Of a DNA stretch of 64,000 nt, positions 1-64,000 are shown piece after piece. This stretch comes from Phycisphaerae bacterium (GTDB lineage: Bacteria; Planctomycetota; Phycisphaerae; UBA1845). The notes beneath the pieces are model-generated. The model was not told the DNA's origin. It saw only the letters and a list, made by a program, of their open reading frames with translations, and made no database searches. Made by a program: the position numbers and the translations under genes. How positions within the stretch are numbered: position 1 is the stretch's first letter; every line of letters starts with the position of its first letter. Location: the NCBI GenBank assembly GCA_963666835.2, contig CAXXGO010000001.1, positions 32,001 through 96,000 of the forward strand, given 5' to 3'.

Positions 1-477
1 CTGGCGGACCCCGCCGGCGTCGAGGTCGTCCGGGTGGTCAGCGCCGAGGAGATGTTCCTGGCTTCCACGTCCTTGTTCGATAAATGCCAGGCGGCCGTGA
101 TGACGGCGGCCGTCTGCGATTACCGTCCCACGCGGCGGCTCGAGCACAAACTGAAGAAACGCAACGAAGTCCGCCCGATCCAGCTCCAGCCGACCAAGGA
201 CATCTGCGCCCATCTGGGCCGGATCAAAGGAGATCGGGTCGTCGTGGGTTTCGCGATGGAGGACCACGACCATCATTCACACGCCGCGGATAAGCTCGCC
301 CGCAAGTGCTGCGATGCCATCGTACTCAACGGTATAAGCAACGTGGCCGGGGACGACGCTGAGATTGAGATCCTCCGAGCCGATTCCGGCTGGTCACCGC
401 CCAAGGCCGGGTCGAAGGAGACCCTGGCCGGGACGATAGTGGATCTGGTCGAGAGCTTAGCCGGGCATCAACCGTAG
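1..477 (+). CDS. coaBC: Phosphopantothenoylcysteine decarboxylase/synthase, C-terminal (CoaB) part; 5' truncated by window
   Basis: Open frame from base 1; motifs AAVCDYRP, K(L)KK, VVGFAME, KLARKCCDAIVLN, GSKETLA typical of the DFP/CoaB domain. Confidence 0.93.
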   Translation: MADPAGVEVVRVVSAEEMFLASTSLFDKCQAAVMTAAVCDYRPTRRLEHKLKKRNEVRPIQLQPTKDICAHLGRIKGDRVVVGFAMEDHDHHSHAADKLARKCCDAIVLNGISNVAGDDAEIEILRADSGWSPPKAGSKETLAGTIVDLVESLAGHQP

Positions 478-483
478 ATTCCC

Positions 484-633
484 GTAGGTCGGGCTCATCC
501 CGACGTTCTGCCGCCAGATGCGCGACTCGCGGTGCCCTCACCCATCGAACGTGATTCGGCATACAAGAAGCGTGCTCCACCTGTAAAGGCAAACCAACCC
601 CGGGAGGTGTCGGGCTCATCCCGACGTTCTGCC
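484..633. repeat. Two direct copies of a REP-like palindrome GTCGGG-CTCAT-CCCGACGTTCTGCC
   Basis: Identical 25-mers at 488-512 and 609-633; the first is preceded by GTAG, as in GTAG-family REPs. Confidence 0.75.
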
Positions 634-1237
634 TGTAGATTTCAGGGCATGCCAACAACGCCGATTGGACGAAACCCGAGCAACGACAGTGTAAAGGGAG
701 GGTTGCGCGTGGACTGTTGGTGATGGTCGTGGCCTCGTTCGGCCTCTTGAGGCGGTTTGTCGGCAAGTGTCTGTACGCCTTGGGGACACTTGGTGTCGAG
801 TTGTCGTAGGTCTGGGTGAAATGGCGTAAGTGGGTTGTTTTTTACATAGTGGTGCGGTTGGCTTGGCATGTGGCGGTGTTACACGAGTTGGCGCTCTTTC
901 GGGTTATTCCCGGTGTCGTGGGTTGTTTTCCGCGTTCTTTCGAACGGCAGTCTCTTGCCGCTACGGCCGCTGCCTGTGAGAACAATCGGTAAAGGCTGTT
1001 AACGTACGTGTCGATAATAGCTTAGGCGCCTTATGGAAGATTGGCATGGTGAACTGGGCGTCATGGGTTGTGCTGTGCTGGGATTATAGTGTTCGTTTCT
1101 TGAATCAAATGCTCAAGATGTAACGGAGCATGGACCGATGAGCAGTGAACATTATCGATCGCGCGCGAGGCGTGTTTGGCGGTCTTGCGTGGTTCGCTGA
1201 TGGAGCTGTTGTGGGTGGAAATGTTTTGGATTCGATA

Positions 1238-1265
1238 TTGACTTGCCAAGGTCGAAACCTACAAT
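1238..1265 (+). promoter_or_regulatory. Putative sigma70 promoter upstream of the S-layer-like gene
   Basis: TTGACT (1238-1243) - 16 nt - TACAAT (1260-1265). Confidence 0.45.
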
Positions 1266-1651
1266 TCGCCCGCTGTAGACTTGGCTTTCCGTGCCCCGCC
1301 CGTTTAAGGTGGTGCGCGGGTCTTCCGACGCAGATGGAGGCGGCCGTTTCTGTTGTGGCGCGTTGGCGGAACGGTGTTGCCCCCAATTCAAAGGGCGTTG
1401 GTGAGTTCGGGTTTGACAGTCAGTGGGCCGTTTAGAAGGCGGCGTATAATTGGCGGAAGGAACGTTGGCTCTGGGACGGTTTGGGGCGTTTGCCCTCCGG
1501 CTCGTGATTTTCTGCGAGCATGCGGGCAAGTGTCACTCCGTTTCGGAGTGTGACAAGTATTAGGCAGTTTTCTGCGTAACGGTATTTTGGACGAAACGAT
1601 GAGCGTGTGTGACGGAGCACGCCACAGTCTCTTATCTGGAGGTTCACGAGA

Positions 1652-4585
1652 ATGTTAGGTATCAAGTTTGGTACGCTGTATCGCCTGGGAGCGCTCTGTG
1701 GCGCGTTCGCCATGCTCGTACTCGTAGCGGGGTGTCCGGGAGTGCAGCCGGTGGTATGCACAACCGACGCGGACTGCGATGACGCGGTCTTCTGCAACGG
1801 GGCCGAGACGTGCGGTGAGGACGGGGCTTGTGTGGCCGGGGAAGCGCCCTGCACCGCCGAGTACTGCGATGAAGAGAATGACGTCTGCTATGAGTGCATC
1901 GCTGACGCCGACTGCGACGACGGCGATCTCTGCACGGATGACACGTGCGTAGACAACGTTTGCGATTACGCAGACGTAGACTGCGGCGACAACTTCTGTG
2001 ATCCGGCCGACGGCGAGTGCGTCGAGTGTCTGGCCGACACGGATTGCGATGATGGAGATGCCTGCACCGATGACGCCTGCACCGACGGTGTGTGTGAGAA
2101 CACGGATGTCGAGTGCGAAGAGGGCGAGATCTGCGTCGAGGGTGTTTGCGAGCTCGCCTGCACCGAGGATGCGGACTGCGACGACGAGGATGCCTGCACG
2201 ACCGACACCTGCACGGACGGGATCTGCGTTTACGAGGACGTTACGTGTGATGACGAGGATCTGTGCACGACCGATACCTGCGATCCGGATACCGGTTGCG
2301 TATACGCGGACGTCGAGTGCGAGGACGGCTACGAGTGTGACGCGGAGACCGGTGAGTGCGTCGAGATCGAGGAGATCGCCTGCGAAGAGGACGCCGATTG
2401 CGACGACGAAGTCGACTGCACCGACGACACCTGTGGTGAGGACGGCTTCTGCGATTTCACCGACAACTGTGCCGAGGGCACGCTGTGCGATGAGGATAGC
2501 GGTGAGTGCGTCGAGTGTCTGACTGACGACGACTGCACCGTCGAAGGCGAAGTCTGCGACGAGAACAACGAGTGCAACGATCCGACCTGCGAGACCGAGA
2601 GTGTAGATCTCACGCTGAATCGCGATGAGCTCACCACCGGCTGCGGTGACGACATCTTCAACGCCTATGTTGAGTTCAACACCGGCGCGTTCGTGGCGAC
2701 TCTGCAGTCGCAGGATTCGCTTGACGGCGGCACCGGCGACGACATTCTCAATGTCGAGTTCGAGCACTCCGCGGTCAAGACCGTAACGCCGACCGTCACG
2801 GACATCGAGACGATCAGCATTACGGATACCGGTACTGCGGTCACCACCCTGGCCGGTACGAACTTCTCCGGCGTGACCACGATCAACAGCGTTAACAGTT
2901 CGTCGAACGTCACCATCACGGCGATGCCGATGTTGGTGGATTGCGGCCTGCAGGGGACGACCGGGGACTTGCTGTTCACCTTCGATACCGCCGCCACGAC
3001 CGGCTCGGTCGATGCGATGGCCGTTACGGTCAGCGGAGCGAAGGCGGGCACCACGCTGGGTATCACCACCGGTGCGGCCAATGGTATCGAGTCGATGTCG
3101 ATTGATTCGACGGGCTCGGCGAGTGTTATTGATGCCATCACGATGACGACCGGAACCACCTGGACGTCTCTGACGGTGACCGGTGACCAGAACCTGACGA
3201 TCACCGCGGATCTGCCTGATCAGGTCACGACGATCGACGGAAGTGCGATGACGGCCGGAAACCTGAAGGTCGGAACCGGTAACGGCGTTATGGCGGTGAC
3301 CGGTGGTGCCGGCGATGACCAGTTCACCTTCAGCACCGGCGAGTTCCTGATCACGCCGACCGCCACCCGCGATACCGTCAACGGTGGCGAAGGTACTGAC
3401 ACGTTGCGTCTGGCCACGGCCGATGCGGACAATGCCACGGTAACCGTTCCGGGTACCAACGTCGCCACGAGCATCGAGGCGCTGCGGATCACGGATGCGG
3501 TAGCCGGTGCGATCAACACCACCTGGTGGGGCACGATCGGTACGTTCACCACCGAGGACGGCTTCGGCAACAACACCAGCCTGACGGTCGCCAGCGGCAC
3601 GAACGTCGTCTGCGAGGACGGTACCGACAGTACCGCCAACGCCCGGTCGTTCATCGTCTCGGGCAGCGGAACCACGGATACGATGACGCTGACCCTGGCC
3701 GACCACGACTTCGGGGCGGCGGCGTTGACCTTCACGGGTGTTGAGACGCTCAACTTGGTGTCGAACCTGAACATCTCGGGTGCGGCGGCCGACGGTGGCG
3801 GTATCAACGTGATCGGCGGGGCGCTGACCATGACGAACACCGCCGCGGTCGAGACCGTCGTTGTCACCGGTACCGAGGCTCTCACGATCACCGGCGCGGT
3901 TACGGCCGACAAGATCGATGCGTCGGACTTCACGCATAACCTGACGATGACGCTGACTGCTCCGATGGTGGCGAGTGGTAGCGGAAGCATCGTCGGTGGT
4001 AGCGGCGACGACACCCTGGTAGGTTCCGGCAATGCCGACACCATCACCGGTGGCGACGGTGGCGACGTGCTCAGTGGTGGCGAGGGTAATGACATCCTGA
4101 CCGGTGAGGGTGGCCAGGACTACTTCCACTTCCTGGATACGACGGACAACATCGTGTATGCCGGTGGTACGAACACGATCACCGACTTCACGGCCGGTAC
4201 GGATTACCTGCGGTTCGACAAGAGTAACTACTTCTCCTCGGCCACTGGCGGTGGCGTTGCGGTTACCAGCACGAACTACTATGAGGGTGCTCCGGCCAGC
4301 CTGGGTGCGACGACGTACGAGGTAGTGGTGGTTACGAGTGCGTCGTACGCGACGGCGGGAGCGGCCGAGGACGCGGTTGTCGCGGGCTCGACCTCCGGCA
4401 ATGACGCGGTCGTGATCTACTACGATTCGACGCAGGGTTATGCTCGGATGTACTTTACGACGACGCTGGGTACCGATGTGAATATTGATGGAAACACCGA
4501 CCAGATCATGGCGAACTTCACCAATATCACGACGTTGGCTGCGCTGTCGAACTTCGCGTACACCGACTTCTACGTTGCTGACTAA
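1652..4585 (+). CDS. Secreted lipoprotein: N-terminal Cys/Asp-rich repeats fused to an RsaA/S-layer-like beta-rich region with RTX-type Ca-binding nonapeptides
   Basis: GGAGG RBS; signal peptide with lipobox LVAG-C; about 280 aa of CxxDADCDDGDxCTxDxC repeats; then T/A/G-rich region with DSLDGGTGDDIL, GGSGDDTLVG, GGDGGDVLSGGEGNDILTGEGGQD and a TITDF motif. Confidence 0.8.
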   Translation: MLGIKFGTLYRLGALCGAFAMLVLVAGCPGVQPVVCTTDADCDDAVFCNGAETCGEDGACVAGEAPCTAEYCDEENDVCYECIADADCDDGDLCTDDTCVDNVCDYADVDCGDNFCDPADGECVECLADTDCDDGDACTDDACTDGVCENTDVECEEGEICVEGVCELACTEDADCDDEDACTTDTCTDGICVYEDVTCDDEDLCTTDTCDPDTGCVYADVECEDGYECDAETGECVEIEEIACEEDADCDDEVDCTDDTCGEDGFCDFTDNCAEGTLCDEDSGECVECLTDDDCTVEGEVCDENNECNDPTCETESVDLTLNRDELTTGCGDDIFNAYVEFNTGAFVATLQSQDSLDGGTGDDILNVEFEHSAVKTVTPTVTDIETISITDTGTAVTTLAGTNFSGVTTINSVNSSSNVTITAMPMLVDCGLQGTTGDLLFTFDTAATTGSVDAMAVTVSGAKAGTTLGITTGAANGIESMSIDSTGSASVIDAITMTTGTTWTSLTVTGDQNLTITADLPDQVTTIDGSAMTAGNLKVGTGNGVMAVTGGAGDDQFTFSTGEFLITPTATRDTVNGGEGTDTLRLATADADNATVTVPGTNVATSIEALRITDAVAGAINTTWWGTIGTFTTEDGFGNNTSLTVASGTNVVCEDGTDSTANARSFIVSGSGTTDTMTLTLADHDFGAAALTFTGVETLNLVSNLNISGAAADGGGINVIGGALTMTNTAAVETVVVTGTEALTITGAVTADKIDASDFTHNLTMTLTAPMVASGSGSIVGGSGDDTLVGSGNADTITGGDGGDVLSGGEGNDILTGEGGQDYFHFLDTTDNIVYAGGTNTITDFTAGTDYLRFDKSNYFSSATGGGVAVTSTNYYEGAPASLGATTYEVVVVTSASYATAGAAEDAVVAGSTSGNDAVVIYYDSTQGYARMYFTTTLGTDVNIDGNTDQIMANFTNITTLAALSNFAYTDFYVAD

Positions 4586-4644
4586 ACTCGGATAAGAACG
4601 GCTCGCTAAGTGCGGGTCAGGCTCATCTGAACGGCAGTACGAAA

Positions 4645-4689
4645 CACGGAGCTCGGCGGGAACAACCTCGCCGGGCTCCGTGCCTTTTT
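4645..4689 (+). terminator. Rho-independent terminator
   Basis: Stem CACGGAGCTCGGCGGG / CCTCGCCGGGCTCCGTG followed by a T run, 60 nt after the stop codon. Confidence 0.7.
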
Positions 4690-4774
4690 ACGGGCTCGTC
4701 GTTTTTCGGGCTCTCGTCCGCGCTTTTGGCCGCGAGTCTCTCTAGGGCCCTCATCCGCCCCCACCCACGCCCTC

Positions 4775-4862
4775 GTAGGGCAGCGTCGAGGTACGAGACC
4801 TGCCGTAACTGCTGCGCGACGCGCGCCTTCGAGGCAGGTCTCGTACCTCGACCGTGCCCTAC
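4775..4862. repeat. Inverted pair (REPIN-like) of the 29-bp REP family GTAGGGCACGGTCGAGGTACGAGACCTGC
   Basis: Copies at 4775-4803 (+) and 4834-4862 (-); the same family recurs 13 more times in the window. Confidence 0.85.
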
Positions 4863-5574
4863 TTGGCCTTGGGAATGCGAGTCTCCTTACAATCCCAATC
4901 CGTTTCCCACCGATTCCGGCGACGAGTCGATGCGGCTGTTCCAGCTCGCCAAACGCCGGTATGGGGCACCCGCGCGGATGTCTTTCGGGTTTTCGTCCGT
5001 CCCCCACCCATTCCGGCGGTGAGTCGTCGCGGCTGTTCCGACGCGGCAGACGCCGGCACGCGCGCTGGAACGGGGTACTCGCGCGGGTGGTCCCCGGCGA
5101 TACCAGCATTGGGGCGAAGCGGGTCAGGCCCGATAACCTCTCCGCCAGTATTGGTAACCTGCTCGGGGTTAAGCACTTGGGGAATGGTAGTTCGTGGCGG
5201 GAGACCGCAGCCCGCTTTTCTCCGCATTGCAGGCCTTGAAAAATCGTGCAAGTGAGCTCATCCTTAGGTGGCGCCGCAACAAGTATGTAACCGACATGTC
5301 ACAGAAGGCCGGGCGTTCCCGGCGCGGCGCGTAGGATGCAATCAGGCGGATCGCCTTGGTGTAGAAGAGAGGTGGACCGGGTCGGTTGTGCGCCGATGTC
5401 GCAGTCGATTCGCCTCCAGCGCTGATGGACGTAAGTCGGCTGCTGCGAAGCAGTTACGATCCGGTGGCCGGGTTTGCGTCCGTTGTGGTTCAGGTTGCCG
5501 GGGCGATGGTACGGCTTGCGCGGCGGGTGGTTGGACGACCGTGCGATAACCGGTGGTTTGAGTGAGGCGGTTTG

Positions 5575-6774
5575 ATGCCGAGTTTCACGTATAGAGCGGT
5601 CAATGAGGGCGGTGAGCAGGTCGCCGGGGTTCTGACGGCCGAGAACTACCAAGTAGCGCTGCGGATGTTGGATGAGCAGGCGCTCTACCCGGTAAACGTG
5701 TCCGAGGGCGTGGGGCAGATCGATACCCCGTTCTCAAGGGGCCGCAAGGTCAAGGCGCACCACCTTACGACGTTCTACACGCAGCTTGCGGATCTTCTCA
5801 AAGCTGGCGTTCCCATGCTGCGATCGCTCGACGTCCTCTCGCGGCAGGCGTCGCAGGGGACGTTGGGCCAGTTGATAAGAGAATTACGCGAGGACGTGGC
5901 CGGTGGTACTTCGCTGGGCGATGCGATGGGGAAGCACCCGTACGCGTTCTCGCCGCTGCACGCTTCGATGGTCCGGGCGGGGGAACAGGGTGGCTTTTTG
6001 GAGGACGTACTGGCCCGGATCGCGATTTTCTCGGAGAAGCAGGACGAGCTGCGCAACAAGGTCGTCGGCTCGATGATCTACCCGGTGATTTTGGTGTTGG
6101 CCGGGTCGCTCGTGATGTCGCTGGTGATGTTCGTGGTGGTCCCGAAGATCCGTCCGTATTTGCGGGAAGAGACCTTCAACCCCATGACGGTGGCGGTCTT
6201 TTGGGTGTGTGATCTGCTCAAGGACCACTACCTGGTGGTCATAGGCGCATTCGTCGGGGTCTTGCTGGCCTTGTCGACTTTTGCCAGGACGGAATACGGC
6301 AAGGCGTTGTTCGAGCGGGTTAAACTGCGGGCGCCGATCATGGGGAACATCCTCACGATGGTGGCGATTTGCCGGTTCTGCCGTATTCTTGGCACTATGT
6401 TGCACAATGGGGTGCCGATCCTGCAGGCTCTGAAGATCTCGAAGGACTCGGCCGGAAACGAGATTCTGGCCAAAGTGATCGAAGAGGCCGGCGACAGCGT
6501 GAAGAAGGGCGCTGCGCTCTCGGATCCGCTGGGAAAGAGTGGACTCTTTCCCCCAACGGTGGTGGACATGATCGCCGTGGCGGAGGAGAGCAACAATCTG
6601 GAGACCGTGCTGGTTCAGATTGCCGAAACTAACGAAGTGCGCACGGCGCGGCAGATCGATTTGGGGGTGCGAATCCTCGAGCCGGTTCTGCTGGTGATTA
6701 TGGCGTCGCTGGTGTTCTGCGTGCTCGTGGCGATTCTGTTGCCGATTCTGACGATGGGTTCGGCGGCGATGTAG
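5575..6774 (+). CDS. gspF: Type II secretion/T4P inner-membrane platform protein GspF/PilC
   Basis: MPSFTYRA start, FYTQLADLLKAGVPML, MVRAGEQGG, SMIYP, FCRILGTMLHNGVPIL, MIAVAEES, LEP motifs. Confidence 0.95.
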   Translation: MPSFTYRAVNEGGEQVAGVLTAENYQVALRMLDEQALYPVNVSEGVGQIDTPFSRGRKVKAHHLTTFYTQLADLLKAGVPMLRSLDVLSRQASQGTLGQLIRELREDVAGGTSLGDAMGKHPYAFSPLHASMVRAGEQGGFLEDVLARIAIFSEKQDELRNKVVGSMIYPVILVLAGSLVMSLVMFVVVPKIRPYLREETFNPMTVAVFWVCDLLKDHYLVVIGAFVGVLLALSTFARTEYGKALFERVKLRAPIMGNILTMVAICRFCRILGTMLHNGVPILQALKISKDSAGNEILAKVIEEAGDSVKKGAALSDPLGKSGLFPPTVVDMIAVAEESNNLETVLVQIAETNEVRTARQIDLGVRILEPVLLVIMASLVFCVLVAILLPILTMGSAAM

Positions 6775-6968
6775 GCGTTGTAGGGCGGCGCTTGCGGGCC
6801 GGTCTGCATGAGAGGTTGATTCCCCCGGAGGCGGGCGGGACTGCTTTCGGGATGACATAAGAACCCGGACGTCGGGCGAAGGTCAAGGTGCCGACCGGCG
6901 AAAGGAATGAGGCCGTATCGCGGTGGTTAAGTCTGCGAAACGGCAATGGACTACGAAGGAGAGATGTG

Positions 6969-7430
6969 ATGCGGCGTACGAAGAGACGGAACCGGTCGGC
7001 GTTTACCCTGATCGAGGTGCTGTTGGTCGCGGGGATTCTCGCGCTGTTGGCGGCGTTTGCGATTCCGCGGTTGTTCAGCCAGGCGGAAGAGGCTCGGATC
7101 AAGCTGGCCCAGGCGGCGGTGGGGCGAAACGGTCCGATTGGTAAGGCCCTGGGCAGTTACAAGTGGCACATGGGGGCGTATCCGGACACCGACGAGGGGC
7201 TCGCGGCGCTGTTTCAGGCGAAGGACAGCGTCGATGACGAGCGGTACAAGGGCCCCTATCTCGAGGGGACGTTTGAGGAACTGACTGATCCGTGGGGTAA
7301 GCCCTTCGAGTATCGCAGCCCGGGCGAGGTCAACGAGGACGGATTCGACCTGTGGAGCATCGGTCCCGACGGCAACGACGACAGCGGCAAAGAAGGCAGC
7401 GACGACATCAAGAACTGGGTAGAGAAGTAA
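6969..7430 (+). CDS. gspG: Type II secretion major pseudopilin GspG
   Basis: A|FTLIE prepilin motif; YP..EGL.AL, GPYL, DPWG..FEYRSPG, FDLWSIGPDG, DDIKNW; AAGGAG RBS before ATG 6969. Confidence 0.95.
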   Translation: MRRTKRRNRSAFTLIEVLLVAGILALLAAFAIPRLFSQAEEARIKLAQAAVGRNGPIGKALGSYKWHMGAYPDTDEGLAALFQAKDSVDDERYKGPYLEGTFEELTDPWGKPFEYRSPGEVNEDGFDLWSIGPDGNDDSGKEGSDDIKNWVEK

Positions 7431-7488
7431 GCTCGACTCGTTACGTTCGGATCGTCTGAAGAGGGGGGCGGCTCCGACGCGCAATATC

Positions 7489-8442
7489 ATGAGGCATACT
7501 AGTGCCATTTCCAGTGAGGTTGGTCTGGGTTTTCCCCCCTTAGCAAGGGGGGATCGAGGGGGGTGTATTCGGACGGAGAAGAACCTCCCCCGGCCTCTCG
7601 TTATCACGGGGGGGGCAGGCTGGAAGCCTGCGTTACGGCGGGGCACTGCTTCCTCTCCTGGGAAGGAGGGGAGAAGAAGCGGCCACCTTTCTGGAAACGG
7701 CATCAGATCCAGCCGCGCGTTCACATTGATGGAGATTGTCCTGGTAGTCGGCATTCTGGTGGCCATCACTGCGATGGCGATTCCGACTTTCGTAAACGAA
7801 ATTCAACGAAACGAGTTGGAAGGCTCGGCTCGGCAGATGCGTTCTCTGCTTACGATGGTGGGCGCTAACGCTGCGCTGGACGGCGTGCGGTATCGGGTGC
7901 GGTTCCCTCAGGAGGACGAGGAGGACCCGCTGGGCGGTGATACTCAGCCGTTGATCGAGCGCGAAGACTTTCCGATTGAAGAGCCGGAGGAGTTCTATCT
8001 GGTTACGGCGCCGTGGGCGATTGGCAACACCTTGTTGGGGAACGTGTGGTGTGCCGAGGTGCGTCTGGGGCGTCCGACGGTGGACTCATTGCGGCGGACG
8101 CGCAGCGAGGTCGAAGACACTATCGAGGAGGCGTTCGAGGATTTCGAGCCGGAACGCCCTCCGCTTCTGTTTGATCCGGATTCCACGTGTGAGTGGGCCA
8201 CTTTCGTTCTGACCGATGCTCCGCGGGACATCAACCTCGACGATTTGGAGGACTACCCGTGCATCGAGGTGATCCTCGAAGGCAGTACCGGGCTCTCCTG
8301 GCTGCAGCGCCCGCTTTATGAAGAGGAATTGGATCTGTTCGAAGAGAAGAACTGGCCGGTCGTGCTCCGGCAGGACCTGCTCAGCTTACGCGAGCTAACC
8401 GAAGACGATGTACTGGAACTTCGCGAGGCGTTGCTCGACTGA
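7489..8442 (+). CDS. Minor pseudopilin (GspH-like) with an unusually long, repeat-derived leader
   Basis: A|FTLMEIVLVVGIL prepilin motif starting at residue 78; follows gspG; TGATG coupling to the next gene; start codon uncertain. Confidence 0.8.
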   Translation: MRHTSAISSEVGLGFPPLARGDRGGCIRTEKNLPRPLVITGGAGWKPALRRGTASSPGKEGRRSGHLSGNGIRSSRAFTLMEIVLVVGILVAITAMAIPTFVNEIQRNELEGSARQMRSLLTMVGANAALDGVRYRVRFPQEDEEDPLGGDTQPLIEREDFPIEEPEEFYLVTAPWAIGNTLLGNVWCAEVRLGRPTVDSLRRTRSEVEDTIEEAFEDFEPERPPLLFDPDSTCEWATFVLTDAPRDINLDDLEDYPCIEVILEGSTGLSWLQRPLYEEELDLFEEKNWPVVLRQDLLSLRELTEDDVLELREALLD

Positions 8443-9224
8443 TGAACGGTAGACGCTCAGGTTATTCCAGTAAGCGCATCAGCGCCGCGGTTCGCGGCAA
8501 CCGGTGGATGAGGCTCCGGCCGGGCTGGGTCCTGCTCGAGACGGTCATGGCAACCGGTCTGTTGATTCTCGGGCTCGCGGTGATCGGAGCGCAGGTGCAG
8601 GACGCCGATGCCTCGATCCGCCGGATGGAGCTGGAACTATGTGCCATGCGTCTGGCAGAGATGAAAATGGCGGAGCTGGACCTGGGGCTCGTGGAGCTGG
8701 ACAGCGTCGACGAGGAGCAGGAAGAGGAATTCGGCCCGCGCTTCCCCGACTTCGGCTGGCGGCTCATTACCGAAGAGACCGGCCTGGACGAGATGTACCT
8801 TCTGACGCTCGAGATTCTATACCTGCCTCAGTCATCGGCGGATTTCGGGGAGTATGAAGAGGGCGACTTCGACCACGACCTCGCGGAGAACATCTTCACG
8901 ATTCGGGCAATGCGGGCCACGCCGCGCCCGCTCAACCTCGAAGAGGAGTTCGGACTCGACGAGGACGAGTTCATTGAGATCAGCGACAAGTTGGCCGACT
9001 TGGGGATCCCCGGCCTCGACAACGCATCGGCCCTGAACCTGACTTTCCTGGCCCAGAGTGATCTGGAGGACGTGCTGGCGGCGCTGCCGATTCTCGAGGA
9101 GGTCTTTGGGATCGACCTGCAGAGCATGGCCGCGCTGCTACCGCCGGGGTTGCTGGAAACGCTCGAGGAAAGCGGAGTGCTCGAAGGTGAGGAGGGGGAG
9201 GAAGGCGCCGGTGAAGGCTCATGA
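8442..9224 (+). CDS. Minor pseudopilin (GspI-like)
   Basis: G|WVLLETVMA prepilin motif, A.RLAE.KMAEL and F.WR motifs; operon position. Confidence 0.75.
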   Translation: MNGRRSGYSSKRISAAVRGNRWMRLRPGWVLLETVMATGLLILGLAVIGAQVQDADASIRRMELELCAMRLAEMKMAELDLGLVELDSVDEEQEEEFGPRFPDFGWRLITEETGLDEMYLLTLEILYLPQSSADFGEYEEGDFDHDLAENIFTIRAMRATPRPLNLEEEFGLDEDEFIEISDKLADLGIPGLDNASALNLTFLAQSDLEDVLAALPILEEVFGIDLQSMAALLPPGLLETLEESGVLEGEEGEEGAGEGS

Positions 9225-10192
9225 CCGGGCGTTGGTACATTGAACGCCGCCGCCGCGGCCTGACGTTGCTGGAAGTCGTGCTGGCGATGAGTTTGCTCGT
9301 CGTGCTGTCTACGATGACGTACTGGTTTTACTCCTCGTCGCTGGAGACGCGTGAGCGCGGGATGAAGGCGGCGCAGCGTCAGCGGTTGGTCCGGGTGATT
9401 CTGGACCGAATCGCGGCGGAGATTCGCCAGGCGAGTGCCATCGGTATTGGACAGCGCGCGGGGATTCGCGGCGAAGCCGAACGAATCTGGCTGACGACCA
9501 TGCGGGTGCCGAGCAAGGAGCTATCGAAGGAACGCCGCTCGCGGGAAGAGCCGCCGCCCGGCGAGTACGACCTGGCCAAGGTGGCCTACCACATCGTTCG
9601 CCATCCGGACATCCAGGACGAGGACGGTTACGACAAGCCGCTGGGGCTGGCGCGGGTGGAGATTACCGTTCCGCGTCCCGACAGCGCCGAGACGGGCGAA
9701 GCGTTCGAGGGGGAGTCGGGCCAAACGACGGATGGAGAAGAGTCGTCTTGGGATGCGTTCGAGGAAGCGCTGCTGACCGACGACGAGAGCGGCGGTATCG
9801 AGGCGGTGGAAGACATCAACTGGCAGGAGCTGTACTCGACGGATGTTCGTTATCTGCGGTTCTGCTACTTCGACGGCAATACCTGGTGGGACGAATGGGA
9901 TGTCCCCGGGGAGAACGCTCTTCCGCAGATGGTAATGGTGACGTTGGGGTTCTCGGGTCAGCCGCCCTGTGGTGAGGAGTTCGGACAGACGCCCAACGAG
10001 GAGTTCTGTGAGTGCCTCAACCGTGACCCGATGGACTGTGAACGGCTGCCGTTGGATCAGTACACCCGGGTCGTGCGGGTGACCCAGGCGGACCCGCTGT
10101 TTCGGTCGCGGGTTACGCGTGAGGGGCAGGAGCTTGCCCAGACGCTGGGGGCGTCTTCTGGGAAAACCGAGGGCGAAGAGGAGGGCGATTGA
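9221..10192 (+). CDS. Minor pseudopilin (GspJ-like)
   Basis: G|LTLLEVVLAMSLL prepilin motif; LRFCYFDGNTWWDEWD...LPQMVMVTL C-terminal GspJ-type motif; ATGA overlap. Confidence 0.8.
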   Translation: MTGRWYIERRRRGLTLLEVVLAMSLLVVLSTMTYWFYSSSLETRERGMKAAQRQRLVRVILDRIAAEIRQASAIGIGQRAGIRGEAERIWLTTMRVPSKELSKERRSREEPPPGEYDLAKVAYHIVRHPDIQDEDGYDKPLGLARVEITVPRPDSAETGEAFEGESGQTTDGEESSWDAFEEALLTDDESGGIEAVEDINWQELYSTDVRYLRFCYFDGNTWWDEWDVPGENALPQMVMVTLGFSGQPPCGEEFGQTPNEEFCECLNRDPMDCERLPLDQYTRVVRVTQADPLFRSRVTREGQELAQTLGASSGKTEGEEEGD

Positions 10193-11949
10193 TCGTGGCG
10201 CGTCGTGGGGTCATCCTGCCGGCGATTCTGTTTATGCTGCTGTTATTGGGGCTGCTGGGGGCAATGTTCGCGTTCCGGGTGAATGCGGATCACGCGGCCA
10301 CCCGGGCGGTGGCGTTGCGCTTGCAGACCCGCCTGGCGGCGGAGGCCGGGGTCGAACGGGTGAAGCTGCTCCTTCGTGACATGCGTTTTGATTCGACGCA
10401 ATGGTACAACAACCCGGACGAACTGCACCGGATTATCGTCTGGGCGCACGATGTCGATGCCACAATCCTGGGTACGAACGAGGAACTGGACGAAGGCGAG
10501 ATGGCCTTTCGGTTCAGCATCGTGGCGGATGACCCCAGCGACGATGAGAAGTACATCCGGTTCGGTATCACCGACGAGGCCGCGAAGCTCAACCTCAACG
10601 AGGCGACCGAATCGCAATTACTGAAGTTGGTAACGCGCGCGGTCGGCGATGACGAGGAGATCATTCCGAGTGAGATCGTCGCGGCCATCATTGACTGGCG
10701 CGATGAGGACTCCGTTGCTCTAAGTGAAGCGGGTGATACGGAGGGCGACTATTACGAGCAGTTGGTGCCGGCATACCTGGTCAAGAACGCCCCGTTTGAA
10801 ACGGTGGAGGAACTGCTCCTGGTCAAAGGGGTAACCGGTCAGATCCTCTTTGGTGAGGACTATGACCGCAACGGGCTACTCACTGACAACGAAGACGACG
10901 GCGACGACTCGTTCCCGCCGGACAACGAAGACGGGGAGCTTAATCAGGGTCTGTATCCGTATCTGACGGTTCACTCCTATGAGAGCAACGTCAGCAACAC
11001 GGGTCGTTCGCGGATCTACCTGTTCGGCGAGGAGAACACCTTGCGCGAGCAGTTGACGCCGGTGTTTGAGGATGAACCCGATGTTGTAGATTACATCGTT
11101 CAGGTCACGCGCGGGCAAAGTGGCAAGAAGGAAGCCGGCGAAGGTGAGGGCGGCGAGGAGGGCGGCAAGTCCGGCAGTACTGGTAGTGAGGGCGAAGCCG
11201 ACGGATCGCTGGAGGAGGCGGGCGAGGGCAGTACTGGCAAGGAGGGTTCGCTCGAAACGTCCAAGTCCGGACCGCGGCAGCAGTACAGGGAATCGGGTTC
11301 GGAGGAAGAGGAGAAGGACGAGGAAGACGCGGCAGAAGAGGAAGCCGAGGATGACTCGGGCGAAGAGGAAGAGGGCGAAACAAATCCCGAAGACGGGGGA
11401 GAAACGGATGATGTTCAAGGCGGGTCGGGACCGATCCGAACTCCAGCGGCATTGCTTCTGGCACGCTCGATAAGCGGCGAGGCTCGTTCCAGTCCCGTAG
11501 GACCGGAGCATCTGGCTCGGCTGATGGACCAGACGACAACGGTGTCGCCGGAAAAGAACGAGATTGCGGGTCTCATTAACGTTAACACTGCACCCGCGCC
11601 GGTTCTGAAGTGTATTGAGGAACTGTCGGGAGCGCAGATTCAGGCAATCCTCGAAGCGCGGGGGAGCCTGGAAGCCGAGGAGAAGGCGACGACCGCATGG
11701 TTGGTTACCGAAGACGTCGTTGATCTGGAGACATACGTGGCGATTGCCCCGCAGATTACGGCTCGCGGCCAGCAGTTCACGATTGAATCGCTTGGTTATG
11801 CGGACCATGTGGGGATGGTGTCGAGGCTGCAGGTGATTGTGGATATGGTCGGACCGATCGCACAGACGGTGTACTGCCGCGACGTGACGAACATCGGCGG
11901 CCATTTCCCAATACGCCAGGAAGATGAAGAGAATATCCGTGTCCGTTAA
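10189..11949 (+). CDS. gspK: Minor pseudopilin GspK-like, with an acidic low-complexity insertion
   Basis: RRG|VIL start, AAEAGV, ITDEAAKLNLN, AIIDWRDED, KNAPFETVEELLLVKGV, INVNTA motifs. Confidence 0.85.
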   Translation: MIVARRGVILPAILFMLLLLGLLGAMFAFRVNADHAATRAVALRLQTRLAAEAGVERVKLLLRDMRFDSTQWYNNPDELHRIIVWAHDVDATILGTNEELDEGEMAFRFSIVADDPSDDEKYIRFGITDEAAKLNLNEATESQLLKLVTRAVGDDEEIIPSEIVAAIIDWRDEDSVALSEAGDTEGDYYEQLVPAYLVKNAPFETVEELLLVKGVTGQILFGEDYDRNGLLTDNEDDGDDSFPPDNEDGELNQGLYPYLTVHSYESNVSNTGRSRIYLFGEENTLREQLTPVFEDEPDVVDYIVQVTRGQSGKKEAGEGEGGEEGGKSGSTGSEGEADGSLEEAGEGSTGKEGSLETSKSGPRQQYRESGSEEEEKDEEDAAEEEAEDDSGEEEEGETNPEDGGETDDVQGGSGPIRTPAALLLARSISGEARSSPVGPEHLARLMDQTTTVSPEKNEIAGLINVNTAPAPVLKCIEELSGAQIQAILEARGSLEAEEKATTAWLVTEDVVDLETYVAIAPQITARGQQFTIESLGYADHVGMVSRLQVIVDMVGPIAQTVYCRDVTNIGGHFPIRQEDEENIRVR

Positions 11950-13543
11950 TGCTCGCTCAAAGAAGATCCTGGCTATTGACTGGGATGTGCGTACGTTGCG
12001 GATCGTCCATGCGCAGCTCGGCAAACGCGGGGCGACCGTGGAACAGGTGTTGGCGGTCCCGCTGGGCAAGGATGTCGACCCCGGCGATCCGGAACAGATG
12101 GGCCGGCACATCCGCCGGGCGCTGGATCAGGAAGGTATCCGCACGCGTCATGCGATGGTCGATGTTCCCCGCGATCAGGCGATTCTCAACACGTTGAACC
12201 TCCCGGTAGCCGTTCCCGAGGGACTCCCCGGAATGGTGGAGATCCAGGTCGCCAAGGAGCTGCCCTTTCCGATCAGCGACGCGGTGATCGATTATGCGGT
12301 CGGAGAGCCGGTTGATGGTTCGCCGACGGCCGAGGTGCTGGTAGCGGCGATTCGCCGCGAGGTTTTGGCCCAGTACGAGGCGACGCTGGTAACGGCCGGT
12401 CTGAGGCCGCTACGGATCGGGTTCCGGCCCTTTGCGGACAAGATCGCGGTTTGCGCGCTGCTAAAGCACGCGATGCCGGAGCGGGTTCTGTTCATCGATG
12501 TTCGGCCGACCCTTTCCGAGATCGATTTCCTGCGGCATGGAGCGTTGGAGTTCTCCCGTGCCGCCCCCGTAGTCATCCCCGAGAACCTTGATGACGGATC
12601 GCGTCTTTCGCTGGTGCGGCCGGCGAGTTCGGGGGAGGTCGGCGACGACGAATCTCCGGCGATTGACGAGCCTCGTGTGTCCGGCGGGGCGCTCGCCGAG
12701 GTGATTCGATCTCTGGTTATCGAGGTCCGCCGGTCGATCGAGGCTTATCGGGCCAGCGATCCCGGGGCGAGAATCGATCATGCGGTGATCGGCGGCGATC
12801 TCGGCATTGAAGAGCCTTTGGCCGAGGCAATCCAGCGCGAGCTGCAGATGACGGCCGAGGTGTTCAACCCGGCCTCGACGTTCGGGTGGGAACCTGACCA
12901 GGGTGCGGCGGCTTCGGCGTATGCGGCCACGTTGGGCATGGTGTTGGCCCAGGCGGATCCGGCTACGCTCCACTTCGATTTCCTTCACCCCAAGAAAGTG
13001 GAATCGGCGGCGAAGAAGCGACTCAAGAAGGCGCCGGTGTTGGCGGCGGCCGTGCTGTTGCTGGCCGCGGCGGGTCCGGTCTTTCTTTATGGGATAACCA
13101 AGGATGATCGCGAGGCGCTGGCGAGCATTGAGAAGCGAATCGCCGAGTTGAAGAGCAATTCCGGAAGTAACAAGAAGTTCCTCAAGTTGGTGGACGACCT
13201 TCGGGACTTCAACGAGCAGTATATCTGGGTGGATGTTCTGGCGGATGCCCTGAGCGTGTTGCCGTCGAATGAAGAGCTGGTCATCAACCACGCGTCGTTC
13301 AACCAGGAGGAGGGCCGCCTGGTCCTCAAGACGCAGACGAAGCGGCGCGAGATTGCCAGCGAGGTGATACGGATGCTGGAGGAGGAGTTTCGCAGACCCG
13401 GCAGTACGCTACCGCGGTTCAAGGTGACCATGCGGTCGCAATCGGAGAAGGACGGAGAGAAGTATCCGTATTCGCAGGATCTGCAGATTATGATTCTGGC
13501 GGACGGTTTGGTGCAAGAGGGGTTGGCCAGTCGTTCGCGGTAG
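11924..13543 (+). CDS. PilM-like actin-fold domain + TM + PilN-like periplasmic domain (GspL-type assembly protein)
   Basis: ILAIDWD..TLRIV, ELPFP...AVIDY, VLVAA, EVRRSIEAY, IGG motifs; single TM near residue 375; start uncertain. Confidence 0.8.
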   Translation: MKRISVSVNARSKKILAIDWDVRTLRIVHAQLGKRGATVEQVLAVPLGKDVDPGDPEQMGRHIRRALDQEGIRTRHAMVDVPRDQAILNTLNLPVAVPEGLPGMVEIQVAKELPFPISDAVIDYAVGEPVDGSPTAEVLVAAIRREVLAQYEATLVTAGLRPLRIGFRPFADKIAVCALLKHAMPERVLFIDVRPTLSEIDFLRHGALEFSRAAPVVIPENLDDGSRLSLVRPASSGEVGDDESPAIDEPRVSGGALAEVIRSLVIEVRRSIEAYRASDPGARIDHAVIGGDLGIEEPLAEAIQRELQMTAEVFNPASTFGWEPDQGAAASAYAATLGMVLAQADPATLHFDFLHPKKVESAAKKRLKKAPVLAAAVLLLAAAGPVFLYGITKDDREALASIEKRIAELKSNSGSNKKFLKLVDDLRDFNEQYIWVDVLADALSVLPSNEELVINHASFNQEEGRLVLKTQTKRREIASEVIRMLEEEFRRPGSTLPRFKVTMRSQSEKDGEKYPYSQDLQIMILADGLVQEGLASRSR

Positions 13544-13578
13544 GGTCGGACGCGAGGCGATCGAGTTTGAGGTGATCG

Positions 13579-15129
13579 ATGGATCGGCGTACTAAGATTC
13601 TAGGCGGCGTGTTTCTCGCGATCGTCTGCTACGCGTTGATTGCCAACGTGGCCTATCCGAGCTGGATCAAACCACTCCTCGAGACCGGTGAGCGCGTCGC
13701 CGAGCAGCAGGAAGAACTCGACAAACTGGAGGCCGGGGAAGCTGAAGTCCAGATGGCGAAGCTGGAATACGGCGAGTTACTCGATCGGATGAGTTCGTTT
13801 GACGCGGCCAAAGCGGAGAACGACCTGCGCGAGCGGCTGAACCAGTTAGTGGGAAAGCACGGACTGGAGGAAGTGACCACATCGGGCGGCGGTCGGGTCA
13901 GCCGGTACAAGAAGACCGACTTCGAGACAATGAACCTCTCGCTCAGTGCCACCGGCACTCTGCGTGGGGTGATCGGGTTCCTGAAGGACCTTTCGGAACT
14001 GCCGCACGTGCTCCGGCTGGGTAATGTGGCGATGTTTCCGTCCCGGTCTTCGCGCAAGGGACGGGCGGGTACACAGATTCAACTGCGGGTGCCGCTCGAA
14101 GTGGCCGTGCTTCCGCAGCAGAGGATTCTCGGGAATCTGCTGAAGGACGAGGATCTCAAACAACCCGAGTCATACGTACGGCACGAAGGGCGCAATTACT
14201 CGGAGATCTGGGAGCGGACTCCCTTTACCGAGTTCGTGCCGCCCGAACCGTTGGTCGCCAACGCCGGGCGGACCATCAATGTGGAGTTGAACACGCCGAC
14301 GTCCATGCAGGGTTCTGCGACCGGGGGGGACGGCAACTACACTTACCTCTGGTCTCCGGAGGAGGGGTTGAGTGATCCGAATACCGCGCGCCCGAAGCTC
14401 GACACGTCTACGACGTGGAAGCGGGACTATACCTTGACGGTCACCGACGGGCTGGAGGAGAAGTCGACCTCGACCGTCACGGTGACGATTCGCGAGAAGG
14501 CTCCGGCGGTCACCGAGACGCGTCCGACGGAACCGCCCAAGCCGGTCGGACCGCAGCGCTGGGCGGAAAACAACCGGATGAAGCTGCTTATGGCGCTGAT
14601 GCATAGGGAGGGTGACGTTCGCCTCGACGAGGTGATGGTCTTCCACCTGAAGTCGAAGGAGACGACTTATCACGAGTTGGGGGCCGAGTTCGACGGCGGC
14701 GAGTTGGTCTTTGTGCATCCGCGCGGCGCGATCAGCCGCCGGAAGGACGACTACTTCATCTACCCGCTGGGCTGCACGCTCAATCAGGACATCCGTATGG
14801 AGGAGGCCGGCGACTATCCTGTGCTCCAGGCTGCCGCCTACAGATTGAGTGGCATAGTCCTGGAGACGACCCCGGAAACCGGGGCGGTTTTGGGGCAACC
14901 TGCTTCGACCCCGTCGGGTGGCGGCCCGGAAGAGGAAGAAACGCCCGTGGTCGAGGAGCAGGGCAGTGCCACAACCGAGACTCCGAGCGCGCCTGGGCCC
15001 AAAGTTGCCCCTGCGGCGGCGCCGGCGTCCCGCGATCCTAACGAAGACCGTACTGAGCGAGTAGCCGACAAGCCCAAAAAGAAGAAGAAGAGCAGCCGCC
15101 GTCGGGGCGGGCGAAAGAAGGGGCGTTAG
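13579..15129 (+). CDS. PilO/GspM-like protein fused to a PKD/Ig-like domain and a further periplasmic domain
   Basis: N-terminal TM and coiled coil, L...GTL..VIGFL..L..LP.VLR ferredoxin-like motif, then ANAG...ATGGDGNYTYLWSP..GLSDP...YTLTVTD Ig-like repeat; Lys/Arg-rich tail. Confidence 0.7.
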   Translation: MDRRTKILGGVFLAIVCYALIANVAYPSWIKPLLETGERVAEQQEELDKLEAGEAEVQMAKLEYGELLDRMSSFDAAKAENDLRERLNQLVGKHGLEEVTTSGGGRVSRYKKTDFETMNLSLSATGTLRGVIGFLKDLSELPHVLRLGNVAMFPSRSSRKGRAGTQIQLRVPLEVAVLPQQRILGNLLKDEDLKQPESYVRHEGRNYSEIWERTPFTEFVPPEPLVANAGRTINVELNTPTSMQGSATGGDGNYTYLWSPEEGLSDPNTARPKLDTSTTWKRDYTLTVTDGLEEKSTSTVTVTIREKAPAVTETRPTEPPKPVGPQRWAENNRMKLLMALMHREGDVRLDEVMVFHLKSKETTYHELGAEFDGGELVFVHPRGAISRRKDDYFIYPLGCTLNQDIRMEEAGDYPVLQAAAYRLSGIVLETTPETGAVLGQPASTPSGGGPEEEETPVVEEQGSATTETPSAPGPKVAPAAAPASRDPNEDRTERVADKPKKKKKSSRRRGGRKKGR

Positions 15130-15255
15130 TCTCGCAGGCAGCGAGGACGAGACTGCCGGCGTCGTATGTTGGCGCCGTTGACAATAGCAGGCGAGGGCCA
15201 TTGAGCCACAGTAAGACCACCCCTGATGTGGGGTGTAGTAAGAGGAGAGGTTGCC

Positions 15256-18200
15256 ATGAACGCACGGCCGAATGACTCAATCCAGCAAACGCTACGTCGT
15301 CTCGGCGTGGGGCTGGCGGTTGTCGTGTTTGGCTTGTCGGCCGCGGTCGGTTATGCGCAGTCTCCGCCGCCGAGCGGAAACGAAAAGACCAACAAGAAGG
15401 CGCCAGGGGCTAAAGAGACTCCGGGCGACAAGACTCCGAGCAGCAAGAGGGCTTCGAGCCCCAGGCGGGCTCCGAAAGCCAAGGAGGACGCCGGCGATAA
15501 GAAACCGTCTCGACGTACGAAGCCTCCGAGTGACAAGAAGACGAGCGATTCCGACGAAAAAGCCGCGGACGGTTCGAAATCCGCCGAGGAAGAAGACTCC
15601 AAGAGTAGCCGACCGGCGCAGCGGACCCACCGTCGTCCCGCCGGTGAGGAGAAAGAAGACACCAAAGAGTCTGATCCGAAAGAGCCGAGCCCGACCGGCC
15701 CGAAGAAGGTCGAGGAGAAGCCGGAGATAGACGCCGACCTGCGGCGACAGGTCGATGCCTTGATAGACTCTCCACCGGAGGATGCCGAGGATTCCGAGAA
15801 GCCTGAACCGCGGAGTCGCGGGTCGAAGCGGGTGAGTCCCTCCGAGGTGGGTCTGGTCAAGCCGGGTATGGGTACGACCACTACAGGCCCTAGACCCGGT
15901 ACGGAAGGGCCGGAACCGAAGGGTCCGACCACGACGCTGGACATTCCGGCACGCGAGGCGAGTGTGCCGGCCGAAGAGCGCACCTACTGGTTCAGCATCA
16001 AGGACGGCAGTTACGAGCAGTTGGTGGAGGGAATCGCCCGTGAGACCGGGTTGGGCGTAATGGGGGAGAGCCCCAAGGACGGGAAGGTCACCTTCGTGAC
16101 CGAAGAGGAGCTTACGTTCGACCAGTTGATCAAGCGCGTTCAGATGGTGCTGTTCAACTACAAGCCGCACGATCCTTACTGGCTCCTGCGCGAAGACACT
16201 CATTTGGAAGTCATTCGGATTACTGACTACTACCGGCGGCTCCCACGGGAGCGGATGTATCCCAGCATTGAAGAGTATCGGGCGGCGAATCTACCCAAGG
16301 ACGAACTGGCCCTGGTGCTCTACACTCCCCAGGCCGGTTCCATCGCGGATCTGACCGTGATTCGCGACTTCATGCCCGACTACGTTCGGGTGACTCCGCT
16401 TGAAGAGCGCAATACGGTCAGCATCTTTGCGTTGTCGCGCGATATTGAAAAGTACATGGACCTGATCCCCATCTTTGTAGGGGACAACGACGATCCGCGG
16501 ACGTTGGAGCTGATTGACGTTGAGCACATCCTCGCCAGCGAGGCGTTGGAGAAGCTGCGCACGTTGATGGACCTGGAGGCGAGCGGCGCGGCGCGGCCCG
16601 CGCCTCGGCCCAAGGCACGCGGGGCGAGCCCTCTTACCGGAGCGGAAGCGCCGGAAGTCAGCGTCGTTCCGGATGATGCCCGCGGGGTGATTATCGTTCG
16701 GGCCATGCCGGACAAGATCCGCGAAATCAAACAGCTGTTGCCATACTTGGATGTGGATACGACGCGAAGCTACGACCCGGTAGTGATTAAGGTCGTACAC
16801 ACAGAGCCGACCGAGCTGGTCGCGACGATTCAGCAGTTGCTAAGCGCGGCGGAGCCGGCTGCCCAGCCGGGGACGCCGACGAGCAAGACGACAACGCGGA
16901 GACGCGACCGGAAGTCGAAGGGTAGCCGACGGGGATCGTCCGGGGCTTCCTCGGTAGTGCTGGACGAGATAACGCTAATGCCGCATCCCAGTGCCCGAGC
17001 GATTATTGTCATGGCTTCGCAGGACGATGTCGTCCGGGTTCGCCATTTTGTGGAGATGTTTGACGTCGAGGACGGCGTCCACAACCACTCCATTGCTCTG
17101 GAGTACATCGACGCCGAAGAGGTGGTTGCGACCATCACCGAGCTGATGGCGGCCGGGACGGCCGGGACGGACACTTTCACGCTGGTGCCGGACCCGAAAG
17201 GGCGGAACATGTGGTTCAGCGGCAGCGAGCACCTTCTGGCCCAGATTGAGGAGATCGTGGCGGCGGTCGACACGGCTGACGACGTCGTGACGCTGCACAT
17301 CCACCATCTGGTCAACCGGACCCCGTCGTTCGTGGTCGGGATCCTCGAGCAGATGGAGAACACCGGAGCGACGGCGACAGGGGGCAAGGCCAATAGGCCG
17401 ACCCGTCGGCGGGGAAGCAGAAAGGCCCCCAAGGCGACGCCGCAAGCGACGCCGGGCAGCAAGTTCACTGCGGACGATGAGCAGGGGCAGCTCTTCGTGC
17501 TTTGTACTGAGCAGGAGTGGGAGGAGTACCTGGTCATAATCGAGCAGCTCGAGAGTGAGACGATCAGCGAGGTGCCGGTGCTGATCACGGTGGAGAACCT
17601 GACTCCGGACGAGGCGATCAACAAGCTGGGGACGCTCTTGAGCGATCAACAGCTTGCCAAAATGCGCTTCGAGACGACCGAAGCCGAGATTATCGTCATG
17701 GGGGCGAGCGAATTGGACTTGGCCTCGATTCGGAGCCTGCTGGCGGAACTGGATCGCCCGCTGGACATCGTGCAACGCACCTTTGAGATCCTCTATGCGG
17801 ATCCTGCGGAGCTGGTCTCGGCGTTGAACACGCTGGTCAGCGATGAAGCAGGCGGCAACTCCGCCGCCAAGCCGGGCCCGCCGCGTAAGGGCGCAAGGGC
17901 GACGCGTCCGGTAGCTTCTCGGGCAAGCTCGTCCGAACTGACGATTGTGGAGCTCGGTAAGTTCCTGATTGTGCGGACTACCCCGGAGAAGATGGAACGC
18001 GTCGCCGAGTTCATTACCGAGTTCGACATTGAGGAAGATAAGCGAACGATCCGGGTGTATGACGACTTCCCGATCGGGACGGATCTCGAAGATCTGACTG
18101 ACACATTAACGTCACTTATGCCGGGCGATGCCCCGGAGACGGCTAAGCCTAAGGGTCGGGCCTCGCGTGCGACGACCACTGGAGCCGGCGGTTTGCGGAT

Positions 18201-21200
18201 CGTGCCGCGCCCGGCGCTGGGCAAGCTTATCGTGATCGCCACGCCGGAGGAGTTTGTGGAAGTCGAGAAACTCCTCGATGTGCTCCGCAGTGAGGATCAG
18301 CTCGGGCCGACCGAGATGGACTTCGTTAACGTCGAGTACGCCGATCCCGCCGAAGTGGTGGAGGCGATAGAGCCGCTGTTGGACCTACGGATCGAGCAGA
18401 TGATCCGCACCGGAGAACTCTCGGCCGCCTATGGCGGCGGCGGGGAGGCGACTCCCAAGATCAGTAGACACCGGGGCAAGAACGTGCCGGCGCCGGCGGC
18501 GGCGGCGAGCGGAGGAGGCGATTATCACCTCGCGGCCGATGAGCGGATGAGCCGGATTGTCGTTTTCGGACCCGGTCCGATCGTAGCGGCCGTGCGGGAT
18601 CTGGTACGTCAATTCGACGTACCGGGCGATACCCCGGACGCCGTGGACATTGCCTTCGTTCCGGTGGAGCACGGCGACCCGGAAGAGCTGGTCGAGATGG
18701 TCGAGCCTTTCCTGAGTATGCGGGTAGACGAGTTGGTTGCGGCGGGGTCACTGAGTGCCGGTACGGTGGAAGATCCTTCCGCGACGACGCCGAAAAGGGG
18801 CGTTAAGGGACCCAAACGCGGCACCACTCCGAGAAGCAAGAGTGGCGACGACAAGCGCTATCACCTGGCTCCGGACGAGCGGAATAACCGAATTGTAGTC
18901 GCCGCGCCGCAGATCGTGATTGAGGAGGCTACCCGGCTCATAGGGGAATTCGATCGCCCCGATGCCGAAACGGACATCACGTTCGTGACCGTAGAACTGC
19001 AGAACGCTGATCCGGACGAAATGGTCAAGGCTATCAAGGAGATGCTCGGCAGCGGCGGGCGAGCCGGGACTCGCCGGGCTAAAGGGGCGAAGGCTGCTGC
19101 GACGGCCGGCTCGACCGATACGGATAAGCTCACCGTCGCGGCTGCTCCGGGCGGAAGCGCGCTGATCCTACGTGGTCCGACGGAGGATGTTGAAACGGCC
19201 ACCGAGTGGATCGAGCACCTGGACAACATGTCGGCCAGCGGGCGGGAGATCAAGACTTATGAGATCCGCCGGGCGGACCTGCGGAGGCTGGTGGATCTGG
19301 TTATGTACGACGTGGACTCCGGCGGGTCCAAGCCTGCCGGAAAGAAACGCGCGGCGCCCAGGGGTAAGTCGCGCGGTGTTGCCGAAGCCCCGGTGGAGGA
19401 CGAGTTTGAGACGACGATCACCCGATCGGGGGCGGATCTCTACATCCAGGCGGATCTGATCGCGCGAACGATGGTGGTTTCCGCTCCGCCGATCAAGCTG
19501 GCCCGGATCGACGAGATCGTCGCCCAGATGGACACTGAAGAAGAGTCGGGCATAACGGGGAAAGAAGTTCCGAAGTTCTTCTACGAGCTCAAGCACGTAG
19601 ATGCTATCGACGCCCTCTTCGATTTGGAGGCGGTTCTGGATGTCATGTGGGAGCCGTCCACCGATCTGCCGAAGGTCGATTACGCCCCCTTTGGCGAGAC
19701 TCTGATCATCAAGTACCCCGACGAGCGGCGTTTCCCGGAGATCGAGGCTCTGATCGTCAAGTACGTCGATAAGGTGCCGCCGGAAGATCTCGTATTGGAC
19801 CGCGAGGCGTTCACACCGCCCACGGGGATGAGTCCGCGTGATACGTACCTGTGGCTGAAGATGAACTACCCGGATTACGAGTTCGAGCTGATCGACATCT
19901 CGACGATCAAAGAAAGTGACTATCCGATCACGGAAGTCCAGCCGGCGACACGGCAGGCGCAGGCTAACCCGTGTGTCCTGCCTTTGGCATTCAAGCAGAT
20001 GGCCGATGCCGCGCTGGCGATTGCTACCGGGCAAACCGAGCCGGACCAGCCCCAGGATGATCCACAGGAGGATCCCCCGAGCGATCGTGAGGAGGCCGAG
20101 GACGAGCCGGCCCCCGAGGATGACGACGGCGGGTATGAAGATTCGGACGACTATGAGGAATCCTACGAGGAACCGGTTGGCGGAGAAGCCGGCGCGCCTG
20201 AAGGTGCCAGGCCGGCCGGCATGACGGAAGCCGAGGAGCGGAGCAGGATTCGAGCGCTCCTCGATGAGAAGGAGAAACGGCGCACCGCGAAGCCGACCGG
20301 CGAGAAGATCAAGGTCTTCATTGACGAGTCCTCGGGTGGGGTCTTTTTAGAAGGCAAGGCGGGGATTCTCAAAGACGCCGACGAGTGGATGGACAAACTC
20401 AAGAAGGAAATAGAGACCCTCCCGACCATGCCCGACATCCGGGTCTTCCAGGTCAAGCACATTGACGTATACGCAGCCCAGGAAGTCCTCAACGAGATGT
20501 TCAACGCGACGCAATCGCAGCGGCAGGCGGTTACCGCAGCGCAACGCCGCGCCCAGCAGCAACAGCAGGCGGCCCAACGGCGGGCGCAACAGCAGAGAAC
20601 GGCGAAAGGACAGGAAGAGGAGCAGGATAAGGACGGACGGCAATCCCGGCGCGGACAGCAGACCCAGCAACAACAGGTCCCACAGCTCCCGGCCGAGTCG
20701 GTGCGCATCTTCCCGAACCCGCGCGATCGGACCCTGATCGTCCGAGCGGAGTCGACCCAGTTTGCGGTGATCAAGAAGCTGCTGGCCACGATCGATCGAC
20801 CGCAACCGATCGAGAGCATCCACCGGGTGTTCCAGTTAAAGAAGCTTAACGCCACCGAAGTCGAGGAACTGTTGCGAGACTGGCTCGGGCTTGATGAGCA
20901 GCAGACATCGCAGCGGCGGACTTCATCGAGCTCAAACCGGGCGAGAAACGCACGTAGCGGTGCTGCTCAAACACGGCAGACCCGAAGCACGGGCGCCGCC
21001 GGGCGGCTGCCCAAGACTTTGATGCAACACTCGCCGACGGCCGGGGAGCTCGGCGTCGACCCGCGCGACATCAAGATCAGCAGCAATCCGGAAACGAACA
21101 CCGTTTTGGCAATGGCTCCGAAGGTGGCGATCGAGTACATCGCCGACCTGATCGAGGATCTGGAGAGCCAAGAGATCGAGGAGCGTATTTGGAAGACTTA

Positions 21201-24200
21201 CGAACTCGAATACGCCGCGGTGGACGAAGTGGTCGAGTATCTGTCGAGCCGTTTCGGGGATTCCACCGGCTCCAGCACCGGCAAGAAGAACTCCAAAGGA
21301 CGCGGAAGTACGACGACCGCGACAACTGCTACGGGCGGGCTGCTGAATACGGCCAGCTTCGTAGCTTTTCCCACGCTCAATCTGATTTCGGCACAAGCGG
21401 TAGAAGAGCAGATTGCGGAGATTGATGAGCTGATCGCTCAGCTCGATGTGCCCAACGCGGGCGAGGTGTTCCAGTCGGTCGCTCTAACGTATGCCGATGC
21501 CGCCTTGGTGGCCGACACGCTTACGGCGATGTTTGGCAGCACGGGCTCCGCGGGCGGGGGGCGTAAGACCGGCGGAAGGAACCGCAGCGCAAACACCGCG
21601 ACAGCCGCTGCCGGGCCGACCTTCATCGGAGAAGAGGGCACCAAGATTGTTTTCTTCGCCGCGCCGGAGCGCATGCACGAGCGGATTCACGAGGTCATCC
21701 GGGAACTCGAGGAGCAATCCAAAGGCAGCAAGACGGTCCGCACCATCATACTGGCTCACGCCAAGCCCAGCGTGGTCGCCGAGGCTATCCAAGAGGCCTA
21801 CGGCGGAACCAGCGGCGGGCGAGGTGGCCGGGGCGGCAGGGGCCACCAGGCGACCACGACGGGTTTTACGGTAACGCCGTCGGACGATTCGAAGCGGATC
21901 TTCGTCATGGCCGACGACACGACCTTCGGCGAGATCAAGTCGCTGGCCGAGATGCTCGACGTGCCGCCGGAGATCGGGTTCGACTTCCGAATCTACAAAC
22001 TTGAGTACGCCAGCGCCAGAATAGTCTACGAGACCCTGAACAAGCTGGTTACGGATTTCGTGCGGGCTAAAGGGCGCGAAGGCGGGCAGATCGAAGCTTT
22101 TGCCGTCGAGGTCGACGACAAGGCCAACGCTCTGGTCGTGCTGGGTGGGCAGGTGGTCTTCGACTTCGTCGAGAATGCTTTGGTCAACATCGACACCCCG
22201 GCGAACGCGGCGAGCCCGCCGGGCTTCTTGATGGTGCCGCTGAAGACCGCGGACGCTACCGAGGTCGCCCAGAGCATCACCCGGCTCTGGAACCAGAAGA
22301 CCATGCCGCCGGGAGAGCTTCCTCCACAGGCGGAGGCGAACCGGCTCTTGAACGTTCTGATTGTCCGGGGTACGCAAGATCAGATTGACGAGATTCGACG
22401 CGATATCATCGACCCGCTGGATAGCTACACGCCTCCGGCGCTGCTCGCCGAGACGATTACGCTTAAGTATGCCCAAGCCGAAGAGGTGGCGGACGCGATC
22501 AGCCGGGTCTTCGAAGATACGCGCGAGGCGTACCGAACCATGGCCGGCGGCGGTGGCAAGCAGCCCCCGGCGCTGGAAATGACCGTAGCGATTACGCCCG
22601 ACGCCGCCACGAACCAGGTCATCGTGCAGGCGAGCGAAACGAACATGGGCAAGATCAAGGCCCGCATCGCCGAGCTGGATCGCGAGGACATCGCCAGCCG
22701 GTCGGCGACCTCGACCAAGGTTTACACTCTCGATACCGCCGATCCGAACGCCGTGGTGAACATGATCCGGGAGTGGACCCGCACCCAGCAGCAGCGGGCC
22801 GGGCGCAACCAGACCCCGACAGCGCGGGACACCATCGTGGCAGTGGCCGAACCGACCACGCAGTCCGTGGTGGTGACCGCCAGTGAGATGAACCACCGGC
22901 TGATTCAGGACGTCATCGACGGATTGGACAACGAAACCGTCGCAGCGCGGGAGCGCCAGCGCCATGTCATGCCGTTGCGGTTTGCCGCGGCCGGCGAGGT
23001 CGCCAACCAGTTGACCCAAGTGTTCAGGAACGTGACCCGGCGACGCGGAGATACGGGCCCGGCATTCGTGGCCGACACTATCGGCAATACCGTCGTTGTG
23101 AGTGTCAACGCCGAGGAGTATGCCGAGGTTGAACAGCTCGTCACCGCGCTCGACCAGGAGCCGGGGATTGATACCCAGCGCATTACGAAGGTCTACCCGC
23201 TGATCTATGCCGATCCGGCAAGCGTCAACACGGTTGTGGTGAATATGTTCCGCTCCACGGGGCGGGCGCAGACCGGCCCGCTGGACCAGGTCGCCTCTTC
23301 ACCCGAAACGGCGACGCGGGCGGTGGTGGTAACCGCTTCGACCAAGAACCAGGAAGTGGTGGCCGCGATGATCGAGGCGTTGGACAAGGAGTCCACGTTC
23401 ACCAAGGTCATGCACACGTACCAGCTTCAGAAGGCTAATGCCGAGGAAGTTGCTACTGCCTTGCAGGAAGTCTATCGCGCGCGGCGCTCGAACATCCGGG
23501 GCGATACTCCGGTGCAGATCACGCCCGAGGCGGCCACGAACTCGCTGCTGATTCTGGCGAACCAGACCGAAATGGACGAGCTGTCCGGGTTGATCAAATC
23601 GCTGGATGTCGAGCCGATGGCCGAGCGCCAGCGACAGGTTCGCAGCTTCCCTCTCGCCGACGCCGACCCATGGAGCGTGCAGGAAGCAATCAACAAGCTG
23701 TTCCGCGGAAGCGGGAGAAACGAGCGCGATCAGGTCACCGCGGTAGCCGAATGGGGTTCGCAGTCGGTGATCGTATCGGCCTCGCCCGAGAACATGGTCC
23801 GCATCGAAGAGCTGGTGGCCCAGTTCGATGTTGAAGGAGCGGCCGAGCAGGCCGTCCACGTGATCGCCCTGGAGAGCACCGATGCCGAGTCGGTGTCGCA
23901 GACCCTCAACGAGATTTTCGTGAAGTCGGCCCCGCGGCAGCAGGGCAATCAAGAGGTGCCGATCTCGATCGCGGCGCTGCGCGGCTCGAAGGCGGTCGTG
24001 GTTAAGTGCAAAGATGATGACTTCGCCCGAATCCAGGCCGCTGTGGCCGAGTTGGATCGCGAAGACGCGGTCATTGGCGAAGAGGTCCGCGTAGTGACCT
24101 TGCTGTACAGCAACGCGGAGGAAGTCAAGACGGCCGTGCAGGAGTATCTGCGCAAGCCCGGTGGCAGCGCGGGACGCGGCACCGCCGAGTTGGCCGGGGA

Positions 24201-24963
24201 TGTCCGGCTGGCCGTACTGGACCAGACCAACGCTGTGGTCGTCAGCGGGGATCTGACCCGGGTCGAGCACATCGAGAAGCTGATCACCGAGATGGACATC
24301 GCGGGCGAGAAGGGCTCGATTCCGCAGATCATTGTTCTGCAATACCTGAACGTCGGGCGGGTTCTGCCCAGCCTCGAAGAGATGTTCGAGGAACGTCGGG
24401 GCGGCGGACGCTCGGGGCAGCAGCCGCCGGTGATTGTGGCGAACGAGAACCTCAATGCCCTGGTTGTCCGCGGCAGTCCTACGGATGTGCGAGCGATTGA
24501 GGCGATTGTCGCGAAGCTCGATACGGAAGAGGCCGGGGACAAGCCCAACTACCGCGTGATCCGGGTCGCTACCGGGATCAATGTCGAGGACTTAGCCGAG
24601 AAGATCGAAACGACAATCAACGAAGGCGTGGCCGCCCAGCAAGGTTCCTCCGGCGGGCGCAGCGGAAGGCAGATGGCCGGAATCACGGTGACTTCGGATC
24701 GACGGACTAACTCGTTGATGGTGGCCGGGACGCCGACGCTCTTCGACGAAGCAGAGCAACTGGCTCGGGCGATGGAAGAAATGGGCCCCGCGGGCGGTTC
24801 GCAAATGCGGATCATCAAACTGCGCGGCACGCCTTCGGACGAGGTGATCCGATTGATCGAGCAGTTGAAGGGCGAGGAGAGCGGAAGCAGCAAGAAGTCC
24901 GGATCGTCGCGTCGGCGGAGTAGTAGCGGCGGTTCGCGAAGTGGCGGCAGCCGGGGGCGCTAA
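15256..24963 (+). CDS. Giant (~3,235 aa) secretin N-domain repeat protein with no secretin beta-barrel domain
   Basis: GGAG RBS, signal peptide, disordered leader, N0-like domain, then about 30 by-eye repeats of (v.l.yAda.ev...)(pD.rtN.liV.a...i..li..lD); no QVxIEAxIxE secretin motif. Confidence 0.85.
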   Translation: MNARPNDSIQQTLRRLGVGLAVVVFGLSAAVGYAQSPPPSGNEKTNKKAPGAKETPGDKTPSSKRASSPRRAPKAKEDAGDKKPSRRTKPPSDKKTSDSDEKAADGSKSAEEEDSKSSRPAQRTHRRPAGEEKEDTKESDPKEPSPTGPKKVEEKPEIDADLRRQVDALIDSPPEDAEDSEKPEPRSRGSKRVSPSEVGLVKPGMGTTTTGPRPGTEGPEPKGPTTTLDIPAREASVPAEERTYWFSIKDGSYEQLVEGIARETGLGVMGESPKDGKVTFVTEEELTFDQLIKRVQMVLFNYKPHDPYWLLREDTHLEVIRITDYYRRLPRERMYPSIEEYRAANLPKDELALVLYTPQAGSIADLTVIRDFMPDYVRVTPLEERNTVSIFALSRDIEKYMDLIPIFVGDNDDPRTLELIDVEHILASEALEKLRTLMDLEASGAARPAPRPKARGASPLTGAEAPEVSVVPDDARGVIIVRAMPDKIREIKQLLPYLDVDTTRSYDPVVIKVVHTEPTELVATIQQLLSAAEPAAQPGTPTSKTTTRRRDRKSKGSRRGSSGASSVVLDEITLMPHPSARAIIVMASQDDVVRVRHFVEMFDVEDGVHNHSIALEYIDAEEVVATITELMAAGTAGTDTFTLVPDPKGRNMWFSGSEHLLAQIEEIVAAVDTADDVVTLHIHHLVNRTPSFVVGILEQMENTGATATGGKANRPTRRRGSRKAPKATPQATPGSKFTADDEQGQLFVLCTEQEWEEYLVIIEQLESETISEVPVLITVENLTPDEAINKLGTLLSDQQLAKMRFETTEAEIIVMGASELDLASIRSLLAELDRPLDIVQRTFEILYADPAELVSALNTLVSDEAGGNSAAKPGPPRKGARATRPVASRASSSELTIVELGKFLIVRTTPEKMERVAEFITEFDIEEDKRTIRVYDDFPIGTDLEDLTDTLTSLMPGDAPETAKPKGRASRATTTGAGGLRIVPRPALGKLIVIATPEEFVEVEKLLDVLRSEDQLGPTEMDFVNVEYADPAEVVEAIEPLLDLRIEQMIRTGELSAAYGGGGEATPKISRHRGKNVPAPAAAASGGGDYHLAADERMSRIVVFGPGPIVAAVRDLVRQFDVPGDTPDAVDIAFVPVEHGDPEELVEMVEPFLSMRVDELVAAGSLSAGTVEDPSATTPKRGVKGPKRGTTPRSKSGDDKRYHLAPDERNNRIVVAAPQIVIEEATRLIGEFDRPDAETDITFVTVELQNADPDEMVKAIKEMLGSGGRAGTRRAKGAKAAATAGSTDTDKLTVAAAPGGSALILRGPTEDVETATEWIEHLDNMSASGREIKTYEIRRADLRRLVDLVMYDVDSGGSKPAGKKRAAPRGKSRGVAEAPVEDEFETTITRSGADLYIQADLIARTMVVSAPPIKLARIDEIVAQMDTEEESGITGKEVPKFFYELKHVDAIDALFDLEAVLDVMWEPSTDLPKVDYAPFGETLIIKYPDERRFPEIEALIVKYVDKVPPEDLVLDREAFTPPTGMSPRDTYLWLKMNYPDYEFELIDISTIKESDYPITEVQPATRQAQANPCVLPLAFKQMADAALAIATGQTEPDQPQDDPQEDPPSDREEAEDEPAPEDDDGGYEDSDDYEESYEEPVGGEAGAPEGARPAGMTEAEERSRIRALLDEKEKRRTAKPTGEKIKVFIDESSGGVFLEGKAGILKDADEWMDKLKKEIETLPTMPDIRVFQVKHIDVYAAQEVLNEMFNATQSQRQAVTAAQRRAQQQQQAAQRRAQQQRTAKGQEEEQDKDGRQSRRGQQTQQQQVPQLPAESVRIFPNPRDRTLIVRAESTQFAVIKKLLATIDRPQPIESIHRVFQLKKLNATEVEELLRDWLGLDEQQTSQRRTSSSSNRARNARSGAAQTRQTRSTGAAGRLPKTLMQHSPTAGELGVDPRDIKISSNPETNTVLAMAPKVAIEYIADLIEDLESQEIEERIWKTYELEYAAVDEVVEYLSSRFGDSTGSSTGKKNSKGRGSTTTATTATGGLLNTASFVAFPTLNLISAQAVEEQIAEIDELIAQLDVPNAGEVFQSVALTYADAALVADTLTAMFGSTGSAGGGRKTGGRNRSANTATAAAGPTFIGEEGTKIVFFAAPERMHERIHEVIRELEEQSKGSKTVRTIILAHAKPSVVAEAIQEAYGGTSGGRGGRGGRGHQATTTGFTVTPSDDSKRIFVMADDTTFGEIKSLAEMLDVPPEIGFDFRIYKLEYASARIVYETLNKLVTDFVRAKGREGGQIEAFAVEVDDKANALVVLGGQVVFDFVENALVNIDTPANAASPPGFLMVPLKTADATEVAQSITRLWNQKTMPPGELPPQAEANRLLNVLIVRGTQDQIDEIRRDIIDPLDSYTPPALLAETITLKYAQAEEVADAISRVFEDTREAYRTMAGGGGKQPPALEMTVAITPDAATNQVIVQASETNMGKIKARIAELDREDIASRSATSTKVYTLDTADPNAVVNMIREWTRTQQQRAGRNQTPTARDTIVAVAEPTTQSVVVTASEMNHRLIQDVIDGLDNETVAARERQRHVMPLRFAAAGEVANQLTQVFRNVTRRRGDTGPAFVADTIGNTVVVSVNAEEYAEVEQLVTALDQEPGIDTQRITKVYPLIYADPASVNTVVVNMFRSTGRAQTGPLDQVASSPETATRAVVVTASTKNQEVVAAMIEALDKESTFTKVMHTYQLQKANAEEVATALQEVYRARRSNIRGDTPVQITPEAATNSLLILANQTEMDELSGLIKSLDVEPMAERQRQVRSFPLADADPWSVQEAINKLFRGSGRNERDQVTAVAEWGSQSVIVSASPENMVRIEELVAQFDVEGAAEQAVHVIALESTDAESVSQTLNEIFVKSAPRQQGNQEVPISIAALRGSKAVVVKCKDDDFARIQAAVAELDREDAVIGEEVRVVTLLYSNAEEVKTAVQEYLRKPGGSAGRGTAELAGDVRLAVLDQTNAVVVSGDLTRVEHIEKLITEMDIAGEKGSIPQIIVLQYLNVGRVLPSLEEMFEERRGGGRSGQQPPVIVANENLNALVVRGSPTDVRAIEAIVAKLDTEEAGDKPNYRVIRVATGINVEDLAEKIETTINEGVAAQQGSSGGRSGRQMAGITVTSDRRTNSLMVAGTPTLFDEAEQLARAMEEMGPAGGSQMRIIKLRGTPSDEVIRLIEQLKGEESGSSKKSGSSRRRSSSGGSRSGGSRGR

Positions 24964-25172
24964 CCCGGTTTCGCAGAGTGAGGTAAGGCATGTTGGATGG
25001 CCGAGTTCTCAGAGTCCGCCGAGCGGCGGGCACCCGCGTCGAGCGGATCCGGCTCATCAGAGCCGCCCGGGAGGCAGAAGCACGGATGGAGCCGACCGGT
25101 CTGCCGGAAAGCCTGATGAGTGGAAGCAAGCGGTCAGGGCGAGGATGCCGGACCGTAGAGAGGTTATAGATC

Positions 25173-28100
25173 ATGCGCGCGAGCAATAAGGTGTTGACTA
25201 TGCGGGCACACGTTTCAAGGCCGTCGGTCTGGTGGAGTGTTGTCGTTCTGGCGGTGGGTCTCATCGCCGCCCCTCCGGTCGTTAGAGCTGAGAACGGGAC
25301 CAACCCACCGAAGAAGCCGGCCGCCCCTGCGGCGGAGTCGGACGAACAGCGCGAACCGGATGCCGTCGATATGGGCGAGCTGCCGGCCGTGCAGGGCATC
25401 GACGACGTGACACTGTCCGGGGCGGAGCTGGACTATGAGATGGTCGGAGACCAGATCATCCTCAAGGGCGCCCAGCAGGACCTGGACTTGTTGGAAGCGT
25501 TGATCGGCACGTTGGAAGGTGCCCGAGAGCAGAAGGTCCTGCGGATCGTCACCGTAAAGGCCAAGGATGCCAATGAGATCGCCCGGACGGTGGAGCAGCC
25601 TCTGCGCGACATCTTCTACGAGCCTAACCAGCGCACGGAGGATCAGCTTTCGGTCACGGCCCTGTCGTCGAACATCTTATTGGTCGCGGCACTGCCCGAT
25701 CAGATCGACTTCGTGATAAGCGTGGTGGAGAGCGCCGACGCCGTACCGGACGACATCGGTAAGGTCGAGCAGCTCGTGTTCGCGGTCAAGCACCGCAAGG
25801 CCAGCGACGTGGCGGATCAACTGCGGGAGATGATCACGAAACTGCGTCAAAAGCAGGGTTCCAGCGGCGCCGAGGACGAGTTCCAGATCGTCCCGAACAA
25901 CGCCAACAACACCATTGTCGTTCTGGCTCCCGAGTCGGAGCGTAAGAAGATCCAGACCTTGCTGGACGGGATCGACGTAGAGCCGGTCAGCGGCTGGGGC
26001 GAGGTCAAACTGACGTTCTTCCCGCTGTTGCACTCGAAGTCCAACGAGTTGAGCCAAGTGATCGAGGATCTCCTGGAGTCTCAGCAGGATCGCGAGGCGG
26101 CCGAGGAGACGGTCTATCGCCTGCTCATCAGCAAGGCCATGCCCGACGGGCAACGCATCGAGCTTCCCCCGATCGACCTGCAAAAGCCGACCCGGGTGAT
26201 TCCCGACGAGGGGACGAACAGTCTGATCGTAGCCACGGTGGAAGAGAACGTCGGACCGATGGGCGAGCTGATCCGCTTGCTCGATAACGTGGCGATTGCC
26301 GAGGACGTGGAAGTCAAGCTGTTTCCGCTCCGATTCGCGGATGCCGAGACGGTGCGGGATCTGCTGCAGGATATGTTCGAGAACGCCACTGAGCTGACCG
26401 AGGACCCCGACGGCAGCGGAGAGAACGCCGTGCCGCCCGGAGAGGTTGGTAGGGCTTTAGTCTACAACCTGGGAACGGCCGCGGATACGCGGACGAACAC
26501 GCTGCTGGTGACCGGCCGGCCGGAGCAGGTTCAACTGGCCGAGCGAATCGTCAAGGACCTGGATCGCCCCGTAACGGCGTTGAAGTTCCCGCTCCGGCTC
26601 ATCCATCTGGAACACGTCGACGTGTCGCAGATCAGCCAGCTTATCCGGGATCTGCTCGACCAGCGGTTCGAGGCGCTGGAGGCTACGGGGGGCGGGAAAT
26701 CCGCAACGGAACTCGAGCGCGTGTTCCTCAACGTCGATCTGCGGAGCAATTCGCTGATCGTCGCGGCGTCGGAAGAGAACTACCAGGAGGTGGTTGAGAT
26801 CGCCCGGCGCCTCGATACCCGACCGGACCAGGTGTTCGACCAGATTCGGATAATCGAGTGCCAGCGGCTGGCCGCATTGGACCTGAAAGAGAAGATCGAG
26901 GAACTCTGGCAGCGCAAGTCGAGTTTGCGTCAGGACGCGGAATTGCCGGAAGATTCGCCGATCGTCGTTGCGGACGAGCGGAGTAACTCGCTGGTGGTGG
27001 CGTCGAACCGGGAGGATTTCGAAGAGATCAAGAAGCTGGTCGAGACGCTCGAGAAGCGGCCCTTGATCGACGATACCCGCCTGTTCAACCTCGAGCACAC
27101 CGATGCCATTGTTCTGGCAGAGATGCTCGATGAACTGTTCCAGGGCATGGAAGGCACTACGGAGGCGTTCAAAGCTCCGACCATTATCCCCGACGCACGC
27201 TCCAACGCTCTGGTGGTCGCAGCGACCCGGGACAGTATGGAGCGGGTGGAGGAGATCGTCGCCCGGCTCGACGTCGAAGCCGGGCCCATGACCGCGATCT
27301 TCAAGGTGTATCCGCTCAAGCACGGCTCGGCGAACAAGCTGGCTATGCGCATGCAGGAGCTGTTCGACTCTCGCGCCGAAGGGCAGGAGTTGAACCGCAC
27401 GCCGATCGTCGTCCTGGCGGATGAGTCGTCGAACAGCCTGGTGACCAGCGCTTCGCGCGACGATCACCGGGTGATGGCGGACCTGCTCAGTCTGCTGGAT
27501 CGCCCGTCCAGTATCGCCCGGCAGTTCGAGATCTTCCCGCTGAAGCTGGCCAGGGCTACGTCGGTCAAGGAACGTCTCGATACCCTGTTCGAGGCGCAAG
27601 CGGAAGGGACCGAGGGCAGCGCCGTGGCGATCGCCGCAGAGGCGGACGAGCGTACGAACTCGATCATCGTGTGGGCCTCGCCGGCGGAGATGGAGAACGT
27701 CGGGGAGGTCATCGGGCGGTTGGATAAGGCAAAGCCGGTCCGGGAGATGGCCGTCAGACTTATCCAGCTCAAGCAGGCGCTCGCCGAAGATTTCGCCACG
27801 CTGCTCGAAGAGTCCATCATCGGGGAGAACGCCGGCGAAGACGATGAGCCGGCCGTGATTCTGAAGCAGAAGTACACTGACAAGCACGGCAACCAGGCCG
27901 AACGCACGCTGCTTCGACAGGACATCTCGGTCAAGGCGGACCCGCGGACCAACTCACTGCTGGTTACCGCGCCGGCGGACAGCCTGGCCATGCTCGAGGA
28001 GATGATAAAAGACTTCGACCGGGTGAATCCGATTCGGTCGGAGATTCGCCTCTTCCCGCTGCTCAACAGCGACGCCGAGAGTATGGTCGATCAGCTCACC

Positions 28101-29810
28101 GACATTTTCAGCTCGGAGGGCGGCGAGGATGGGGAGACCAGGACCCAGTTGCTGTTCGGGGCGGGAATGGAGGATCTGGACTTCGCCAGCGTCGGGCAGG
28201 AGCTGCGCCTGGCGGCGGATCAAAGAACCAACACGCTTATCGCCGCCGGTGCGGAGGTCGACCTGCGCATGGTCGAGGACTTGGTGTATGCCCTCGATGC
28301 GCAGGAGGCGGAGGACCGGGTGGTGGAGGTCTACCACGCGAAGTTCCGCGATGGTCAGGATCTTTCCAACGCCATCCAGGGGTTCGTTCAGCAAGAGCAG
28401 GACGTGCTGGGCGAGCTAGACGACGAAGAGGCCCGGATGCGCCGCATGGAGCGGCAGGTTTCGGTCGAGAGTCTCGGCAACGAGGAGGACGGCAGCAGCA
28501 GCCTTATTGTCGGAATGAGCCGCCGCGAGCACCAACGCACGATGGAGATGATCGCCCAGCTCGATAGGCCGGAACCGCAGGTTATGATTCGCGTGTTGAT
28601 CGCCGAAGTGACTTTGAACGACAGTGCCGAGCTGGGAGTCGAGATCGCAGGGCAGGATTTGAACTTCTCCGACAGCGCCGTGCTCGGTCCCAACGGGATC
28701 GTGCAAGGACCGGACTTCGATTGGGTTGCGGGTACGGACTTGGGCTCGGCCGGGCTCGGTTTGGGTGGCTTCAACTTCACCCTGACCGGCGAGGACTTCA
28801 GTTTTCTGTTCCACGCTCTGCAGCAGAACAACCGGACGGAGATTCTGTCGCGGCCGCTGCTCGTCGTCCGCAACGGTGAGGAGGGTATGATCAAGGTCGC
28901 CGACGAAGTGCCGATTGTGGAATCCTCGCGATTGAGTGACACGGGGCAGACTCAGTCGACGATCGGGCGGGAAGACGTTGGTATCGTCCTGACGGCCACC
29001 CCGCACATCAGTCCGGACGGCTACGTTTCGATCCAGATCAAGCAGGAGATTTCGAACATTGCCGGTGAAGATGTGCAACTTACCGAGGGTGTAAGTTCGC
29101 CGATCTTCCAGTCGCGCGAGGTCGAGACCGACGTGACGGTCCGAGATGGTGAAACGGTGATCATTGGTGGGTTGATTCAGCACCGCAAGTCGGATGGGGA
29201 GAACAAGATCCCGATTCTCGGTGATCTGCCGCTGTTGGGCCCTCTGTTCCGTTCGACCAGTACGTCAGACGACCGGTCGGAGTTGATGGTCGTCCTGACG
29301 GTCGACATTCTGCGGACCGATGAGGATATGCACCGGATCTCCACCGAGCAGCGCGAAATGTACGATTTCAGTCCGTGGATGAGCCAGAGCCGGCTTATGG
29401 AAGGACTCCGGATCCTCCCGGAAGACACGAAGCTCGGCCCGACCGAGGATTCCCCGTCGAAAACCGAGCCGCGCTTACGCACTCGGCCGGATGAACGCCA
29501 ACTTTACGGTCCGAAGCCGCGGGTCTACGGCCCGACCATCAAGAGTCCGGCCGCCAAGACGAGTACGGCGAACGGTCCGGTCTACGGACCTGCGGTCAAA
29601 CGTTCGACGCGCGGTCCGGATGCGACTCCGCGGTCGGACTCACCGGCGCCCGTCAAGCAACCTCTGGCGTTGGCGGATACGGCGCTGGTGCCGGTTTTCG
29701 GTCCGGCTTGTCTGCAACCTCCGGAATCTAACGCGGAAGTCGAGCCGGTCTACGGTTCGACCCTGCGAAGCAGAACGGTAAAGCCCGTAATGGACGCTCC
29801 GCTGGAGTAA
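25173..29810 (+). CDS. gspD: Secretin GspD with about 12 N-domain repeats
   Basis: Signal peptide; repeated aDeRtNslvV N-domains; LDRPEPQVMIRVLIAEV, ILSRP, DVGIVLTATPHI, VRDGETVIIGGL, KIPILGDLPLLGPLFRS secretin motifs. Confidence 0.93.
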   Translation: MRASNKVLTMRAHVSRPSVWWSVVVLAVGLIAAPPVVRAENGTNPPKKPAAPAAESDEQREPDAVDMGELPAVQGIDDVTLSGAELDYEMVGDQIILKGAQQDLDLLEALIGTLEGAREQKVLRIVTVKAKDANEIARTVEQPLRDIFYEPNQRTEDQLSVTALSSNILLVAALPDQIDFVISVVESADAVPDDIGKVEQLVFAVKHRKASDVADQLREMITKLRQKQGSSGAEDEFQIVPNNANNTIVVLAPESERKKIQTLLDGIDVEPVSGWGEVKLTFFPLLHSKSNELSQVIEDLLESQQDREAAEETVYRLLISKAMPDGQRIELPPIDLQKPTRVIPDEGTNSLIVATVEENVGPMGELIRLLDNVAIAEDVEVKLFPLRFADAETVRDLLQDMFENATELTEDPDGSGENAVPPGEVGRALVYNLGTAADTRTNTLLVTGRPEQVQLAERIVKDLDRPVTALKFPLRLIHLEHVDVSQISQLIRDLLDQRFEALEATGGGKSATELERVFLNVDLRSNSLIVAASEENYQEVVEIARRLDTRPDQVFDQIRIIECQRLAALDLKEKIEELWQRKSSLRQDAELPEDSPIVVADERSNSLVVASNREDFEEIKKLVETLEKRPLIDDTRLFNLEHTDAIVLAEMLDELFQGMEGTTEAFKAPTIIPDARSNALVVAATRDSMERVEEIVARLDVEAGPMTAIFKVYPLKHGSANKLAMRMQELFDSRAEGQELNRTPIVVLADESSNSLVTSASRDDHRVMADLLSLLDRPSSIARQFEIFPLKLARATSVKERLDTLFEAQAEGTEGSAVAIAAEADERTNSIIVWASPAEMENVGEVIGRLDKAKPVREMAVRLIQLKQALAEDFATLLEESIIGENAGEDDEPAVILKQKYTDKHGNQAERTLLRQDISVKADPRTNSLLVTAPADSLAMLEEMIKDFDRVNPIRSEIRLFPLLNSDAESMVDQLTDIFSSEGGEDGETRTQLLFGAGMEDLDFASVGQELRLAADQRTNTLIAAGAEVDLRMVEDLVYALDAQEAEDRVVEVYHAKFRDGQDLSNAIQGFVQQEQDVLGELDDEEARMRRMERQVSVESLGNEEDGSSSLIVGMSRREHQRTMEMIAQLDRPEPQVMIRVLIAEVTLNDSAELGVEIAGQDLNFSDSAVLGPNGIVQGPDFDWVAGTDLGSAGLGLGGFNFTLTGEDFSFLFHALQQNNRTEILSRPLLVVRNGEEGMIKVADEVPIVESSRLSDTGQTQSTIGREDVGIVLTATPHISPDGYVSIQIKQEISNIAGEDVQLTEGVSSPIFQSREVETDVTVRDGETVIIGGLIQHRKSDGENKIPILGDLPLLGPLFRSTSTSDDRSELMVVLTVDILRTDEDMHRISTEQREMYDFSPWMSQSRLMEGLRILPEDTKLGPTEDSPSKTEPRLRTRPDERQLYGPKPRVYGPTIKSPAAKTSTANGPVYGPAVKRSTRGPDATPRSDSPAPVKQPLALADTALVPVFGPACLQPPESNAEVEPVYGSTLRSRTVKPVMDAPLE

Positions 29811-29815
29811 GGACG

Positions 29816-30361
29816 ATGTCGACGGACAGGTTCCGATGTAGGCGTCAGGCCGTTTCCGTACTGACGCTGGCTGCGGTGGTTGTGATAGGAGGGTGTCAGT
29901 CACCGGGTGCCGGGGGCAGGGCGACGGCCGGCCGGAACACACCCGCCCGTGACCTGGTTCGCCGGGTACGGTGCGTTTACGATCAGAACCCCTGGATCAA
30001 TGTGGATCGACTCGGCGACCGCGACCCGGAGGGAGTACGGTTTCGGGTGTTTCTTGACCGTGGAACCGGGACGGGCGTTCTGCACGATGGGACTTTCCAC
30101 GTAGAGATGTATCAAGTTGAACGCAGTCAACAGGGGAAGAAGTCCCGCCGGCTGGTCAGCGATTGGCATTATCCCACCAGCCGAGTGGCGACCATTGCCA
30201 AGCCGGGGATGCTGGGGCGCGGGTATTACCTGCAATTAGTCTGGGCCAGCAAGGACATTGCCGGCAAAAACGTCGAGATGATCGTGTTCTTCGAAGACTC
30301 GCAAGGCAACATCGCCCGCTCGGAGACCAAGTCCTTCCGCGTGCCCAAGTATACTTCGTAA
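29816..30361 (+). CDS. Hypothetical lipoprotein (pilotin candidate)
   Basis: Lipobox VIGG-C; starts 5 nt after gspD; beta-rich globular sequence. Confidence 0.7.
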   Translation: MSTDRFRCRRQAVSVLTLAAVVVIGGCQSPGAGGRATAGRNTPARDLVRRVRCVYDQNPWINVDRLGDRDPEGVRFRVFLDRGTGTGVLHDGTFHVEMYQVERSQQGKKSRRLVSDWHYPTSRVATIAKPGMLGRGYYLQLVWASKDIAGKNVEMIVFFEDSQGNIARSETKSFRVPKYTS

Positions 30362-30394
30362 CGGCGCCGAAACCGGCCTGAGAGGACGCCGGCC

Positions 30395-31096
30395 ATGACG
30401 TGGGGAATCGTCCGGCGTACGGCGGTCAAAGCACTGGCTCTTACTGTCGGAGTAGTGTCACTAAGCTGCGAACGGTCCGCCCCGCCGGACGGATCGGTCA
30501 GAAGCGAACTCACTCGCGGAGCGACCGACCCTTCTGATACTCCGCTTTCACCAATCGATACCGTTCGCCGGATCCGGGAGCACCGCGCGGCCGGACGGTT
30601 TGCCGCGCTTCAAGAGCACCTTCTTCCCGACCAGAGGGCTTACGTGGTCGAGCTGGTTCAGTCGATGGATCGGCTGATATGGGCCAACGGGGTGCTGCAG
30701 GCCGCGGTGACCGACCGTTTCGGCCCGGCGACCGCGCGGGTGTTCGATCGTTCGGCCGCGGCCGATGCGATCGGCGTGCTGTCGCAGGATGTCGAGCTGT
30801 TTGGCGAACGCATTGATGGGGACTCGGCTGTAGTGTCGTTTCAGGTGGCCGGGCGCCTGCCGCTGGAGGAGGTGACGTTGGTGCGTCGTAACGGGCGTTG
30901 GCTGATGAGTACGGACGCACCCGTTGCGGGAGTGGCCGGGGTTCTCCGCGAGCTGGCCGACGTTTTGACCGCCTCTGCGCGCCTGATGGATGACCCGGCC
31001 GTATCCGCCGTCGATCTGCAACGCGAACTGGCGTTGCGCGAAGCTTCCATCGGGCGGAAACTCAAGGCCCTGACCGCTGCCGATACGACACCCTGA
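30395..31096 (+). CDS. Hypothetical lipoprotein, last gene of the secretion operon
   Basis: Lipobox VSLS-C; IDGDSAVV...LVRRNGRWL resembles NTF2-like folds; GAGAGG RBS. Confidence 0.65.
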   Translation: MTWGIVRRTAVKALALTVGVVSLSCERSAPPDGSVRSELTRGATDPSDTPLSPIDTVRRIREHRAAGRFAALQEHLLPDQRAYVVELVQSMDRLIWANGVLQAAVTDRFGPATARVFDRSAAADAIGVLSQDVELFGERIDGDSAVVSFQVAGRLPLEEVTLVRRNGRWLMSTDAPVAGVAGVLRELADVLTASARLMDDPAVSAVDLQRELALREASIGRKLKALTAADTTP

Positions 31097-31263
31097 CCGT
31101 ATCGCAGGGCACTGTAGACGTACGAGACCGGCCGTGGTTCTTGCGTAGGGCACGGTCGAGGCACGAGACCTGCCGTGAGGGTTTGTTGCTCCACGATTCG
31201 TACGAATTCCACAGTCCTTAGTTGGGTACCGAACTACGCCGAAGATAGTGACATATGTCCACC

Positions 31264-31472
31264 GCGACCGTGTGGCGATCACCGGGGGCTTTGCCCCCAG
31301 ACCCCCAAGGTTTGTCGCTTGGGAGCCAGAACAGGCCAGGGAGAGCGAGAGCCCGCCGTGCATGCAGACTCCCGCGCCTGTCCCGGCACTGGTACGAGCG
31401 CTCGGGGTGCTCCTCAGCAGAGCCCTGTCCTCTCGACCAGCACACACAAGTCTGACGTGCTGTGCCATCGAG
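31264..31472 (-). ncRNA. Putative structured RNA in the 3' non-coding end of the element
   Basis: At least five helices whose non-Watson-Crick pairs are mostly G-U on the minus strand (A-C mismatches on plus). Confidence 0.6.
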
Positions 31473-32246
31473 TCAAGCATGCTGGCCCTCCAACTCATGA
31501 TCGATCTCCAGGTACTCCTGAACCAGGAAGATGCTGCAACCTAAAGCATGGGCTGTCTCCTTTGCCGTCAGCCCCTGAAGATGGCAGTGGCGGACGCGAT
31601 CGTACTGGCCCAGGTAACGATCCACAGCCTCAAGGCTGTGGTACGTTTCCCGAGCCACTTCGTTAGCCGCTTTGCCTTCTGCGTAATGTTTGAAACAGAT
31701 GATCCGTTTGTGCGTAAGCCCTGTGCCGACATCGTGGACAGTAGCGCGACGTGGGACGATCTGACCGGTCTCGCGTTCGTACGCCGCCAACAATCGCGAG
31801 ACGTCCGACGCATTGACTGCTAACAACTCCGAGAGATCAGAGTTGGACAGAACGCCCCCTTGTTCGTACGCCTGTCGGCATAACCTCAAGCTCTTTTGTA
31901 AGAGCAACTCTCCACGTCCCTTCTTCTGCAAACGCATCTCGATATCCTCGAAGGTACTCACGTCCAAGACCACCGGAAGCAGATCGGTATCCTCAATCCG
32001 TCGACGCTGACTCGGGGGATCTGCGCTGCTGATCGCCATCCAGAGTATCTGACCATGTTGGATATGCTCCTTCGGGAGAACGTGGGCACCGATGACCTCA
32101 AGGATCATCTCTGCGCACAGGTTGCGAATCCGTGGGCCGCCTATGCGTGGAAACTCCGTTTCGATGCGGTGAGCCAACACGTTTCTCAGCGTTTTCGCCT
32201 GCAGGGGACTGTATCTTCTGCTGTTGGTGTCTCGCGGCTTACCCAT
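31473..32246 (-). CDS. DUF1670-family protein (element ORF2)
   Basis: LRLCRQAYEQGGVLSNSDLSELL, PRRATVHDVGTGLTHKRII, HSLEAVDRY and C-terminal HTH; ATG 32246 overlaps the ORF1 stop (ATGGGTAA). Confidence 0.82.
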   Translation of the reverse strand: MGKPRDTNSRRYSPLQAKTLRNVLAHRIETEFPRIGGPRIRNLCAEMILEVIGAHVLPKEHIQHGQILWMAISSADPPSQRRRIEDTDLLPVVLDVSTFEDIEMRLQKKGRGELLLQKSLRLCRQAYEQGGVLSNSDLSELLAVNASDVSRLLAAYERETGQIVPRRATVHDVGTGLTHKRIICFKHYAEGKAANEVARETYHSLEAVDRYLGQYDRVRHCHLQGLTAKETAHALGCSIFLVQEYLEIDHELEGQHA

Positions 32247-33090
32247 CGGATCTTCCCTCTTCACCGAGCTCCTTTTTCCCCCCGCCACAACAACCCAGGC
32301 GCATCAGTTCTTCCAGGTGATAGCCCATGTTCTTGTCGACCGCGCATTCGTCGAGGAGATCAAGGTACTGTTGTACCAACCGCTTGCCTCTCCGCAGAAG
32401 GAAGGCGATTTGCCCGACCTGCATACCTTTCTTTGCCAACTGCGCACAACGGGTGAATGTCGAGACGTAGTTCGCTACAGCCGCCGGTGAATGGCGAAGC
32501 ATGGTGCAGATCTGTGAGGTCGTCTTTCCCTCCAGAGCCAAACGCACGATTTGGCTGCGATGAGTCAACACGGGACCAAGATCGTGTACGATTCCTCGCA
32601 GAGGAATAAGCACCCCGGGATACGCACTCCGGAGAGCGTTCAAATCGCGCGTAATGGTTCGTGGCGTAACAAAGAACATCCGGTAGGCCAGATCTTCGCG
32701 CGTGAGCAGCCCACCTTGACTCAGGGCTTCTTGGCAAAGCGGTGGGATGCGGGCTTGTCGAAAGCCGACCGGCCCCTCCTCCTCCAGAAGTCGATCATCC
32801 TCTGCACCTCGGTGGATTGTCAGGCACACGTTCTGCTTCTGGCATTCGCAGACGGGTTTCCCGGCAGGCTCGTCGGCGTCGACGACGACCAAGCCAATCT
32901 TGCCAGGTGGGGCCTTGCCGGCGTGTTCATCGAGGTACGGGAAGTAAACTTCCTTGACCACATCGAGAACCGCCTCGGCCTCGAATGGCGAACAATGGAG
33001 TCCGTGCTTGATTTCGTGCAAAAACTTGGCATCCAGTGTCTTCGAGTCAAGACGCTCAAGCCTCTCCTTCTTCTTGTTCCGCAGCCCCAT
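32239..33090 (-). CDS. DUF1670-family protein (element ORF1)
   Basis: RIPPLCQEALSQGGLLTREDLA, PRTITRD, PLRGIVHDLGPVLTHRSQI, HSPAAVANY; GGAGG RBS before ATG 33090. Confidence 0.82.
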   Translation of the reverse strand: MGLRNKKKERLERLDSKTLDAKFLHEIKHGLHCSPFEAEAVLDVVKEVYFPYLDEHAGKAPPGKIGLVVVDADEPAGKPVCECQKQNVCLTIHRGAEDDRLLEEEGPVGFRQARIPPLCQEALSQGGLLTREDLAYRMFFVTPRTITRDLNALRSAYPGVLIPLRGIVHDLGPVLTHRSQIVRLALEGKTTSQICTMLRHSPAAVANYVSTFTRCAQLAKKGMQVGQIAFLLRRGKRLVQQYLDLLDECAVDKNMGYHLEELMRLGCCGGGKKELGEEGRSDG

Positions 33091-33157
33091 GCGTAGTCCT
33101 CCCAAGTCCCGAAGTCCGTTACCAAGGTACCCGGGTGGACATATGTCAGGAAGGTAG

Positions 33158-33399
33158 GCATTGCGCCTTGCAGCCCAGGGTTGCCGCGCAGCGGCTACCC
33201 TGGGGTCACGGTTACATCAAAGATGGACCCCAACGGGGTCCCGCCGTTGTTCAACCCGCTTCGGGGTTGGTGTTGGAGAGGATCGGTGCCCCAGGGTGGC
33301 ACTTCGCGGCTGCGCCGCTTCGTTTACCCTGGGCTTTGCTGTTAAACGCCTTCGGCGTACGTCCGATCTCGTAGGGCATGGTCGAGGCACGAGACCTGC
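33158..33399. repeat. Long palindromic repeat unit (right part of the interrupted host repeat) ending in a 29-bp REP
   Basis: CCCAGGGT..ACCCTGGG hairpins and ACGCCTTCGGCGT; closely similar inverted copy at ~43296-43540 and partial copies at ~42310-42345 and ~49265-49340. Confidence 0.85.
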
Positions 33400-33736
33400 C
33401 GCGACGGAGCTTGCCGATGCACCACGGGCCAACAAGTTGGCCCATGCCACCCGCGTGGCATGCAGAGTCGGGTGGCATGGGCGAGCATAGCCGACTCGCG
33501 AGGTACGCAGCCGCCGCTGCACGGATCCCGCGTTAACGATGTGGGCATTTGCAGCTTGCCCGTGAAGAGAAGGACAACGCTGCGGCACTCGACGACGGCA
33601 CCGGCGAGCATCAGCGACCGGCTGCAGTCAGTGCGGCGAGCGTGAGCGACCCGCCTTTGCCCGATAAGCGGCGATCCTCTGATGCGTGATGCCCGCTCCC
33701 TGACGGTCGCGGTACTGACGCGCGTTCCTGCCGGGT

Positions 33737-33763
33737 GCCATGGTCCACGCTTGCGTGGCCATG
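33737..33763. repeat. 27-bp palindromic repeat GCCATGGTCCACGCTTGCGTGGCCATG
   Basis: Further copies at 40459-40485, 41962-41988 and 49479-49505. Confidence 0.8.
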
Positions 33764-33782
33764 CCTGGGTTGGAACGTGAAC

Positions 33783-34899
33783 CTACTTATGCCGCGCGGC
33801 CGCCCGGCGGCGGAGTTCGGCGTCGATGAACGCCTGAATCTCCCCGTCGAGCACGCCTTCCGTGTTCGACGTCGTCTCGTTGGTGCGCGAGTCCTTCACC
33901 CTCTGCTCGGGGTACAGGAAGTAACTGCGAATCGCGTTACCCCAGCCGATTTGCCCTTTCTCGCTATAGATCTTCGCCAGCTCGGAGTCGCGCTTGGCCT
34001 GCTCCATCTGATAGATCCGCGAGGCCAGCATCTTCCGAGCGGTTGCCCGGTTTTTGTGCTGCGAACGTTCGCTCTGGCATTGCGCCACCAGCCCGCTTTC
34101 GAGGTGAGTGAGGCGCACGGCCGACGAGGTCTTGTTGACGTGCTGTCCGCCCTTACCGCTGGCTCGATAGGTGTCTTCGCGCACGTCCTGGTCCCAGTCG
34201 ATCTCGATGGCAATCTCGTCGAACTCCGGTTGCACGTCTACCGAGGCAAAGCTCGTCTCGCGCTTGCCCTGAGCGCTGAACGGCGAGATGCGGACCAGAC
34301 GATGGACCCCCGTTTCGCACGAGAGGTACCCGTAGGCGTACATCCCCTTGACCAGCAGGCTGCACGATTGGATCCCGGCCTCCTCACCGTAACGCATGGA
34401 CAGTTCTTCGACCGCATACTTGTTCTGCTCGAAGTAACGCAGGTATAAGCGCAGTAGCATCTCGGCCCAGTCGCAGGCGTCCGCCCCGCCGGTCCCCGCC
34501 TGGATGTTGAAATAGCAGTTGCAGTGGTCGTTCTGCCCCGACAGCAGGGTCAGCATCTCCACCCGGTCGACCTGCCGGGCCAAAGCGTCGAGCCCTTCGC
34601 TCAGTTCATTCCGCACGTCCGAGTCATCACCCTCGGCCAGCAGCTCCAGCATCGCCTCCAGCTCTTCCGCCTGGCTCAGCAGCTCGCGCACCGGGTCCAC
34701 AACCGCCTTGAGCGCTTTGAGTTTCTGCACGGTTTCCTGGGCGTTCTCGGGATTGTCCCACAGATCGGGGGCGGCCATCTCGCGCTCGACTACGGCGAGA
34801 GCCTCGGTTTTGGCGGGCAGGTCAAAGAGAGTCCCGGATGGCGATGATCCGGGCCGAGAGGTCGTGCAACGTACCGGTAGGGTCCTCGTAGTGCGTCAT
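33783..34899 (-). CDS. prfB: Peptide chain release factor 2, with programmed +1 frameshift
   Basis: GGQHVNKTSSAVR, SPF and GVHRLVRISPF motifs; upstream short ORF from ATG 34899 ends at CTT TGA C (34821-34827) and continues in the +1 frame. Confidence 0.97.
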
Positions 34900-34937
34900 G
34901 CTGTGCTGCGTTCCTGGGTAACGCCGCCCGCCGTTAC

Positions 34938-36419
34938 CTACGGCGCGATGCGGGTTACTGCTTCTATGATAACATCTTCCATGGGCAACGATAGCTCATC
35001 GCTCGGGGCGAACGGGTTCTCCTCCGTCTCCACGGCCGCGATTACGTCGAGAACCTCCGTTCCGTCGACCACCCGGCCGAACACGGTGAATATCTCCACA
35101 CTGGAGAAGTCGTTCTCGTCTTTCATGTTGACGAAGAACTGGGTCGCTCCGGAATCCGCGTCGCTTCCGCTGAGAGCCAGGGACACGTCGTACAATGCCA
35201 TACTCGTCTGCCCCTCAGCCGCCTCCGACGTCACCGCGTCCCGCGTGGCCTCCTTAAGTTCCAGTTCGCCGTCGATCCGCTCGATGCCGCCGCCCTGGAT
35301 CACAAACGGATCACATTCACCCGTATCCTCGTTCTCCGCGCACGCGACCCGGTGGATAAGGGTGTTCTCGTAGAAACCGGAGTCGGCATAGTAGAGGAAG
35401 TTCGCCGTGTGCAGCGGGGCGGCTTCGCGGTCCAACTCCACCGTGAACGACCCGAGGCTTGTGGTTACTGATACGCGCGGGAACTCTTCGACCACCGAGA
35501 CAATCTCGGCCTCGCGCGTGACGGTTATCGACCCGCCGTCGTCCGTGGGGATGGTCGCCGTCAACTGCACCGTTACAGTCTCGTCGGCGGTCGTGGTTAA
35601 AAGCGGCTCCTCCGCGGTTTCGTCGTCAAAGGAGGCGGTTCCGCTGGTAACCTCCCAGAGGAAAGTCAGTCCCTCAGTCGGCGTCTCGATGGTTACGAAC
35701 ATTTCGACCGGCTCGCCGGCCACCGCCAGCTCGGGAACGTCGATACTAACGGCCGAGAGCACCTCAACCGCCGTCTGCGTGGTTGCGCTGACCTCATTGT
35801 CGTCCCTGGCGGTGACGCTGAACGTGTAGACGCCCTCCGCCGGGAACGGGCCGGCCGTGAGCGTCGCGGTCGTTTCCCCTTCGAGCGCAACCTCCTCGTC
35901 GTCCTCGGCTTGCACCCACGCGAACTCAATCGGCTCGGTGCCGCCGTCGGTTGTGGCCGTGAACGTCGCGGACATGCCCTCAAACAGCTCGCCCGTGTCC
36001 ACTGCGGCCTCGATGGTCATGGTGGGTTGCACCTCTACCACAACGAAGGCGGTCTCGGTGAACCCGTCCGAATCCGTAACCAGCACGCGGAAGACGTATC
36101 GCCCGGTCTCTTCTATCGCGTCAATGGTCAACGTGGCCGCGGTCAACTCGACCTCGCTCAGGTCCAGCTCCGCCGGCCCGTCGTTCTGCTCCCAACGGTA
36201 AGCGTAGGGCGGGGTGCCGTCGGCAGCGGTGGCCGTGAGCGTGAAGGCCGAATCCGGGGCGATGGTCGGCGTGTCGGTCTCGGCGGCTACGGTCAGATCA
36301 CTCGGCTCCTGCGGACCGAGCACTACGGTTCCGTTTTCTACCGGAACGCACGATGTGATCGCGACCAAGACAAGGAAACCCGCCGTGCGGAATACTCGGT
36401 TGATCCCGTTTGATAGCAT
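34938..36419 (-). CDS. Cyclophilin-type peptidyl-prolyl isomerase lipoprotein with N-terminal PKD/Ig-like domains
   Basis: Lipobox ITS-C; DGTPPYAYRWEQ and GGTEPIEFAWVQ Ig repeats; TSLGSFTVELD..APLHTANF, HRV..FVIQGGG, TQFFVN, TVFGRVVDG. Confidence 0.88.
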   Translation of the reverse strand: MLSNGINRVFRTAGFLVLVAITSCVPVENGTVVLGPQEPSDLTVAAETDTPTIAPDSAFTLTATAADGTPPYAYRWEQNDGPAELDLSEVELTAATLTIDAIEETGRYVFRVLVTDSDGFTETAFVVVEVQPTMTIEAAVDTGELFEGMSATFTATTDGGTEPIEFAWVQAEDDEEVALEGETTATLTAGPFPAEGVYTFSVTARDDNEVSATTQTAVEVLSAVSIDVPELAVAGEPVEMFVTIETPTEGLTFLWEVTSGTASFDDETAEEPLLTTTADETVTVQLTATIPTDDGGSITVTREAEIVSVVEEFPRVSVTTSLGSFTVELDREAAPLHTANFLYYADSGFYENTLIHRVACAENEDTGECDPFVIQGGGIERIDGELELKEATRDAVTSEAAEGQTSMALYDVSLALSGSDADSGATQFFVNMKDENDFSSVEIFTVFGRVVDGTEVLDVIAAVETEENPFAPSDELSLPMEDVIIEAVTRIAP

Positions 36420-36832
36420 GCTGAACCTCGTTCCCAGTACTGATAAGGTCGAAGAACCGCCCGTTGGCCGCTGGTGGCCGGGGCGCGGCCAGTGTCGCGG
36501 GGCGCAGCTTCTTCCGCAATACACTCTCCTATTATCGGGATTGAAGGCGTCTCGACCGCAGTTCTGTGATCGGCGATGGATACGCCTGGGGCCGGCAAGC
36601 CAAGTAGGTCGGGCTCCGCCCAATGGTACTGACCTTTGTCAGGACGCCATGCGGGCAACCGTCCCGAAGGGACTGTGGGCAAGTAGCCACGGGTGGAGCG
36701 CCTCGTTGTTCTACACATCTTTGCTGGGCGAGCGAAGCGTATCCGTCCGACTCCGCGGTGGCCCAATCCCCAGCCTGAAAGGCCGCAAGGCGCGGCTTCC
36801 TTTTCAGCGAAAGGCGTCAAGCCGGCTCGGTA

Positions 36833-37135
36833 TTCAGGCTGAAAGCCTACAAGACAATAGCCGGGGGCAAGGCCGCGCAGCGGCCGCCGCCCCCGGGTGG
36901 GGGCAACAATCCCAAGCACCCTGAAAGGGTGCAAGAGACGGCGTCGATAAACCCTGTGTCCGTTTCGGCTGCCCGGCTTCTTTGAGAGTGCGTCAAAAGT
37001 CAATGGCGAAGCACATTTGCCGGGGCTGTTTGACCCGTGCAGGGTCAGGCAGGTTGTGGGGACCGGGTCCGGGGGCGGCGTCCGCTGCGCGGACTTGCCC
37101 CCGGCTACTTCATCTGAGCCCTTCGGGCTGAAGGA
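36833..37135. repeat. Palindromic repeat cluster (CAGGCTGAAA...CCGGGGGCAAGGCCGCG..GCGGCCGCCGCCCCCG)
   Basis: Two related arms in opposite orientation (~36833-36935, ~37020-37135); related inverted copy at ~50175-50240. Confidence 0.65.
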
Positions 37136-37321
37136 CGCAGCGCCGTTGGCGTATTCGGGCGGGACGCAGTCCGCACATCAGAGAGAACTCTCTCGTCTCG
37201 TTTGCCAAGGTTAGTACCATTGGGCAAGCCCAACCTACTCAGAATGGACCCCGAACAGCAGGCTCTTTACGACCTGCTCCCTTAATTGGGTGTCCCAATG
37301 TTGAAGTCACGCCTGTCGCAC

Positions 37322-37756
37322 TCAGGCCGCGTTAGTTCGTTCCAGCGCCGCAATCCGCACGAAGTCGGATACACCTTTGAACCCCAGACGTCGCGCGGCC
37401 TCCTGCAACAGGAATTTCTCGTGCGCAGTCAATCTGATGTTGACCTGGACGTTTCTTCTCTCGGATGACGCCGGCGCGGGGGGGGTGAGTCCGTTCTCGA
37501 ACATGGTGGCGATGGCGAAGGAAAGCGCCTGCCGCGTCGCCTCGACGCACGAATCCGGAGTGAGTCCGTCGGCGAAGACGGTGGGCATTTCCACGGCACT
37601 TCCCACGTAGCCGGCTTGCTCATCCTTCTCCAGAATAAGCCGATAAGCGGAAGCTATCTTCGCAGCCTTCCTGAGGACTGCGCGGTCAAAAGGTCGGTCA
37701 AGGCTCTTTTTCGTCTTCGTCTTCCGCTCGGAGGATTCTCTCGATCTTGTTGACAT
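37322..37756 (-). CDS. HicB-like antitoxin with C-terminal ribbon-helix-helix domain
   Basis: YRLILEKDE..GYVG..VEMP.VFADG.T....EA HicB fold, PPAP linker, VNIRLT..EK..L.EAA....VSDFVR RHH. Confidence 0.85.
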   Translation of the reverse strand: MSTRSRESSERKTKTKKSLDRPFDRAVLRKAAKIASAYRLILEKDEQAGYVGSAVEMPTVFADGLTPDSCVEATRQALSFAIATMFENGLTPPAPASSERRNVQVNIRLTAHEKFLLQEAARRLGFKGVSDFVRIAALERTNAA

Positions 37757-37812
37757 GGATTGTACTCACCATCTTATTCTGAACCGGGATCAGAAGGTGT
37801 CACTCTATAATA

Positions 37813-37841
37813 AGTATAGCACGGGCTATACCCAAAGTCAA
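37813..37841 (-). promoter_or_regulatory. sigma70 promoter of hicB overlapped by a palindromic operator
   Basis: Minus strand TTGACT-17 nt-TATACT with TGn extension; perfect inverted repeat GTATAGC-ACGG-GCTATAC at 37814-37831. Confidence 0.7.
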
Positions 37842-38161
37842 AACGCGAAAGCGGGAATCGTTGGGCCGTCCGAAGACCATCAGGGCGCATATTGGAATAG
37901 CGTCTCTCGGCCGCCTTCACGTTATTGTGTGGTTCCCCGGTGCGACAGGCCTGCCGAAGCGTAGCCGTGGATCGGCGGATTGGTAGAATATAGGACTGGC
38001 GTTGCGTCCAGGGTTGCACGGGCAAACTTGTTTGCCCGTGCTGAGTGATTCCGCAGGCTTCCAGGAGCTTGCGTGCGCCCGGCAGTCGTTCCTGCCGCCC
38101 CGCGCGGAGGGATGGCGTCCGGGGTGGCGCCGTTGCCGGGTTCGCGCGATTGAAGGGTCTT

Positions 38162-39592
38162 ATGCCGGACTACGACAAGTACGAAACGCCGTTAGTGACT
38201 CGCTACGCCTCGCGGGAGATGAGCGAGCTTTTCAGTGCTCGCATGCGAATTCTGACGTGGCGGCGTCTGTGGCTTGCCCTGGCCGAGGCGCAGCGCCGCG
38301 CCGGGCTCAAGATCTCCGCGCGGCAGATCAGTCAGCTCAGAGCCACGCTTGAGGACATCGACTTCGCGGCCGCGGCCCGCTACGAGAAACGTACCCGTCA
38401 CGACGTGATGGCCCACCTCCACGCGTGGGGTGACAAGGCCCCCGCTGCCCGGGGGATTCTTCATCTGGGGGCGACCAGCGCCTTCGTTGTTGACAATGCC
38501 GATTTGATTATCCAGCGAGACGCCTTGCGGTTGATCGCGAACTGGCTGGCCGGGGTGATTCATGCTCTGGCGCTTTTCGCCAAGAAGCACCGCGCGTTGC
38601 CGGTGCTGGGGCTGACCCATTATCAACCCGCCCAGGTGACCACGGTGGGGAAGCGGGCGGCGCTTTGGTGCTACGACTTCGTTCGTGATCTCGACGAGGT
38701 TGAGTACCGCCTCGATCAGCTTCGTTTCCGAGGCGTCAAGGGTACGACCGGTACCCAGGCCAGCTTTCTGGAACTGCTCGGAGGTAACCACGCCAAGGTG
38801 CACCGGCTGGAGGCGGATGTAGCCCGCCAGCTCGACTTCCGCCAGGTGGAGCCGATCACTGGCCAGACCTATTCCCGCAAGGTGGATGCCCAGATGATAT
38901 CCACGCTGGCCCAGATCGCGACGAGCGTCCACAAGTTCGCGAATGACATCCGCTTGTCAGCTAACTTGAAGGAGATCGAGGAGCCGTTCGAAAAGACCCA
39001 GGTCGGGTCGAGCGCTATGGCGTATAAACGCAACCCGATGCGCTGCGAACGGGCGACGGCTTTGGCCCGGTTCGTGTTGTCGTTGGTCCAGTCGCCTCTG
39101 CAGACCGCGGCCGAGCAGTGGTTCGAGCGAACGCTGGACGACTCGGCCAACAAGCGGATCGCGGTCCCCGAGGCGTTCCTGGCCACGGATGGAATCCTCC
39201 GCATTGTCAGCAATGTTGCGTCCGGTTTGGTCGTATACCCCAAGGTCATCGCGAAGCGGTTGCGGGCGGAACTGCCGTTTATGGCTACCGAGGACATTCT
39301 CATGGCGGCCGCCGGGGCCGGGGGCGATCGCCAGGAACTGCACGAGAAGATCCGGCAGCATTCCCACGCCGCGGCCGCGCGGGTGAAGTTGGAAGGCAAG
39401 GAGAATGACCTGCTGGATCGGCTCCGGCAGGATCCGGCGTTTGCCGACCTGAGTCTGAAGGACGTGATGAACCCGCGGCGGTACGTGGGACGTGCCCCGC
39501 AGCAGGTGGATGAGTTCGTTAAGGAGTTCGTAACCCCGATCCGCCGGCGATACCGCCGCGTACTGTCGCGTGACAGTGAGCTGACCGTCTAG
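38162..39592 (+). CDS. purB: Adenylosuccinate lyase
   Basis: Y..PL..RYAS.EM, RHDVMAH, HLGATS, THYQPAQ.TTVGKR, GSSAMAYKRNPMRCE signature. Confidence 0.97.
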   Translation: MPDYDKYETPLVTRYASREMSELFSARMRILTWRRLWLALAEAQRRAGLKISARQISQLRATLEDIDFAAAARYEKRTRHDVMAHLHAWGDKAPAARGILHLGATSAFVVDNADLIIQRDALRLIANWLAGVIHALALFAKKHRALPVLGLTHYQPAQVTTVGKRAALWCYDFVRDLDEVEYRLDQLRFRGVKGTTGTQASFLELLGGNHAKVHRLEADVARQLDFRQVEPITGQTYSRKVDAQMISTLAQIATSVHKFANDIRLSANLKEIEEPFEKTQVGSSAMAYKRNPMRCERATALARFVLSLVQSPLQTAAEQWFERTLDDSANKRIAVPEAFLATDGILRIVSNVASGLVVYPKVIAKRLRAELPFMATEDILMAAAGAGGDRQELHEKIRQHSHAAAARVKLEGKENDLLDRLRQDPAFADLSLKDVMNPRRYVGRAPQQVDEFVKEFVTPIRRRYRRVLSRDSELTV

Positions 39593-39841
39593 GCGAGGAT
39601 CCGGTGTTTGGCGAGGGCCGCTCCCGAAAGGGACACGCGGTGTCCTTCCCCCCTTGCCAAGGGGGATTGAGGGGGGTTGTCGGCGGGAGAGACTCCGACC
39701 AGACGATCGAGTCGTCAGGACGGGCCTCCACCAATCCCGCCCTTAATACGAAGCGGGGGCAGAAGGTGCGAGCGCCTTCCCCAGGTCGACCCGAGTATCG
39801 GGACAGTTATGTCAGGAAACAAGTGTCAGGAGGTTTGATTC

Positions 39842-40366
39842 GTGGATAGGAATGAGGTGGCCGCACGGGTTCGGGAGTCCGCTTACTTGGAGGGCGATTT
39901 CACTCTGCGTTCCGGGCGCAAGAGCAATTACTATCTCGATAAGTACCTGTTCGAGACCCAGCCGGACATCCTGCGGGCGCTTGGTGACATGTTCGCCGAG
40001 TATGCCCAGGGTTCGACAACGTTGATTGCGGGCGCGGAGCTTGGCGGAGTGGCCTTGGCCGCGGCGGCGGCGATGAGCGCGAACAAGCCGTTCGTAATCG
40101 TCCGCAACGCCAAGAAGGACTATGGAACCCAGAAACCCTTCGAGGGCAAGCTGGCCAAGACCGACTCGGTGTTGTTGGTCGAGGATATCGCTACGACGGG
40201 CGGGCAGGTTCTTGAAGCCGCGAAGTTCATGACCGAGTTTGGGGCCAAGGTCGAACGAATAGTCTGTGTGATCGATCGCCAGGAGGGTGCCCGCGAGAAC
40301 ATCGAAGGGGCCGGCTTCGTTTTCGATTCTCTGTTCACCAAGGCGGATCTCGGAATCAAGAGCTGA
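39842..40366 (+). CDS. pyrE: Orotate phosphoribosyltransferase
   Basis: GDFTLRSGRKSNYYLD, R..KKDYG, LVEDIATTGG, VIDRQEG. Confidence 0.96.
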   Translation: MDRNEVAARVRESAYLEGDFTLRSGRKSNYYLDKYLFETQPDILRALGDMFAEYAQGSTTLIAGAELGGVALAAAAAMSANKPFVIVRNAKKDYGTQKPFEGKLAKTDSVLLVEDIATTGGQVLEAAKFMTEFGAKVERIVCVIDRQEGARENIEGAGFVFDSLFTKADLGIKS

Positions 40367-40569
40367 CCGGGGATGTCGGCTCTGACAGTCCATTGAAGAA
40401 GGGGGCAGGCACCTCGCCGAAGGCGTCTCTTGATACTGTGAGTGGGGAGTGGGCGGGTGCCATGGCCCGCGTTTGCGTGGCCATGAAGAGTCCGGGTGGC
40501 CCGCCTCTTCAGAGACTGGCGTAGATGTAAGGTGCCAGGCATGCGGCATACCCTGTACGGAATACCCAG

Positions 40570-41056
40570 CCTAAAAGGCTGAAAGACAGTAGCCGTGGGC
40601 AAGCGCAGCGCCGCCCACGGACCGCGGTTTGCTACCTTCCGTTCGACCCTGAAAGGTGTCGCATCGAATGCTGGGCGGCCCATGGCTTCAGCCGTGGCGG
40701 ACGCCATCATGTAACGCAGGCATCCTACCTGCAGCATCTCGCACAACGCGCTGAACGACACCGCTTTCCGGACATGGCCTTGGACAATGCGCGCCGTCGC
40801 GGCAGGTCTCGTTCCTCGACCATGCCCTACGACTTCATGAGGCCCCCATGCGGTAAACCGTCCCGGTAGGGATATAAGGCAAGTAGCCACGGGTGGAGCG
40901 CAGCGGAACCCGTGGGTAGATTCGCTCCCACACGCTCCCGTCCCGAAGGGCTGGCGGACGGTTGCCGAGATCGCGCAAGAACAACGGCAGGTCTCGTTCC
41001 TCGACCATGCCCTACGAAAGAACCGCGGCAGGTCTCGTTCCTCGACCGTGCCCTAC
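40570..41056. repeat. Intergenic mosaic of palindromic repeats, including copy 1 of a ~200-bp composite unit (40859-41056)
   Basis: 29-bp REP at 40802, 40987, 41028; the CCACGGG..CCCGTGG unit recurs at 42090-42286 and 43730-43927; 40670-40830 resembles 43165-43324. Confidence 0.85.
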
Positions 41057-41129
41057 GAAAATGACGGGTTAGTGGCAGCGCACGTTTAGGCGGTCCGCCT
41101 CTTTGGAGGTGGGGGATGCCGCGAGAAAG

Positions 41130-41486
41130 TCACGCCGAACCAAGCGTGCCCTTATCGCTCCGCCGATAGGCGATGATTCGCACGTCCTCCAGAGTGATCA
41201 TTCCTTCGGTCACCATCTCGTCCAAACCGGGCAGGAACTTCCCGATCCGCTCGGGCATGTCCACGATCTCCACTACGATCGGCAGATCCTCGGAAAGCCG
41301 CAGCACCTTGGCAGTGTGCATGCGGCTGTCGGCCCCGAAGCCCATAATCGCGCGAACTACGGTAGCCCCGGCCAGGCCCTCTTCACGGGCTTTCAGAACG
41401 ATGGCCTCGTAGAGTGGTTTGCCGTGCCAATGATCGCTTTCGCCGATGAAGATGCGAAGAAGCTGTCCGTCGCCTTCGATTTTCAT
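41130..41486 (-). CDS. DUF190 (PII-like) protein
   Basis: LLRIFIGESD, GLAGATV.R.IMGFG, LSEDLPIVVEIVD; usual partner of crcB. Confidence 0.92.
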   Translation of the reverse strand: MKIEGDGQLLRIFIGESDHWHGKPLYEAIVLKAREEGLAGATVVRAIMGFGADSRMHTAKVLRLSEDLPIVVEIVDMPERIGKFLPGLDEMVTEGMITLEDVRIIAYRRSDKGTLGSA

Positions 41487-41498
41487 AACGCACCTGTT

Positions 41499-41879
41499 TC
41501 AGATTCCGACTGCGCGAACCGCCGCCCGTCCTGCGAGCACTGCGGCCAGCCCGAGCACGACATTACCGGCTATATTCAACAGAGCCCAACGCAGCTCGCC
41601 GTCTTTGAGAAGCTCCACCGTTTCGTATCCGAAGGTCGAAAACGTGGTGAACGACCCGAGGAATCCGATAGTCAGAAACAGCCGGGCGTTCGGACTCATC
41701 AGCGGCCGGTCCTCGAGCAGAGTCATCGCGGCTCCGATGACCAGGCACCCGAGCAGGTTCACTACCAGCGTGCCCATTGGCAGGACGCCGTCGTGCATCC
41801 GGTGTACCGCCCCGGACAGCCAATACCGCGCAATCGCCCCCACGAATCCGCCCGCACCGATGATAAGGAGCTTATCCAT
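41499..41879 (-). CDS. crcB: Fluoride channel CrcB/FluC
   Basis: GGFVGAIARY, PMGTLVVNLLG, GFLGSFTTFSTF. Confidence 0.96.
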   Translation of the reverse strand: MDKLLIIGAGGFVGAIARYWLSGAVHRMHDGVLPMGTLVVNLLGCLVIGAAMTLLEDRPLMSPNARLFLTIGFLGSFTTFSTFGYETVELLKDGELRWALLNIAGNVVLGLAAVLAGRAAVRAVGI

Positions 41880-42089
41880 GATCAGACTCTTAACGCGGCA
41901 CAGCGCCGTGGGCAAGCACATCGAGACGGGAAAGCTGCTGAGTGACCGGTCGGGTGCGGGTGCCATGGTCCACGCTTGCGTGGCCATGAGAAGAGCTGAT
42001 ATCGCGTTGAGGTGGAACGCTTCTTCAGGGGCGAGGCACTCATGTGCTATCGAACGTGCGCTAACTTCGCGAGGCGCCCATGGGGTAGA

Positions 42090-42345
42090 CCGTCCCGATG
42101 GGACGTAGGCAAGTAGCCACGGGTGGAGCGCAGCGGAACCCGTGGGAGAATTCGCTCCCACGTGCTCCCCGTCCCGAAGGGCCGGCGGACGGTTGCCGAG
42201 ATCGCGCAATAACAACGGCAGGTCTCGTACCTCGACCGTGCCCTACGGAACACCACGGCAGGTCTCGTTGCTCGACCGTGCCCTACGAGATCACACGCAC
42301 GTTGAGGGCGTCCAACAACAGAGCCCAGGGTAAACGAAGCGGCTG
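42090..42345. repeat. Copy 2 of the ~200-bp composite repeat plus tandem REPs
   Basis: Nearly identical to 43730-43927; REPs at 42218 and 42258. Confidence 0.85.
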
Positions 42346-42497
42346 TTCGAATCGGACCGGACTCGCGATAATCGCGCGCGTGCTGGCCCGGTGCCGGCTT
42401 CGTGGATATGATCGGGCAATCGTGAATAGCGACGAAACGTACGCAGATTAAGCTCGGTGAAGTAGACCGATTGCCGGTGGGCACGCGGCGCAATGTT

Positions 42498-43079
42498 ATG
42501 AATGAACGGTCGAATGGCGGTCGGGTCTGCGGTGCGGAGCGTTGTTGTCCCAAGTGTGACTACTCATTGCGGGGGCTTCCTGAGGAGCATACGTGTCCGG
42601 AATGTGGAATGGCCTGCGATCCCCATGCAATGGTAATCAGGTTGCAGCAGGGCGGCAGGGATCAGCGCCAGTTAACGTATGGTTGCTTATTGCTTGCAAT
42701 GATATACTTCGGCACGCGCAGTGCGGGGATTGGTCAAGATCACTCCCTGCTTATCGCGATGATTGCGGTGGGGATGTCGGCGGCGTGTTTCCGCCTTTTA
42801 AGGAGAAAGGGCCTGCCGCACCTGCTGATCCTGAACCGGGAGGGCGTGCGGTTCGAAGATACGCTGGCTGACTGTGATTCGATTCCCTGGCCGAAGATCG
42901 CGAAGGCCAAATACGGTTGGCTATCGGGCAAGCTCTACCTGGTAGGTCACGACGGAACCCGCCTTCTGAGTCGCCCCGGGCAACGGCTAGGTGAACCGCG
43001 TGCGGTGCGGAGCTGTGTCCGCGACATCAACCGGATGTTGGCGGTATACTCCGACGACGAGCGAAAAAGCCCCTGCTGA
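42498..43079 (+). CDS. Membrane protein with N-terminal zinc ribbon and possible PH-like C-terminus
   Basis: CPKCDYSLRGL...CPECG, two hydrophobic segments, then a G.....IPW..I motif. Confidence 0.7.
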   Translation: MNERSNGGRVCGAERCCPKCDYSLRGLPEEHTCPECGMACDPHAMVIRLQQGGRDQRQLTYGCLLLAMIYFGTRSAGIGQDHSLLIAMIAVGMSAACFRLLRRKGLPHLLILNREGVRFEDTLADCDSIPWPKIAKAKYGWLSGKLYLVGHDGTRLLSRPGQRLGEPRAVRSCVRDINRMLAVYSDDERKSPC

Positions 43080-43164
43080 CCGCGGATCGTAGTGCGAGGC
43101 ACGGCGTCGTCGTTGTTGGAGAAGTGATTGTGCCAGATGCTGAATACTAACGACCTCGGTTCAG

Positions 43165-43967
43165 CCGGGTGGCCCATGGCTTTAGCCATGGCGGACGGCA
43201 TCACGTAGCGCAGGCATCCTGCCTGCAGCATCTCGCGCGACGCGCCGAGCGACGGCGTTCCCCGGACATAGCTTTGGACAATGCGCGCCGTTGCGGCAGG
43301 TCTCGCTCCTCGACCGTGCCCTACAAGAGCGAAAGCACGCCGAAGGCGTTTAACAGCAAAGCCCAGGGTAGACGAAGCGGCGTAGCCGCTTCAGTGCCAC
43401 CCTGGGGCACCGGGCCTTCTCGAACACCAACCCCGAAGTGGGTTGAACAACGCCGGAACCCCGTTGGGGTTGATCTTTGATGTAATCGTGATCCCAGGGT
43501 AGCCGCTGCGCGGCAACCCTGGGCTGTAGGGCGCAACGCCTTCGGCGTAGTTCGGCACGCAACAAAGGACCGGGCTCGCGAGACACGCGGATGTCACATT
43601 TTCGTGTAACGCAGACCATTGCGACCCAGATGGCAGGGCTCGCTCCTCGACCATGCCCTACGCAAGAACCATGGCAGGTCTCGTTCCTCGACCGTGCCCT
43701 ACGAGTTCGTGAGACTCCCATGTGGTAAACCGTCCCGAAGGGACGAAGGCACGTAGCCACGGGTGGAGCGCAGCGGAACCCGTGGGAGAATTCGCTCCCA
43801 CGTGCTCCCCGTCCCGAAGGGCCGGCGGACGGTTGCCGAGATCGCGCAATAACAACGGCAGGTCTCGTGCCTCGACCGTGCCCAACGCAAGAACCACGGC
43901 AGGTCTCGTCCCTCGACCATGCCCTACGGAAGACCACGGCAGGTCTCGTTCCTCGGTCGCGCCCTAC
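43165..43967. repeat. 800-bp mosaic of palindromic repeats, containing the empty target site of the DUF1670 element
   Basis: REPs at 43296, 43633, 43674, 43858, 43899, 43939; uninterrupted GCAACGC-CT-TCGGCGTAGTTCGG at 43533-43555. Confidence 0.88.
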
Positions 43968-44157
43968 GGAGGGAACGACGATGCCCGGGCATGTACGCTG
44001 GCACCGGGCAGGTTGGAACAGACCGCCAGCGCTCGGTTACGGGTCAGCGGATGCCCGCTTGTGGCGGGTGCTCCCATGAGCCGATAAGTTGTTCGGTGGA
44101 AGATCATACACAAGATCGGGTGGATCTCCCCTCGAGCCCGGTTTGGGAACAACGAGA

Positions 44158-46623
44158 ATGGATACAAGACGACTTCAAGCTGACGGAACGCTCGGCCGGC
44201 TCAGTGAGCCGGAACGAGACATGGACGTGCGGCGCGTCGCGGTCGTGGGCAACTACCTACCCCGCCAGTGCGGTATCGCGACTTTCACGACCGACCTGTG
44301 TGATGCGCTGGTTACCGAGTACGAGGGGCTGCAGTGCTCGGTACTGGCCGTAAACGACATCGAAGCCGGGTACGAGTATCCGGCGCGCGTCCGTTATGAG
44401 CTGGCGGAGCAGGACCTGTCGTCGTATCAGCAGGCGGCCAGCTTCCTGGGGATCGGGAATGTCGACCTGGTCTGCCTTCAGCACGAGTTCGGCATCTTCG
44501 GCGGGGAAGCAGGCGGTCACGTTCTCGAGCTGCTGCAAGGACTGCGCATGCCGGTCGTTACGACCCTGCACACGGTTTTGCAGGAGATGCCGGCGCCCGA
44601 GTTCGGGGAAGTCTTTGCGGAGCTGGTGCAGCTTTCCGATCGGATCGTGGTAATCAGCCGGCGAGCGGTGGATATTCTGCAGGACGTCTACAAGATCCCA
44701 CGAGAGAAGATCGATGTGATCCCCCACGGCATCCACGATGTGCCGTTTGTGGACCCCAACTTCCATAAGGACAGATTCGACGTCGAGGGCAAGTTCGTAA
44801 TCCTCACCTTCGGGCTGCTGGGCCCTGCCAAGGGCCTGGAGTATGTGATCAAGGCTCTGCCGGCAATTGTCGAGCGTCACCCGAACGTCGTGTACATCGT
44901 TCTTGGGGCAACCCATCCGTATTGGCGAAAGGTCGAGGGCGAGGCCTATCGCGAGTCGTTGCAGAAGCTGGCCCGCGATCTGGGCGTCGAGGATCACGTG
45001 ATCTTCCACAACCGCTTCGTGGGTATCGACGAGTTACTCGAGTTCATCGGCGCGGCGGATATCTACGCCACGCCGTCTTTGGAGCCACAGCAGATCTCCT
45101 CCGGGACGCTGGCCTACGCCTTGGGGGCCGGCAAGGCCATTGTGTCAACGCCGTACTGTTATGCCGAGGAGTTGCTGGCAGACGGTCGCGGTTGCATGGT
45201 GCCGTTCAAGGACGCGTCCGCGGTTTCGCAGGCGGTCATTGATCTGCTCGACAATCCTACGAACATGCACGCGATGCGCAAACGCGCATACATGTACGGG
45301 CGGGAGATGACCTGGGCGAAAGTGGCGCGGCGATACATGCGTTCGTTCTCCCGGGCGCGCGAAGACCGCATGAAGCAGCCCAGAGCGGTTCTGCAGACTT
45401 CCGCTTCGCTGCTCAGGCCGATTGCGCTGCCGGAGGTGAAACTCGATCACCTGTGGCGTTTGACGGACGATACCGGGATCGCCCGACACGCCGTATTCAC
45501 CGTTCCCAATCGCGATGACGGCTATTCGACGGATGACAATGCCAGGGCACTAGTTCTGGCCGTCCTCCTGGAGGAGCTGGAAAAGGTGCCGATTATCGAG
45601 GCGGCACGGTTCTTGACTGAGACGTACCTGGCGTTCCTCGGGCACGCGTTCAGCAGGGACACCGGTCGCTTCCGCACCCGGATGGCGTACGATCGCCGCT
45701 GGGTGGAAGACGCCGAGTCAGAGGATTCCCACGGGCGGGCTTTGTGGGCGTTGGGTATGGTGGCGGGGCGGTCCGACAACACCTCGCTACGCGGAGTGGC
45801 GGCGGGGCTGTTCAGCATGGCACTGCCCGCTGCGGTGGAGGCGACTTCGCCCCGCGGGTGGGCGTTCACGCTGATTGGAATCTACGAGTACATGCGGCGG
45901 TTCCACGGCGATCACACCGCCCGGACCATCCGGCGGACTCTCGCGCATCGACTGACGGAGATGTACCGCCGCAATAGCTCGCCTGACTGGCCTTGGTTCG
46001 AGGACACCTTGACTTATGCAAACGCCAGACTGCCCCAGGCCATGATCCTCACCGGCCGCTGGATCGAATCCAAAGAGATGGTGGAGATGGGTCTGCACGC
46101 TTTGGGCTGGCTGGCGGACCTCCAACGGGCCGAGGACGGCTGTTTCTCTCCCATTGGCAGCCATGACTTCTACGCCCGCGGTGGTAACCGGGCGCGGTTC
46201 GACCAACAGCCGGTCGAGGCTGCGGCGATGGTCTCGGCGTGCTTGGAGGCCTATCGTCTCACCTCGGAAGAGCACTGGCGTGCGGAAGCGCGCCGGGCGT
46301 TTGACTGGTTTCTCGGTCAGAATGATGTTAAGCTCCCGGTTTACGATCCGTCGTCCGGAGGATGCCGCGACGCGCTGCATCCCGACCGGACGAGTGCAAA
46401 CCAGGGTGCGGAAGCGACCGTCTCTTTCCTCCTGTCGCTGGTGCAAATGCGCACTATCGAACCGACGTTGAACCAGAGCGAACAGGCTGTGGGCGAGGTG
46501 GCGGTTATGGGTGCGGCCCACTCGGCCTTGCGCAGTTCCGGGGTCCTTCCTCCAGGGCACGCTCTCGAGGTATTCGACCGATCTACACCTGAACGCTTCG
46601 TGGAGCATCCGCGGACAAGCTGA
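44158..46623 (+). CDS. GT4 glycosyltransferase fused to a C-terminal alpha/alpha-barrel (six-hairpin glycosidase-like) domain
   Basis: GNYLPRQCGIATFT, QHEFGIFGG, TFGLL..KG.E, SGTLAYA; then DDTGI..H, DDNARAL, EDSHGRALW, FDQQP, NQGAE; start could be 44221. Confidence 0.9.
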   Translation: MDTRRLQADGTLGRLSEPERDMDVRRVAVVGNYLPRQCGIATFTTDLCDALVTEYEGLQCSVLAVNDIEAGYEYPARVRYELAEQDLSSYQQAASFLGIGNVDLVCLQHEFGIFGGEAGGHVLELLQGLRMPVVTTLHTVLQEMPAPEFGEVFAELVQLSDRIVVISRRAVDILQDVYKIPREKIDVIPHGIHDVPFVDPNFHKDRFDVEGKFVILTFGLLGPAKGLEYVIKALPAIVERHPNVVYIVLGATHPYWRKVEGEAYRESLQKLARDLGVEDHVIFHNRFVGIDELLEFIGAADIYATPSLEPQQISSGTLAYALGAGKAIVSTPYCYAEELLADGRGCMVPFKDASAVSQAVIDLLDNPTNMHAMRKRAYMYGREMTWAKVARRYMRSFSRAREDRMKQPRAVLQTSASLLRPIALPEVKLDHLWRLTDDTGIARHAVFTVPNRDDGYSTDDNARALVLAVLLEELEKVPIIEAARFLTETYLAFLGHAFSRDTGRFRTRMAYDRRWVEDAESEDSHGRALWALGMVAGRSDNTSLRGVAAGLFSMALPAAVEATSPRGWAFTLIGIYEYMRRFHGDHTARTIRRTLAHRLTEMYRRNSSPDWPWFEDTLTYANARLPQAMILTGRWIESKEMVEMGLHALGWLADLQRAEDGCFSPIGSHDFYARGGNRARFDQQPVEAAAMVSACLEAYRLTSEEHWRAEARRAFDWFLGQNDVKLPVYDPSSGGCRDALHPDRTSANQGAEATVSFLLSLVQMRTIEPTLNQSEQAVGEVAVMGAAHSALRSSGVLPPGHALEVFDRSTPERFVEHPRTS

Positions 46624-46689
46624 GAGTACACCTCGGGTGCTTTGCTACTGCCCCGGACGCCGATAGTCCGATGACGGACGATAGAACCG

Positions 46690-47682
46690 ATGGACGAAAG
46701 CAGCTCCAAAAGGAGGATACCTCACGTTATGGTGACGAAGAACAGGCGCCAGGAGGAGCTGTTCCAGCGCAATCCCACCAATCCTATCTTGACGGCCGCG
46801 GATTGGCCGTATCCTACCAACACGGTCTTCAACCCGGGTGCCACTCTTCTGTCGGATGGCACGACTCTGTTGTTGTGCCGCGTTGAGGATCGTCGCGGGC
46901 AGTCGCACCTGACGGCGGCCCGCTCGGCGGATGGGGTTGGTGATTGGAGGATCGATTCTGAACCGACCCTGGTGCCCGATCCGGAGCGGTACCCCGAGGA
47001 ACTCTGGGGGATCGAGGACCCCCGGATTACGTACGTGCCGGAGCTGGGCAAGTACGCGGTGGTGTACTGTGCATATTCTCGTGGCGGTCCCGGGGTGTCG
47101 CTGGCTCTGACCGAGGATTTCAAGACGTTCGAGCGCTGCGGAGACGTCCTGCCGCCTGAAGACAAGGATGCCGCCCTGCTGCCCCACCGGATTGGTGGGA
47201 ACTGGGCGATGATCCACCGTCCGTCCGGTCCCGCCGGGGGGCACATCTGGATCTCCTACTCGCCCGACCTGCGGCACTGGGGTAATCACAAGCTGATCCT
47301 CGAGGCCCATCCCGGCGGATGGTGGGACTCGAGCAAGATCGGCCTGTCCCCTCCGTTGGTTGAGACGGAGCAGGGGTGGCTGATGCTCTTTCACGGCGTG
47401 CGAAAGACGGCGGCAGGATCGATCTACCGAGTCGGGGTGGCTTTGCTTGACCTGGACGTGCCCGAGCGTTGCCTGCGCCGCGGTGCGTCCTGGATCTTCG
47501 GGCCCGAGGAACCTTATGAGTTGTTCGGCGACGTTGGGAACGTCGTGTTTCCCGGTGGATACACGCTTGCTCCGGATGGTGATACGCTGAACCTCTATTA
47601 TGGTGGAGCCGACAGTTGCATCGCGCTCGCCACGGGCAGCGTCCGCCGAGTACTCGAATGGCTGCAAGAGAATTCACTTTGA
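46690..47682 (+). CDS. GH130-family glycoside hydrolase/phosphorylase
   Basis: NPIL, VFNPGA, GIEDPRIT, DKDAAL, HRP, YYGGAD; start could be 46729. Confidence 0.9.
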   Translation: MDESSSKRRIPHVMVTKNRRQEELFQRNPTNPILTAADWPYPTNTVFNPGATLLSDGTTLLLCRVEDRRGQSHLTAARSADGVGDWRIDSEPTLVPDPERYPEELWGIEDPRITYVPELGKYAVVYCAYSRGGPGVSLALTEDFKTFERCGDVLPPEDKDAALLPHRIGGNWAMIHRPSGPAGGHIWISYSPDLRHWGNHKLILEAHPGGWWDSSKIGLSPPLVETEQGWLMLFHGVRKTAAGSIYRVGVALLDLDVPERCLRRGASWIFGPEEPYELFGDVGNVVFPGGYTLAPDGDTLNLYYGGADSCIALATGSVRRVLEWLQENSL

Positions 47683-49187
47683 GCCGCGCGGCACCCGCCG
47701 CGCAGCGTGAGGGTCGCGGCTGGATGTGGCCCTCTTCGCTGCCCGTTACCCGGTTGCCGGTGCAACTGGTCCCTGACCGCCGCCGTGTGATTACCCGTCT
47801 GTTCACCCCCGGTGGAGAGAAGCGTATCCGCTCGGTTCTGAATCGCGTGCTCCGCATGGACGAGCAAGACGTCGAGGGTCTGTTGGCCCGGATAGTACAG
47901 GATTTCGCCGGGCGGCACCGGAATATGGGCTCCAGGTTCAACGAGCATTTCCTCGCAGTGTCCGAGTATCTGGACGAACCGCTCGACATTACGGATGATC
48001 GCCGATTGCTGATCGGAGCGTACTTCACGATGGAGTACGCGATCGAGGCTGCGGCTCTCTTCAACCCGTCAATTGTGCCGCACCCGGATCAGAGCGGCGT
48101 GCCGGCCGGCGCGCTGCGTTTTGTCATGAGCTTGCGCGCCACTGGGGAAGGGCACGTGTCTTCAGTGGTCTTTCGCACCGGCCTTCTGGACTCTATGGGT
48201 GGAATCAGCTTCGACCCGGTGAGCCCGTTTGTTGAGCCCGCCCGGAAGGTCAAAGACCGACTATACCACAGGCACACCTTCACGCTGAAACTGACCGAGA
48301 TGGGGGCGTACAACGCGGTGGCCGAAGCGGTGCTGAGCCGACTCGGCGCCCAATTCGTTTTCGACGACTTAGTCCGTGCGATCAACGAGACCGATCGCTC
48401 GGGATTCGATTCGGGACTGTTCTTTCAGACCGCCAAGGACATTCGCTGGCTGGCCCGCTCCAACTATCATCTGACCTTTCCAGCCAATCGTGAGGTGTCT
48501 GAGGTCGTAATCTTTCCGGTTACCGAGAACGAGAGCCGTGGTATCGAAGACGCCCGTTTCGTCCGCTTCACCGATGACGACGGGACCGTGATGTACTACG
48601 GCACGTACACGGCCTACAACGGGTTCCGAATTCTGCCGCAGTTGTTGGAAACGGCGAACTTCGTGGATTTCCGAATCACCACTCTGAATGGCAAGTTTGC
48701 CCAGAACAAGGGCATCGCGCTGTTTCCGCGCAAGGTCAACGGCTCGTATATGATGATCTCGCGCGTCGACGGCGAGAACCTGTACATCATGTCGTCGGAC
48801 AGCAACCGCTTCTGGAACACCGGGGACCGGCTGCGGGTACCTAAGCACCCGTGGGAGTTCATGCAGATCGGCAACTGCGGTTCTCCCATGGAAACGGAGG
48901 CGGGCTGGCTACTGCTGACGCATGGTGTGGGGCCGATGCGGCAGTATTGCATCGGCGCGATCCTTCTGGACCTTCAGGACCCCTCGCGCGTCCTCGGTCA
49001 GTTGCCGGATCCGTTGCTTGTTCCCAACGACGAAGAACGGGAGGGCTACGTGCCTAATGTGGTTTACACCTGCGGCGCGCTGATCCACAACGAGCTGCTG
49101 GTCATGCCCTATGCGATGTCCGACTCCGCGACCCGCGTTGCTACTATTCCAGTCTACGAAGTGCTCGACCGCATGATGCCCCCATAA
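47679..49187 (+). CDS. GH130-family protein (long form)
   Basis: EYAIEAAALFNPSIV, RATGEGH.SS, GIEDARFV, NKG.ALFP, QIGNCGSP, REGYVPNVVY; TTGA overlap with the previous stop (alternative ATG 47724). Confidence 0.9.
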   Translation: MSRAAPAAQREGRGWMWPSSLPVTRLPVQLVPDRRRVITRLFTPGGEKRIRSVLNRVLRMDEQDVEGLLARIVQDFAGRHRNMGSRFNEHFLAVSEYLDEPLDITDDRRLLIGAYFTMEYAIEAAALFNPSIVPHPDQSGVPAGALRFVMSLRATGEGHVSSVVFRTGLLDSMGGISFDPVSPFVEPARKVKDRLYHRHTFTLKLTEMGAYNAVAEAVLSRLGAQFVFDDLVRAINETDRSGFDSGLFFQTAKDIRWLARSNYHLTFPANREVSEVVIFPVTENESRGIEDARFVRFTDDDGTVMYYGTYTAYNGFRILPQLLETANFVDFRITTLNGKFAQNKGIALFPRKVNGSYMMISRVDGENLYIMSSDSNRFWNTGDRLRVPKHPWEFMQIGNCGSPMETEAGWLLLTHGVGPMRQYCIGAILLDLQDPSRVLGQLPDPLLVPNDEEREGYVPNVVYTCGALIHNELLVMPYAMSDSATRVATIPVYEVLDRMMPP

Positions 49188-49613
49188 CCCCAAGCGCGTG
49201 ACCCGCGGCTTGCAGGACCATGCCCGGGGTACCTTTCTTTCCTTCGCTGAACCACCCGCGAAACCAACGCCGAAGGCGTTATACAGCAAAGCCCAGGGTA
49301 AGCGCAGCGGCGCAGCCGCGAAGCGCCACCCTGGGTGTCCGGTCGACTAACCTGATCGAACCCTGCCAGGGTTCTACAAACGGCGGCGGACCGTACATTC
49401 CGATCGCACGGCCGATGCCTGTGCGTCGCCGAAGTTCCATCCGGTGCGGTCAGTCATTGACCTCGCCGGGTGCCGGGTGCCATGGTCCACGCTTGCGTGG
49501 CCATGAAGAGACCAGGTGCGACCGGGTCGCACCGTACGACTTTGGGCGAAAGTGTCGAGAATGAGTGGCTGGGCCACTTCGACCTTCACCTGCCCCAACG
49601 ACCTGAGAAGCGG

Positions 49614-49922
49614 ATGGCATTGAGCAAGAAGATCCGAATGCCTGAAGACGAAATACTCCGAGAACTGGCTGCCGTCGTTGATGCGTTTGACGCACGTTAT
49701 TCGTGGGGCTGGCCCGGCGAGGAAATTGCCCGGATTGCCTTCCGACGATGGACGTCCTTTCCACTGAGGAACAAGTCGAAAGCCCCAACCAGTGCACACC
49801 GTGTAAACGATCTTGTCAAAGGCCTGTGTGCTCACTTCGAACCGGATGTTCAGTTCACGCCCACGCTTGACTGGCGGGATCTGGCCGAGAAGTTGGCAGC
49901 AGTTCTCGAGAAGCTGGATTGA
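49614..49922 (+). CDS. Small hypothetical protein
   Basis: Helical, protein-like ORF between repeat blocks; no recognised family. Confidence 0.45.
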   Translation: MALSKKIRMPEDEILRELAAVVDAFDARYSWGWPGEEIARIAFRRWTSFPLRNKSKAPTSAHRVNDLVKGLCAHFEPDVQFTPTLDWRDLAEKLAAVLEKLD

Positions 49923-50258
49923 GTTTCCCTAGTGCAGCCGTCCAGAGGCGCACAGGATAAGGGGCCAGTCCGCCGACGGCGGACGCCGTTCCCGGACCTG
50001 CCGAAGCAAACTGCCTGACCCTGCAAGGGGCAAATGGTCTCGGCGAATGTGCCTTGCGAGGCCGCCATAGCTTTCGACGCATGATGACAGAGGCCGGGCA
50101 GCCGAAAGAGAACCACGGGGTCTTCATGCCAGGAATGTGACCCCTACCGAGGTCATTGGGATTGTCGGAAACGCTTCCGGGGGCGGCGGCCGCTCCGCGG
50201 CCTTGCCCCCGGCTACTATCTTGCAGGATTTCAGCCTGAGAATTGCTGGCGCCGCGGC

Positions 50259-51677
50259 TTACACGTCCAGGCTTAGCTGATACTCGTACGGGTGCGGACG
50301 CGCGCCGACCGCGACGCACTCCCGCTCCATCTTCGTGGCAATCCAGCCGTTGATTAGCGACTCGGGGAACACGTTGCCGCGGGTCAAAAACTCCCGATCG
50401 CGACCCAGAGCCTCGAGAGCGTCGTACAGGGTGCGCGGGACCGGGGTGATCTTCGAACGGAACGCCTCGTCTTGCTTCGCGATGTCGACGTCGAACGGTC
50501 CGAAGTTGTTCTTGTCCAGCTCGGTCTTCGACTGGATCCCGTCGATCCCGGCCATGAGCATCGCCGCCAGCGCCAAGTAGATGTTGCTCGTAAAATCGGG
50601 CGGGCGGTATTCGATCCGCTTGTCGGCCGGTGACGTCGCATAGCGGGGAACGCGAATCGCCGCGGACCGGTTCGCCAGCGAGAAGAACAGGTTGACCGGC
50701 GCCTCGTAACCTTCAACCAGCCGCTTGAAGGAGTTGCACGACGGGTTGGTCAAGCCGGTCAGAGCTCGCCCGTGGTTCAACAGCCCGGCGATGTAGTGCA
50801 AGGCCGTGTCACTCAAATCCGCGTAGTTGTGCTTGGTATCGTCGAAGAACAACGGCTGCCCGCCGCGGTCGAGTTTCTGATGCACGTGCATCCCGTTTCC
50901 GGCTTCTCCGAAGACGGGCTTCGGCATGAACGTGGCCAGCTTGCCGTGCCGGCGGGCGATGTTCTTGATCACGTACTTGATGAGCATGGTCCGGTCGGCG
51001 ATCTGCACCAGCGGCCCGAGATCGATCTCGATTTCACACTGTCCGGGAGCTCCAACCTCATGATGATGATACCGAACCGGGATGCCCAGTTCCTCGAGGG
51101 TCAGGGCGATCTCTGAACGAAGGTTATGAAGCTGCTCGGTCGGCGGCACGCCCATGTAGCCCTGCTTCGCTCCGATCGTGGACGACGTTCCGTCCGTGTG
51201 GACTTCGGAGCACTCGACGCGAGCCCCGGCCTCGTACGGCTCGTTGACTACATCGACCGAGTCGAGCACATGGAACTCGAACTCCGGACCCATCAACGCC
51301 TCGTCGGCAATCCCGCAAGACCGCATGTAGTCAATTGCCCGCTGGGCGATGGTCCGCGGGTCGCTGGTGAACGGTTCTCTAGTGTCGGCCGTGACCGTAT
51401 CGCAAAGGAAGCTAAGCGTTGGCCGATCCCAGAACGGGTCCACGAAGGCGGTGTTGGCCTTGGGCAAAGCGGCCACATCGCCGCTTTCGACCTTTCCAAA
51501 CCCGGCACCCGACGAGCCGTCGTATCCGACGCCCTCTTCGAAGTGCTTGTCACCGAAGCTGCTGGCCGGGATCGTAACGTGGAGCCATTGCCCGCTAATG
51601 GAGACCATCTTCAGGTCGACCATCGCAATGTCGTTGTCAATTATGTATTGCAGTGCTTCACTGTTGCTTTCAAACAC
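50259..51677 (-). CDS. glnA: Glutamine synthetase type I
   Basis: DGSS, GPEFEF, HHHEV, ATFMPKP, GNGMHVH, GYEAP, NRSAAIRVP, IEYR. Confidence 0.97.
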   Translation of the reverse strand: MFESNSEALQYIIDNDIAMVDLKMVSISGQWLHVTIPASSFGDKHFEEGVGYDGSSGAGFGKVESGDVAALPKANTAFVDPFWDRPTLSFLCDTVTADTREPFTSDPRTIAQRAIDYMRSCGIADEALMGPEFEFHVLDSVDVVNEPYEAGARVECSEVHTDGTSSTIGAKQGYMGVPPTEQLHNLRSEIALTLEELGIPVRYHHHEVGAPGQCEIEIDLGPLVQIADRTMLIKYVIKNIARRHGKLATFMPKPVFGEAGNGMHVHQKLDRGGQPLFFDDTKHNYADLSDTALHYIAGLLNHGRALTGLTNPSCNSFKRLVEGYEAPVNLFFSLANRSAAIRVPRYATSPADKRIEYRPPDFTSNIYLALAAMLMAGIDGIQSKTELDKNNFGPFDVDIAKQDEAFRSKITPVPRTLYDALEALGRDREFLTRGNVFPESLINGWIATKMERECVAVGARPHPYEYQLSLDV

Positions 51678-51724
51678 AATGCATCTCCGTCAGTCGCCTC
51701 GTTACCATCCCGGGATAGACGGAA

Positions 51725-51742
51725 TGGCACGTCCCGTGCCAA
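51725..51742 (-). promoter_or_regulatory. Putative sigma54 (-24/-12) promoter of glnA
   Basis: Minus strand TTGGCACG-GGAC-GTGC with correct GG/GC spacing, about 50 nt upstream of glnA. Confidence 0.6.
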
Positions 51743-52178
51743 TTTCACCCGTTCCTGCCCGTGATCCCCGGAAGTCGCGCCTGTTTCAGGCCTCCTGTTG
51801 TGACCTGCTCCGGCAGCCGGATGCACACGGTTCCCGCAATCGAGGGCGAGCAGTCTCTCGCGCGGTTGGCCGCTATGCAATACCACGCAGACGCTTCGTC
51901 TTCGAGCGGCAAGAAGGGCAAACACGTGGCGGAGCCTCCTTCCCCCGATGGTGAGCACGCCAATCCTTCGCCGCCTGGTCCGCGCCGCAAAACGGAACAC
52001 TATCTCGCTGTTGTTGTCCGTCAGGATGACGTTGTTGTAGTGGGGATTTCCCTGTAACAAAAACGGACGTCTGCCCGATAAAGAACATCTGCTTCGATGA
52101 GCGCGCGCGCTCGTTTCTTCGTTTATAGGGCTAGGGAAAGGGTTTGTTGGTCTCAGGATTACGGAAGGGAGAGACACA

Positions 52179-55100
52179 ATGAGTGTCAATCGCAGTGCGT
52201 GGTTAGTTGTTTTGATGGCGGTCGGAGCAGCGTCGGCCGCAACGGTGACGGTCGAGCCTATCGCTCGGAGCACCGGGACGGTTCGCGACACGGTTCCGGG
52301 TCGCGGCGATGGGTTCGTCTTTCGGGGGCAATCCCAGATCCAGGCTCCGGTGGTCAACGATTCCGGAGAAGTGGTCTTCCTGGCAAACAGCTCCGCGGCG
52401 TCCAGCACCGCCGTGGACCCGGCCGTGGGGATCTATGTGAACCGGCCGGGAACCGGGCTGGATGTTCTGGTCGACACGACCGTGGATGGAACGGGAGCGG
52501 CGACGTTTGCGGTTCCTGGTCAGCCGGCCGACACTCAGTTTGTCGCCGGCGGGTTTCTTGCTCCGCTGCTGAACAACGCCGGCGATGTCGTGTTCTTCGC
52601 GACGTTTTCCGGGCCGACGTCTGGAACTGGCGAGGGTTTATATGCCACGAACACGTCAGCCGGATCACCGATCGTCAAGATTGTCGACACAAGCGATTCC
52701 GTTCCGGGTCATCCGGCGGGGACGCTGTTCGACAACTTCAGTTTCATCTCCCCGAACCCGGCGAGGCTTCCCATCTCTCTGAATGACGCCGGGCAAGTGG
52801 TCTTCTGGGCTCAGTTCTGTACGTTGGCGTCTTGCACCAGTTCCACGCTGTCCAACGGTATCTTCGGAACAAGGGTGTCCGGCGGCACGGCGGTACTGTT
52901 GGCCGACAGCACCGAGACCGTGATTCCCACCGGCAAGACCAACGGTTTCAATGAGATTCGCCCGGAAATCGGGATTAACAGCAGCGGGATCGTCGTGTTC
53001 CACGGTCGGCTGGCGCCTGCGTCGGTGAGCCCGGCCGGGGTGTTCGCGATTCCGGTTACCGGGGGAGTTGCCCCGACGACGGTAGCGTTTCGTGTTCAGA
53101 GTGCGCCGCCCGATCATGTCGTCAGCTTCAACGATACGTTCCAGGACGTCGACATCAACGACGCGGGCGTGATCACGTTCCTGGTCGGGTTGTCGGACGG
53201 CGAGAGCGGGATGTTCGCGGGAGACGTCAGCGGAGGGCCGTTGACCCGCCTGGTCGATACGCGAGTAGGCGGCATGACCGTGCCGGAGACTCCCGGGGCG
53301 GAGTTCGACACTCTGGCCTTCGCGGCAATCAACGAATCCGGGAATGCCGGTTTCTTCTCGTTCATTCGTGACAGCGGAACATCCAACAACCAGGGAATCT
53401 ACGTTGCCGGTCTCGACGGCGACCCCATCGAATTGGCTCTGGACGAGGACGGCATCGCGCCGGGTCTGCCGTCTCCGGCCCATCTCACGAACTTCAAAGG
53501 CCGCAGCGCCGCCATCAACGATGACGGCCACCTGGCCTTCTGGGGCACCGGTCTCAATGACCTGGGGACGGTGCTGTTCGGCCTGTACTTCTACGATGCT
53601 TGCACTAAAGAGGCTGTCAGAATCGCCGATACGACCACGGCGTTGGCCGATCTGGGAAGCGCGTTCACGACCAGCGGCAGCCAGAAGGGCGAGTTCGTTC
53701 TCTATCAGAGCGGCGAGGTGCGCAACGGCCATTACCGCACGATCAACAACAGCAACGACGTTGTCTTCGCGGCCCGGTTCAACAACTTCGATTTCGGCGT
53801 ATATGTAGCCCACATCGAAGCGGGCGGCGGGCCGTTGACCATCACGTGCCCGGCGGATGTGACGGCCGAATGCCCGGCCGGCACCCTCCCGGATGTTACC
53901 GGCGAGGCGACGGCCGAAGGGTGCGGGACCATAACCGTCACGTACGCTGACGAGTCGGTAACCACCTGCGGCGGCGCCGAGACCATTACTCGAACCTGGT
54001 CGGCGGTCGTGGGGTCAGACGATCCGGTGTCGTGCGTCCAGACGATTACGGTGGTCGACACGTCTGCTCCGGTGCTATCTGGGGTCCCGGCCGATGTGAC
54101 GGTTAACTGTGATGCAGTACCTGCGGCGGCCACGGTGACGGCAACGGACGCCTGCGACGCCGCTCCGGTGGTGGTGTTTGACGAAGTCCGCACGGACGGA
54201 ACGTGCGCCGATGACTACGTACTGACCCGCACGTGGACCGCAACGGATGCCTGCGGGAATGTGGCAAGCGCGTCGCAGACCATCACGGTAGTCGATACGA
54301 CTGCTCCGGTGCTGTCTGGCGTCCCGGCCGATGTAACGGTCGATTGTGACGCCGTACCTGCGGCGGCCACGGTGACGGCAACGGACGCGTGCGACGCCGC
54401 TCCGACGCTCGTGTTTGACGAGGTCCGCACAGACGGCGCGTGCGCCGATGACTACGTACTGACCCGCACGTGGACCGCAACGGACTCCTGCGGGAATGTG
54501 GCAAGCGAGTCGCAGACAATTACGGTGGTCGACACGTCTGCTCCGGTGCTATCTGGGGTCCCGGCCGATGTGACGGTTAACTGTGATGCAGTACCTGCGG
54601 CGGCCACGGTGACGGCAACGGATGCGTGCGACGCCGCTCCGGTGGTGGTGTTTGACGAAGTTCGCACGGATGGGACGTGTCCGGCGGAATTTGTTCTTAC
54701 GCGAACCTGGTCGGCCGTTGATGAATGCGGTAATGAGGTGAACGAGGCGCAAATCGTGTCGGTGGCTGATGTTACTGCTCCGGCGCTCACGTGCCCCGCG
54801 GACGTTTTTGGGTTGGAGTGCCCGGCCGACACATCAGTTACGGCGCACGGGACGGCTACGGCGAGCGATAACTGCGGGGCGGTGACGATTGAGTCGAGCG
54901 ACGTCACTACGGAAACCTGCGGTGACGCGGAGACGGTGACCCGTACCTTCACGGCTTATGATGACTGCGGGAACCCGGCTTCGTGCGTTCAGACTATCGA
55001 GACGGTTGACACGACTCCGCCGACCTTCCCGGTAGTACCGGACCCGGTCTTCGCGCTTGACATCGACTGCTCGGGCGACGAGGCGATCACGCTTTCGGCC

Positions 55101-56111
55101 GTCGTTGCGGAAGACGATTGCGACAGTGAGGTGACGGTAAGTGCCGATGCTCCGGCACTCTTCCCGGCCGGAGCGACTACGACGGTCACCTATACCGCTA
55201 TAGACGATTGTGCCAATACCGCGGAAACGCAGCGAGAGGTGACGGTTGATTACGGGGCCGGTATCCTGGTTAGCGCGCGCAAGTTCGTAGTCGGTTGGGG
55301 GCACCGCCCGTGCGTAACGCGGGGGGCCCTTTCCGGTATTGCCATCGGGGCGTACGACGAGTCTCCGGGAAGCTGTGCGGCGAATCAGATCGCGCAGAAC
55401 TGGGGAGTGCTGTGGTGGTCTCTGCCGGATATCGTTGCCAATTGCACTCCTGTTAACTCCGGGGTGACCAACGCGGCCGGGGTTGTGGTAATCGATGTGC
55501 CGCCGGGAGACTACGTAGTGGCGACCCATTTTGATTCCGACGACGACGGCGACCTGGACCAGTACCTGGGGCAGTACGTCAGTAACGTCTCCTGCGGGGA
55601 GACTGCCTGGACGCATCTTTTCATGATCCATCTGAACAACGGCCGGCGGTTCGGCTGCAAGTTCCATCGGTTCACCGGATCGGAGCTTCTGGTGATCGAG
55701 CCGGAAGAAGTCGTCTGGGACGGCACGGAGCAGCTTTATCCGTTCGTCTTCGATTCCGAAGGTGATTGGGGTGTGACAGTTAGTGTCACTCCTCCGGACG
55801 GGTTCGTGGCGGATTACGATGAGCTGTCGGAGGAGGTCAACACCGAGACCGAGGCGTTGCAGTTCACTATTACCGAGGTCGGTAGCGATCTGTTGCCGAC
55901 TATAACGGAGTTCGAGGTCCATCACGGGCGCAAGACGCATACGCTGCGCAGCGAGGTGGGAATCGCCCTTACTCCGGAATACGCACGCCAACGCGGCTTC
56001 AACGTGGGCCGCTTGCAGCAGCGCGGTCTGATCGTCGACGACGTGCATCAGGTGCGGCGATCTACGCTGCAAGGTCAATCGAAGAAGATCGCCCCGCGCG
56101 ATCTGAGGTAA
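52179..56111 (+). CDS. Secreted protein: NxxGxxxF tandem-repeat propeller, HYR-like Cys-containing Ig repeats, C-terminal domain of unknown function
   Basis: Signal peptide; eight N(D/N)xGxVxF motifs; repeats of VDTSAPVLSGVPADVTVNCD...TRTWTATDACGN. Confidence 0.85.
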   Translation: MSVNRSAWLVVLMAVGAASAATVTVEPIARSTGTVRDTVPGRGDGFVFRGQSQIQAPVVNDSGEVVFLANSSAASSTAVDPAVGIYVNRPGTGLDVLVDTTVDGTGAATFAVPGQPADTQFVAGGFLAPLLNNAGDVVFFATFSGPTSGTGEGLYATNTSAGSPIVKIVDTSDSVPGHPAGTLFDNFSFISPNPARLPISLNDAGQVVFWAQFCTLASCTSSTLSNGIFGTRVSGGTAVLLADSTETVIPTGKTNGFNEIRPEIGINSSGIVVFHGRLAPASVSPAGVFAIPVTGGVAPTTVAFRVQSAPPDHVVSFNDTFQDVDINDAGVITFLVGLSDGESGMFAGDVSGGPLTRLVDTRVGGMTVPETPGAEFDTLAFAAINESGNAGFFSFIRDSGTSNNQGIYVAGLDGDPIELALDEDGIAPGLPSPAHLTNFKGRSAAINDDGHLAFWGTGLNDLGTVLFGLYFYDACTKEAVRIADTTTALADLGSAFTTSGSQKGEFVLYQSGEVRNGHYRTINNSNDVVFAARFNNFDFGVYVAHIEAGGGPLTITCPADVTAECPAGTLPDVTGEATAEGCGTITVTYADESVTTCGGAETITRTWSAVVGSDDPVSCVQTITVVDTSAPVLSGVPADVTVNCDAVPAAATVTATDACDAAPVVVFDEVRTDGTCADDYVLTRTWTATDACGNVASASQTITVVDTTAPVLSGVPADVTVDCDAVPAAATVTATDACDAAPTLVFDEVRTDGACADDYVLTRTWTATDSCGNVASESQTITVVDTSAPVLSGVPADVTVNCDAVPAAATVTATDACDAAPVVVFDEVRTDGTCPAEFVLTRTWSAVDECGNEVNEAQIVSVADVTAPALTCPADVFGLECPADTSVTAHGTATASDNCGAVTIESSDVTTETCGDAETVTRTFTAYDDCGNPASCVQTIETVDTTPPTFPVVPDPVFALDIDCSGDEAITLSAVVAEDDCDSEVTVSADAPALFPAGATTTVTYTAIDDCANTAETQREVTVDYGAGILVSARKFVVGWGHRPCVTRGALSGIAIGAYDESPGSCAANQIAQNWGVLWWSLPDIVANCTPVNSGVTNAAGVVVIDVPPGDYVVATHFDSDDDGDLDQYLGQYVSNVSCGETAWTHLFMIHLNNGRRFGCKFHRFTGSELLVIEPEEVVWDGTEQLYPFVFDSEGDWGVTVSVTPPDGFVADYDELSEEVNTETEALQFTITEVGSDLLPTITEFEVHHGRKTHTLRSEVGIALTPEYARQRGFNVGRLQQRGLIVDDVHQVRRSTLQGQSKKIAPRDLR
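54041..54750 (+). repeat. Three near-identical intragenic 237-bp (79-aa) tandem repeats
   Basis: Copies start at ~54041, ~54278 and ~54515. Confidence 0.9.
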
Positions 56112-56708
56112 GTATCCAACAGCCTTCGCGATTACGCCAGGCGGTGTCTTGTGTCCCTGCCGGCACTTGCCCGCCCGGCGGGTCGCTAAGGTTCGTAACG
56201 AAATCCGTTTTCCAGAGTGCGCCCTCGGGGTGGTTGCTTCATCGCACCCATGTCGGGGGCTCCGTTTTTGCGCGGGAAAGCAGCGTCGGGTAATCCCGCT
56301 GTCGTGCAGGTGGGTGCAAGACCGTACAGCCATAGCTTGCGGTCTTGAGGATTGTGCGAGGTGGGCGCCGCACGGTGTCCCCGAGGAGGCATAACTGTCC
56401 GGCGTATAGGCAGTGCAGCCCCGGGTTCTCCGTTTGTTCAAGACTTGGATCGAGTCCACCGATCATGGGGTGGCTTATGCGATTCTCACGTCATCGGTCC
56501 GACAGTCAGCACCATGTCACAGCGAAGATGGTGATTACCCTGACTCCGGACGATGCCGTGAGCCCGCTACCGGGAATCCCGGGCGGGGCTTGGCAACGAG
56601 GGTTGTTCCGGGTTGTGGGGCGCGGACTGGTCGACGGGCGGTGATGCCGCTACGGGCCGGATGTCGGCGATCTCGCGTCCGAGTACTCGGACCACCGGAG
56701 GACTGGCA

Positions 56709-57977
56709 ATGTCAAAGGCAGATCAATACGAAAGCGCGGGCGCAACGCCGACATCAACGCCGGATGTGCGACTCTCTCAAAGATCGAAGGTCTTGAAGGA
56801 GGGGCAGAGGATCCTCGTGGTCGAGGACTGTCCGTCCTTTCGAAAACTGGCGGTCCGACGGTTGACGGATGAGGGTTATCACGTGCATGCCGCTGCGGAT
56901 GGAGAAGAGGCGTTGCGGATGGCCGAGACGCTACTCCCTGATCTGATTATTCTGGATGTGGACATGCCGGTTATGGATGGGTTTGCGGCGTGCCGAAAGC
57001 TGAAAGAGAGCCCCTTCGCCGGCGATACGCCGGTAGTGTTCATTTCCTCGGATGAGAGTACCGGCCAGATACTCCGCGGGTTTGCCCACGGCGGCGTTGA
57101 TTACATTGCCAAGTCCGCCGCCCCGGAAGAGCTAATGGCGCGCGTCCGGGTCCACCTCGAGATGGGGAATCTGCAGCGGGCTCTCCAGCGAAATCTCGTT
57201 CAGGCAGAGTCCTCCCGCGAACTTCTCAGCCGTGCGAACACCAACCTCCGTAGAAGAAACACAGAGCTGAGCGAGTTCACTCACGTGGCAAGCCGCGATC
57301 TGCAGGAACCGGTCCGCAAGCTCATCTCCTTCAGCAAACTGCTCCGCCGGGATCTGGGCGAGAACCTGCCGGAGAGAGCCGCCAAGGATCTCGATTTCAT
57401 TACCGAAGAGGCCGAGAGAATGCGGATCCTGGTCAAGGACCTGCTCGCCCTGCAGCGCGCGGGGCAATCTACCATGAGGTGCGGACCGGTCGCTTTGGCG
57501 GATTGTGTGGCCCAGGCCGTCGACGTGCTGACTCAGAGCATCGGACAGACCGGAGCCGAGATCATCTGTGAGTCATTACCCGAAGTGACCGGAGATGCCG
57601 CACTCCTCACGCAGCTTTATCAAAACCTGATCGACAACGCGCTGAAATTCACCGTCCCCGGCCGCAAGCCGTCCGTACGCCTCACCGCCAAGAATGTCGG
57701 CGGCGCGTGGGTGATGCAAGTGCAGGATAACGGTATCGGAATCAAACCGGAGTTCGCCGAGGAGATATTTGCGCCGTTCAAACGGCTTCACGGTCGGGGT
57801 GAATATCCGGGGTCGGGGATCGGCCTGGCGGTGTGCCGTACGAACGTTGAGCGTCATGGCGGACGAATCTGGGTGGAGTCTGGTGAGCACGGTGGAGCGG
57901 TCTTCTCATTCATGATCCCGCAGTTGCCCGCTTCGCGGTCGCGTCGGATTGAAGAGTGTGTTGGGGCCGCAGGTTAA
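56709..57977 (+). CDS. Hybrid receiver-histidine kinase (REC-HisKA-HATPase) with H-box His replaced by Arg
   Basis: GGAGG RBS; ILVVED, LDVDMPVMDG; VASRDLQEP (canonical SHDL.EP); NLIDNALKF, DNGIGI, GSGIGL. Confidence 0.92.
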   Translation: MSKADQYESAGATPTSTPDVRLSQRSKVLKEGQRILVVEDCPSFRKLAVRRLTDEGYHVHAAADGEEALRMAETLLPDLIILDVDMPVMDGFAACRKLKESPFAGDTPVVFISSDESTGQILRGFAHGGVDYIAKSAAPEELMARVRVHLEMGNLQRALQRNLVQAESSRELLSRANTNLRRRNTELSEFTHVASRDLQEPVRKLISFSKLLRRDLGENLPERAAKDLDFITEEAERMRILVKDLLALQRAGQSTMRCGPVALADCVAQAVDVLTQSIGQTGAEIICESLPEVTGDAALLTQLYQNLIDNALKFTVPGRKPSVRLTAKNVGGAWVMQVQDNGIGIKPEFAEEIFAPFKRLHGRGEYPGSGIGLAVCRTNVERHGGRIWVESGEHGGAVFSFMIPQLPASRSRRIEECVGAAG

Positions 57978-57997
57978 ACCGGTTGAAGGGGATGTGA

Positions 57998-58471
57998 ATG
58001 GACGACGTCGGTGGTGATTTCGAAGCAAACCCGGCCGAAAGACCGGTAATCCTGGTAGTGGATGACCAAGAAGACCACCTCAGCCTGGTATGCCAGGTTC
58101 TTGAGGAGGAACGGTATGAACTAATGCCTGCCGGCGACGCCGAATCGGCGATTGCGGTTTTCGAGCAGAGGCGTCCGGATCTGGCGATTCTTGATGTTCA
58201 CATGCCCGGACTCAATGGATTCGAAGTGTGCCGACGCCTACGTGCCCACTATGCCCACGATCCTGTCCCGATTATCTTCCTGACGGCGGTCTGTAAGTCC
58301 ACCGAGGAGACAATCCACGGATTGGATCTGGGCGCGTGTGAGTACCTGGTCAAGCCGGTGGGCGCGGCCGAACTCCGAGCCAGAGTCCGGGCCGTCTTGC
58401 GGACCGAAGCGGACCATCGACAACGCCGCGACGATGCGAAACGCGTTGTCCGCCGACTCATGAAGTCCTGA
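57998..58471 (+). CDS. Single-domain response regulator
   Basis: ILVVDD, LDVHMPGLNG, IFLTA, YLVKP. Confidence 0.92.
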   Translation: MDDVGGDFEANPAERPVILVVDDQEDHLSLVCQVLEEERYELMPAGDAESAIAVFEQRRPDLAILDVHMPGLNGFEVCRRLRAHYAHDPVPIIFLTAVCKSTEETIHGLDLGACEYLVKPVGAAELRARVRAVLRTEADHRQRRDDAKRVVRRLMKS

Positions 58472-58587
58472 CCTTCGCAGTTTGCCCCTTGCCCCCCCGA
58501 AGTCCCAAGCAAGAGTGTTTGACAGAAGTCTGTCACGGCGTATTCCCCACCGAACAGCCAAGCCGCCGAGCCTGCGGTGGTCTGCGG

Positions 58588-59058
58588 CTACTGAAGGACC
58601 GTAATCATGAACTGAGCGAGATCCGATCGACCGGGATTCTCCCGGCGCGCGTTGACGAGCTCAGTGCGAAGAGAGACGCTCTTGTCTGCCGGGTAAGAGT
58701 CTGCGACGGCGGGCGGTTTCGTTTGCGGAGACAGCCGGCCGACTCCAGCATGCATGGCGTATCCGGCTGCAAACGCCAGCACAATGCCGGCGGCTTGACG
58801 CGCGAAACGTCGCCCGCGAAAACAGCGACCAAGCGGCGGCCTTCCTTCACCGGGTGATTCGTTGTCTCTCGGGTACAGTGTAACCTGCGGCGGGCCCGGT
58901 ACCTTCCACATAGCGCGGATCGCCCGGGCGAGAGATTCGTACTCGAGACGACAATGGGAGCACTCTGCAAGATGAGCGTCGAAGGCCGATCGCTCGGTTG
59001 AAGACAGCTCTCCACCGAGGGCGTCGGCCAGAAAGACCTCAAAGTCTTCACAGTTCAT
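58588..59058 (-). CDS. Zinc-finger (HxxxCxxC) anti-sigma factor
   Basis: MNC....FL...L.GEL...ER..F.AHLAECSHC plus a TM helix; ATGA overlap with the sigma gene. Confidence 0.9.
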   Translation of the reverse strand: MNCEDFEVFLADALGGELSSTERSAFDAHLAECSHCRLEYESLARAIRAMWKVPGPPQVTLYPRDNESPGEGRPPLGRCFRGRRFARQAAGIVLAFAAGYAMHAGVGRLSPQTKPPAVADSYPADKSVSLRTELVNARRENPGRSDLAQFMITVLQ

Positions 59059-59573
59059 GGTGATTCCTCCTCGGCCCAGCGTGGCTCGAGCTGATCTCGA
59101 ACCGCTCGCGTGGATCGCAGGTAGTGCGTCTTGACCGTCGACAATGCCAGCCCCAGCTCGGACGCGATCCGGGAGAACGTCATTTCGTCATATACCTTGG
59201 CGACCAGCACCGCACGCTGGAGATCGGTCAGACGATCCATCGCGGCCGCGATGTCCGCTCGGAGCGCCGCGCCGTCGACGGAATCGCCGGGCGCTTCTTC
59301 CGTGGCCGGCGGCTGCGCGGCGGATTCCGGAACCGGCGGTGTAACCCGTCTTTGCCGGGCGTAGTCGACCGCCCGATTCAGCGTTACCCGGCGTAGCCAG
59401 CCGCGCGGGTGATCCGGAGGGCCCTTCCGGCATTGGGCGGCCCACCGGAGGAAAACGTCCTGGACCACATCCTGGGCGTCTTCGTGTTGCCCGAGAAGGC
59501 GATAGGCCCAGCCATATACTGCGAGAGTATGCGGCTCGAAGGCATCTAATCCCGGGCTAGCCGTGGTTGCCAT
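59055..59573 (-). CDS. ECF sigma-70 family factor
   Basis: AQDVVQDVFL, WL.RVTLNRAVD, L...QRAV, IASELGL...TVK. Confidence 0.93.
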   Translation of the reverse strand: MATTASPGLDAFEPHTLAVYGWAYRLLGQHEDAQDVVQDVFLRWAAQCRKGPPDHPRGWLRRVTLNRAVDYARQRRVTPPVPESAAQPPATEEAPGDSVDGAALRADIAAAMDRLTDLQRAVLVAKVYDEMTFSRIASELGLALSTVKTHYLRSTRAVRDQLEPRWAEEESP

Positions 59574-59635
59574 TATCGCAGGCTCCTCGAGCGGTTCTGG
59601 TCTTTGCCAACAAAAGTGTCACAAATGCGTCATCG

Positions 59636-60724
59636 TCAGGAAGCGTTGCTGCCGGACGCCGTTGCGTCAGTCTCTTCAGTGTCTGAGGGGCTGTCCAGCC
59701 GGGTGATGAACCACAGCTCGAAGTCGCGGTCACGGAAAATCTTGCCGTTGAAATCCCATGCGGCGGAGCTGACCCCACCTTCCTCGTCGACGTCGTCGGC
59801 GTTATGGGCAACGACGGTACCCGGCATGGACACCCGCATTTTGAACGAATCGCCTCCGAGTTCGTCCGTAACAGCATGGTAGTGGGCCACCCGATCGAAG
59901 CTACGTTGCCAACGAGCCACGGCCTGTCGGTCGTAGCCGGCTCGATCCACCAGGCTCTCGGCGAAGGCATTTCGCCCATTCTCCAGAATTCGTTCGGACT
60001 CTGCTTCGAAGCAGGCGTTGCGTTCGTCTGCGTCATCTTGCGGGCAGAGTTTCGAGAGGTTATCGCAGTCCAACTCCGCCGAGAAAGCCGCAAACATCGC
60101 CTCGCGCGCCAATAAGCGGTATTCCGGCGCCAATTCCGGGTCGCATTCCGCAAGAGCTGCCAGGGCGAACTCGGATTGTTTGAGTGCTTCGACGGCGGCC
60201 AGGGCTTCGAGCAGAGCCTGACGCTCCTCGCGTGTCATCTCTTCGACGGGCTTGCCGGCTAAATCGTGATGGTGCTCGTCGATGATATACTCCTGCCAGT
60301 AATGCGCGTAGGCCCAATCTCGCCGAACATATCGGCGGTGGAAGTAGTAGTACGTGCCGTCTTCGCGCTCTTCCCGGCGGACAATCGTTGGGAAATGGAG
60401 ATAGACGTCGGGGTTCGGATCAGCGGGCGCTGCGAATGTCTCCGGCAGGGTCTCCCCCGGCCGAAAAGACCGTTGCGCATCGAGTATCTGTTTCCTGTCG
60501 TCTCGGGGTCCCTGTTCCGACCGCACGACCTTCCAGCCACCCTCCGGAGTGGGCAGCGCTCCGTGTCGATCTATATCATCACCGGCGAACTTGTAGTGCA
60601 GCTCGATGTTGATCGCTCCATCGGCCGCGATCGTAATGGTCTCCGTCCGCTCCAGGCAACCCGTGCTCGCCCCGAGACAGGCCGTCGCGAGAGCCAGGCA
60701 AGCCGTCCTTCTTGACAAGATCAT
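59636..60724 (-). CDS. Hypothetical lipoprotein
   Basis: GGAG RBS; lipobox STG-C; ETITIAADG and VSMPG.VVAHN motifs. Confidence 0.75.
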   Translation of the reverse strand: MILSRRTACLALATACLGASTGCLERTETITIAADGAINIELHYKFAGDDIDRHGALPTPEGGWKVVRSEQGPRDDRKQILDAQRSFRPGETLPETFAAPADPNPDVYLHFPTIVRREEREDGTYYYFHRRYVRRDWAYAHYWQEYIIDEHHHDLAGKPVEEMTREERQALLEALAAVEALKQSEFALAALAECDPELAPEYRLLAREAMFAAFSAELDCDNLSKLCPQDDADERNACFEAESERILENGRNAFAESLVDRAGYDRQAVARWQRSFDRVAHYHAVTDELGGDSFKMRVSMPGTVVAHNADDVDEEGGVSSAAWDFNGKIFRDRDFELWFITRLDSPSDTEETDATASGSNAS

Positions 60725-61103
60725 GATTCAGCTCTCCTTTGCTAGTTGGTGAAACGCTGTTCACATCCGCTCGTCTAACCAGACGGGGCAGAACCGAGCT
60801 TGGCCGACATGATTCCTCGCATTACGTACACTTTCTTCCGGAATCCTGTCGCAGGGACCGGCAACGTTCAGATTCATCGTGCCCGGCGGTCGGCGTCGAT
60901 CCTCTCTCGCACGCTTGGCACTCCGAAGCACGCAAGTAAGGCCCGATAACCACCGCGGATTGAGGATCGAGAAGCCCGGAGCGAACTGAGGGGCTAACGG
61001 GAGGCACAGAACGCAATGGGGCGTCCGCTGCGTGTGCTAATGCGGCCGAAGTGGCGATTCCCGCCGGGCTCTCCACCCAAAGACGCGGGACCGCGTCGCG
61101 GTC

Positions 61104-61712
61104 TTACACCGTCGGCTTGCGTCGCCTTCGCAACGCGAGAGCGCATCCGATGCCCAGAAGTGTTGCTGTAAGCGGCTCAGGGATAGCGACTATCGTATCA
61201 ATGGCCAACTCCTGTCCTCCGATCTTCACGTAGTCAACGTCCCCGCTGAGCGTGATGACATTGGCGACGACCGTTGCTGTGACCCCCGGGGCTACTGCGA
61301 CGGGAATGGCCGAAAGATCCGCAAGCTCTAAGATTGTCCCGCCGTTTACGGCGAAGTTGTTGGTCCCACCAAACGCCATGTATTCGATGGTTACGAGGTC
61401 TACGTCGGGCTGTACTTTCGTGAAATCGAACTGCACATTGATGTTGTTCAAGGCCAACGATGGGGTCGGGAAGAAGCTGTGATAACGCCCGCCAATCTCC
61501 GCTTCGAAGAACCCAACAAAGGATCCGTAGACGAAATCCTCCACCGACATTTCGATACCGTCGTTCGTCAAAACGACTTGGTTGGGGGTGTGTCCGACGC
61601 TGTTTCCGAATACCGTGCCAAGTGGAAGCGAGTCAAAGTCCATTGTTGCCGCTTGGCTTGCGGATCCGAACGCGATCGCCACCAAACAGACGATGATCGT
61701 TCGTAGCTTCAT
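61104..61712 (-). CDS. PEP-CTERM sorting-domain protein
   Basis: Signal peptide; C-terminal IPEP + TM + RRRRK. Confidence 0.9.
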   Translation of the reverse strand: MKLRTIIVCLVAIAFGSASQAATMDFDSLPLGTVFGNSVGHTPNQVVLTNDGIEMSVEDFVYGSFVGFFEAEIGGRYHSFFPTPSLALNNINVQFDFTKVQPDVDLVTIEYMAFGGTNNFAVNGGTILELADLSAIPVAVAPGVTATVVANVITLSGDVDYVKIGGQELAIDTIVAIPEPLTATLLGIGCALALRRRRKPTV

Positions 61713-62532
61713 CTCGAACACCCCTCCATTGCCGGCCACCGCCGGCGAAACGCTGCCCCGACGATTGCCCGGCGCAGGTCAATATCACCGCCATCCGATT
61801 ATACCTCTCCTGCGACGCGGCTTTCTCCACGCTCGGTGAGGTACCACGACAACCAGTGCACTAGTGAGGCGATGCCCGATAACGCTGCTGTTGGGATTGA
61901 CACAACTGCTTGGCGCTTCTCTCCGAATCGACCTCTCCGTCAGTATCCTATCCTCGCTGAGACTCGATATCAAGTGTTGATCTCAGGGACAAGGCGTCGG
62001 GGCGAGTACAACGGCTATGGAAAGGCGGCGGCCCTGGCACCGATAACAACCACCCCGGCGTCAAGCGGATGAGAGTATGGCTCACTGTCAATCTTCGCCT
62101 TACGCCTTTTCGGGCTGAGCCCTCGGTATAAGGCCGATAACGCTCCCCCCCGTCTTAGCGCCGCCCTAATGAGGCACGACCCAGTCGCGGCATTAGAGTG
62201 TCGCTGCATGAGGTGCTCTTGCGGATTTGCTTCACTCATTGGGCGGACGCTGCCGACAAGCAAGCCGAGGCTACGGACATCCTCCCGGCAGAAGGATTTT
62301 GTTGTTTTTCGTGGCCGTTTGTGCTAGATTGATAGTGGATTATAGGCGTTTGGGTCAACGGTGCCGGATCTCGGTATCCGCGGTGGGCGGTGTGGTCCAG
62401 CGGGGGTTGTGCGATGCCGAGAGCTGTGAAGGTATGGAAGTATCTTCTCTGGAGAAGCAATTTGGCGGGCTAGTCTGGGCACACTCGTCCGCATCATTCT
62501 ATTCACCCCGGATGCATGGAGGAGAGGAGATC

Positions 62533-64000
62533 ATGAGGTATAGGCTAACAACGTTGGCGCTCTTGACGGCCGCGCTGCTCTCAGCCGCGTCGACAAGTGT
62601 GGAGGCGGGAATCGGTCTGGAACTTCGGCCGGCCTCGCAGGGGATCTTGGCTGGGCAGACTGTCGAGATTGATTTGTACGTCACCGGGGCATCCCCATCG
62701 GAGCCGGTGGGGTTGGTGCGCGCCGTTTTGGCGTGGGATCCGGCGTATCTCGAATTGGTCGGCAACGATCGAACCGGGGAGCCCGCGTGGGCTTCTTCGG
62801 GTTTTCCGACCGGCGGACTGAACGCTGATTGGAGTGATGGAAGGGCCATGTACCTTTCTCACGTCAGTTTGAGTTGTGTGCCGATAGACGCACCACCGGA
62901 AGGGCAGTTTGTCACGACGTTGCTGTTCGAAGCGTTGGGTAACTTCGATACGACTTTCGTGAATATCCTCGCCAGCCAGGACACTTACGAAACCCAAGTC
63001 TACGATAATCTTGTCGGCCTTTGCGGAGGCGTAATGTATTCCTCGGTGACTCTCGGCTCAGCCGTGAACGTCACTATTTCAGCGTGTAATGTCGCGGTGC
63101 AGTGCAACGACGCGGATGCATGTACTGACGATACGTGTGATGGCGGCGTATGTGTAAATACCATCAACTACGATGATGAAACACAATGCTGCAATCCGAC
63201 GTCAGGAACGCTGACCGTTATCGATGATGGGGACGACTGCACCGACGATGAATGCGATCCCGCTACCGGGACGGTCAGCCACGACCCTACGGCGTTCGGT
63301 ACGCCGTGCGGGGATCCGACGGACGATTTCTGCACCGATCCGGATACCTGTGACGGGGCGGGATACTGCGACCCGCACCATGCCACCGATAATACGTGGT
63401 GCAATCTGGATGGCGATGAGTGTACAACCGATCGATGCCAGTCCGGTATCTGCGTGACAATCTCCACGTTGGCTAACGGAACTTTCTGTGACGACGGGCA
63501 GGACAACTGTACTCCGGGACAGGATGAGTGCCTGGACGGCGTCTGCGTCGGTACGGGAACGGATCCGTGTCCGGCCATCGAACCGGACACGCCCTATTGT
63601 TATGAGGCCGAGGTGACGGCAGACGCCTGCACTGGTGGCGACGGCGATTGCGACACGGCGAAAGAGTTTTACTGCTTCTATCCCAACGGGGATGAATGTC
63701 CGTCCGGTGATACCACTTGTGTTTGTCAGAGGGCGTTCGAATGTCGGGAGTGCCTAGTGACGGCTCATTGCCCTGACGACGGGAGCTGTTATGCACCGGT
63801 GTGTTACGCTGGGGAGTGCATAGGACATATCGTTCACGAACGCTGTTTGGACGACGTCTGGTGCAACGGCGAGGAGTTCTGCCAGAATCAGGCGACTCCG
63901 CCGGCCCAAGATTGGCAATGCGTTTCTGATAATTACCCGCCTTGCAGCGATCCGGATTTCCCTGTGTGCGTGGAAGAAACGTGTTGCATAGGCGAGGACT
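62533..64000 (+). CDS. Secreted protein with cohesin-like N-terminal domain and Cys/Asp-rich repeats; 3' truncated (absent from the ORF track)
   Basis: AGGAG RBS, MRYRLTTLALLTAALLSAA signal, GQTVEIDLYV...LAWDPAYLELVG...TLLFEAL, then CNDADACTDDTC repeats; appears open to the window end. Confidence 0.85.
   Translation, partial: MRYRLTTLALLTAALLSAASTSVEAGIGLELRPASQGILAGQTVEIDLYVTGASPSEPVGLVRAVLAWDPAYLELVGNDRTGEPAWASSGFPTGGLNADWSDGRAMYLSHVSLSCVPIDAPPEGQFVTTLLFEALGNFDTTFVNILASQDTYETQVYDNLVGLCGGVMYSSVTLGSAVNVTISACNVAVQCNDADACTDDTCDGGVCVNTINYDDETQCCNPTSGTLTVIDDGDDCTDDECDPATGTVSHDPTAFGTPCGDPTDDFCTDPDTCDGAGYCDPHHATDNTWCNLDGDECTTDRCQSGICVTISTLANGTFCDDGQDNCTPGQDECLDGVCVGTGTDPCPAIEPDTPYCYEAEVTADACTGGDGDCDTAKEFYCFYPNGDECPSGDTTCVCQRAFECRECLVTAHCPDDGSCYAPVCYAGECIGHIVHERCLDDVWCNGEEFCQNQATPPAQDWQCVSDNYPPCSDPDFPVCVEETCCIGED

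Follow-up and report, generated by a model that had tools for sequence, protein, structure and literature searches.

A giant type II secretion secretin of Phycisphaerae in two genes, probably joined through a split N domain

Genes A and B of a Phycisphaerae type II secretion system (T2SS) locus appear to encode two pieces of one giant secretin, and the half-domain that ends protein A probably co-folds, after export, with the complementary half that begins mature protein B. Domain complementation between the two chains had been proposed in an earlier note on this DNA, and it is now supported by a conserved split point, by fused relatives in which the two halves are predicted to form one N domain, and by conservation of the cores of both halves. 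A further junction built in the same way lies inside protein A (aa ∼1525–1730), and since relatives split at this place carry a signal peptide there, the channel likely consists of three modules spread over one, two or three genes. This hidden junction and the signal-peptide-like stretches in the linkers of fused junctions are new here.

Results

Locus organization and assembly integrity

The window is the whole 64,000-nucleotide stretch that was analysed. Its source had been guessed to be a planctomycete, which is right at class level (Phycisphaerae). The features discussed below are as follows.

5572..15129, + strand: T2SS genes upstream of gene A (Pfam/NCBIfam)
15226..24963, + strand: gene A, giant pore-less N-domain protein (ORF, Pfam, repeat profile, profile A6)
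15976..16470, + strand: N0 and N1 of protein A (profile A6 against XcpQ/GspD N0-N1, E 8.5e-12)
19798..19902, + strand: junction 1, first half-domain (strand-helix-strand), within A (structure model)
19969..20034, + strand: internal signal-like motif PCVLP...GQ (aa 1582-1603), predicted processing site (motif copies, gene splits of relatives)
20302..20415, + strand: junction 1, second half-domain (beta2-beta3-alpha2; structure model)
24805..24867, + strand: junction 2, first half (beta1-alpha1), C-terminus of A (repeat profile, half-domain coordinates)
25173..29810, + strand: gene B, secretin (ORF, Pfam, TIGR02517, repeat profile)
25413..25517, + strand: junction 2, second half (beta2-beta3-alpha2), start of mature B (half-domain coordinates)
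29816..30361, + strand: lipoprotein-like gene, pilotin candidate (BLAST conservation, position directly after the secretin)

The upstream genes follow the order gspF, G, H-like, an I-position gene that has no family match in Pfam/NCBIfam, J, K, a PilM/GspL-like gene and a GspM-PKD fusion; with GspF, the pseudopilins G–K, L and M present beside genes A and B, the locus is a T2SS operon. Neither gspE nor a recognisable separate gspC lies in it, and GspE-family ATPase genes are located elsewhere in the genome. The C-terminal domain encoded within 13579–15129 is conserved; considered as a candidate for the GspC HR domain that binds N0, the domain at 14554–14853 gave no match in a PDB sequence comparison. 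Directly after gene B, the product of 29816..30361 is inferred to be a pilotin candidate: BLAST finds homologues in 45 of 79 loci (L021–L099), with no Pfam family and no name on the matching Atlas clusters. Among the scanned genes of the window, Pfam/NCBIfam revealed no dedicated protease.

Genes A and B lie 209 nt apart in different reading frames, with no promoter or terminator consensus found between them. Single-ORF versions are common within the class, which speaks for reading the A/B break as a sequencing or assembly fault that interrupts a single long gene, an artefact that the earlier note had also considered. This is already refuted and retains a negligible probability: single contigs of runs X1, X2 and X3, which represent two studies (X1 being possibly the source of the assembly), cover 15000–30000 unbroken with no listed difference within 24025–26636, the identical split occurs in 30 other genomes, and B has its own signal peptide in another frame 209 nt downstream.

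Domain architecture of proteins A and B

The gene A ORF encodes 3245 aa, or 3235 aa from a second ATG at 15256, which is the likely start. Its product comprises a signal peptide, N0, ∼31 N-type repeats and a terminal half-repeat. Residues 251–415 correspond to N0 and N1, whereas PF00263, the secretin domain, was not found by Pfam in protein A. A repeat-derived profile gives 27 strong and 2 weak matches plus a marginal match to the terminal half (aa 3195–3231), and the structure model adds one repeat (aa ∼1452–1517) and one composite repeat; the figure of ∼31 domains after N0 thus combines profile matches with repeats visible in the model. The Secretin_N signature is retained along the whole repeat chain, and many repeats contain long disordered loops. 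After the beta1-alpha1 half-repeat, an Arg/Ser/Gly tail extends to 24960. The earlier reading of A as a ∼3,235-aa protein with an N0-like domain and about 30 repeats, without a barrel and ending in the first half of a repeat, is borne out.

The gene B ORF encodes 1545 aa, with an N-terminal hydrophobic signal, judged by eye, running to ∼25289. The second half-repeat is followed by 12 repeats (25542–28568) according to the repeat profile, and by the secretin domain (28569–29312; PF00263 at aa 1215–1381, E 3.9e-48) and a Pro-rich tail. TIGR02517 scores 532 bits against a cut-off of 351, while the PilQ (257) and SctC (180) models both fall below their own cut-offs. N0 is absent from this protein and from every split B examined; N0 and the secretin domain occur together only in the A and B pair or in fused relatives. 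All the parts previously ascribed to B (its own signal peptide, no N0, the second half-repeat first, ∼12 repeats and the secretin domain) were found. The Secretin_N count proposed in the earlier note came to 22 stretches in A and 10 in B by Pfam, and in total A and B comprise N0 and ∼44 N-type domains.

Conservation of the split point

A and B are collinear with single-ORF homologues. Among two-gene loci, A ends in a half-repeat in 31/31 and B begins with the complementary half in 30/31, so the split point, whose conservation the earlier note had made a check on its proposal, is conserved. The half-domain profiles were built from 24 of the 31 rows; the 7 loci outside profile building (L059, L094–L099) all show the same split. 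Core hydrophobic columns of the halves are 96–100% conserved in split rows, as conserved as in the fused forms, and the pairwise identity of the halves (0.28 and 0.39) is close to the values for the neighbouring full repeats (0.34 and 0.33).

Fused relatives and their linkers

At least 18 single-ORF relatives from five families carry the first half, a linker of 91–337 aa and the second half in one chain. In the AlphaFold model of one such fusion (L036, residues 83–249), both halves, at pLDDT 91–97, form one domain that superposes on PilQ (4av2; 69 residues, rmsd 2.2, Z 9.3) and on EscC N1 (3gr5, Z 8.9); as limits on this result, the models are single chains in which the covalent linker favours pairing, they resemble solved N domains, and Z scores of 7–9 are modest.

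The fused junction 2 linkers contain a segment resembling a signal peptide. In 17/18 the linker holds a hydrophobic 12-mer that ranks among the highest 2% for the protein body, as it does in 4/4 further proteins; an Arg-rich stretch precedes the segments (by eye), and [AG]Q follows the hydrophobic peak in 11/18 by automatic count (background 9–11%). This segment has been retained in five families whose linkers are otherwise unalignable, and in L036 and L037 a Met is kept ahead of it. It is not universal: of 120 long homologues, 115 lack both an insert at junction 2 and the motif of junction 1, and the signal-like linker is absent from giants of several other families.

A second junction within protein A

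In the structure model of junction 1, residues 70–280 align as one domain to GspD N1 (3ezj; 69 residues, rmsd 2.5, Z 7.5). Between the halves lies the PCVLP...GQ motif, followed by an acidic low-complexity linker. The conserved form of the motif is PCVLP...[AG]Q, with 29 copies in giants; PCVLP recurs across families, and L092, L093 and P0114 carry it as a tandem duplicate. [AG]Q closes 20/29 motifs against a background of 9–11%, and is found in 23/33 true signal peptides of B proteins; the motif counts ignore kinship. The motif has low hydrophobicity (mean best 12-mer 1.35, where true signals reach about 2–3) and lacks a positive n-region (mean net charge 0.07), with charged residues present. 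Use of the motif as an internal translation start is unlikely, an ATG lying within 25 codons upstream in 5/29 copies. No wider use of the motif for processing in this genome was found, protein A being the sole significant match among its 24,860 ORFs.

In L027 and L045 the gene is split exactly at junction 1 and the second piece has a real signal peptide. Both nest among junction-1-fused relatives, in a quick tree whose outgroups are long and non-monophyletic. L064, from another order, has an apparent split at the equivalent place, where a frameshift is possible. The internal junction 1 and the junction signal-like motifs had been missed in the earlier note.

Discussion

Our results suggest how a very long secretin may be built from several chains. 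A and B would be exported separately, after which the half-domain at the C-terminus of A and the one at the N-terminus of B would fold together as a complete N domain. This domain would couple a periplasmic extender of 31 repeats to the pore in the outer membrane. The proposed channel has three modules, A1 (the N0 end, near the inner-membrane platform), A2 (a spacer) and B (the pore), which would be joined at two split N domains. Since the two junctions differ in sequence, module order and total length would be fixed. Where a junction lies inside one gene, cleavage of the linker segment by signal peptidase I would yield the same modules; judged from sequence features, such cleavage of the junction 2 segment in fused relatives is possible, if somewhat doubtful, and it is more doubtful still at junction 1 of this genome, where the motif is weaker.

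Compared with GspD/PulD/XcpQ (TIGR02517; PF00263 and PF03958; PDB 3ezj, 5wq7, 5wln, 6hcg), which form gated 12–15-mer pores for the export of folded proteins through the outer membrane, the system shares the N0-N1 homology, the N-domain fold, the secretin domain and the T2SS operon. It differs in having 45 periplasmic domains rather than N0-N3, in its two genes cut inside a domain together with an internal signal-like motif, and in carrying N0 on A rather than on the pore-bearing chain. In Thermus thermophilus PilQ, extra beta-alpha-beta-beta-alpha rings likewise lengthen the channel, giving six rings and 350 Å across a wide periplasm, according to the available part of that report (PMC5745081); there, one chain serves a type IV pilus, whereas here 45 rings would be formed from two chains. 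Rhizobial T3SS also pair a pore-less N-domain protein, RhcC1 (NolW), with a separate pore, RhcC2. The two genes are of different origin, a T3SS remnant and a Tad secretin, and the available sections of those reports describe no half-domains (PMC3459982, PMC3574062); A and B, cut within a domain, descend from a single ancestral chain, for which natural fusions exist, and lie in a T2SS locus.

It is very improbable that the half-domains are inert leftovers of gene fission, with A acting apart from B as a loose linker as proposed for RhcC1. That rhizobial pair is a precedent for such a division, as far as the accessible text of the reports goes (PMC3459982, PMC3574062), and another planctomycete family has a pore-less paralogue ∼11 kb from a pore gene whose product begins with an N0-like region of its own. 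However, both halves are as conserved as intact repeats, clean two-gene loci show no other recurring breakpoint, and B, having no N0, would lack the usual link to the inner-membrane platform. If the chains do dock, the repeats may nevertheless form no single straight stack, the distal part serving as a flexible tether, coil or cage between the pore and the inner-membrane platform, which we regard as a serious possibility somewhat short of probable. This would be consistent with a repeat number of ∼20 to 60 among relatives, with the long disordered loops, and with the flexibility reported for N0-N2 rings of other secretins in the part of the source available (PMC6882859); retention of the Secretin_N signature along the entire chain and the stacking of the extra Thermus PilQ N domains as rings across a wide periplasm (PMC5745081, available in part) argue against it. 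For comparison, the available text on PulD gives a total length of 20 nm (PMC6882859). That all 45 domains stack as rings into a straight tube of roughly 100–150 nm, in the manner of the conduit across a very wide periplasm envisaged in the earlier note, is finely balanced, leaning slightly against, and our literature search turned up no report of a 100-nm periplasm in Phycisphaerae.

The balance tips slightly towards docking halves whose internal signal-like segments stay uncut, as gene-fusion remnants or as helices that touch the membrane or pack between subunits. The charged residues and missing n-region of the junction 1 motif are consistent with this, as are the many giants that have no such segment; re-fusion of the A tail, intergenic DNA and the B signal peptide would yield such a linker, and a Met stands before the segment in L036 and L037. 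Persistence of the segment in five families amid otherwise unalignable linker, conservation and tandem doubling of PCVLP, and the scarcity of upstream ATGs at junction 1 speak against it. So does the removable signal peptide that split lineages have at the same position, which means that the mature channel does not need the segment. Cleavage would have a parallel in Bradyrhizobium FbcH, a cytochrome b/c1 polyprotein whose single gene gives two proteins, cut apart behind a signal-like internal segment; in FbcH the topology is set by the upstream part, a membrane protein, whereas the chain upstream of the possible cut here is soluble and periplasmic. At its fullest, cleavage would make Phycisphaerae giant secretins polyproteins, which we consider unlikely: internal signals of a precursor of 3,000–5,000 residues would load further translocons and be cut by signal peptidase, and complementation between split domains would reassemble the two or three modules as a tube of fixed length, with ∼45 rings and >100 nm long. 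Gene fission would then recur at the junctions because the internal signal could at once take the part of an ordinary signal peptide. Placing such a signal after a chain that has already been exported is topologically awkward, and our literature search found no case of a bacterial periplasmic polyprotein.

The search, which covered few subscription journals, found no description of giant or split planctomycete secretins, and the available main text of a giant-gene preprint (10.1101/2023.11.21.568195) does not mention secretins. The longest secretin that we found described has six periplasmic rings, compared with 20–60 in this family, whose channel would thereby be the longest of this kind to span the cell envelope; this bears directly on planctomycete secretion through an enlarged periplasm. 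Should the internal motifs be cut, the giant would be a rare example of a soluble polyprotein that the bacterial export machinery processes, and this would explain the repeated gene breaks at the same two points. Half-domain joining would be a simple way to assemble separately exported chains into a long tube whose order and length are set.

Anatomy of genes A and B

The secretin of this type II secretion (T2SS) operon is divided between two genes on the same strand, separated by 209 nt: A, encoding a giant pore-less N-domain protein, and B, encoding a secretin with its own signal peptide.

15226-24963, + strand: ORF A, 3245 aa
25173-29810, + strand: ORF B, 1545 aa

Counting Secretin_N matches, as the earlier note had suggested, gave 22 Pfam stretches in A and 10 in B; Pfam places the secretin domain (PF00263) at B aa 1215-1381 and none in A. 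A repeat-derived profile recognizes 27 strong and 2 weak repeats in A, with a marginal half at its terminus; in B it recognizes 12. Two further elements of A, a repeat and a composite repeat, are visible in the structure model alone, which brings A to about 31 N-type domains and the A/B pair to about N0 plus 44. A aa 251-415 corresponds to N0 and N1 (match to XcpQ and GspD, E 8.5e-12), and N0, looked for in B, was not found there. The anatomy is thus as the earlier note described it, with some 30 N-domains and no barrel in A, and about 12 repeats and a secretin domain but no N0 in B. The A modules have Arg-rich loops; the periplasmic part of B is far more acidic (117 K+R versus 212 D+E).

Upstream of A, Pfam and NCBIfam identify gspF, G, H-like, J and K, a PilM/GspL-like gene and a GspM fusion (13579-15129). 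The latter joins a GspM-like N-terminus, a PKD domain and a conserved ∼100-aa C-terminal domain, for which no PDB match was found; lying at the gspC position, it may replace gspC. GspE-family ATPases are encoded elsewhere in the genome (12 matches). Strong matches of GspE/PilB type number six outside the operon, where three other, short secretins (frames of 533-796 aa) also lie. A 977-aa protein with RTX calcium-binding repeats (1652-4585), encoded just upstream of the operon, is a possible T2SS substrate or surface protein. Two lipoprotein-like genes without a Pfam family, both candidate pilotins, follow the secretin:

29816-30361: homologues in 45 of 79 fetched loci
30395-31096: homologues in 11 of 79 fetched loci

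Beyond them, two similar genes side by side (31473-33105, - strand), presumably DUF1670-like, have the look of a mobile-element pair, and 33783-34778 (- strand) is, we assume, release factor 2, its first residues missing as with the usual programmed frameshift.

The split between A and B is conserved

The break between the A C-terminus and the B N-terminus (junction 2) is not an assembly artefact, a possibility raised by the earlier note. Positions 15000-30000 are covered in one piece by contigs of two studies (one sequencing run, X1, is possibly the source of the assembly itself), and the second study's strain shows 31-37 letter differences over the region, none of them between 24025 and 26636.

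Relatives bear the name Phycisphaerae in their records or titles. Secretin_N matched in every one of the 40 relatives searched, from 3 to 67 times in a genome. We compared 78 stretches from relatives and locus L059; both genes were called in 31 loci, the window included, and four loci without a called upstream A were excluded. The split point proved conserved: a β1-α1 half ends A in 31/31 two-gene loci and a β2-β3-α2 half opens B in 30/31, the exception, L048, having a broken B. The half-repeat profiles were built from 24 of these rows, and all seven loci absent from them also pass. In split rows the hydrophobic core columns of the two halves show 96-100% conservation, and between-genome likeness of the halves (0.28 and 0.39) is comparable to that of neighbouring full repeats (0.34 and 0.33). 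An in-frame TAG inside gene A at L047:10249 and L048:9666 (strand coordinates), away from both junctions and without a new signal peptide, possibly reflects assembly errors or decay.

Junction 2 in fused relatives

A profile from B matches 91 of 201 genomes of the class, and strong matches beyond the window's family are mostly single frames of 2,400-6,200 aa. In 18 fused proteins (families f2, f4, f6, f8 and f20) a linker of 91-337 aa separates the A-type and B-type halves. An AlphaFold model of one such natural fusion, L036, has pLDDT 91-97 in both halves and a disordered linker, and its aa 83-249 superpose as one domain of 65-69 residues on PilQ (4av2; rmsd 2.2, Z 9.3) and on EscC N1 (3gr5; rmsd 2.6, Z 8.9). 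This model is of a single chain and resembles already solved folds; in trans, the A and B halves would likely pair.

Within the linker, a stretch rich in Arg, Gly and Ser precedes a hydrophobic segment, which frequently terminates in AQ or GQ; next comes Pro/Thr/Gln-rich sequence of the kind that mature N-termini usually have in these giant secretin proteins. In 17/18 linkers the best hydrophobic 12-mer is among the top 2% for the protein body; by one automatic rule, [AG]Q follows the peak in 11/18 and ends 23/33 true signal peptides in the B proteins of split loci. A further 120 long homologues include 4 with the junction 2 insert (hydrophobic peak 4/4, [AG]Q 3/4) and 115 with neither this insert nor the junction 1 motif. 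Gln following signal peptidase I sites has been described for Bacteroidetes, in a paper that does not mention planctomycetes (PMC5837995).

A second half-domain junction within A

Inside A (aa ∼1525-1730), junction 1 comprises a strand-helix-strand half, a PCVLP...GQ motif, an acidic linker and a β2-β3-α2 half.

A aa 1582-1603: PCVLP...GQ motif

In the structure model the two halves come together as one N domain (residues 70-280 versus GspD N1, 3ezj: 69 residues aligned, rmsd 2.5, Z 7.5). The giants hold 29 motif copies, of which 20 end in [AG]Q versus a background of 9-11% (related copies counted separately); among the genome's 24,860 ORFs no second significant match was found beyond A. The motif is tandemly doubled in L092, L093 and P0114 (f2 type), with a short Cys-x-x-Cys segment between the copies in L092 and L093. 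In L027 and L045 (f5) the gene is split exactly at the motif and the second piece starts with an ordinary signal peptide; L064, which belongs to a different order, seems to be divided at the corresponding position, although this may be a frameshift. Against cleavage at junction 1, the hydrophobicity of the motif is weak (mean 1.35) and a positive n-region is lacking. Giants of f12, f13, f17, f22, f24 and f26 have no signal-like linker, some carrying only a long low-complexity insert.

Evolution of splits and fusions

One-, two- and three-gene versions of the system exist, with conserved breakpoints. A quick tree was built from 75 secretin-bearing rows and two long outgroup rows, omitting L025, L029, L037, L051 and L053, in which the secretin domain is missing. 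Every row of other orders is unsplit at junction 2, and split forms are found in f3 as well as in a group of 34 rows to which the fused L038 also belongs, implying at least two changes; these may be fissions or re-fusions, the root being unsure. At junction 1, split f5 falls inside a starred group together with f1, which is fused there, and this speaks for fission at the motif.

Outside the class, frames with an N0 reach at most 1,606 aa (40/201 genomes matched). In f31 and f93 (L100-L106, L110, L117-L119), from another class of the phylum, a pore-less N0 protein of ∼1,070-1,360 aa has a long internal insert and ends in a half-repeat and an Arg/Gly tail; in one family it is a paralogue whose insert resembles that of the giants. 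The pore gene lies ∼11 kb downstream in three loci, with its own N0-like start and, following a linker, an internal second half of junction 2 type; in five further loci it was not found within the fetched stretch.

Proposed mechanism

B passes the GspD model, and the A/B pair appears to work like a GspD secretin; however, it departs from the canonical N0-N3 plan on one chain. In the known split secretin RhcC1/RhcC2, the two genes are reported to differ in origin (PMC3459982, PMC3574062). In a literature search we found no account of giant or split secretins in planctomycetes.

We propose that A and B would each be exported separately by Sec and that B would form the pore, perhaps with the downstream lipoprotein of 29816-30361 as pilotin. 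The halves are predicted to co-fold at both junctions, and docking of A to B is likely. Internal signal-like segments may be cleaved; speculatively, such a segment could load a second translocon during ongoing export of the upstream chain and then be cut by signal peptidase I, after which a signal-peptide peptidase such as RseP would remove its remnant.

Because the C-terminal half of A would complete the first domain of B, the A rings would lengthen the channel as far as N0, which would sit at the inner-membrane platform. If all 45 rings stack, at roughly 2.5-3.5 nm per ring, we estimate a length of 100-150 nm; PulD, with N0-N3, is reported at 20 nm (PMC6882859) and Thermus PilQ, with six rings, at 35 nm (PMC5745081). 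An enlarged periplasm has been reported for planctomycetes in general, in an account that does not extend to the window's lineage (PMC3422733). The A/B pair is a real, conserved variant of the secretin plan.

Follow-up and report, generated by a model that had tools for sequence, protein, structure and literature searches.

How does an insertion element move when neither of its genes resembles a known transposase? The question is raised by 1913 bp of DNA near the middle of the window, that is, the whole 64,000-nucleotide stretch of a Phycisphaerae genome analysed here, which a sequence-only reading had described as an IS1111-like insertion element encoding only a pair of DUF1670 proteins. The element is real: it is a recently active insertion element that is specific in both site and orientation, and its six copies in this genome share exact ends. 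On balance, we consider it somewhat more likely than not that the element moves autonomously and represents a family of insertion sequences not yet described, with IS1111-like anatomy and different machinery. The features on which the argument draws are the following.

31235..31244, unstranded: target hairpin, left half as split by the insertion (TACGCCGAAG); the left flank, or half-site, ends in ACGCCGAAG in five of the six copies and in ACGCCGTAG, with one mismatch, in the C7 copy
31245..33157, minus strand: whole element, 1913 bp, with both genes on that strand; the 2 nt AG/CT leave either boundary ambiguous
31245..31248, minus strand: terminal extension at the downstream end, CTAT in gene orientation, with CT of the flank after it; relatives have NNAT-C at the same place
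31249..31263, unstranded: downstream sub-terminal inverted repeat, TGACATATGTCCACC, with its palindrome at 31250-31259
31283..31440, minus strand: RNA module with a predicted structure (model R1), within the 3' untranslated end and on the sense strand of the genes; optional in the family
31473..32246, minus strand: ORF-B, 257 aa, full-length DUF1670 (Pfam PF07900, E 1.9e-49), with 1453 homologues
32239..33090, minus strand: ORF-A, 283 aa from an ATG behind GGGAGG, DUF1670 paralogue (PF07900, E 1.9e-37; HTH_23, E 1.7e-5), with 1432 homologues
33134..33148, unstranded: sub-terminal inverted repeat of the upstream end, reading GGTGGACATATGTCA on the plus strand, with palindrome GACATATGTC at 33138-33147
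33149..33157, minus strand: upstream terminal extension CT-ACCTTCC (gene orientation), outside the inverted repeat; CTACCTTC(C/T) is conserved there in relatives from other phyla
33158..33200, unstranded: the other half of the target, on the right (GCATT...), with the body of the REP-like repeat
33346..33358, plus strand: another empty target, ACGCCTTCGGCGT, at a distance of 189 bp from the element
43518..43556, minus strand: unoccupied copy of the repeat (empty site)

Ends, copies and target sites

A whole-genome search with the entire element (query 1-1913) returned six full copies, that of the window included, which differ at 0-4 positions over 1913 bp; at each of them similarity breaks off exactly at both ends and the flanks diverge. 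When the element is excised in silico, CCGAACTACGCCGAAG is rejoined to GCATTGCGCC..., and the restored site agrees with the uninterrupted repeat at 43518-43556 (reverse strand) at 36 of 39 positions. The claim that this empty repeat fixes the boundaries within the window is upheld by the match and by six copies with the same ends. The inverted repeats are, as first described, perfect 15-mers (TGACATATGTCCACC at 31249-31263 and its complement at 33134-33148), outside which lie 4 nt (ATAG) on one side and 9 nt (GGAAGGTAG) on the other; to that description we add a perfect 10-bp palindrome, GACATATGTC, within each repeat. The 15-mer occurs 13 times in this 92%-complete genome, at the 12 ends of the six copies and in one solo remnant, and nowhere else.

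Both junctions show AG, which reads CT along the genes, hence the 2-nt ambiguity of each boundary noted above. According to how the shared C or CT is assigned, the upstream extension measures 7 (ACCTTCC) or 9 nt and the downstream one 4-6 nt. The CT core that had been proposed holds in this genome, but in relatives the downstream side keeps only the C: the dinucleotide there is CC in locus L014 and CG in L022, and 6 of 17 solo sites from metagenomes have A, C or G in place of the T. Since the C alone is constant downstream in relatives and solo sites, we assign the T to the upstream end of the element. A scan for sigma-70 promoters gave one site against 0.5 expected and none at the element's ends. 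Seven sequencing runs contain the element, all of them available as Logan contigs and with no RNA run among those listed; in the four that were examined, the element forms a single contig of ~1.9 kb. The only joints in those contigs (31175-33371) fall in an unrelated short repeat.

The six copies share their orientation and their position in a REP-like hairpin (ACGCC-GAA-GGCGT), namely the junction of the 5' stem arm and the loop, between ACGCC and TTC GGCGT in gene orientation, and none has a target duplication longer than 1-2 nt. An ACGCC-type half-site accompanies the six copies, the solo site, a 39-bp remnant and both flanks of a palindromic junction described below. The genome holds 608 generic hairpins of the form S5(..C)-TNC-S5', 44 of which are of the ACGCC-TTC type, and 44 exact copies of the target hairpin are unoccupied. 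The occupied sites belong to two REP sub-families, which diverge right after GCGTT.

The DUF1670 pair and the 3' non-coding end

The two genes are translationally coupled paralogues, as had been read from the sequence: the ATG of ORF-B overlaps the stop of ORF-A (ATGGGTAA), and the products share 26% identity over 250 residues. Their assignment to DUF1670, for which confirmation by a profile model had been sought, is secure, ORF-B scoring 168.5 bits against PF07900 (profile positions 1-220) and ORF-A 129.2 bits (32-220) where the gathering score is 25 bits; the genome's 12 PF07900 matches are the six pairs, all of them. Judged by predicted structure, they appear to be multi-HTH proteins without a known catalytic fold. 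The AF2 model of ORF-B (pLDDT 88.3) has a small alpha/beta domain followed by three HTH-type modules, with two beta strands only and no Pfam match to the RNase-H-like DDE domain. Foldseek against the PDB returned nothing at E<=0.001 for this model, and a wide fold search (VIA) gave HTH-type matches only (best Z 6.4), among which Tn3 resolvase appears by its HTH alone (Z 5.3); there was no Pfam resolvase or integrase match. ORF-A consists of an N-terminal domain with invariant E47, P75, C83 and D98 (alignment A3), then HTH modules; folded alone, that domain reached a pLDDT of 58.5, too low for a fold search.

The reported lack of DEDD, DDE, HUH and serine recombinase motifs is supported by Pfam and NCBIfam searches with both ORFs and by fold searches with the ORF-B model, which detected no such domain, nor one of the tyrosine type. 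Neither ORF matched the DEDD transposase models PF01548 and PF02371. Among NCBIfam IS-family models, which cover ISfinder-derived families with models and leave ISNCY subgroups without a model outside their reach, ORF-B matched none, and the sole match of ORF-A was IS630, with 12.7 bits where the cut-off is 100. Profile searches of the PDB found only a designed HTH repeat (8vd6) and DevR, PADLOC and PHROGs gave no match below E 1e-3, and in a protein atlas DUF1670 clusters alone were matched. The 4 longer homologues and 11 long representatives examined carry no fused nuclease or recombinase domain of a known kind. Natural fusions of two and three DUF1670 units exist. The predicted A+B complex scored 0.09, the mark being 0.32. 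Few polar residues are invariant in DUF1670 proteins. A family-wide motif between the first and second HTH, R-x-T-x-H-D-x-G-x3-T-H-(K/R), together with E47, P75, C83, D98 and the near-invariant E74 of ORF-A, provides candidate catalytic residues; several of the invariant polar residues (Y211, Y245, H203) seem to fall at positions usually conserved in HTH cores.

Downstream of the genes lies a 3' non-coding end of 228 nt; its presence had been recognised, although its length had been put at ~210 nt. As a family trait a long 3' end does not hold, for several multi-copy relatives have only 28-116 nt, and since elements with such short ends are still multi-copy, no element-borne guide RNA would be needed. 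Long 3' ends, where present, hold R1, a module of ~160 nt that is missing from some DUF1670 elements and also occurs in IS110, ISL3, IS3 and IS21 elements and beside a phage integrase gene. RNAalifold predicted 29 pairs for it (alignment A6), 14 of them with compensatory changes; 93.5% of cells are paired against 83.6% after shuffling (0/500), with 20 G.U pairs against 5 A.C. No Rfam family matched 31100-33300 at E<0.78. A guide RNA within the 3' end was considered and rejected: seven 3' ends match their own targets over 4-11 nt, no longer than they match the targets of other elements. R1 is comparable to ssr9 of ISPpu9, an IS110-family element of Pseudomonas putida, which the available part of PMC12288879 describes as a separable RNA gene at the 3' end of a REP-targeting insertion sequence; unlike ssr9, R1 accompanies IS110, ISL3, IS3, IS21 and phage integrase genes as well as DUF1670.

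Relatives in other phyla and partial products

This architecture recurs in many phyla, as a unit of ~1.75-2.0 kb with an A+B pair, sub-terminal inverted repeats and insertion into hairpins. Among the DUF1670-pair loci, collected with an alignment of 14 closer rows, are units of the same size bounded by inverted repeats, which span 1.71-2.04 kb and leave no room for a third gene. An A-type ORF lies directly upstream of B in 35 of 37 loci, one further locus being a single fused frame. Inverted repeats around GACAWWTGTC or GCCAWWTGGC were found at the expected span in 23 of 41 loci, and two more have another type of repeat. The recurrent 10-bp palindromic core follows protein divergence, being GACATATGTC or GACAATTGTC at 55% identity or above and GCCAWWTGGC at ~40%, so that the palindrome differs between lineages (GACATATGTC versus GCCAATTGGC). 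The outer end CTACCTTCY is conserved and is kept at quite different hairpins (GCCCC, CGTCCC, GACCC); CTACCTTC(C/T) stands at the upstream end in L014, L015, L016, L018-24, L020/21, L022, L026/28/29 and L053. Like the element of the window, relatives insert at the stem-loop junction of GC-rich hairpins. What is conserved is the coupled DUF1670 pair, the two palindrome-cored inverted repeats and the asymmetric extensions, CTACCTTCC upstream and NNAT(C) downstream, and nothing else. One acidobacterial MAG has four copies at 99.3-99.9% identity. The DUF1670 family comprises 970 clusters at 50% identity with a patchy distribution over many phyla; within the phylum, 400 other genomes include only 3 carriers, and tblastn against a plasmid collection gave no match.

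Partial forms of the element also occur. A 25-bp solo remnant, CT-ACCTTCC-TGACATATGTCA-CTAT-CT, is found once in this genome and at 17 loci (about 13 distinct) in metagenomes, the latter all in hairpin loops. Contig C5 carries a 42-bp perfect palindrome that joins outer end to outer end, and a further remnant joins the inner downstream end to the outer upstream end; both have their breakpoint inside the palindrome. The palindromic cores are recombinogenic, with deletion, inversion and end-to-end products. Solo remnants are rare beside full elements in this genome (1 versus 6).

How the element may move

In the parts of PMC11187229 and PMC11208160 available to us, IS1111 elements are described as having sub-terminal inverted repeats of 11-13 bp with extensions of 7 bp on the left and 3 bp on the right, as inserting in a site- and orientation-specific manner without duplication, frequently into REP sequences or hairpins, and as often having a long non-coding end downstream of the gene; membership of the IS110/IS1111 family calls for an RNA from the non-coding end, parts of which can pair with either strand of the target. 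Against the family description in the excerpted PMC11187229, the likeness to IS1111 (ISEc11, IS4321/IS5075) is well founded, for the DUF1670 element shares sub-terminal repeats (15 bp versus 11-13), asymmetric extensions, specific oriented insertion and hairpin targets. It differs in having neither a DEDD/RuvC-like transposase nor PF02371, in its extensions of 7-9 and 4-6 nt, in the perfect palindrome within its repeats, and in a long 3' end that is optional and whose RNA has no target complementarity. With the bridge-RNA elements IS621/IS110 it shares CT at both junctions in this genome and a REP target; however, relatives share only the C downstream, a recombinase of that family is lacking, no bridge-like RNA with donor and target loops was found, and the guide test was negative. 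The HTH of ORF-A matches HTH_23/HTH_29 and, far below the cut-off, positions 2-39 of the IS630 model, a likeness to the N-terminal paired HTH region of IS630/Tc1-mariner, from which the element differs in having no DDE domain and no TA duplication. IS200/IS605 elements and integron attC sites likewise use DNA hairpins with strict orientation and without target duplication; the DUF1670 element has no HUH or tyrosine enzyme and has true inverted repeats, not distinct sub-terminal hairpins.

With two DNA-binding proteins and no recognisable transposase, the element may move by a type of enzyme not yet described. We tentatively propose, at somewhat less than an even chance, that the A/B pair is a putative new class of transposase or recombinase, in which HTH modules and a small N-terminal domain recognise the palindrome in the element's own inverted repeats and direct insertion to the hairpin stem-loop junction, with stem specificity depending on lineage and with need of neither an RNA guide nor DDE, DEDD, HUH, serine or tyrosine catalysis. 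The two proteins would act together, as the natural A-B fusions suggest, and could bind the palindromic cores and synapse the ends, with breakage and rejoining of DNA at the outer C/CT, which lies 7-9 nt beyond one repeat and 4-5 nt beyond the other. Such a reaction would be a conservative breakage and joining into hairpin loops resembling that of IS1111 and carried out by other proteins, with no sign of an RNA guide. The circular intermediate predicted by the sequence-only reading was sought at its junction and not found: there were no occurrences in 241 million metagenome records, whose contigs drop rare forms, no circle or tandem junction in this genome, and no circle or empty-site joint in the Logan contigs of four runs. 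That reading is supported as to a mobile, IS1111-like element bounded by inverted repeats and lacking a known recombinase; its circle junction gained no support, and the long 3' end is no family trait.

The alternative that deserves most attention, although we regard it as rather unlikely, is that the element is non-autonomous, the DUF1670 pair only binding DNA while an IS110/IS1111-family DEDD recombinase supplied in trans, or a host junction- or hairpin-processing enzyme, breaks and joins it. The purely DNA-binding look of the proteins and the IS1111-like anatomy would both fit, and the ssr9 module riding on the IS110-family transposase of ISPpu9 offers a precedent (PMC12288879, in the part available). 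This genome has IS110-family genes, as have 9 of the 10 other carrier genomes tested, against 135 of 400 genomes sampled from the phylum, so that mobilisation in trans keeps some probability, even though IS-rich long-read MAGs would show such co-occurrence anyway; three carriers, all incomplete genomes (G409, G045, G400), have no IS110 match. The refuting case named in the sequence-only reading, a non-autonomous derivative, is weakened, though the IS110-family genes of this genome and of those 9 carriers leave it some probability. The only PF01548 genes of this genome belong to a different insertion sequence of 1826 bp, one type in five copies, which has the ~160-nt RNA module in common with the DUF1670 element. 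Its inverted repeats and insertion sites are nevertheless different, and the DUF1670 ends occur on no other element in the genome. A guide RNA from its non-coding regions was rejected, these matching the target and the end junction over 6-7 nt, the mode of shuffled sequences, and the 3' RNA of the DUF1670 element itself does no better against its target than cross-target controls. Multi-copy relatives without a long non-coding end also argue against a helper of this family, and the same outer ends across phyla fit recognition by co-inherited proteins.

The partial products bring in an alternative that we judge improbable, a cassette in two layers: the palindrome would be the crossover site, the 25-bp unit an attachment platform, and the 1.9-kb cassette would enter and leave by a resolvase-like reaction at the symmetric centre. 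Empty platforms do recur in hairpin loops, two more products break inside the palindrome, and the symmetric TA or AT centre is what would be expected if deletion and inversion both happen. The platform itself, however, must then reach the same point in many unrelated hairpins, in two REP sub-families and with other stems, and it is therefore the outer ends that move with the element. Empty platforms are moreover uncommon, the pattern having no match in 400 other genomes of the phylum, and host slippage between the 10-bp repeats, brought together by the inverted repeats, would leave the same scar; this is the mechanism of 'nearly precise excision' of Tn10. Very improbable, in our view, is homing, in which the pair would be a site-specific endonuclease for empty REP hairpins, and repair from an occupied copy would bring the element in. 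It would fit that every insertion has the same orientation and the same repeated sequence as its site, and that homing endonucleases commonly use HTH arrays for targeting. Against it, the flanks share homology on one side only, over about 10 nt; the occupied sites fall in two sub-families that diverge after GCGTT; the spread of the family among phyla has taken it into unrelated hairpins; and structure searches saw no nuclease fold.

If the pair is a transposase, about a thousand protein clusters filed under 'unknown function' or mis-named as CsgD/NarL regulators would become a sixth kind of transposition enzyme, and its compact, sequence- and orientation-specific insertion into hairpin loops would be attractive for genome engineering. 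If another enzyme is borrowed, the element would be a widespread hitch-hiker, an example of how foreign cargo can exploit IS1111-like ends. In both cases, DUF1670 gains a biological context, many ~2-kb dead-end contigs in metagenome assemblies are explained, and the 10-bp palindrome, the defined outer ends and the 13-nt target offer testable substrates. Neither 'DUF1670' nor 'PF07900' is mentioned in the main texts of 8.1 million PMC papers and 0.36 million bioRxiv preprints.

Copies, ends and target sites

The sequence-only reading's description of window 31245-33157 was borne out on reading the sequence. Six full-length matches to all 1913 bases turned up when the entire assembly (7 contigs totalling 6.02 Mb, 92% completeness) was searched; the five others carry 0, 0, 3, 4 and 4 differences relative to the one in the window. 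When the copies are compared, their flanks part exactly at both element ends: the left flank ends in ACGCCGAAG in five of the six and in ACGCCGTAG in the sixth (on contig C7), the right flank starts with GCGTT in five and with GCATT in the window copy, and orientation relative to the target site is identical in 6/6. With the element taken out, the joined flanks around its position in the window match 36 of the 39 positions of the uninterrupted repeat at 43518-43556. The sub-terminal inverted repeats (IRs) are perfect 15-mers, of which the genome contains 13 occurrences: at the twelve ends of the six copies and in one 39-bp remnant. The element represents a real, active and widespread insertion-sequence family, apparently undescribed so far.

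Reduced products of the element were also found (G000 is the source genome):

G000:C6:739719-739747 (L069), 25-bp solo site in the usual hairpin target, reading ATAG-TGACATATGTCA-GGAAGGTAG, with nothing else of the element
G000:C5:242184-242225, perfect palindrome of 42 bp that runs from flank through the downstream end and its mirror image back into flank
G000:C6:1881239-1881277 (L008), 39-bp solo remnant of the downstream end at the usual target half-site
L007:1497-1700, remnant of a second DUF1670-type element with palindrome GACAATTGTC, like L026/28/29

In the solo site on C6, both outer ends are joined via one palindrome; metagenome contigs contain 17 such loci (L096-L112; about 13 distinct), each between GC-hairpin arms, and 400 other genomes of the phylum contain none. 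The palindrome on C5 is an end-to-end junction of two copies from which everything between has been lost. The L007 remnant retains only the RNA module described below and one IR, its DUF1670 gene being gone, and its 3' non-coding end is joined through the palindrome to an upstream-type outer end (AGAAGGTAG), as after inversion between the IRs. These products could be side reactions of the element's own enzyme at a symmetric site, or could just as well come from host slippage or template switching between short repeats that inverted repeats hold together.

Exact ACGCCGAAGGCGT sites that are unoccupied number 44, in two sub-families of a REP-like repeat that have both received insertions, and another empty target lies 189 bp from the window element. 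The flanks of relatives are always two halves of a GC-rich hairpin with differing stems (GCCCC, CGTCCC, GACCC, GCCCCC), and insertion occurs immediately 3' of the last C of the 5' arm. Generic hairpins, with a TNC loop on a 5-bp stem whose last base is C, number 608 in the genome, and ACGCC-TTC accounts for just 44. Even so, the ACGCC-type half-site (ACGCCGAAG, or ACGCCGTAG in the C7 copy) is present in every case: at the six copies, at the solo site, at the 39-bp remnant and on both sides of the palindromic junction. The sequence of the stem, or the repeat context around it, must therefore play a part in targeting, and this varies among lineages. An RNA guide in the 3' end was considered and rejected, as in the seven elements compared the 3' end gave no better match to the element's own target than to the targets of other elements.

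Both junctions carry AG (CT in gene orientation), so that the proposed shared CT core stands for the source genome. The T after the downstream C is, however, replaced by C or G in the related loci L014 and L022 and by A, C or G in 6/17 metagenome solo sites, which reduces the shared core to one base, the C, and assigns the T to the element. A short repeat (…ggcacgagacctgccgtg…; window 31081-31242 and 33349-33400) showed very high summed contig depth in 4/4 runs and was the source of the only apparent joints in run contigs; this small palindromic repeat is highly abundant and has no relation to the element.

The DUF1670 pair and its relatives

The element encodes two proteins, A upstream of B:

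ORF-A, minus strand, 283 aa from an ATG behind GGGAGG, DUF1670 (E 1.9e-37)
ORF-B, minus strand, 257 aa, DUF1670 (E 1.9e-49)

The proposed DUF1670 assignment was thus confirmed by HMM for both. The frames overlap by ATGGGTAA, and the proteins are paralogous (26% identity, E 3e-16). No NCBIfam model fits either ORF, the sole entry being IS630, matched by one helix-turn-helix (HTH) at 12.7 bits where the cut-off is 100, and neither PADLOC nor PHROGs gave a match better than E 1e-3. The ORF-B model (pLDDT 88.3) combines a small N-terminal alpha/beta domain of three helices and two strands with one winged-helix-like module and a pair of HTHs of the sigma-region-4 type. Foldseek found no PDB chain at E<=0.001 for this model, VIA returned HTH domains only (top Z 6.4), and the sole match of a PDB profile search was a designed tandem-HTH protein. 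The ORF-A N-domain folded alone gave a poor model (pLDDT 58.5).

Among 78 B-type sequences G174, H179 and Y211 are invariant and D172, K180, H203, Y245, R121 and Q129 are kept at >=90%; in 36 A-type sequences the invariant residues include E47, P75, C83, D98, D170, G172, H177, H200 and Y208, with E74 and K78 kept at >=90%. We read the conserved aromatic residues as probable HTH core positions, which leaves two candidate active sites: the R-x-T-x-H-D-x-G-x3-T-H-(K/R) linker common to A and B, and the acidic and cysteine residues of the ORF-A N-domain. That the pair itself constitutes a new catalytic class is a tentative proposal.

Each ORF has >1400 homologues at E<=1e-3; among the 120 listed per ORF, most lie on contigs of ~1-3 kb, as for collapsed repeats, and any names are 'DUF1670' or 'CsgD/NarL regulator'. 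An exhaustive search yielded 970 clusters at 50% identity. Fused proteins with two (504-546 aa) or three units (930-952 aa; P0263, P0264, P0271, P0285 and P0394) occur, none joined to a known catalytic domain. In P0242, P0247 and P0392 a B-type unit continues into a DnaG-type CHC2 zinc ribbon, and P0383 begins as a UvrD helicase fragment; such joins probably arose where an element landed next to one of those genes, for instance at a hairpin upstream of dnaG, and the reading frame runs through from one into the other. The literature search found no paper naming DUF1670 or PF07900 (supplements outside its scope).

A scan of one genome per species recovered 55 loci from Planctomycetota, Acidobacteriota, Nitrospirota, Verrucomicrobiota, Chloroflexota, Spirochaetota, Rhodothermales, Lentisphaerota, Desulfobacterales, Zixibacteria and a CPR MAG. 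The A-type ORF lies directly upstream of B in 35/37 loci inspected, one further locus being a single fused frame. Conserved IRs, which the earlier reading had suggested seeking at other pairs, were found around a palindrome in 23/41 loci (span 1.71-2.04 kb); 2/41 have another IR type and 16/41 none, some of the latter being degenerate or interrupted by contig ends. At its core the IR reads GACATATGTC or GACAATTGTC among closer relatives, GCCAWWTGGC among those at ~40% identity. Across IR-bearing loci, conservation extends to the outer ends, CTACCTTC(C/T) upstream and NNAT-C downstream, but not to the flanks. A sub-lineage (L031, L044) has CATCT rather than CTACCTTCC at the upstream outer end, and its IR reaches into CATCT. 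An acidobacterial MAG holds four copies at 99.3-99.9% identity. Within the window's phylum the family is rare and patchy (3/400 other genomes, 0 in the same class).

A structured RNA module in the 3' end

The 228-nt 3' end of the element contains a conserved module of ~160 nt, also present in ten related elements:

window 31283-31440, minus strand, RNA module; also L007:1497-1658(+), L009:1500-1692(-) and L071-L086

RNAalifold predicted 29 pairs, 14 with compensatory changes. Pairing holds in 93.5% of cells, against 83.6 +/- 1.0% after shuffling (0/500) and 29-53% with partners slid, and on the gene-sense strand G.U pairs number 20 and A.C pairs 5. No Rfam family matches the module. The 3' end measures just 28-116 nt in L018 (four copies), L022, L050, L051, L054, L055, L058 and L061, so that the module is not a family feature and the long non-coding end, earlier taken for an IS1111-like hallmark, does not hold as one. 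A covariance model gave 12 matches in the source genome, namely the six copies, the L007 remnant and five IS110-family copies, where the module is antisense to the transposase gene of the 1826-bp element. It also occurs in 9/150 other genomes of the phylum, beside IS110, ISL3, IS3 and IS21 genes, a phage integrase and a PIN/HicB pair, and looks to travel between unrelated insertion sequences.

Autonomy and likeness to IS1111

One further element may bear on how the DUF1670 element moves:

G000:C7:69788-71613 (L009) and four more copies, IS110-family element, 1826 bp, sub-terminal IR CATGAAAGGC

It encodes a 395-aa DEDD transposase, has a 560-nt 3' non-coding end and is the genome's only IS110-family type. 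A 410-bp repeat (~95% identity, at least 13 copies) was noticed when the IS110 element was mapped; it lies at G000:C7:69127-69536 and in at least 12 other places.

The evidence tips slightly towards an autonomous element whose transposition proteins are the DUF1670 pair. Mobilisation in trans of a non-autonomous element, the rival foreseen in the sequence-only reading, is suggested by the lack of a recognisable catalytic fold in the pair (Pfam/NCBIfam, Foldseek and VIA; ORF-B model) and by IS110-family genes in the source genome and in 9/10 other carrier genomes tested against 135/400 phylum genomes, the positive carriers being mostly large long-read MAGs that would be IS-rich anyway. We nevertheless consider it unlikely: no other element in the source genome has these ends, which co-vary with the proteins, the element leaves no space for a further gene, multi-copy relatives exist without a long non-coding end, and the non-coding regions of the resident IS110 element match the target or end junction at chance level only. 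A site-specific cassette at a palindromic platform seems improbable, and homing very improbable. A further point against autonomy is that the predicted junction of a circular or tandem intermediate was absent from metagenome contigs (0), the source genome and the contigs of four runs, a result that does not speak against a rare intermediate.

IS1111-group elements are described as having 11-13-bp sub-terminal IRs with 7- and 3-bp extensions, a DEDD transposase and a seekRNA of 70-100 nt, derived from the 3' non-coding region, whose sequence is complementary to both strands of the target; they form a circular intermediate and do not duplicate the target (PMC11187229). For IS621 the CT core is described as conserved, and the bridge RNA of IS1111 elements lies in the right end (PMC11208160). 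Set against these descriptions, the proposed IS1111-likeness stands for end anatomy and insertion behaviour. It breaks down at the molecular level, where enzyme and guide RNA are the two defining features; the element thus works somewhat like IS1111 without belonging to the group. ISPpu9, which carries the ssr9 module, offers a precedent for an RNA module that hitch-hikes and equally for the non-autonomous rival.

Follow-up and report, generated by a model that had tools for sequence, protein, structure and literature searches.

The 209 nt separating the stop codon of orfB from the right inverted repeat of a DUF1670 element encode a previously uncatalogued structured RNA, R1, which has no match in Rfam 15 and no description in the literature searched. 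The element is 1.9 kb long and lies in a 64,000-nt stretch of a Phycisphaerae contig (CAXXGO010000001.1), which is called the window below. We consider it likely that R1 is a real, independently transcribed and portable RNA and not a programmable guide. The best explanation overall, which we hold to be probable to a modest degree, is that R1 and its promoter form a portable accessory cassette, which stands outside the DUF1670 targeting machinery and might tune expression. Literature searches on DUF1670 (PF07900, IPR012873) found no description of it, a search for IS-linked structured RNAs in Planctomycetes found nothing relevant, and the main text of a 2026 preprint on noncoding sequence space, the part of it that was available, contains no mention of DUF1670, IS21 or "Planctomycet".

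The sole ORFs of the element are orfA and orfB, two tandem DUF1670 genes on the minus strand which end at 31473 (Table 1). The true start of orfB is probably 14 codons inside the annotated ORF, as relatives have 257 aa. There are 1,438 orfB relatives at E <= 1e-5, most of them on contigs of about 2 kb. The AlphaFold2 model of orfB (pLDDT 80.6) has three HTH-type domains. It turned out that Foldseek gave no match in PDB at E <= 0.001, while the VIA-align matches (Z up to 6.3) were confined to HTH, winged-helix and sigma-region-4 domains and to residues 108-257; a catalytic fold was recognised by neither program, with the N-terminal 105 residues barely covered. The source genome contains six copies of the element, with 5 differences over 1,922 aligned positions. 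None of these falls in 31264-31472, and the source genome is therefore uninformative on covariation. Three linked differences at 32270-32267 (AG.T vs GA.A) divide the six copies 3:3 and sit exactly where the end of orfA overlaps the start of orfB.

The ends were read from aligned copies and empty sites. The right end reads GGTG-GACATATGTC-ACTATC (31263-31244), and the empty sites read AACGCCTTCGGCGTA, that is, AACGCC followed directly by TTCGGCGTA. The sequence ACGCCTTCGGCGT has 44 exact copies in the source genome. The element occupies the loop of the hairpin that terminates a MITE-like repeat of about 200 nt, and no target duplication is present; CT is common to both junctions and the empty site. 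The same order (5' arm, element, loop and 3' arm) was found for 45 related elements from other genomes and metagenomes, whose target arms are mostly GCCCC/GGGGC, with GTCCC/GGGAC, CCGCC/GGCGG, CAGCC/GGCTG and GCCCT/AGGGC also occurring.

Table 1. Features of the DUF1670 element and of R1, in window positions
Feature	Position	Strand	Content or evidence
orfA	33105-32239	minus	DUF1670 paralogue with HTH_23
orfB	32288-31473	minus	DUF1670 protein
Left end	33134..33156	minus	9-nt extension TACCTTCCT, palindrome GACATATGTC and CACC
-35 box TTGACT	31471..31476	minus	includes the orfB stop codon TGA (31475-31473)
-10 box CAGACT	31449..31454	minus	16 nt after the -35 box
R1 RNA, about 160 nt	31282..31442	minus	alignment, RNAalifold, pair counts; covariance model 140.5 bits
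5' domain P1-P3	31388..31441	minus	helices 1-4 91-99.5% paired; internal loops invariant
P1	31441-31437 with 31392-31388	minus	4 of 5 pairs compensatory
P1a	31434-31430 with 31400-31396	minus	
P2	31425-31423 with 31406-31404	minus	
P3 tetraloop hairpin	31419-31416 with 31411-31408	minus	3 of 4 pairs compensatory
P4 domain	31325..31387	minus	helix around variable P5 and pyrimidine-rich 3' bulge
P4 helix	31387-31377 with 31335-31325	minus	11 of 11 pairs compensatory; 98.0% of cells paired
Linker AAGCGAYAAACC / AAGCGACAAACC	31309..31320	minus	single-stranded, nearly invariant
P6 hairpin	31282..31300	minus	86.4% of cells paired; 4 of 5 pairs compensatory
Right end	31244..31263	minus	subterminal repeat GGTGGACATATGTC (31263-31250) and 6-nt extension ACTATC
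Right flank TTCGGCGTA	31235..31243	minus	loop and 3' arm of the target hairpin

Several repeats surround the element. The MITE-like repeat of about 200 nt at 33365-33157 (minus strand) recurs at dozens of sites in the genome with terminal inverted repeats of about 34 bp, and every copy ends in the hairpin ACGCC-NNN-GGCGT, the target of the DUF1670 element, which is found at either end of the repeat and in both orientations. A shorter repeat of 31-34 nt (GGCAGGTCTCGTGCC...) flanks the element on both sides (33400-33370 and 31176-31144) and has well over 100 copies, which locally form arrays with a period of about 113-116 nt, such as C6:1089228-1089944. Part of the MITE also makes up a 312-nt tandem array at C6:1905526-1907184. 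Besides, remnants of the element itself were observed. At C6:739723 a single 25-bp remnant, in which the left and right ends are fused at the palindrome GACATATGTC, lies in a MITE hairpin loop; it could have been left behind when the two palindromes recombined, or be a derivative that consists of the ends alone. A decayed fragment at C6:796203-796366 contains R1, then the palindrome and then the left-end 9-mer in reverse complement, which looks like the outcome of an inversion or rearrangement of the part flanked by the two palindromes. The right end stands alone at C6:1881259.

Most relatives have a conserved motif on the 3' side of orfB, and for the structure of R1, 46 homologous sequences were aligned (alignment A2). 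RNAalifold and pair counting gave 38 pairs in seven helices, with compensatory changes on both sides in most of them (30 of 38). Paired cells amount to 94.6%, vs 80.6% in shuffled alignments, none of which (0 of 500) reached the observed value, and in slid controls only 39-47% of cells are paired. The single-sequence fold of the minus strand has -111.8 kcal/mol (z -3.9; 1 of 200 shuffles equally good), and that of the plus strand has z -0.86. Across the family 93.7% of cells pair on the coding strand and 87.0% on the opposite strand; there are 163 G-U cells vs 33 A-C cells, and therefore the structured strand is the coding strand. The preliminary description, made from this one sequence, had already noted that nearly all imperfect pairs are G-U on the minus strand and would be A-C on the other.

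The fold consists of two domains supported by covariation and a nearly invariant linker. The hairpin P5 is hypervariable in sequence and the pyrimidine-rich bulge of the P4/P5 domain varies in length across the alignment. In the linker, the columns G125, C126, G127, A130, A131, A132 and C133 are invariant. The R1 covariance model has 164 positions. P6 is usually present, is missing from some homologues and has no U-tract on its 3' side that would mark the 3' end of R1. Two further forms of the sequence were seen. The loci L128, L139 and L147 (also L104 and L115) have, about 250 nt upstream of the intact R1, another R1-like copy that is degenerate (22-24 bits), and in L051 and L057 the GGAUAG motif is found after the P3 hairpin and not before it, a variant that the model barely detects and that is possibly a rearranged 5' domain.

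The preliminary description had proposed a strand-specific structured RNA here, and the RNA turned out to be real and supported by covariation once homologous ends were aligned, with limits and anatomy different from those proposed. The helix GCCGGGACAGG/CCUGUUCUGGC corresponds to P4, the GC-rich hairpin enclosed by it to P5 (9 of 10 pairs compensatory) and the hairpin CUGGGGGC/GCCCCCGG to P6, and these three survive in the family alignment, while the most conserved domain (P1, P1a, P2 and P3) and the linker had been missed. Two other proposed helices were given up. For CUCCCAAG/CUUGGGGG just 53.5% of cells are paired across the family. The 5' hairpin CUCGAU..GGCACAGCAC/GUGUGUGCU..GUCGAG overlies a conserved promoter upstream of the predicted transcript start, and it makes use of the promoter spacer, which is unconserved in 65 homologous upstream regions.

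No known RNA family was recognised: Rfam 15 gave 0 matches over the whole window at gathering score, and a search of 31150-31560 with E up to 10 returned only miRNA and snoRNA models (E >= 0.18, far below cut-offs). These searches bear on the idea that R1 is a self-cleaving or otherwise catalytic RNA which would process element transcripts. Invariant unpaired nucleotides at helix junctions and the tie to repeated mobile DNA would suit a ribozyme, but no Rfam ribozyme matched at E up to 10 and no conserved cleavage-site signature was recognised. A catalytic role, suggested by analogy, is very improbable.

For the promoter, 65 distinct upstream regions, contexts other than DUF1670 among them, were lined up by the conserved core. 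The bases of TTGAC at -42..-38 are kept in 59, 55, 58, 51 and 44 of the 65 regions, and at -20..-15 the pattern nAnAAT is found (A in 60, A in 54, A in 62 and T in 60 of 65); the 16-nt spacer between the two boxes is unconserved. The same two boxes precede R1 in contexts without DUF1670 genes. By their sequence, the boxes form a conserved sigma-70-type promoter predicted to drive R1, and the transcript would start at about 31442, the first base of P1, judging from the position of the promoter. A strict consensus promoter scan did not list this promoter, because CAGACT has too few consensus matches. Among public RNA runs, none is listed as covering 31200-31700.

This promoter also bears on the possibility that the conservation reflects DNA structure at the element end, such as single-strand hairpins formed in transposition. 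As such a reading would expect, the right inverted repeat adjoins the stretch and hairpins are the target of the element. On the other hand, G-U cells far exceed A-C cells, a conserved promoter stands in front of the stretch, and in other elements (see below) the module is located far from the ends and in both orientations. We regard selection on DNA structure as extremely improbable.

To see how regularly R1 accompanies its element, DUF1670 loci were summarized. R1 was found in most metagenome loci (66 of 80) and in 26 of 56 genome loci, the latter count including one partial 23.5-bit match, and it is always on the strand of orfB; in L068 the match is located upstream of the genes. Among the 14 metagenome loci without a match, 2 are cut by the contig end and in 7 the orfB stop is only 35-62 nt away from the right repeat. 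In four loci of one Acidobacteriota genome this distance is 33 nt. These short elements without R1 retain the same ends and the GCCCC/GGGGC hairpin targets. In two genomes with such elements, R1 was not found among the best 150 of about 6,000-6,800 candidates scored. In an orfB tree of 110 rows (quick IQ-TREE), elements without R1 form a clade of 9 rows (support 88) and a clade of 2 rows (support 99), both nested in a 98-row clade to which all 77 rows with R1 belong; R1 is missing from a distant clade of 12 rows. The branches with support >= 95 force at least 3 gains or losses of R1. R1 probably entered one DUF1670 subfamily at its base, with at least two later losses, and it seems to be dispensable for DUF1670 elements. 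The precise insertion into hairpin loops seems to be independent of R1, leaving the DUF1670 proteins or a host enzyme as candidates for mobility, and the result narrows the question of how elements with a DUF1670 pair move.

R1 is also carried by other mobile elements. The covariance model found 12 sites in the source genome, namely the six DUF1670 copies, one decayed fragment (C6:796203) and five copies of a 1.84-kb repeat. The repeat is an IS110-family element (C6:1566809-1568650, i.e. L171 at about 3810-5650, and four more copies) with a 395-aa DEDD transposase (PF01548 and PF02371) that is convergent with R1. It has its own subterminal inverted repeats, CATGAAAGGC[A/T]GTC, and the R1 homologue lies inside them, 127 nt from one end. 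At the R1-side end of this element, three of four left flanks contain the inverted complement of the element's first bases. A different IS110-family element, with five copies in genome G043, also contains R1, again convergent with the transposase gene. The R1 of this element is identical to that of the DUF1670 elements in the same genome at 128 of 137 positions, and the similarity is sharply bounded, running from the -10 box to the linker and excluding P6; the one IS110-type end that was read, together with its flanks, differs from the DUF1670 ends and flanks. What's more, a MITE of about 270 bp in genome G310 (Acidobacteriota; four copies in L222, L223, L220 and L217) has a TATAAT promoter and R1 as its sole content, flanked by terminal repeats of about 28 bp that begin with GGCTCCTCGC. 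Three of the four MITE copies stand directly downstream of a gene on the same strand. The repeated unit thus includes R1 in one MITE and in at least two elements of the IS110 family.

Beyond these, R1 was found in 10 of 150 other Planctomycetota genomes (E <= 1e-5) and 7 of 151 Acidobacteriota genomes (E <= 1e-6), and the R1 records are labelled Planctomycetota, Acidobacteriota, Verrucomicrobiota and Nitrospirota. The neighbours are various: an IS110-family gene on the same strand, with R1 28 nt downstream of it (one genome), IS21 istA/istB convergent with R1 (one genome), IS21 in another genome where R1 is antisense between istA and istB, IS3-family genes (four genomes), as well as ISL3, IS5-like, phage-type integrase, helicase and toxin-antitoxin genes. 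For IS3, ISL3, IS5-like and one IS110 context, the relation is adjacency within 1.5 kb and not inclusion in the IS, and some of these contexts may be nested mobile-element debris, like the two decayed DUF1670 fragments found. R1 accompanies IS110-family genes in three genomes and is on the strand opposite to the recombinase gene in two of them. Five R1-bearing genomes had no match to PF07900 (DUF1670); they are MAGs, 69-94% complete, and since MAGs often lose repeats, this absence is weakened. With an R1 homologue as query, blastn found nothing in the plasmid and phage collections, and Pfam scans of the ORFs beside R1 named no TnpB or IscB family.

The range of contexts bears on whether R1 could guide transposition. 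The preliminary description had likened the position of R1 to that of the seekRNA of IS1111 elements, and the likeness is sound, as the element has IS1111-like architecture and R1 occupies its 3' non-coding region; the role proposed along with it, that of a guide or an element-specific cofactor, is not supported. If R1 were a guide or scaffold similar to a seekRNA or bridge RNA, serving either the DUF1670 proteins or a trans-acting IS110-family recombinase, it would be needed to pair the donor ends with the hairpin target. Such a role would suit a location where IS1111 elements encode their RNA (available part of PMC11187229), a sigma-70-type promoter and a length of about 160 nt, comparable to the 177-nt IS621 RNA (available part of PMC11208160), as well as the two stem-loops with internal loops, the IS110-family genes beside R1 (once 28 nt away on the same strand) and an orfB without recognised catalytic fold. 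In L036, L037, L103 and L112, the tail 5' of the right repeat even repeats 5-7 nt of the left target arm, but the match is missing from other subgroups.

Against a guide, the internal loops of the 5' domain are invariant though targets differ, DUF1670 elements without R1 use the same ends and targets, and R1 is on the strand opposite to the recombinase in two of the three IS110 contexts, as well as being found with DDE-type IS and in a MITE. The two G043 elements carry near-identical R1 while the IS110-type end compared differs from DUF1670 ends, which is hard to reconcile with a programmable guide, as far as these sequences tell. The preliminary description had called for a comparison of loops with target sites. 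When RNA columns were compared by mutual information with the flank or end positions of 22 elements, only scattered single columns came out, phylogenetic-looking, and no block of RNA columns tracks the DNA positions; the power of this comparison is limited because most targets share GCCCC/GGGGC. A targeting guide for DUF1670 elements is hence not supported, given invariant loops, relatives without R1 and carriage by other elements, and we judge a guide or scaffold role improbable.

As an alternative, R1 might be a cis-acting sensor or antitermination leader, riboswitch-like or similar to the put RNA of phage HK022, which would gate read-through past P6. The RNA is predicted to begin at +1 of a strong promoter, it has invariant internal-loop and linker nucleotides flanked by covarying helices, and the variable downstream hairpin P6 could be an expression platform. 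But P6 is without a U-tract, the module shared in G043 stops at the linker and excludes P6, there is no consistent downstream gene across contexts, and no Rfam aptamer matched. A leader of this kind is unlikely, though we would keep it in mind.

Another possibility is that R1 acts in trans, as a decoy or sponge for a host factor or as an anti-defence RNA, to the benefit of any carrier element. The cassette moves among unrelated elements and phyla and one MITE has R1 alone, which is consistent with such an action. Two conserved GGA-containing loops are about 17 nt apart in R1, a separation which resembles the spacing of dual-site CsrA binding. However, the GGA of the P3 loop is not strictly conserved, and CsrA was found in 3 of 5 R1-bearing genomes and not in G097 (94% complete). 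Nor is there a 14-nt complementary target in the source genome, where complements of the linker or the 5' loop (14-mers with at most 1 mismatch) had no occurrence outside R1 loci. Like the guide, a decoy or anti-defence RNA has a low probability in our judgement.

The reading that we favour remains the accessory cassette of promoter and RNA. The cassette sits between the end of the transposase genes and the element's own end, where the sigma-70-type promoter, with its -35 box overlapping the orfB stop, would start transcription at about 31442. The invariant loops and the linker suggest binding of a factor common to many bacteria; most likely they would bind one that is not specific to a transposase, for example a host protein or RNA polymerase. 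In this way the cassette might tune transposase expression. With the outward orientation, which the DUF1670 element has, transcription would pass over the right end, and in a circle or tandem form it would run into orfA with R1 as a structured leader. With the convergent orientation (IS110, IS21 and IS3 contexts), transcription would be antisense to the transposase gene. Expression control as the actual mechanism of the cassette is a tentative proposal, to which we give well below even chances, and it does not explain why a single conserved fold serves both orientations. It is also conceivable, if rather doubtful, that R1 is an RNA device independent of the transposase and exchanged as a cassette of promoter and RNA across element families and phyla. 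In that case the RNA itself would be under selection, as suggested by the MITE with R1 only, and it might license or tune transposition by acting as a decoy for a host factor, as a sensor or as a catalytic RNA; such a device, if true, would be a new class of mobile small-RNA cargo. The distribution of R1 suggests a function of general use to mobile DNA, for example expression control, use of a host factor or counter-defence.

Among known systems, the IS110/IS1111 family is the closest in architecture. The available part of one report describes seekRNAs as 82-96 nt long, encoded in the 3' non-coding region and containing two short stretches with complementarity to the target (PMC11187229), and the available part of another describes the 177-nt bridge RNA of IS621 with a sigma-70-like promoter (PMC11208160). 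The DUF1670 element resembles IS1111 in its subterminal inverted repeats with short extensions, the lack of target duplication, the CT common to junctions and empty site, and the hairpin target. As far as these parts of the reports go, R1 is likewise a non-coding RNA, within a size range of about 80-180 nt, which a small element encodes in its long non-coding end, as for ISEc11 and IS621; it too is preceded by a sigma-70-like promoter and forms two stem-loops with internal loops, and its host element lands in palindromic repeats without target duplication. R1 is also found with IS110-family genes in three genomes. Unlike IS110 and IS1111, the DUF1670 host element has no DEDD recombinase gene (PF01548 and PF02371). 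Unlike bridge RNAs and seekRNAs, R1 has invariant loops that track neither target nor donor sequence, seems dispensable within a nested clade, often runs antisense to the transposase gene, and is found with DDE transposase genes as well as on its own in a MITE. Bridge RNAs and seekRNAs bind the recombinase and are needed for forming circles and for insertion; for R1, an indirect indication is that DUF1670 clades lacking it persist in several copies and with intact ends.

In IS10, RNA-OUT acts by complementarity to its own transposase mRNA. R1 is similar to RNA-OUT and to junction promoters in that a promoter lies in the IS end and its transcript could control transposase expression. The R1 promoter points outward, and only a circle or a tandem arrangement would let its transcript reach orfA, through the junction; for IS that form circles, junction promoters are mentioned in the available part of PMC11187229. 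Different from RNA-OUT, R1 is a conserved fold common to unrelated IS families and located at the 3' end, and for this reason an antisense match cannot be the specificity of R1.

HEARO and IS605-orfB were orphan structured RNAs near mobile DNA, later shown to be omega RNAs. R1 is like them in being strongly covarying, tied to transposons and spread over several phyla. It differs from omega RNAs in that no TnpB or IscB family was named beside it and it has no guide-like variable terminus; R1 is set apart from the flank by a variable tail and the inverted repeat, whereas an omega RNA takes its guide from the flank at the element boundary. In conclusion, if our reading is true, R1 adds a widespread and strongly structured family to the few RNAs that travel with transposons, and, unlike bridge RNAs, seekRNAs and omega RNAs, this family would not be bound to one enzyme.
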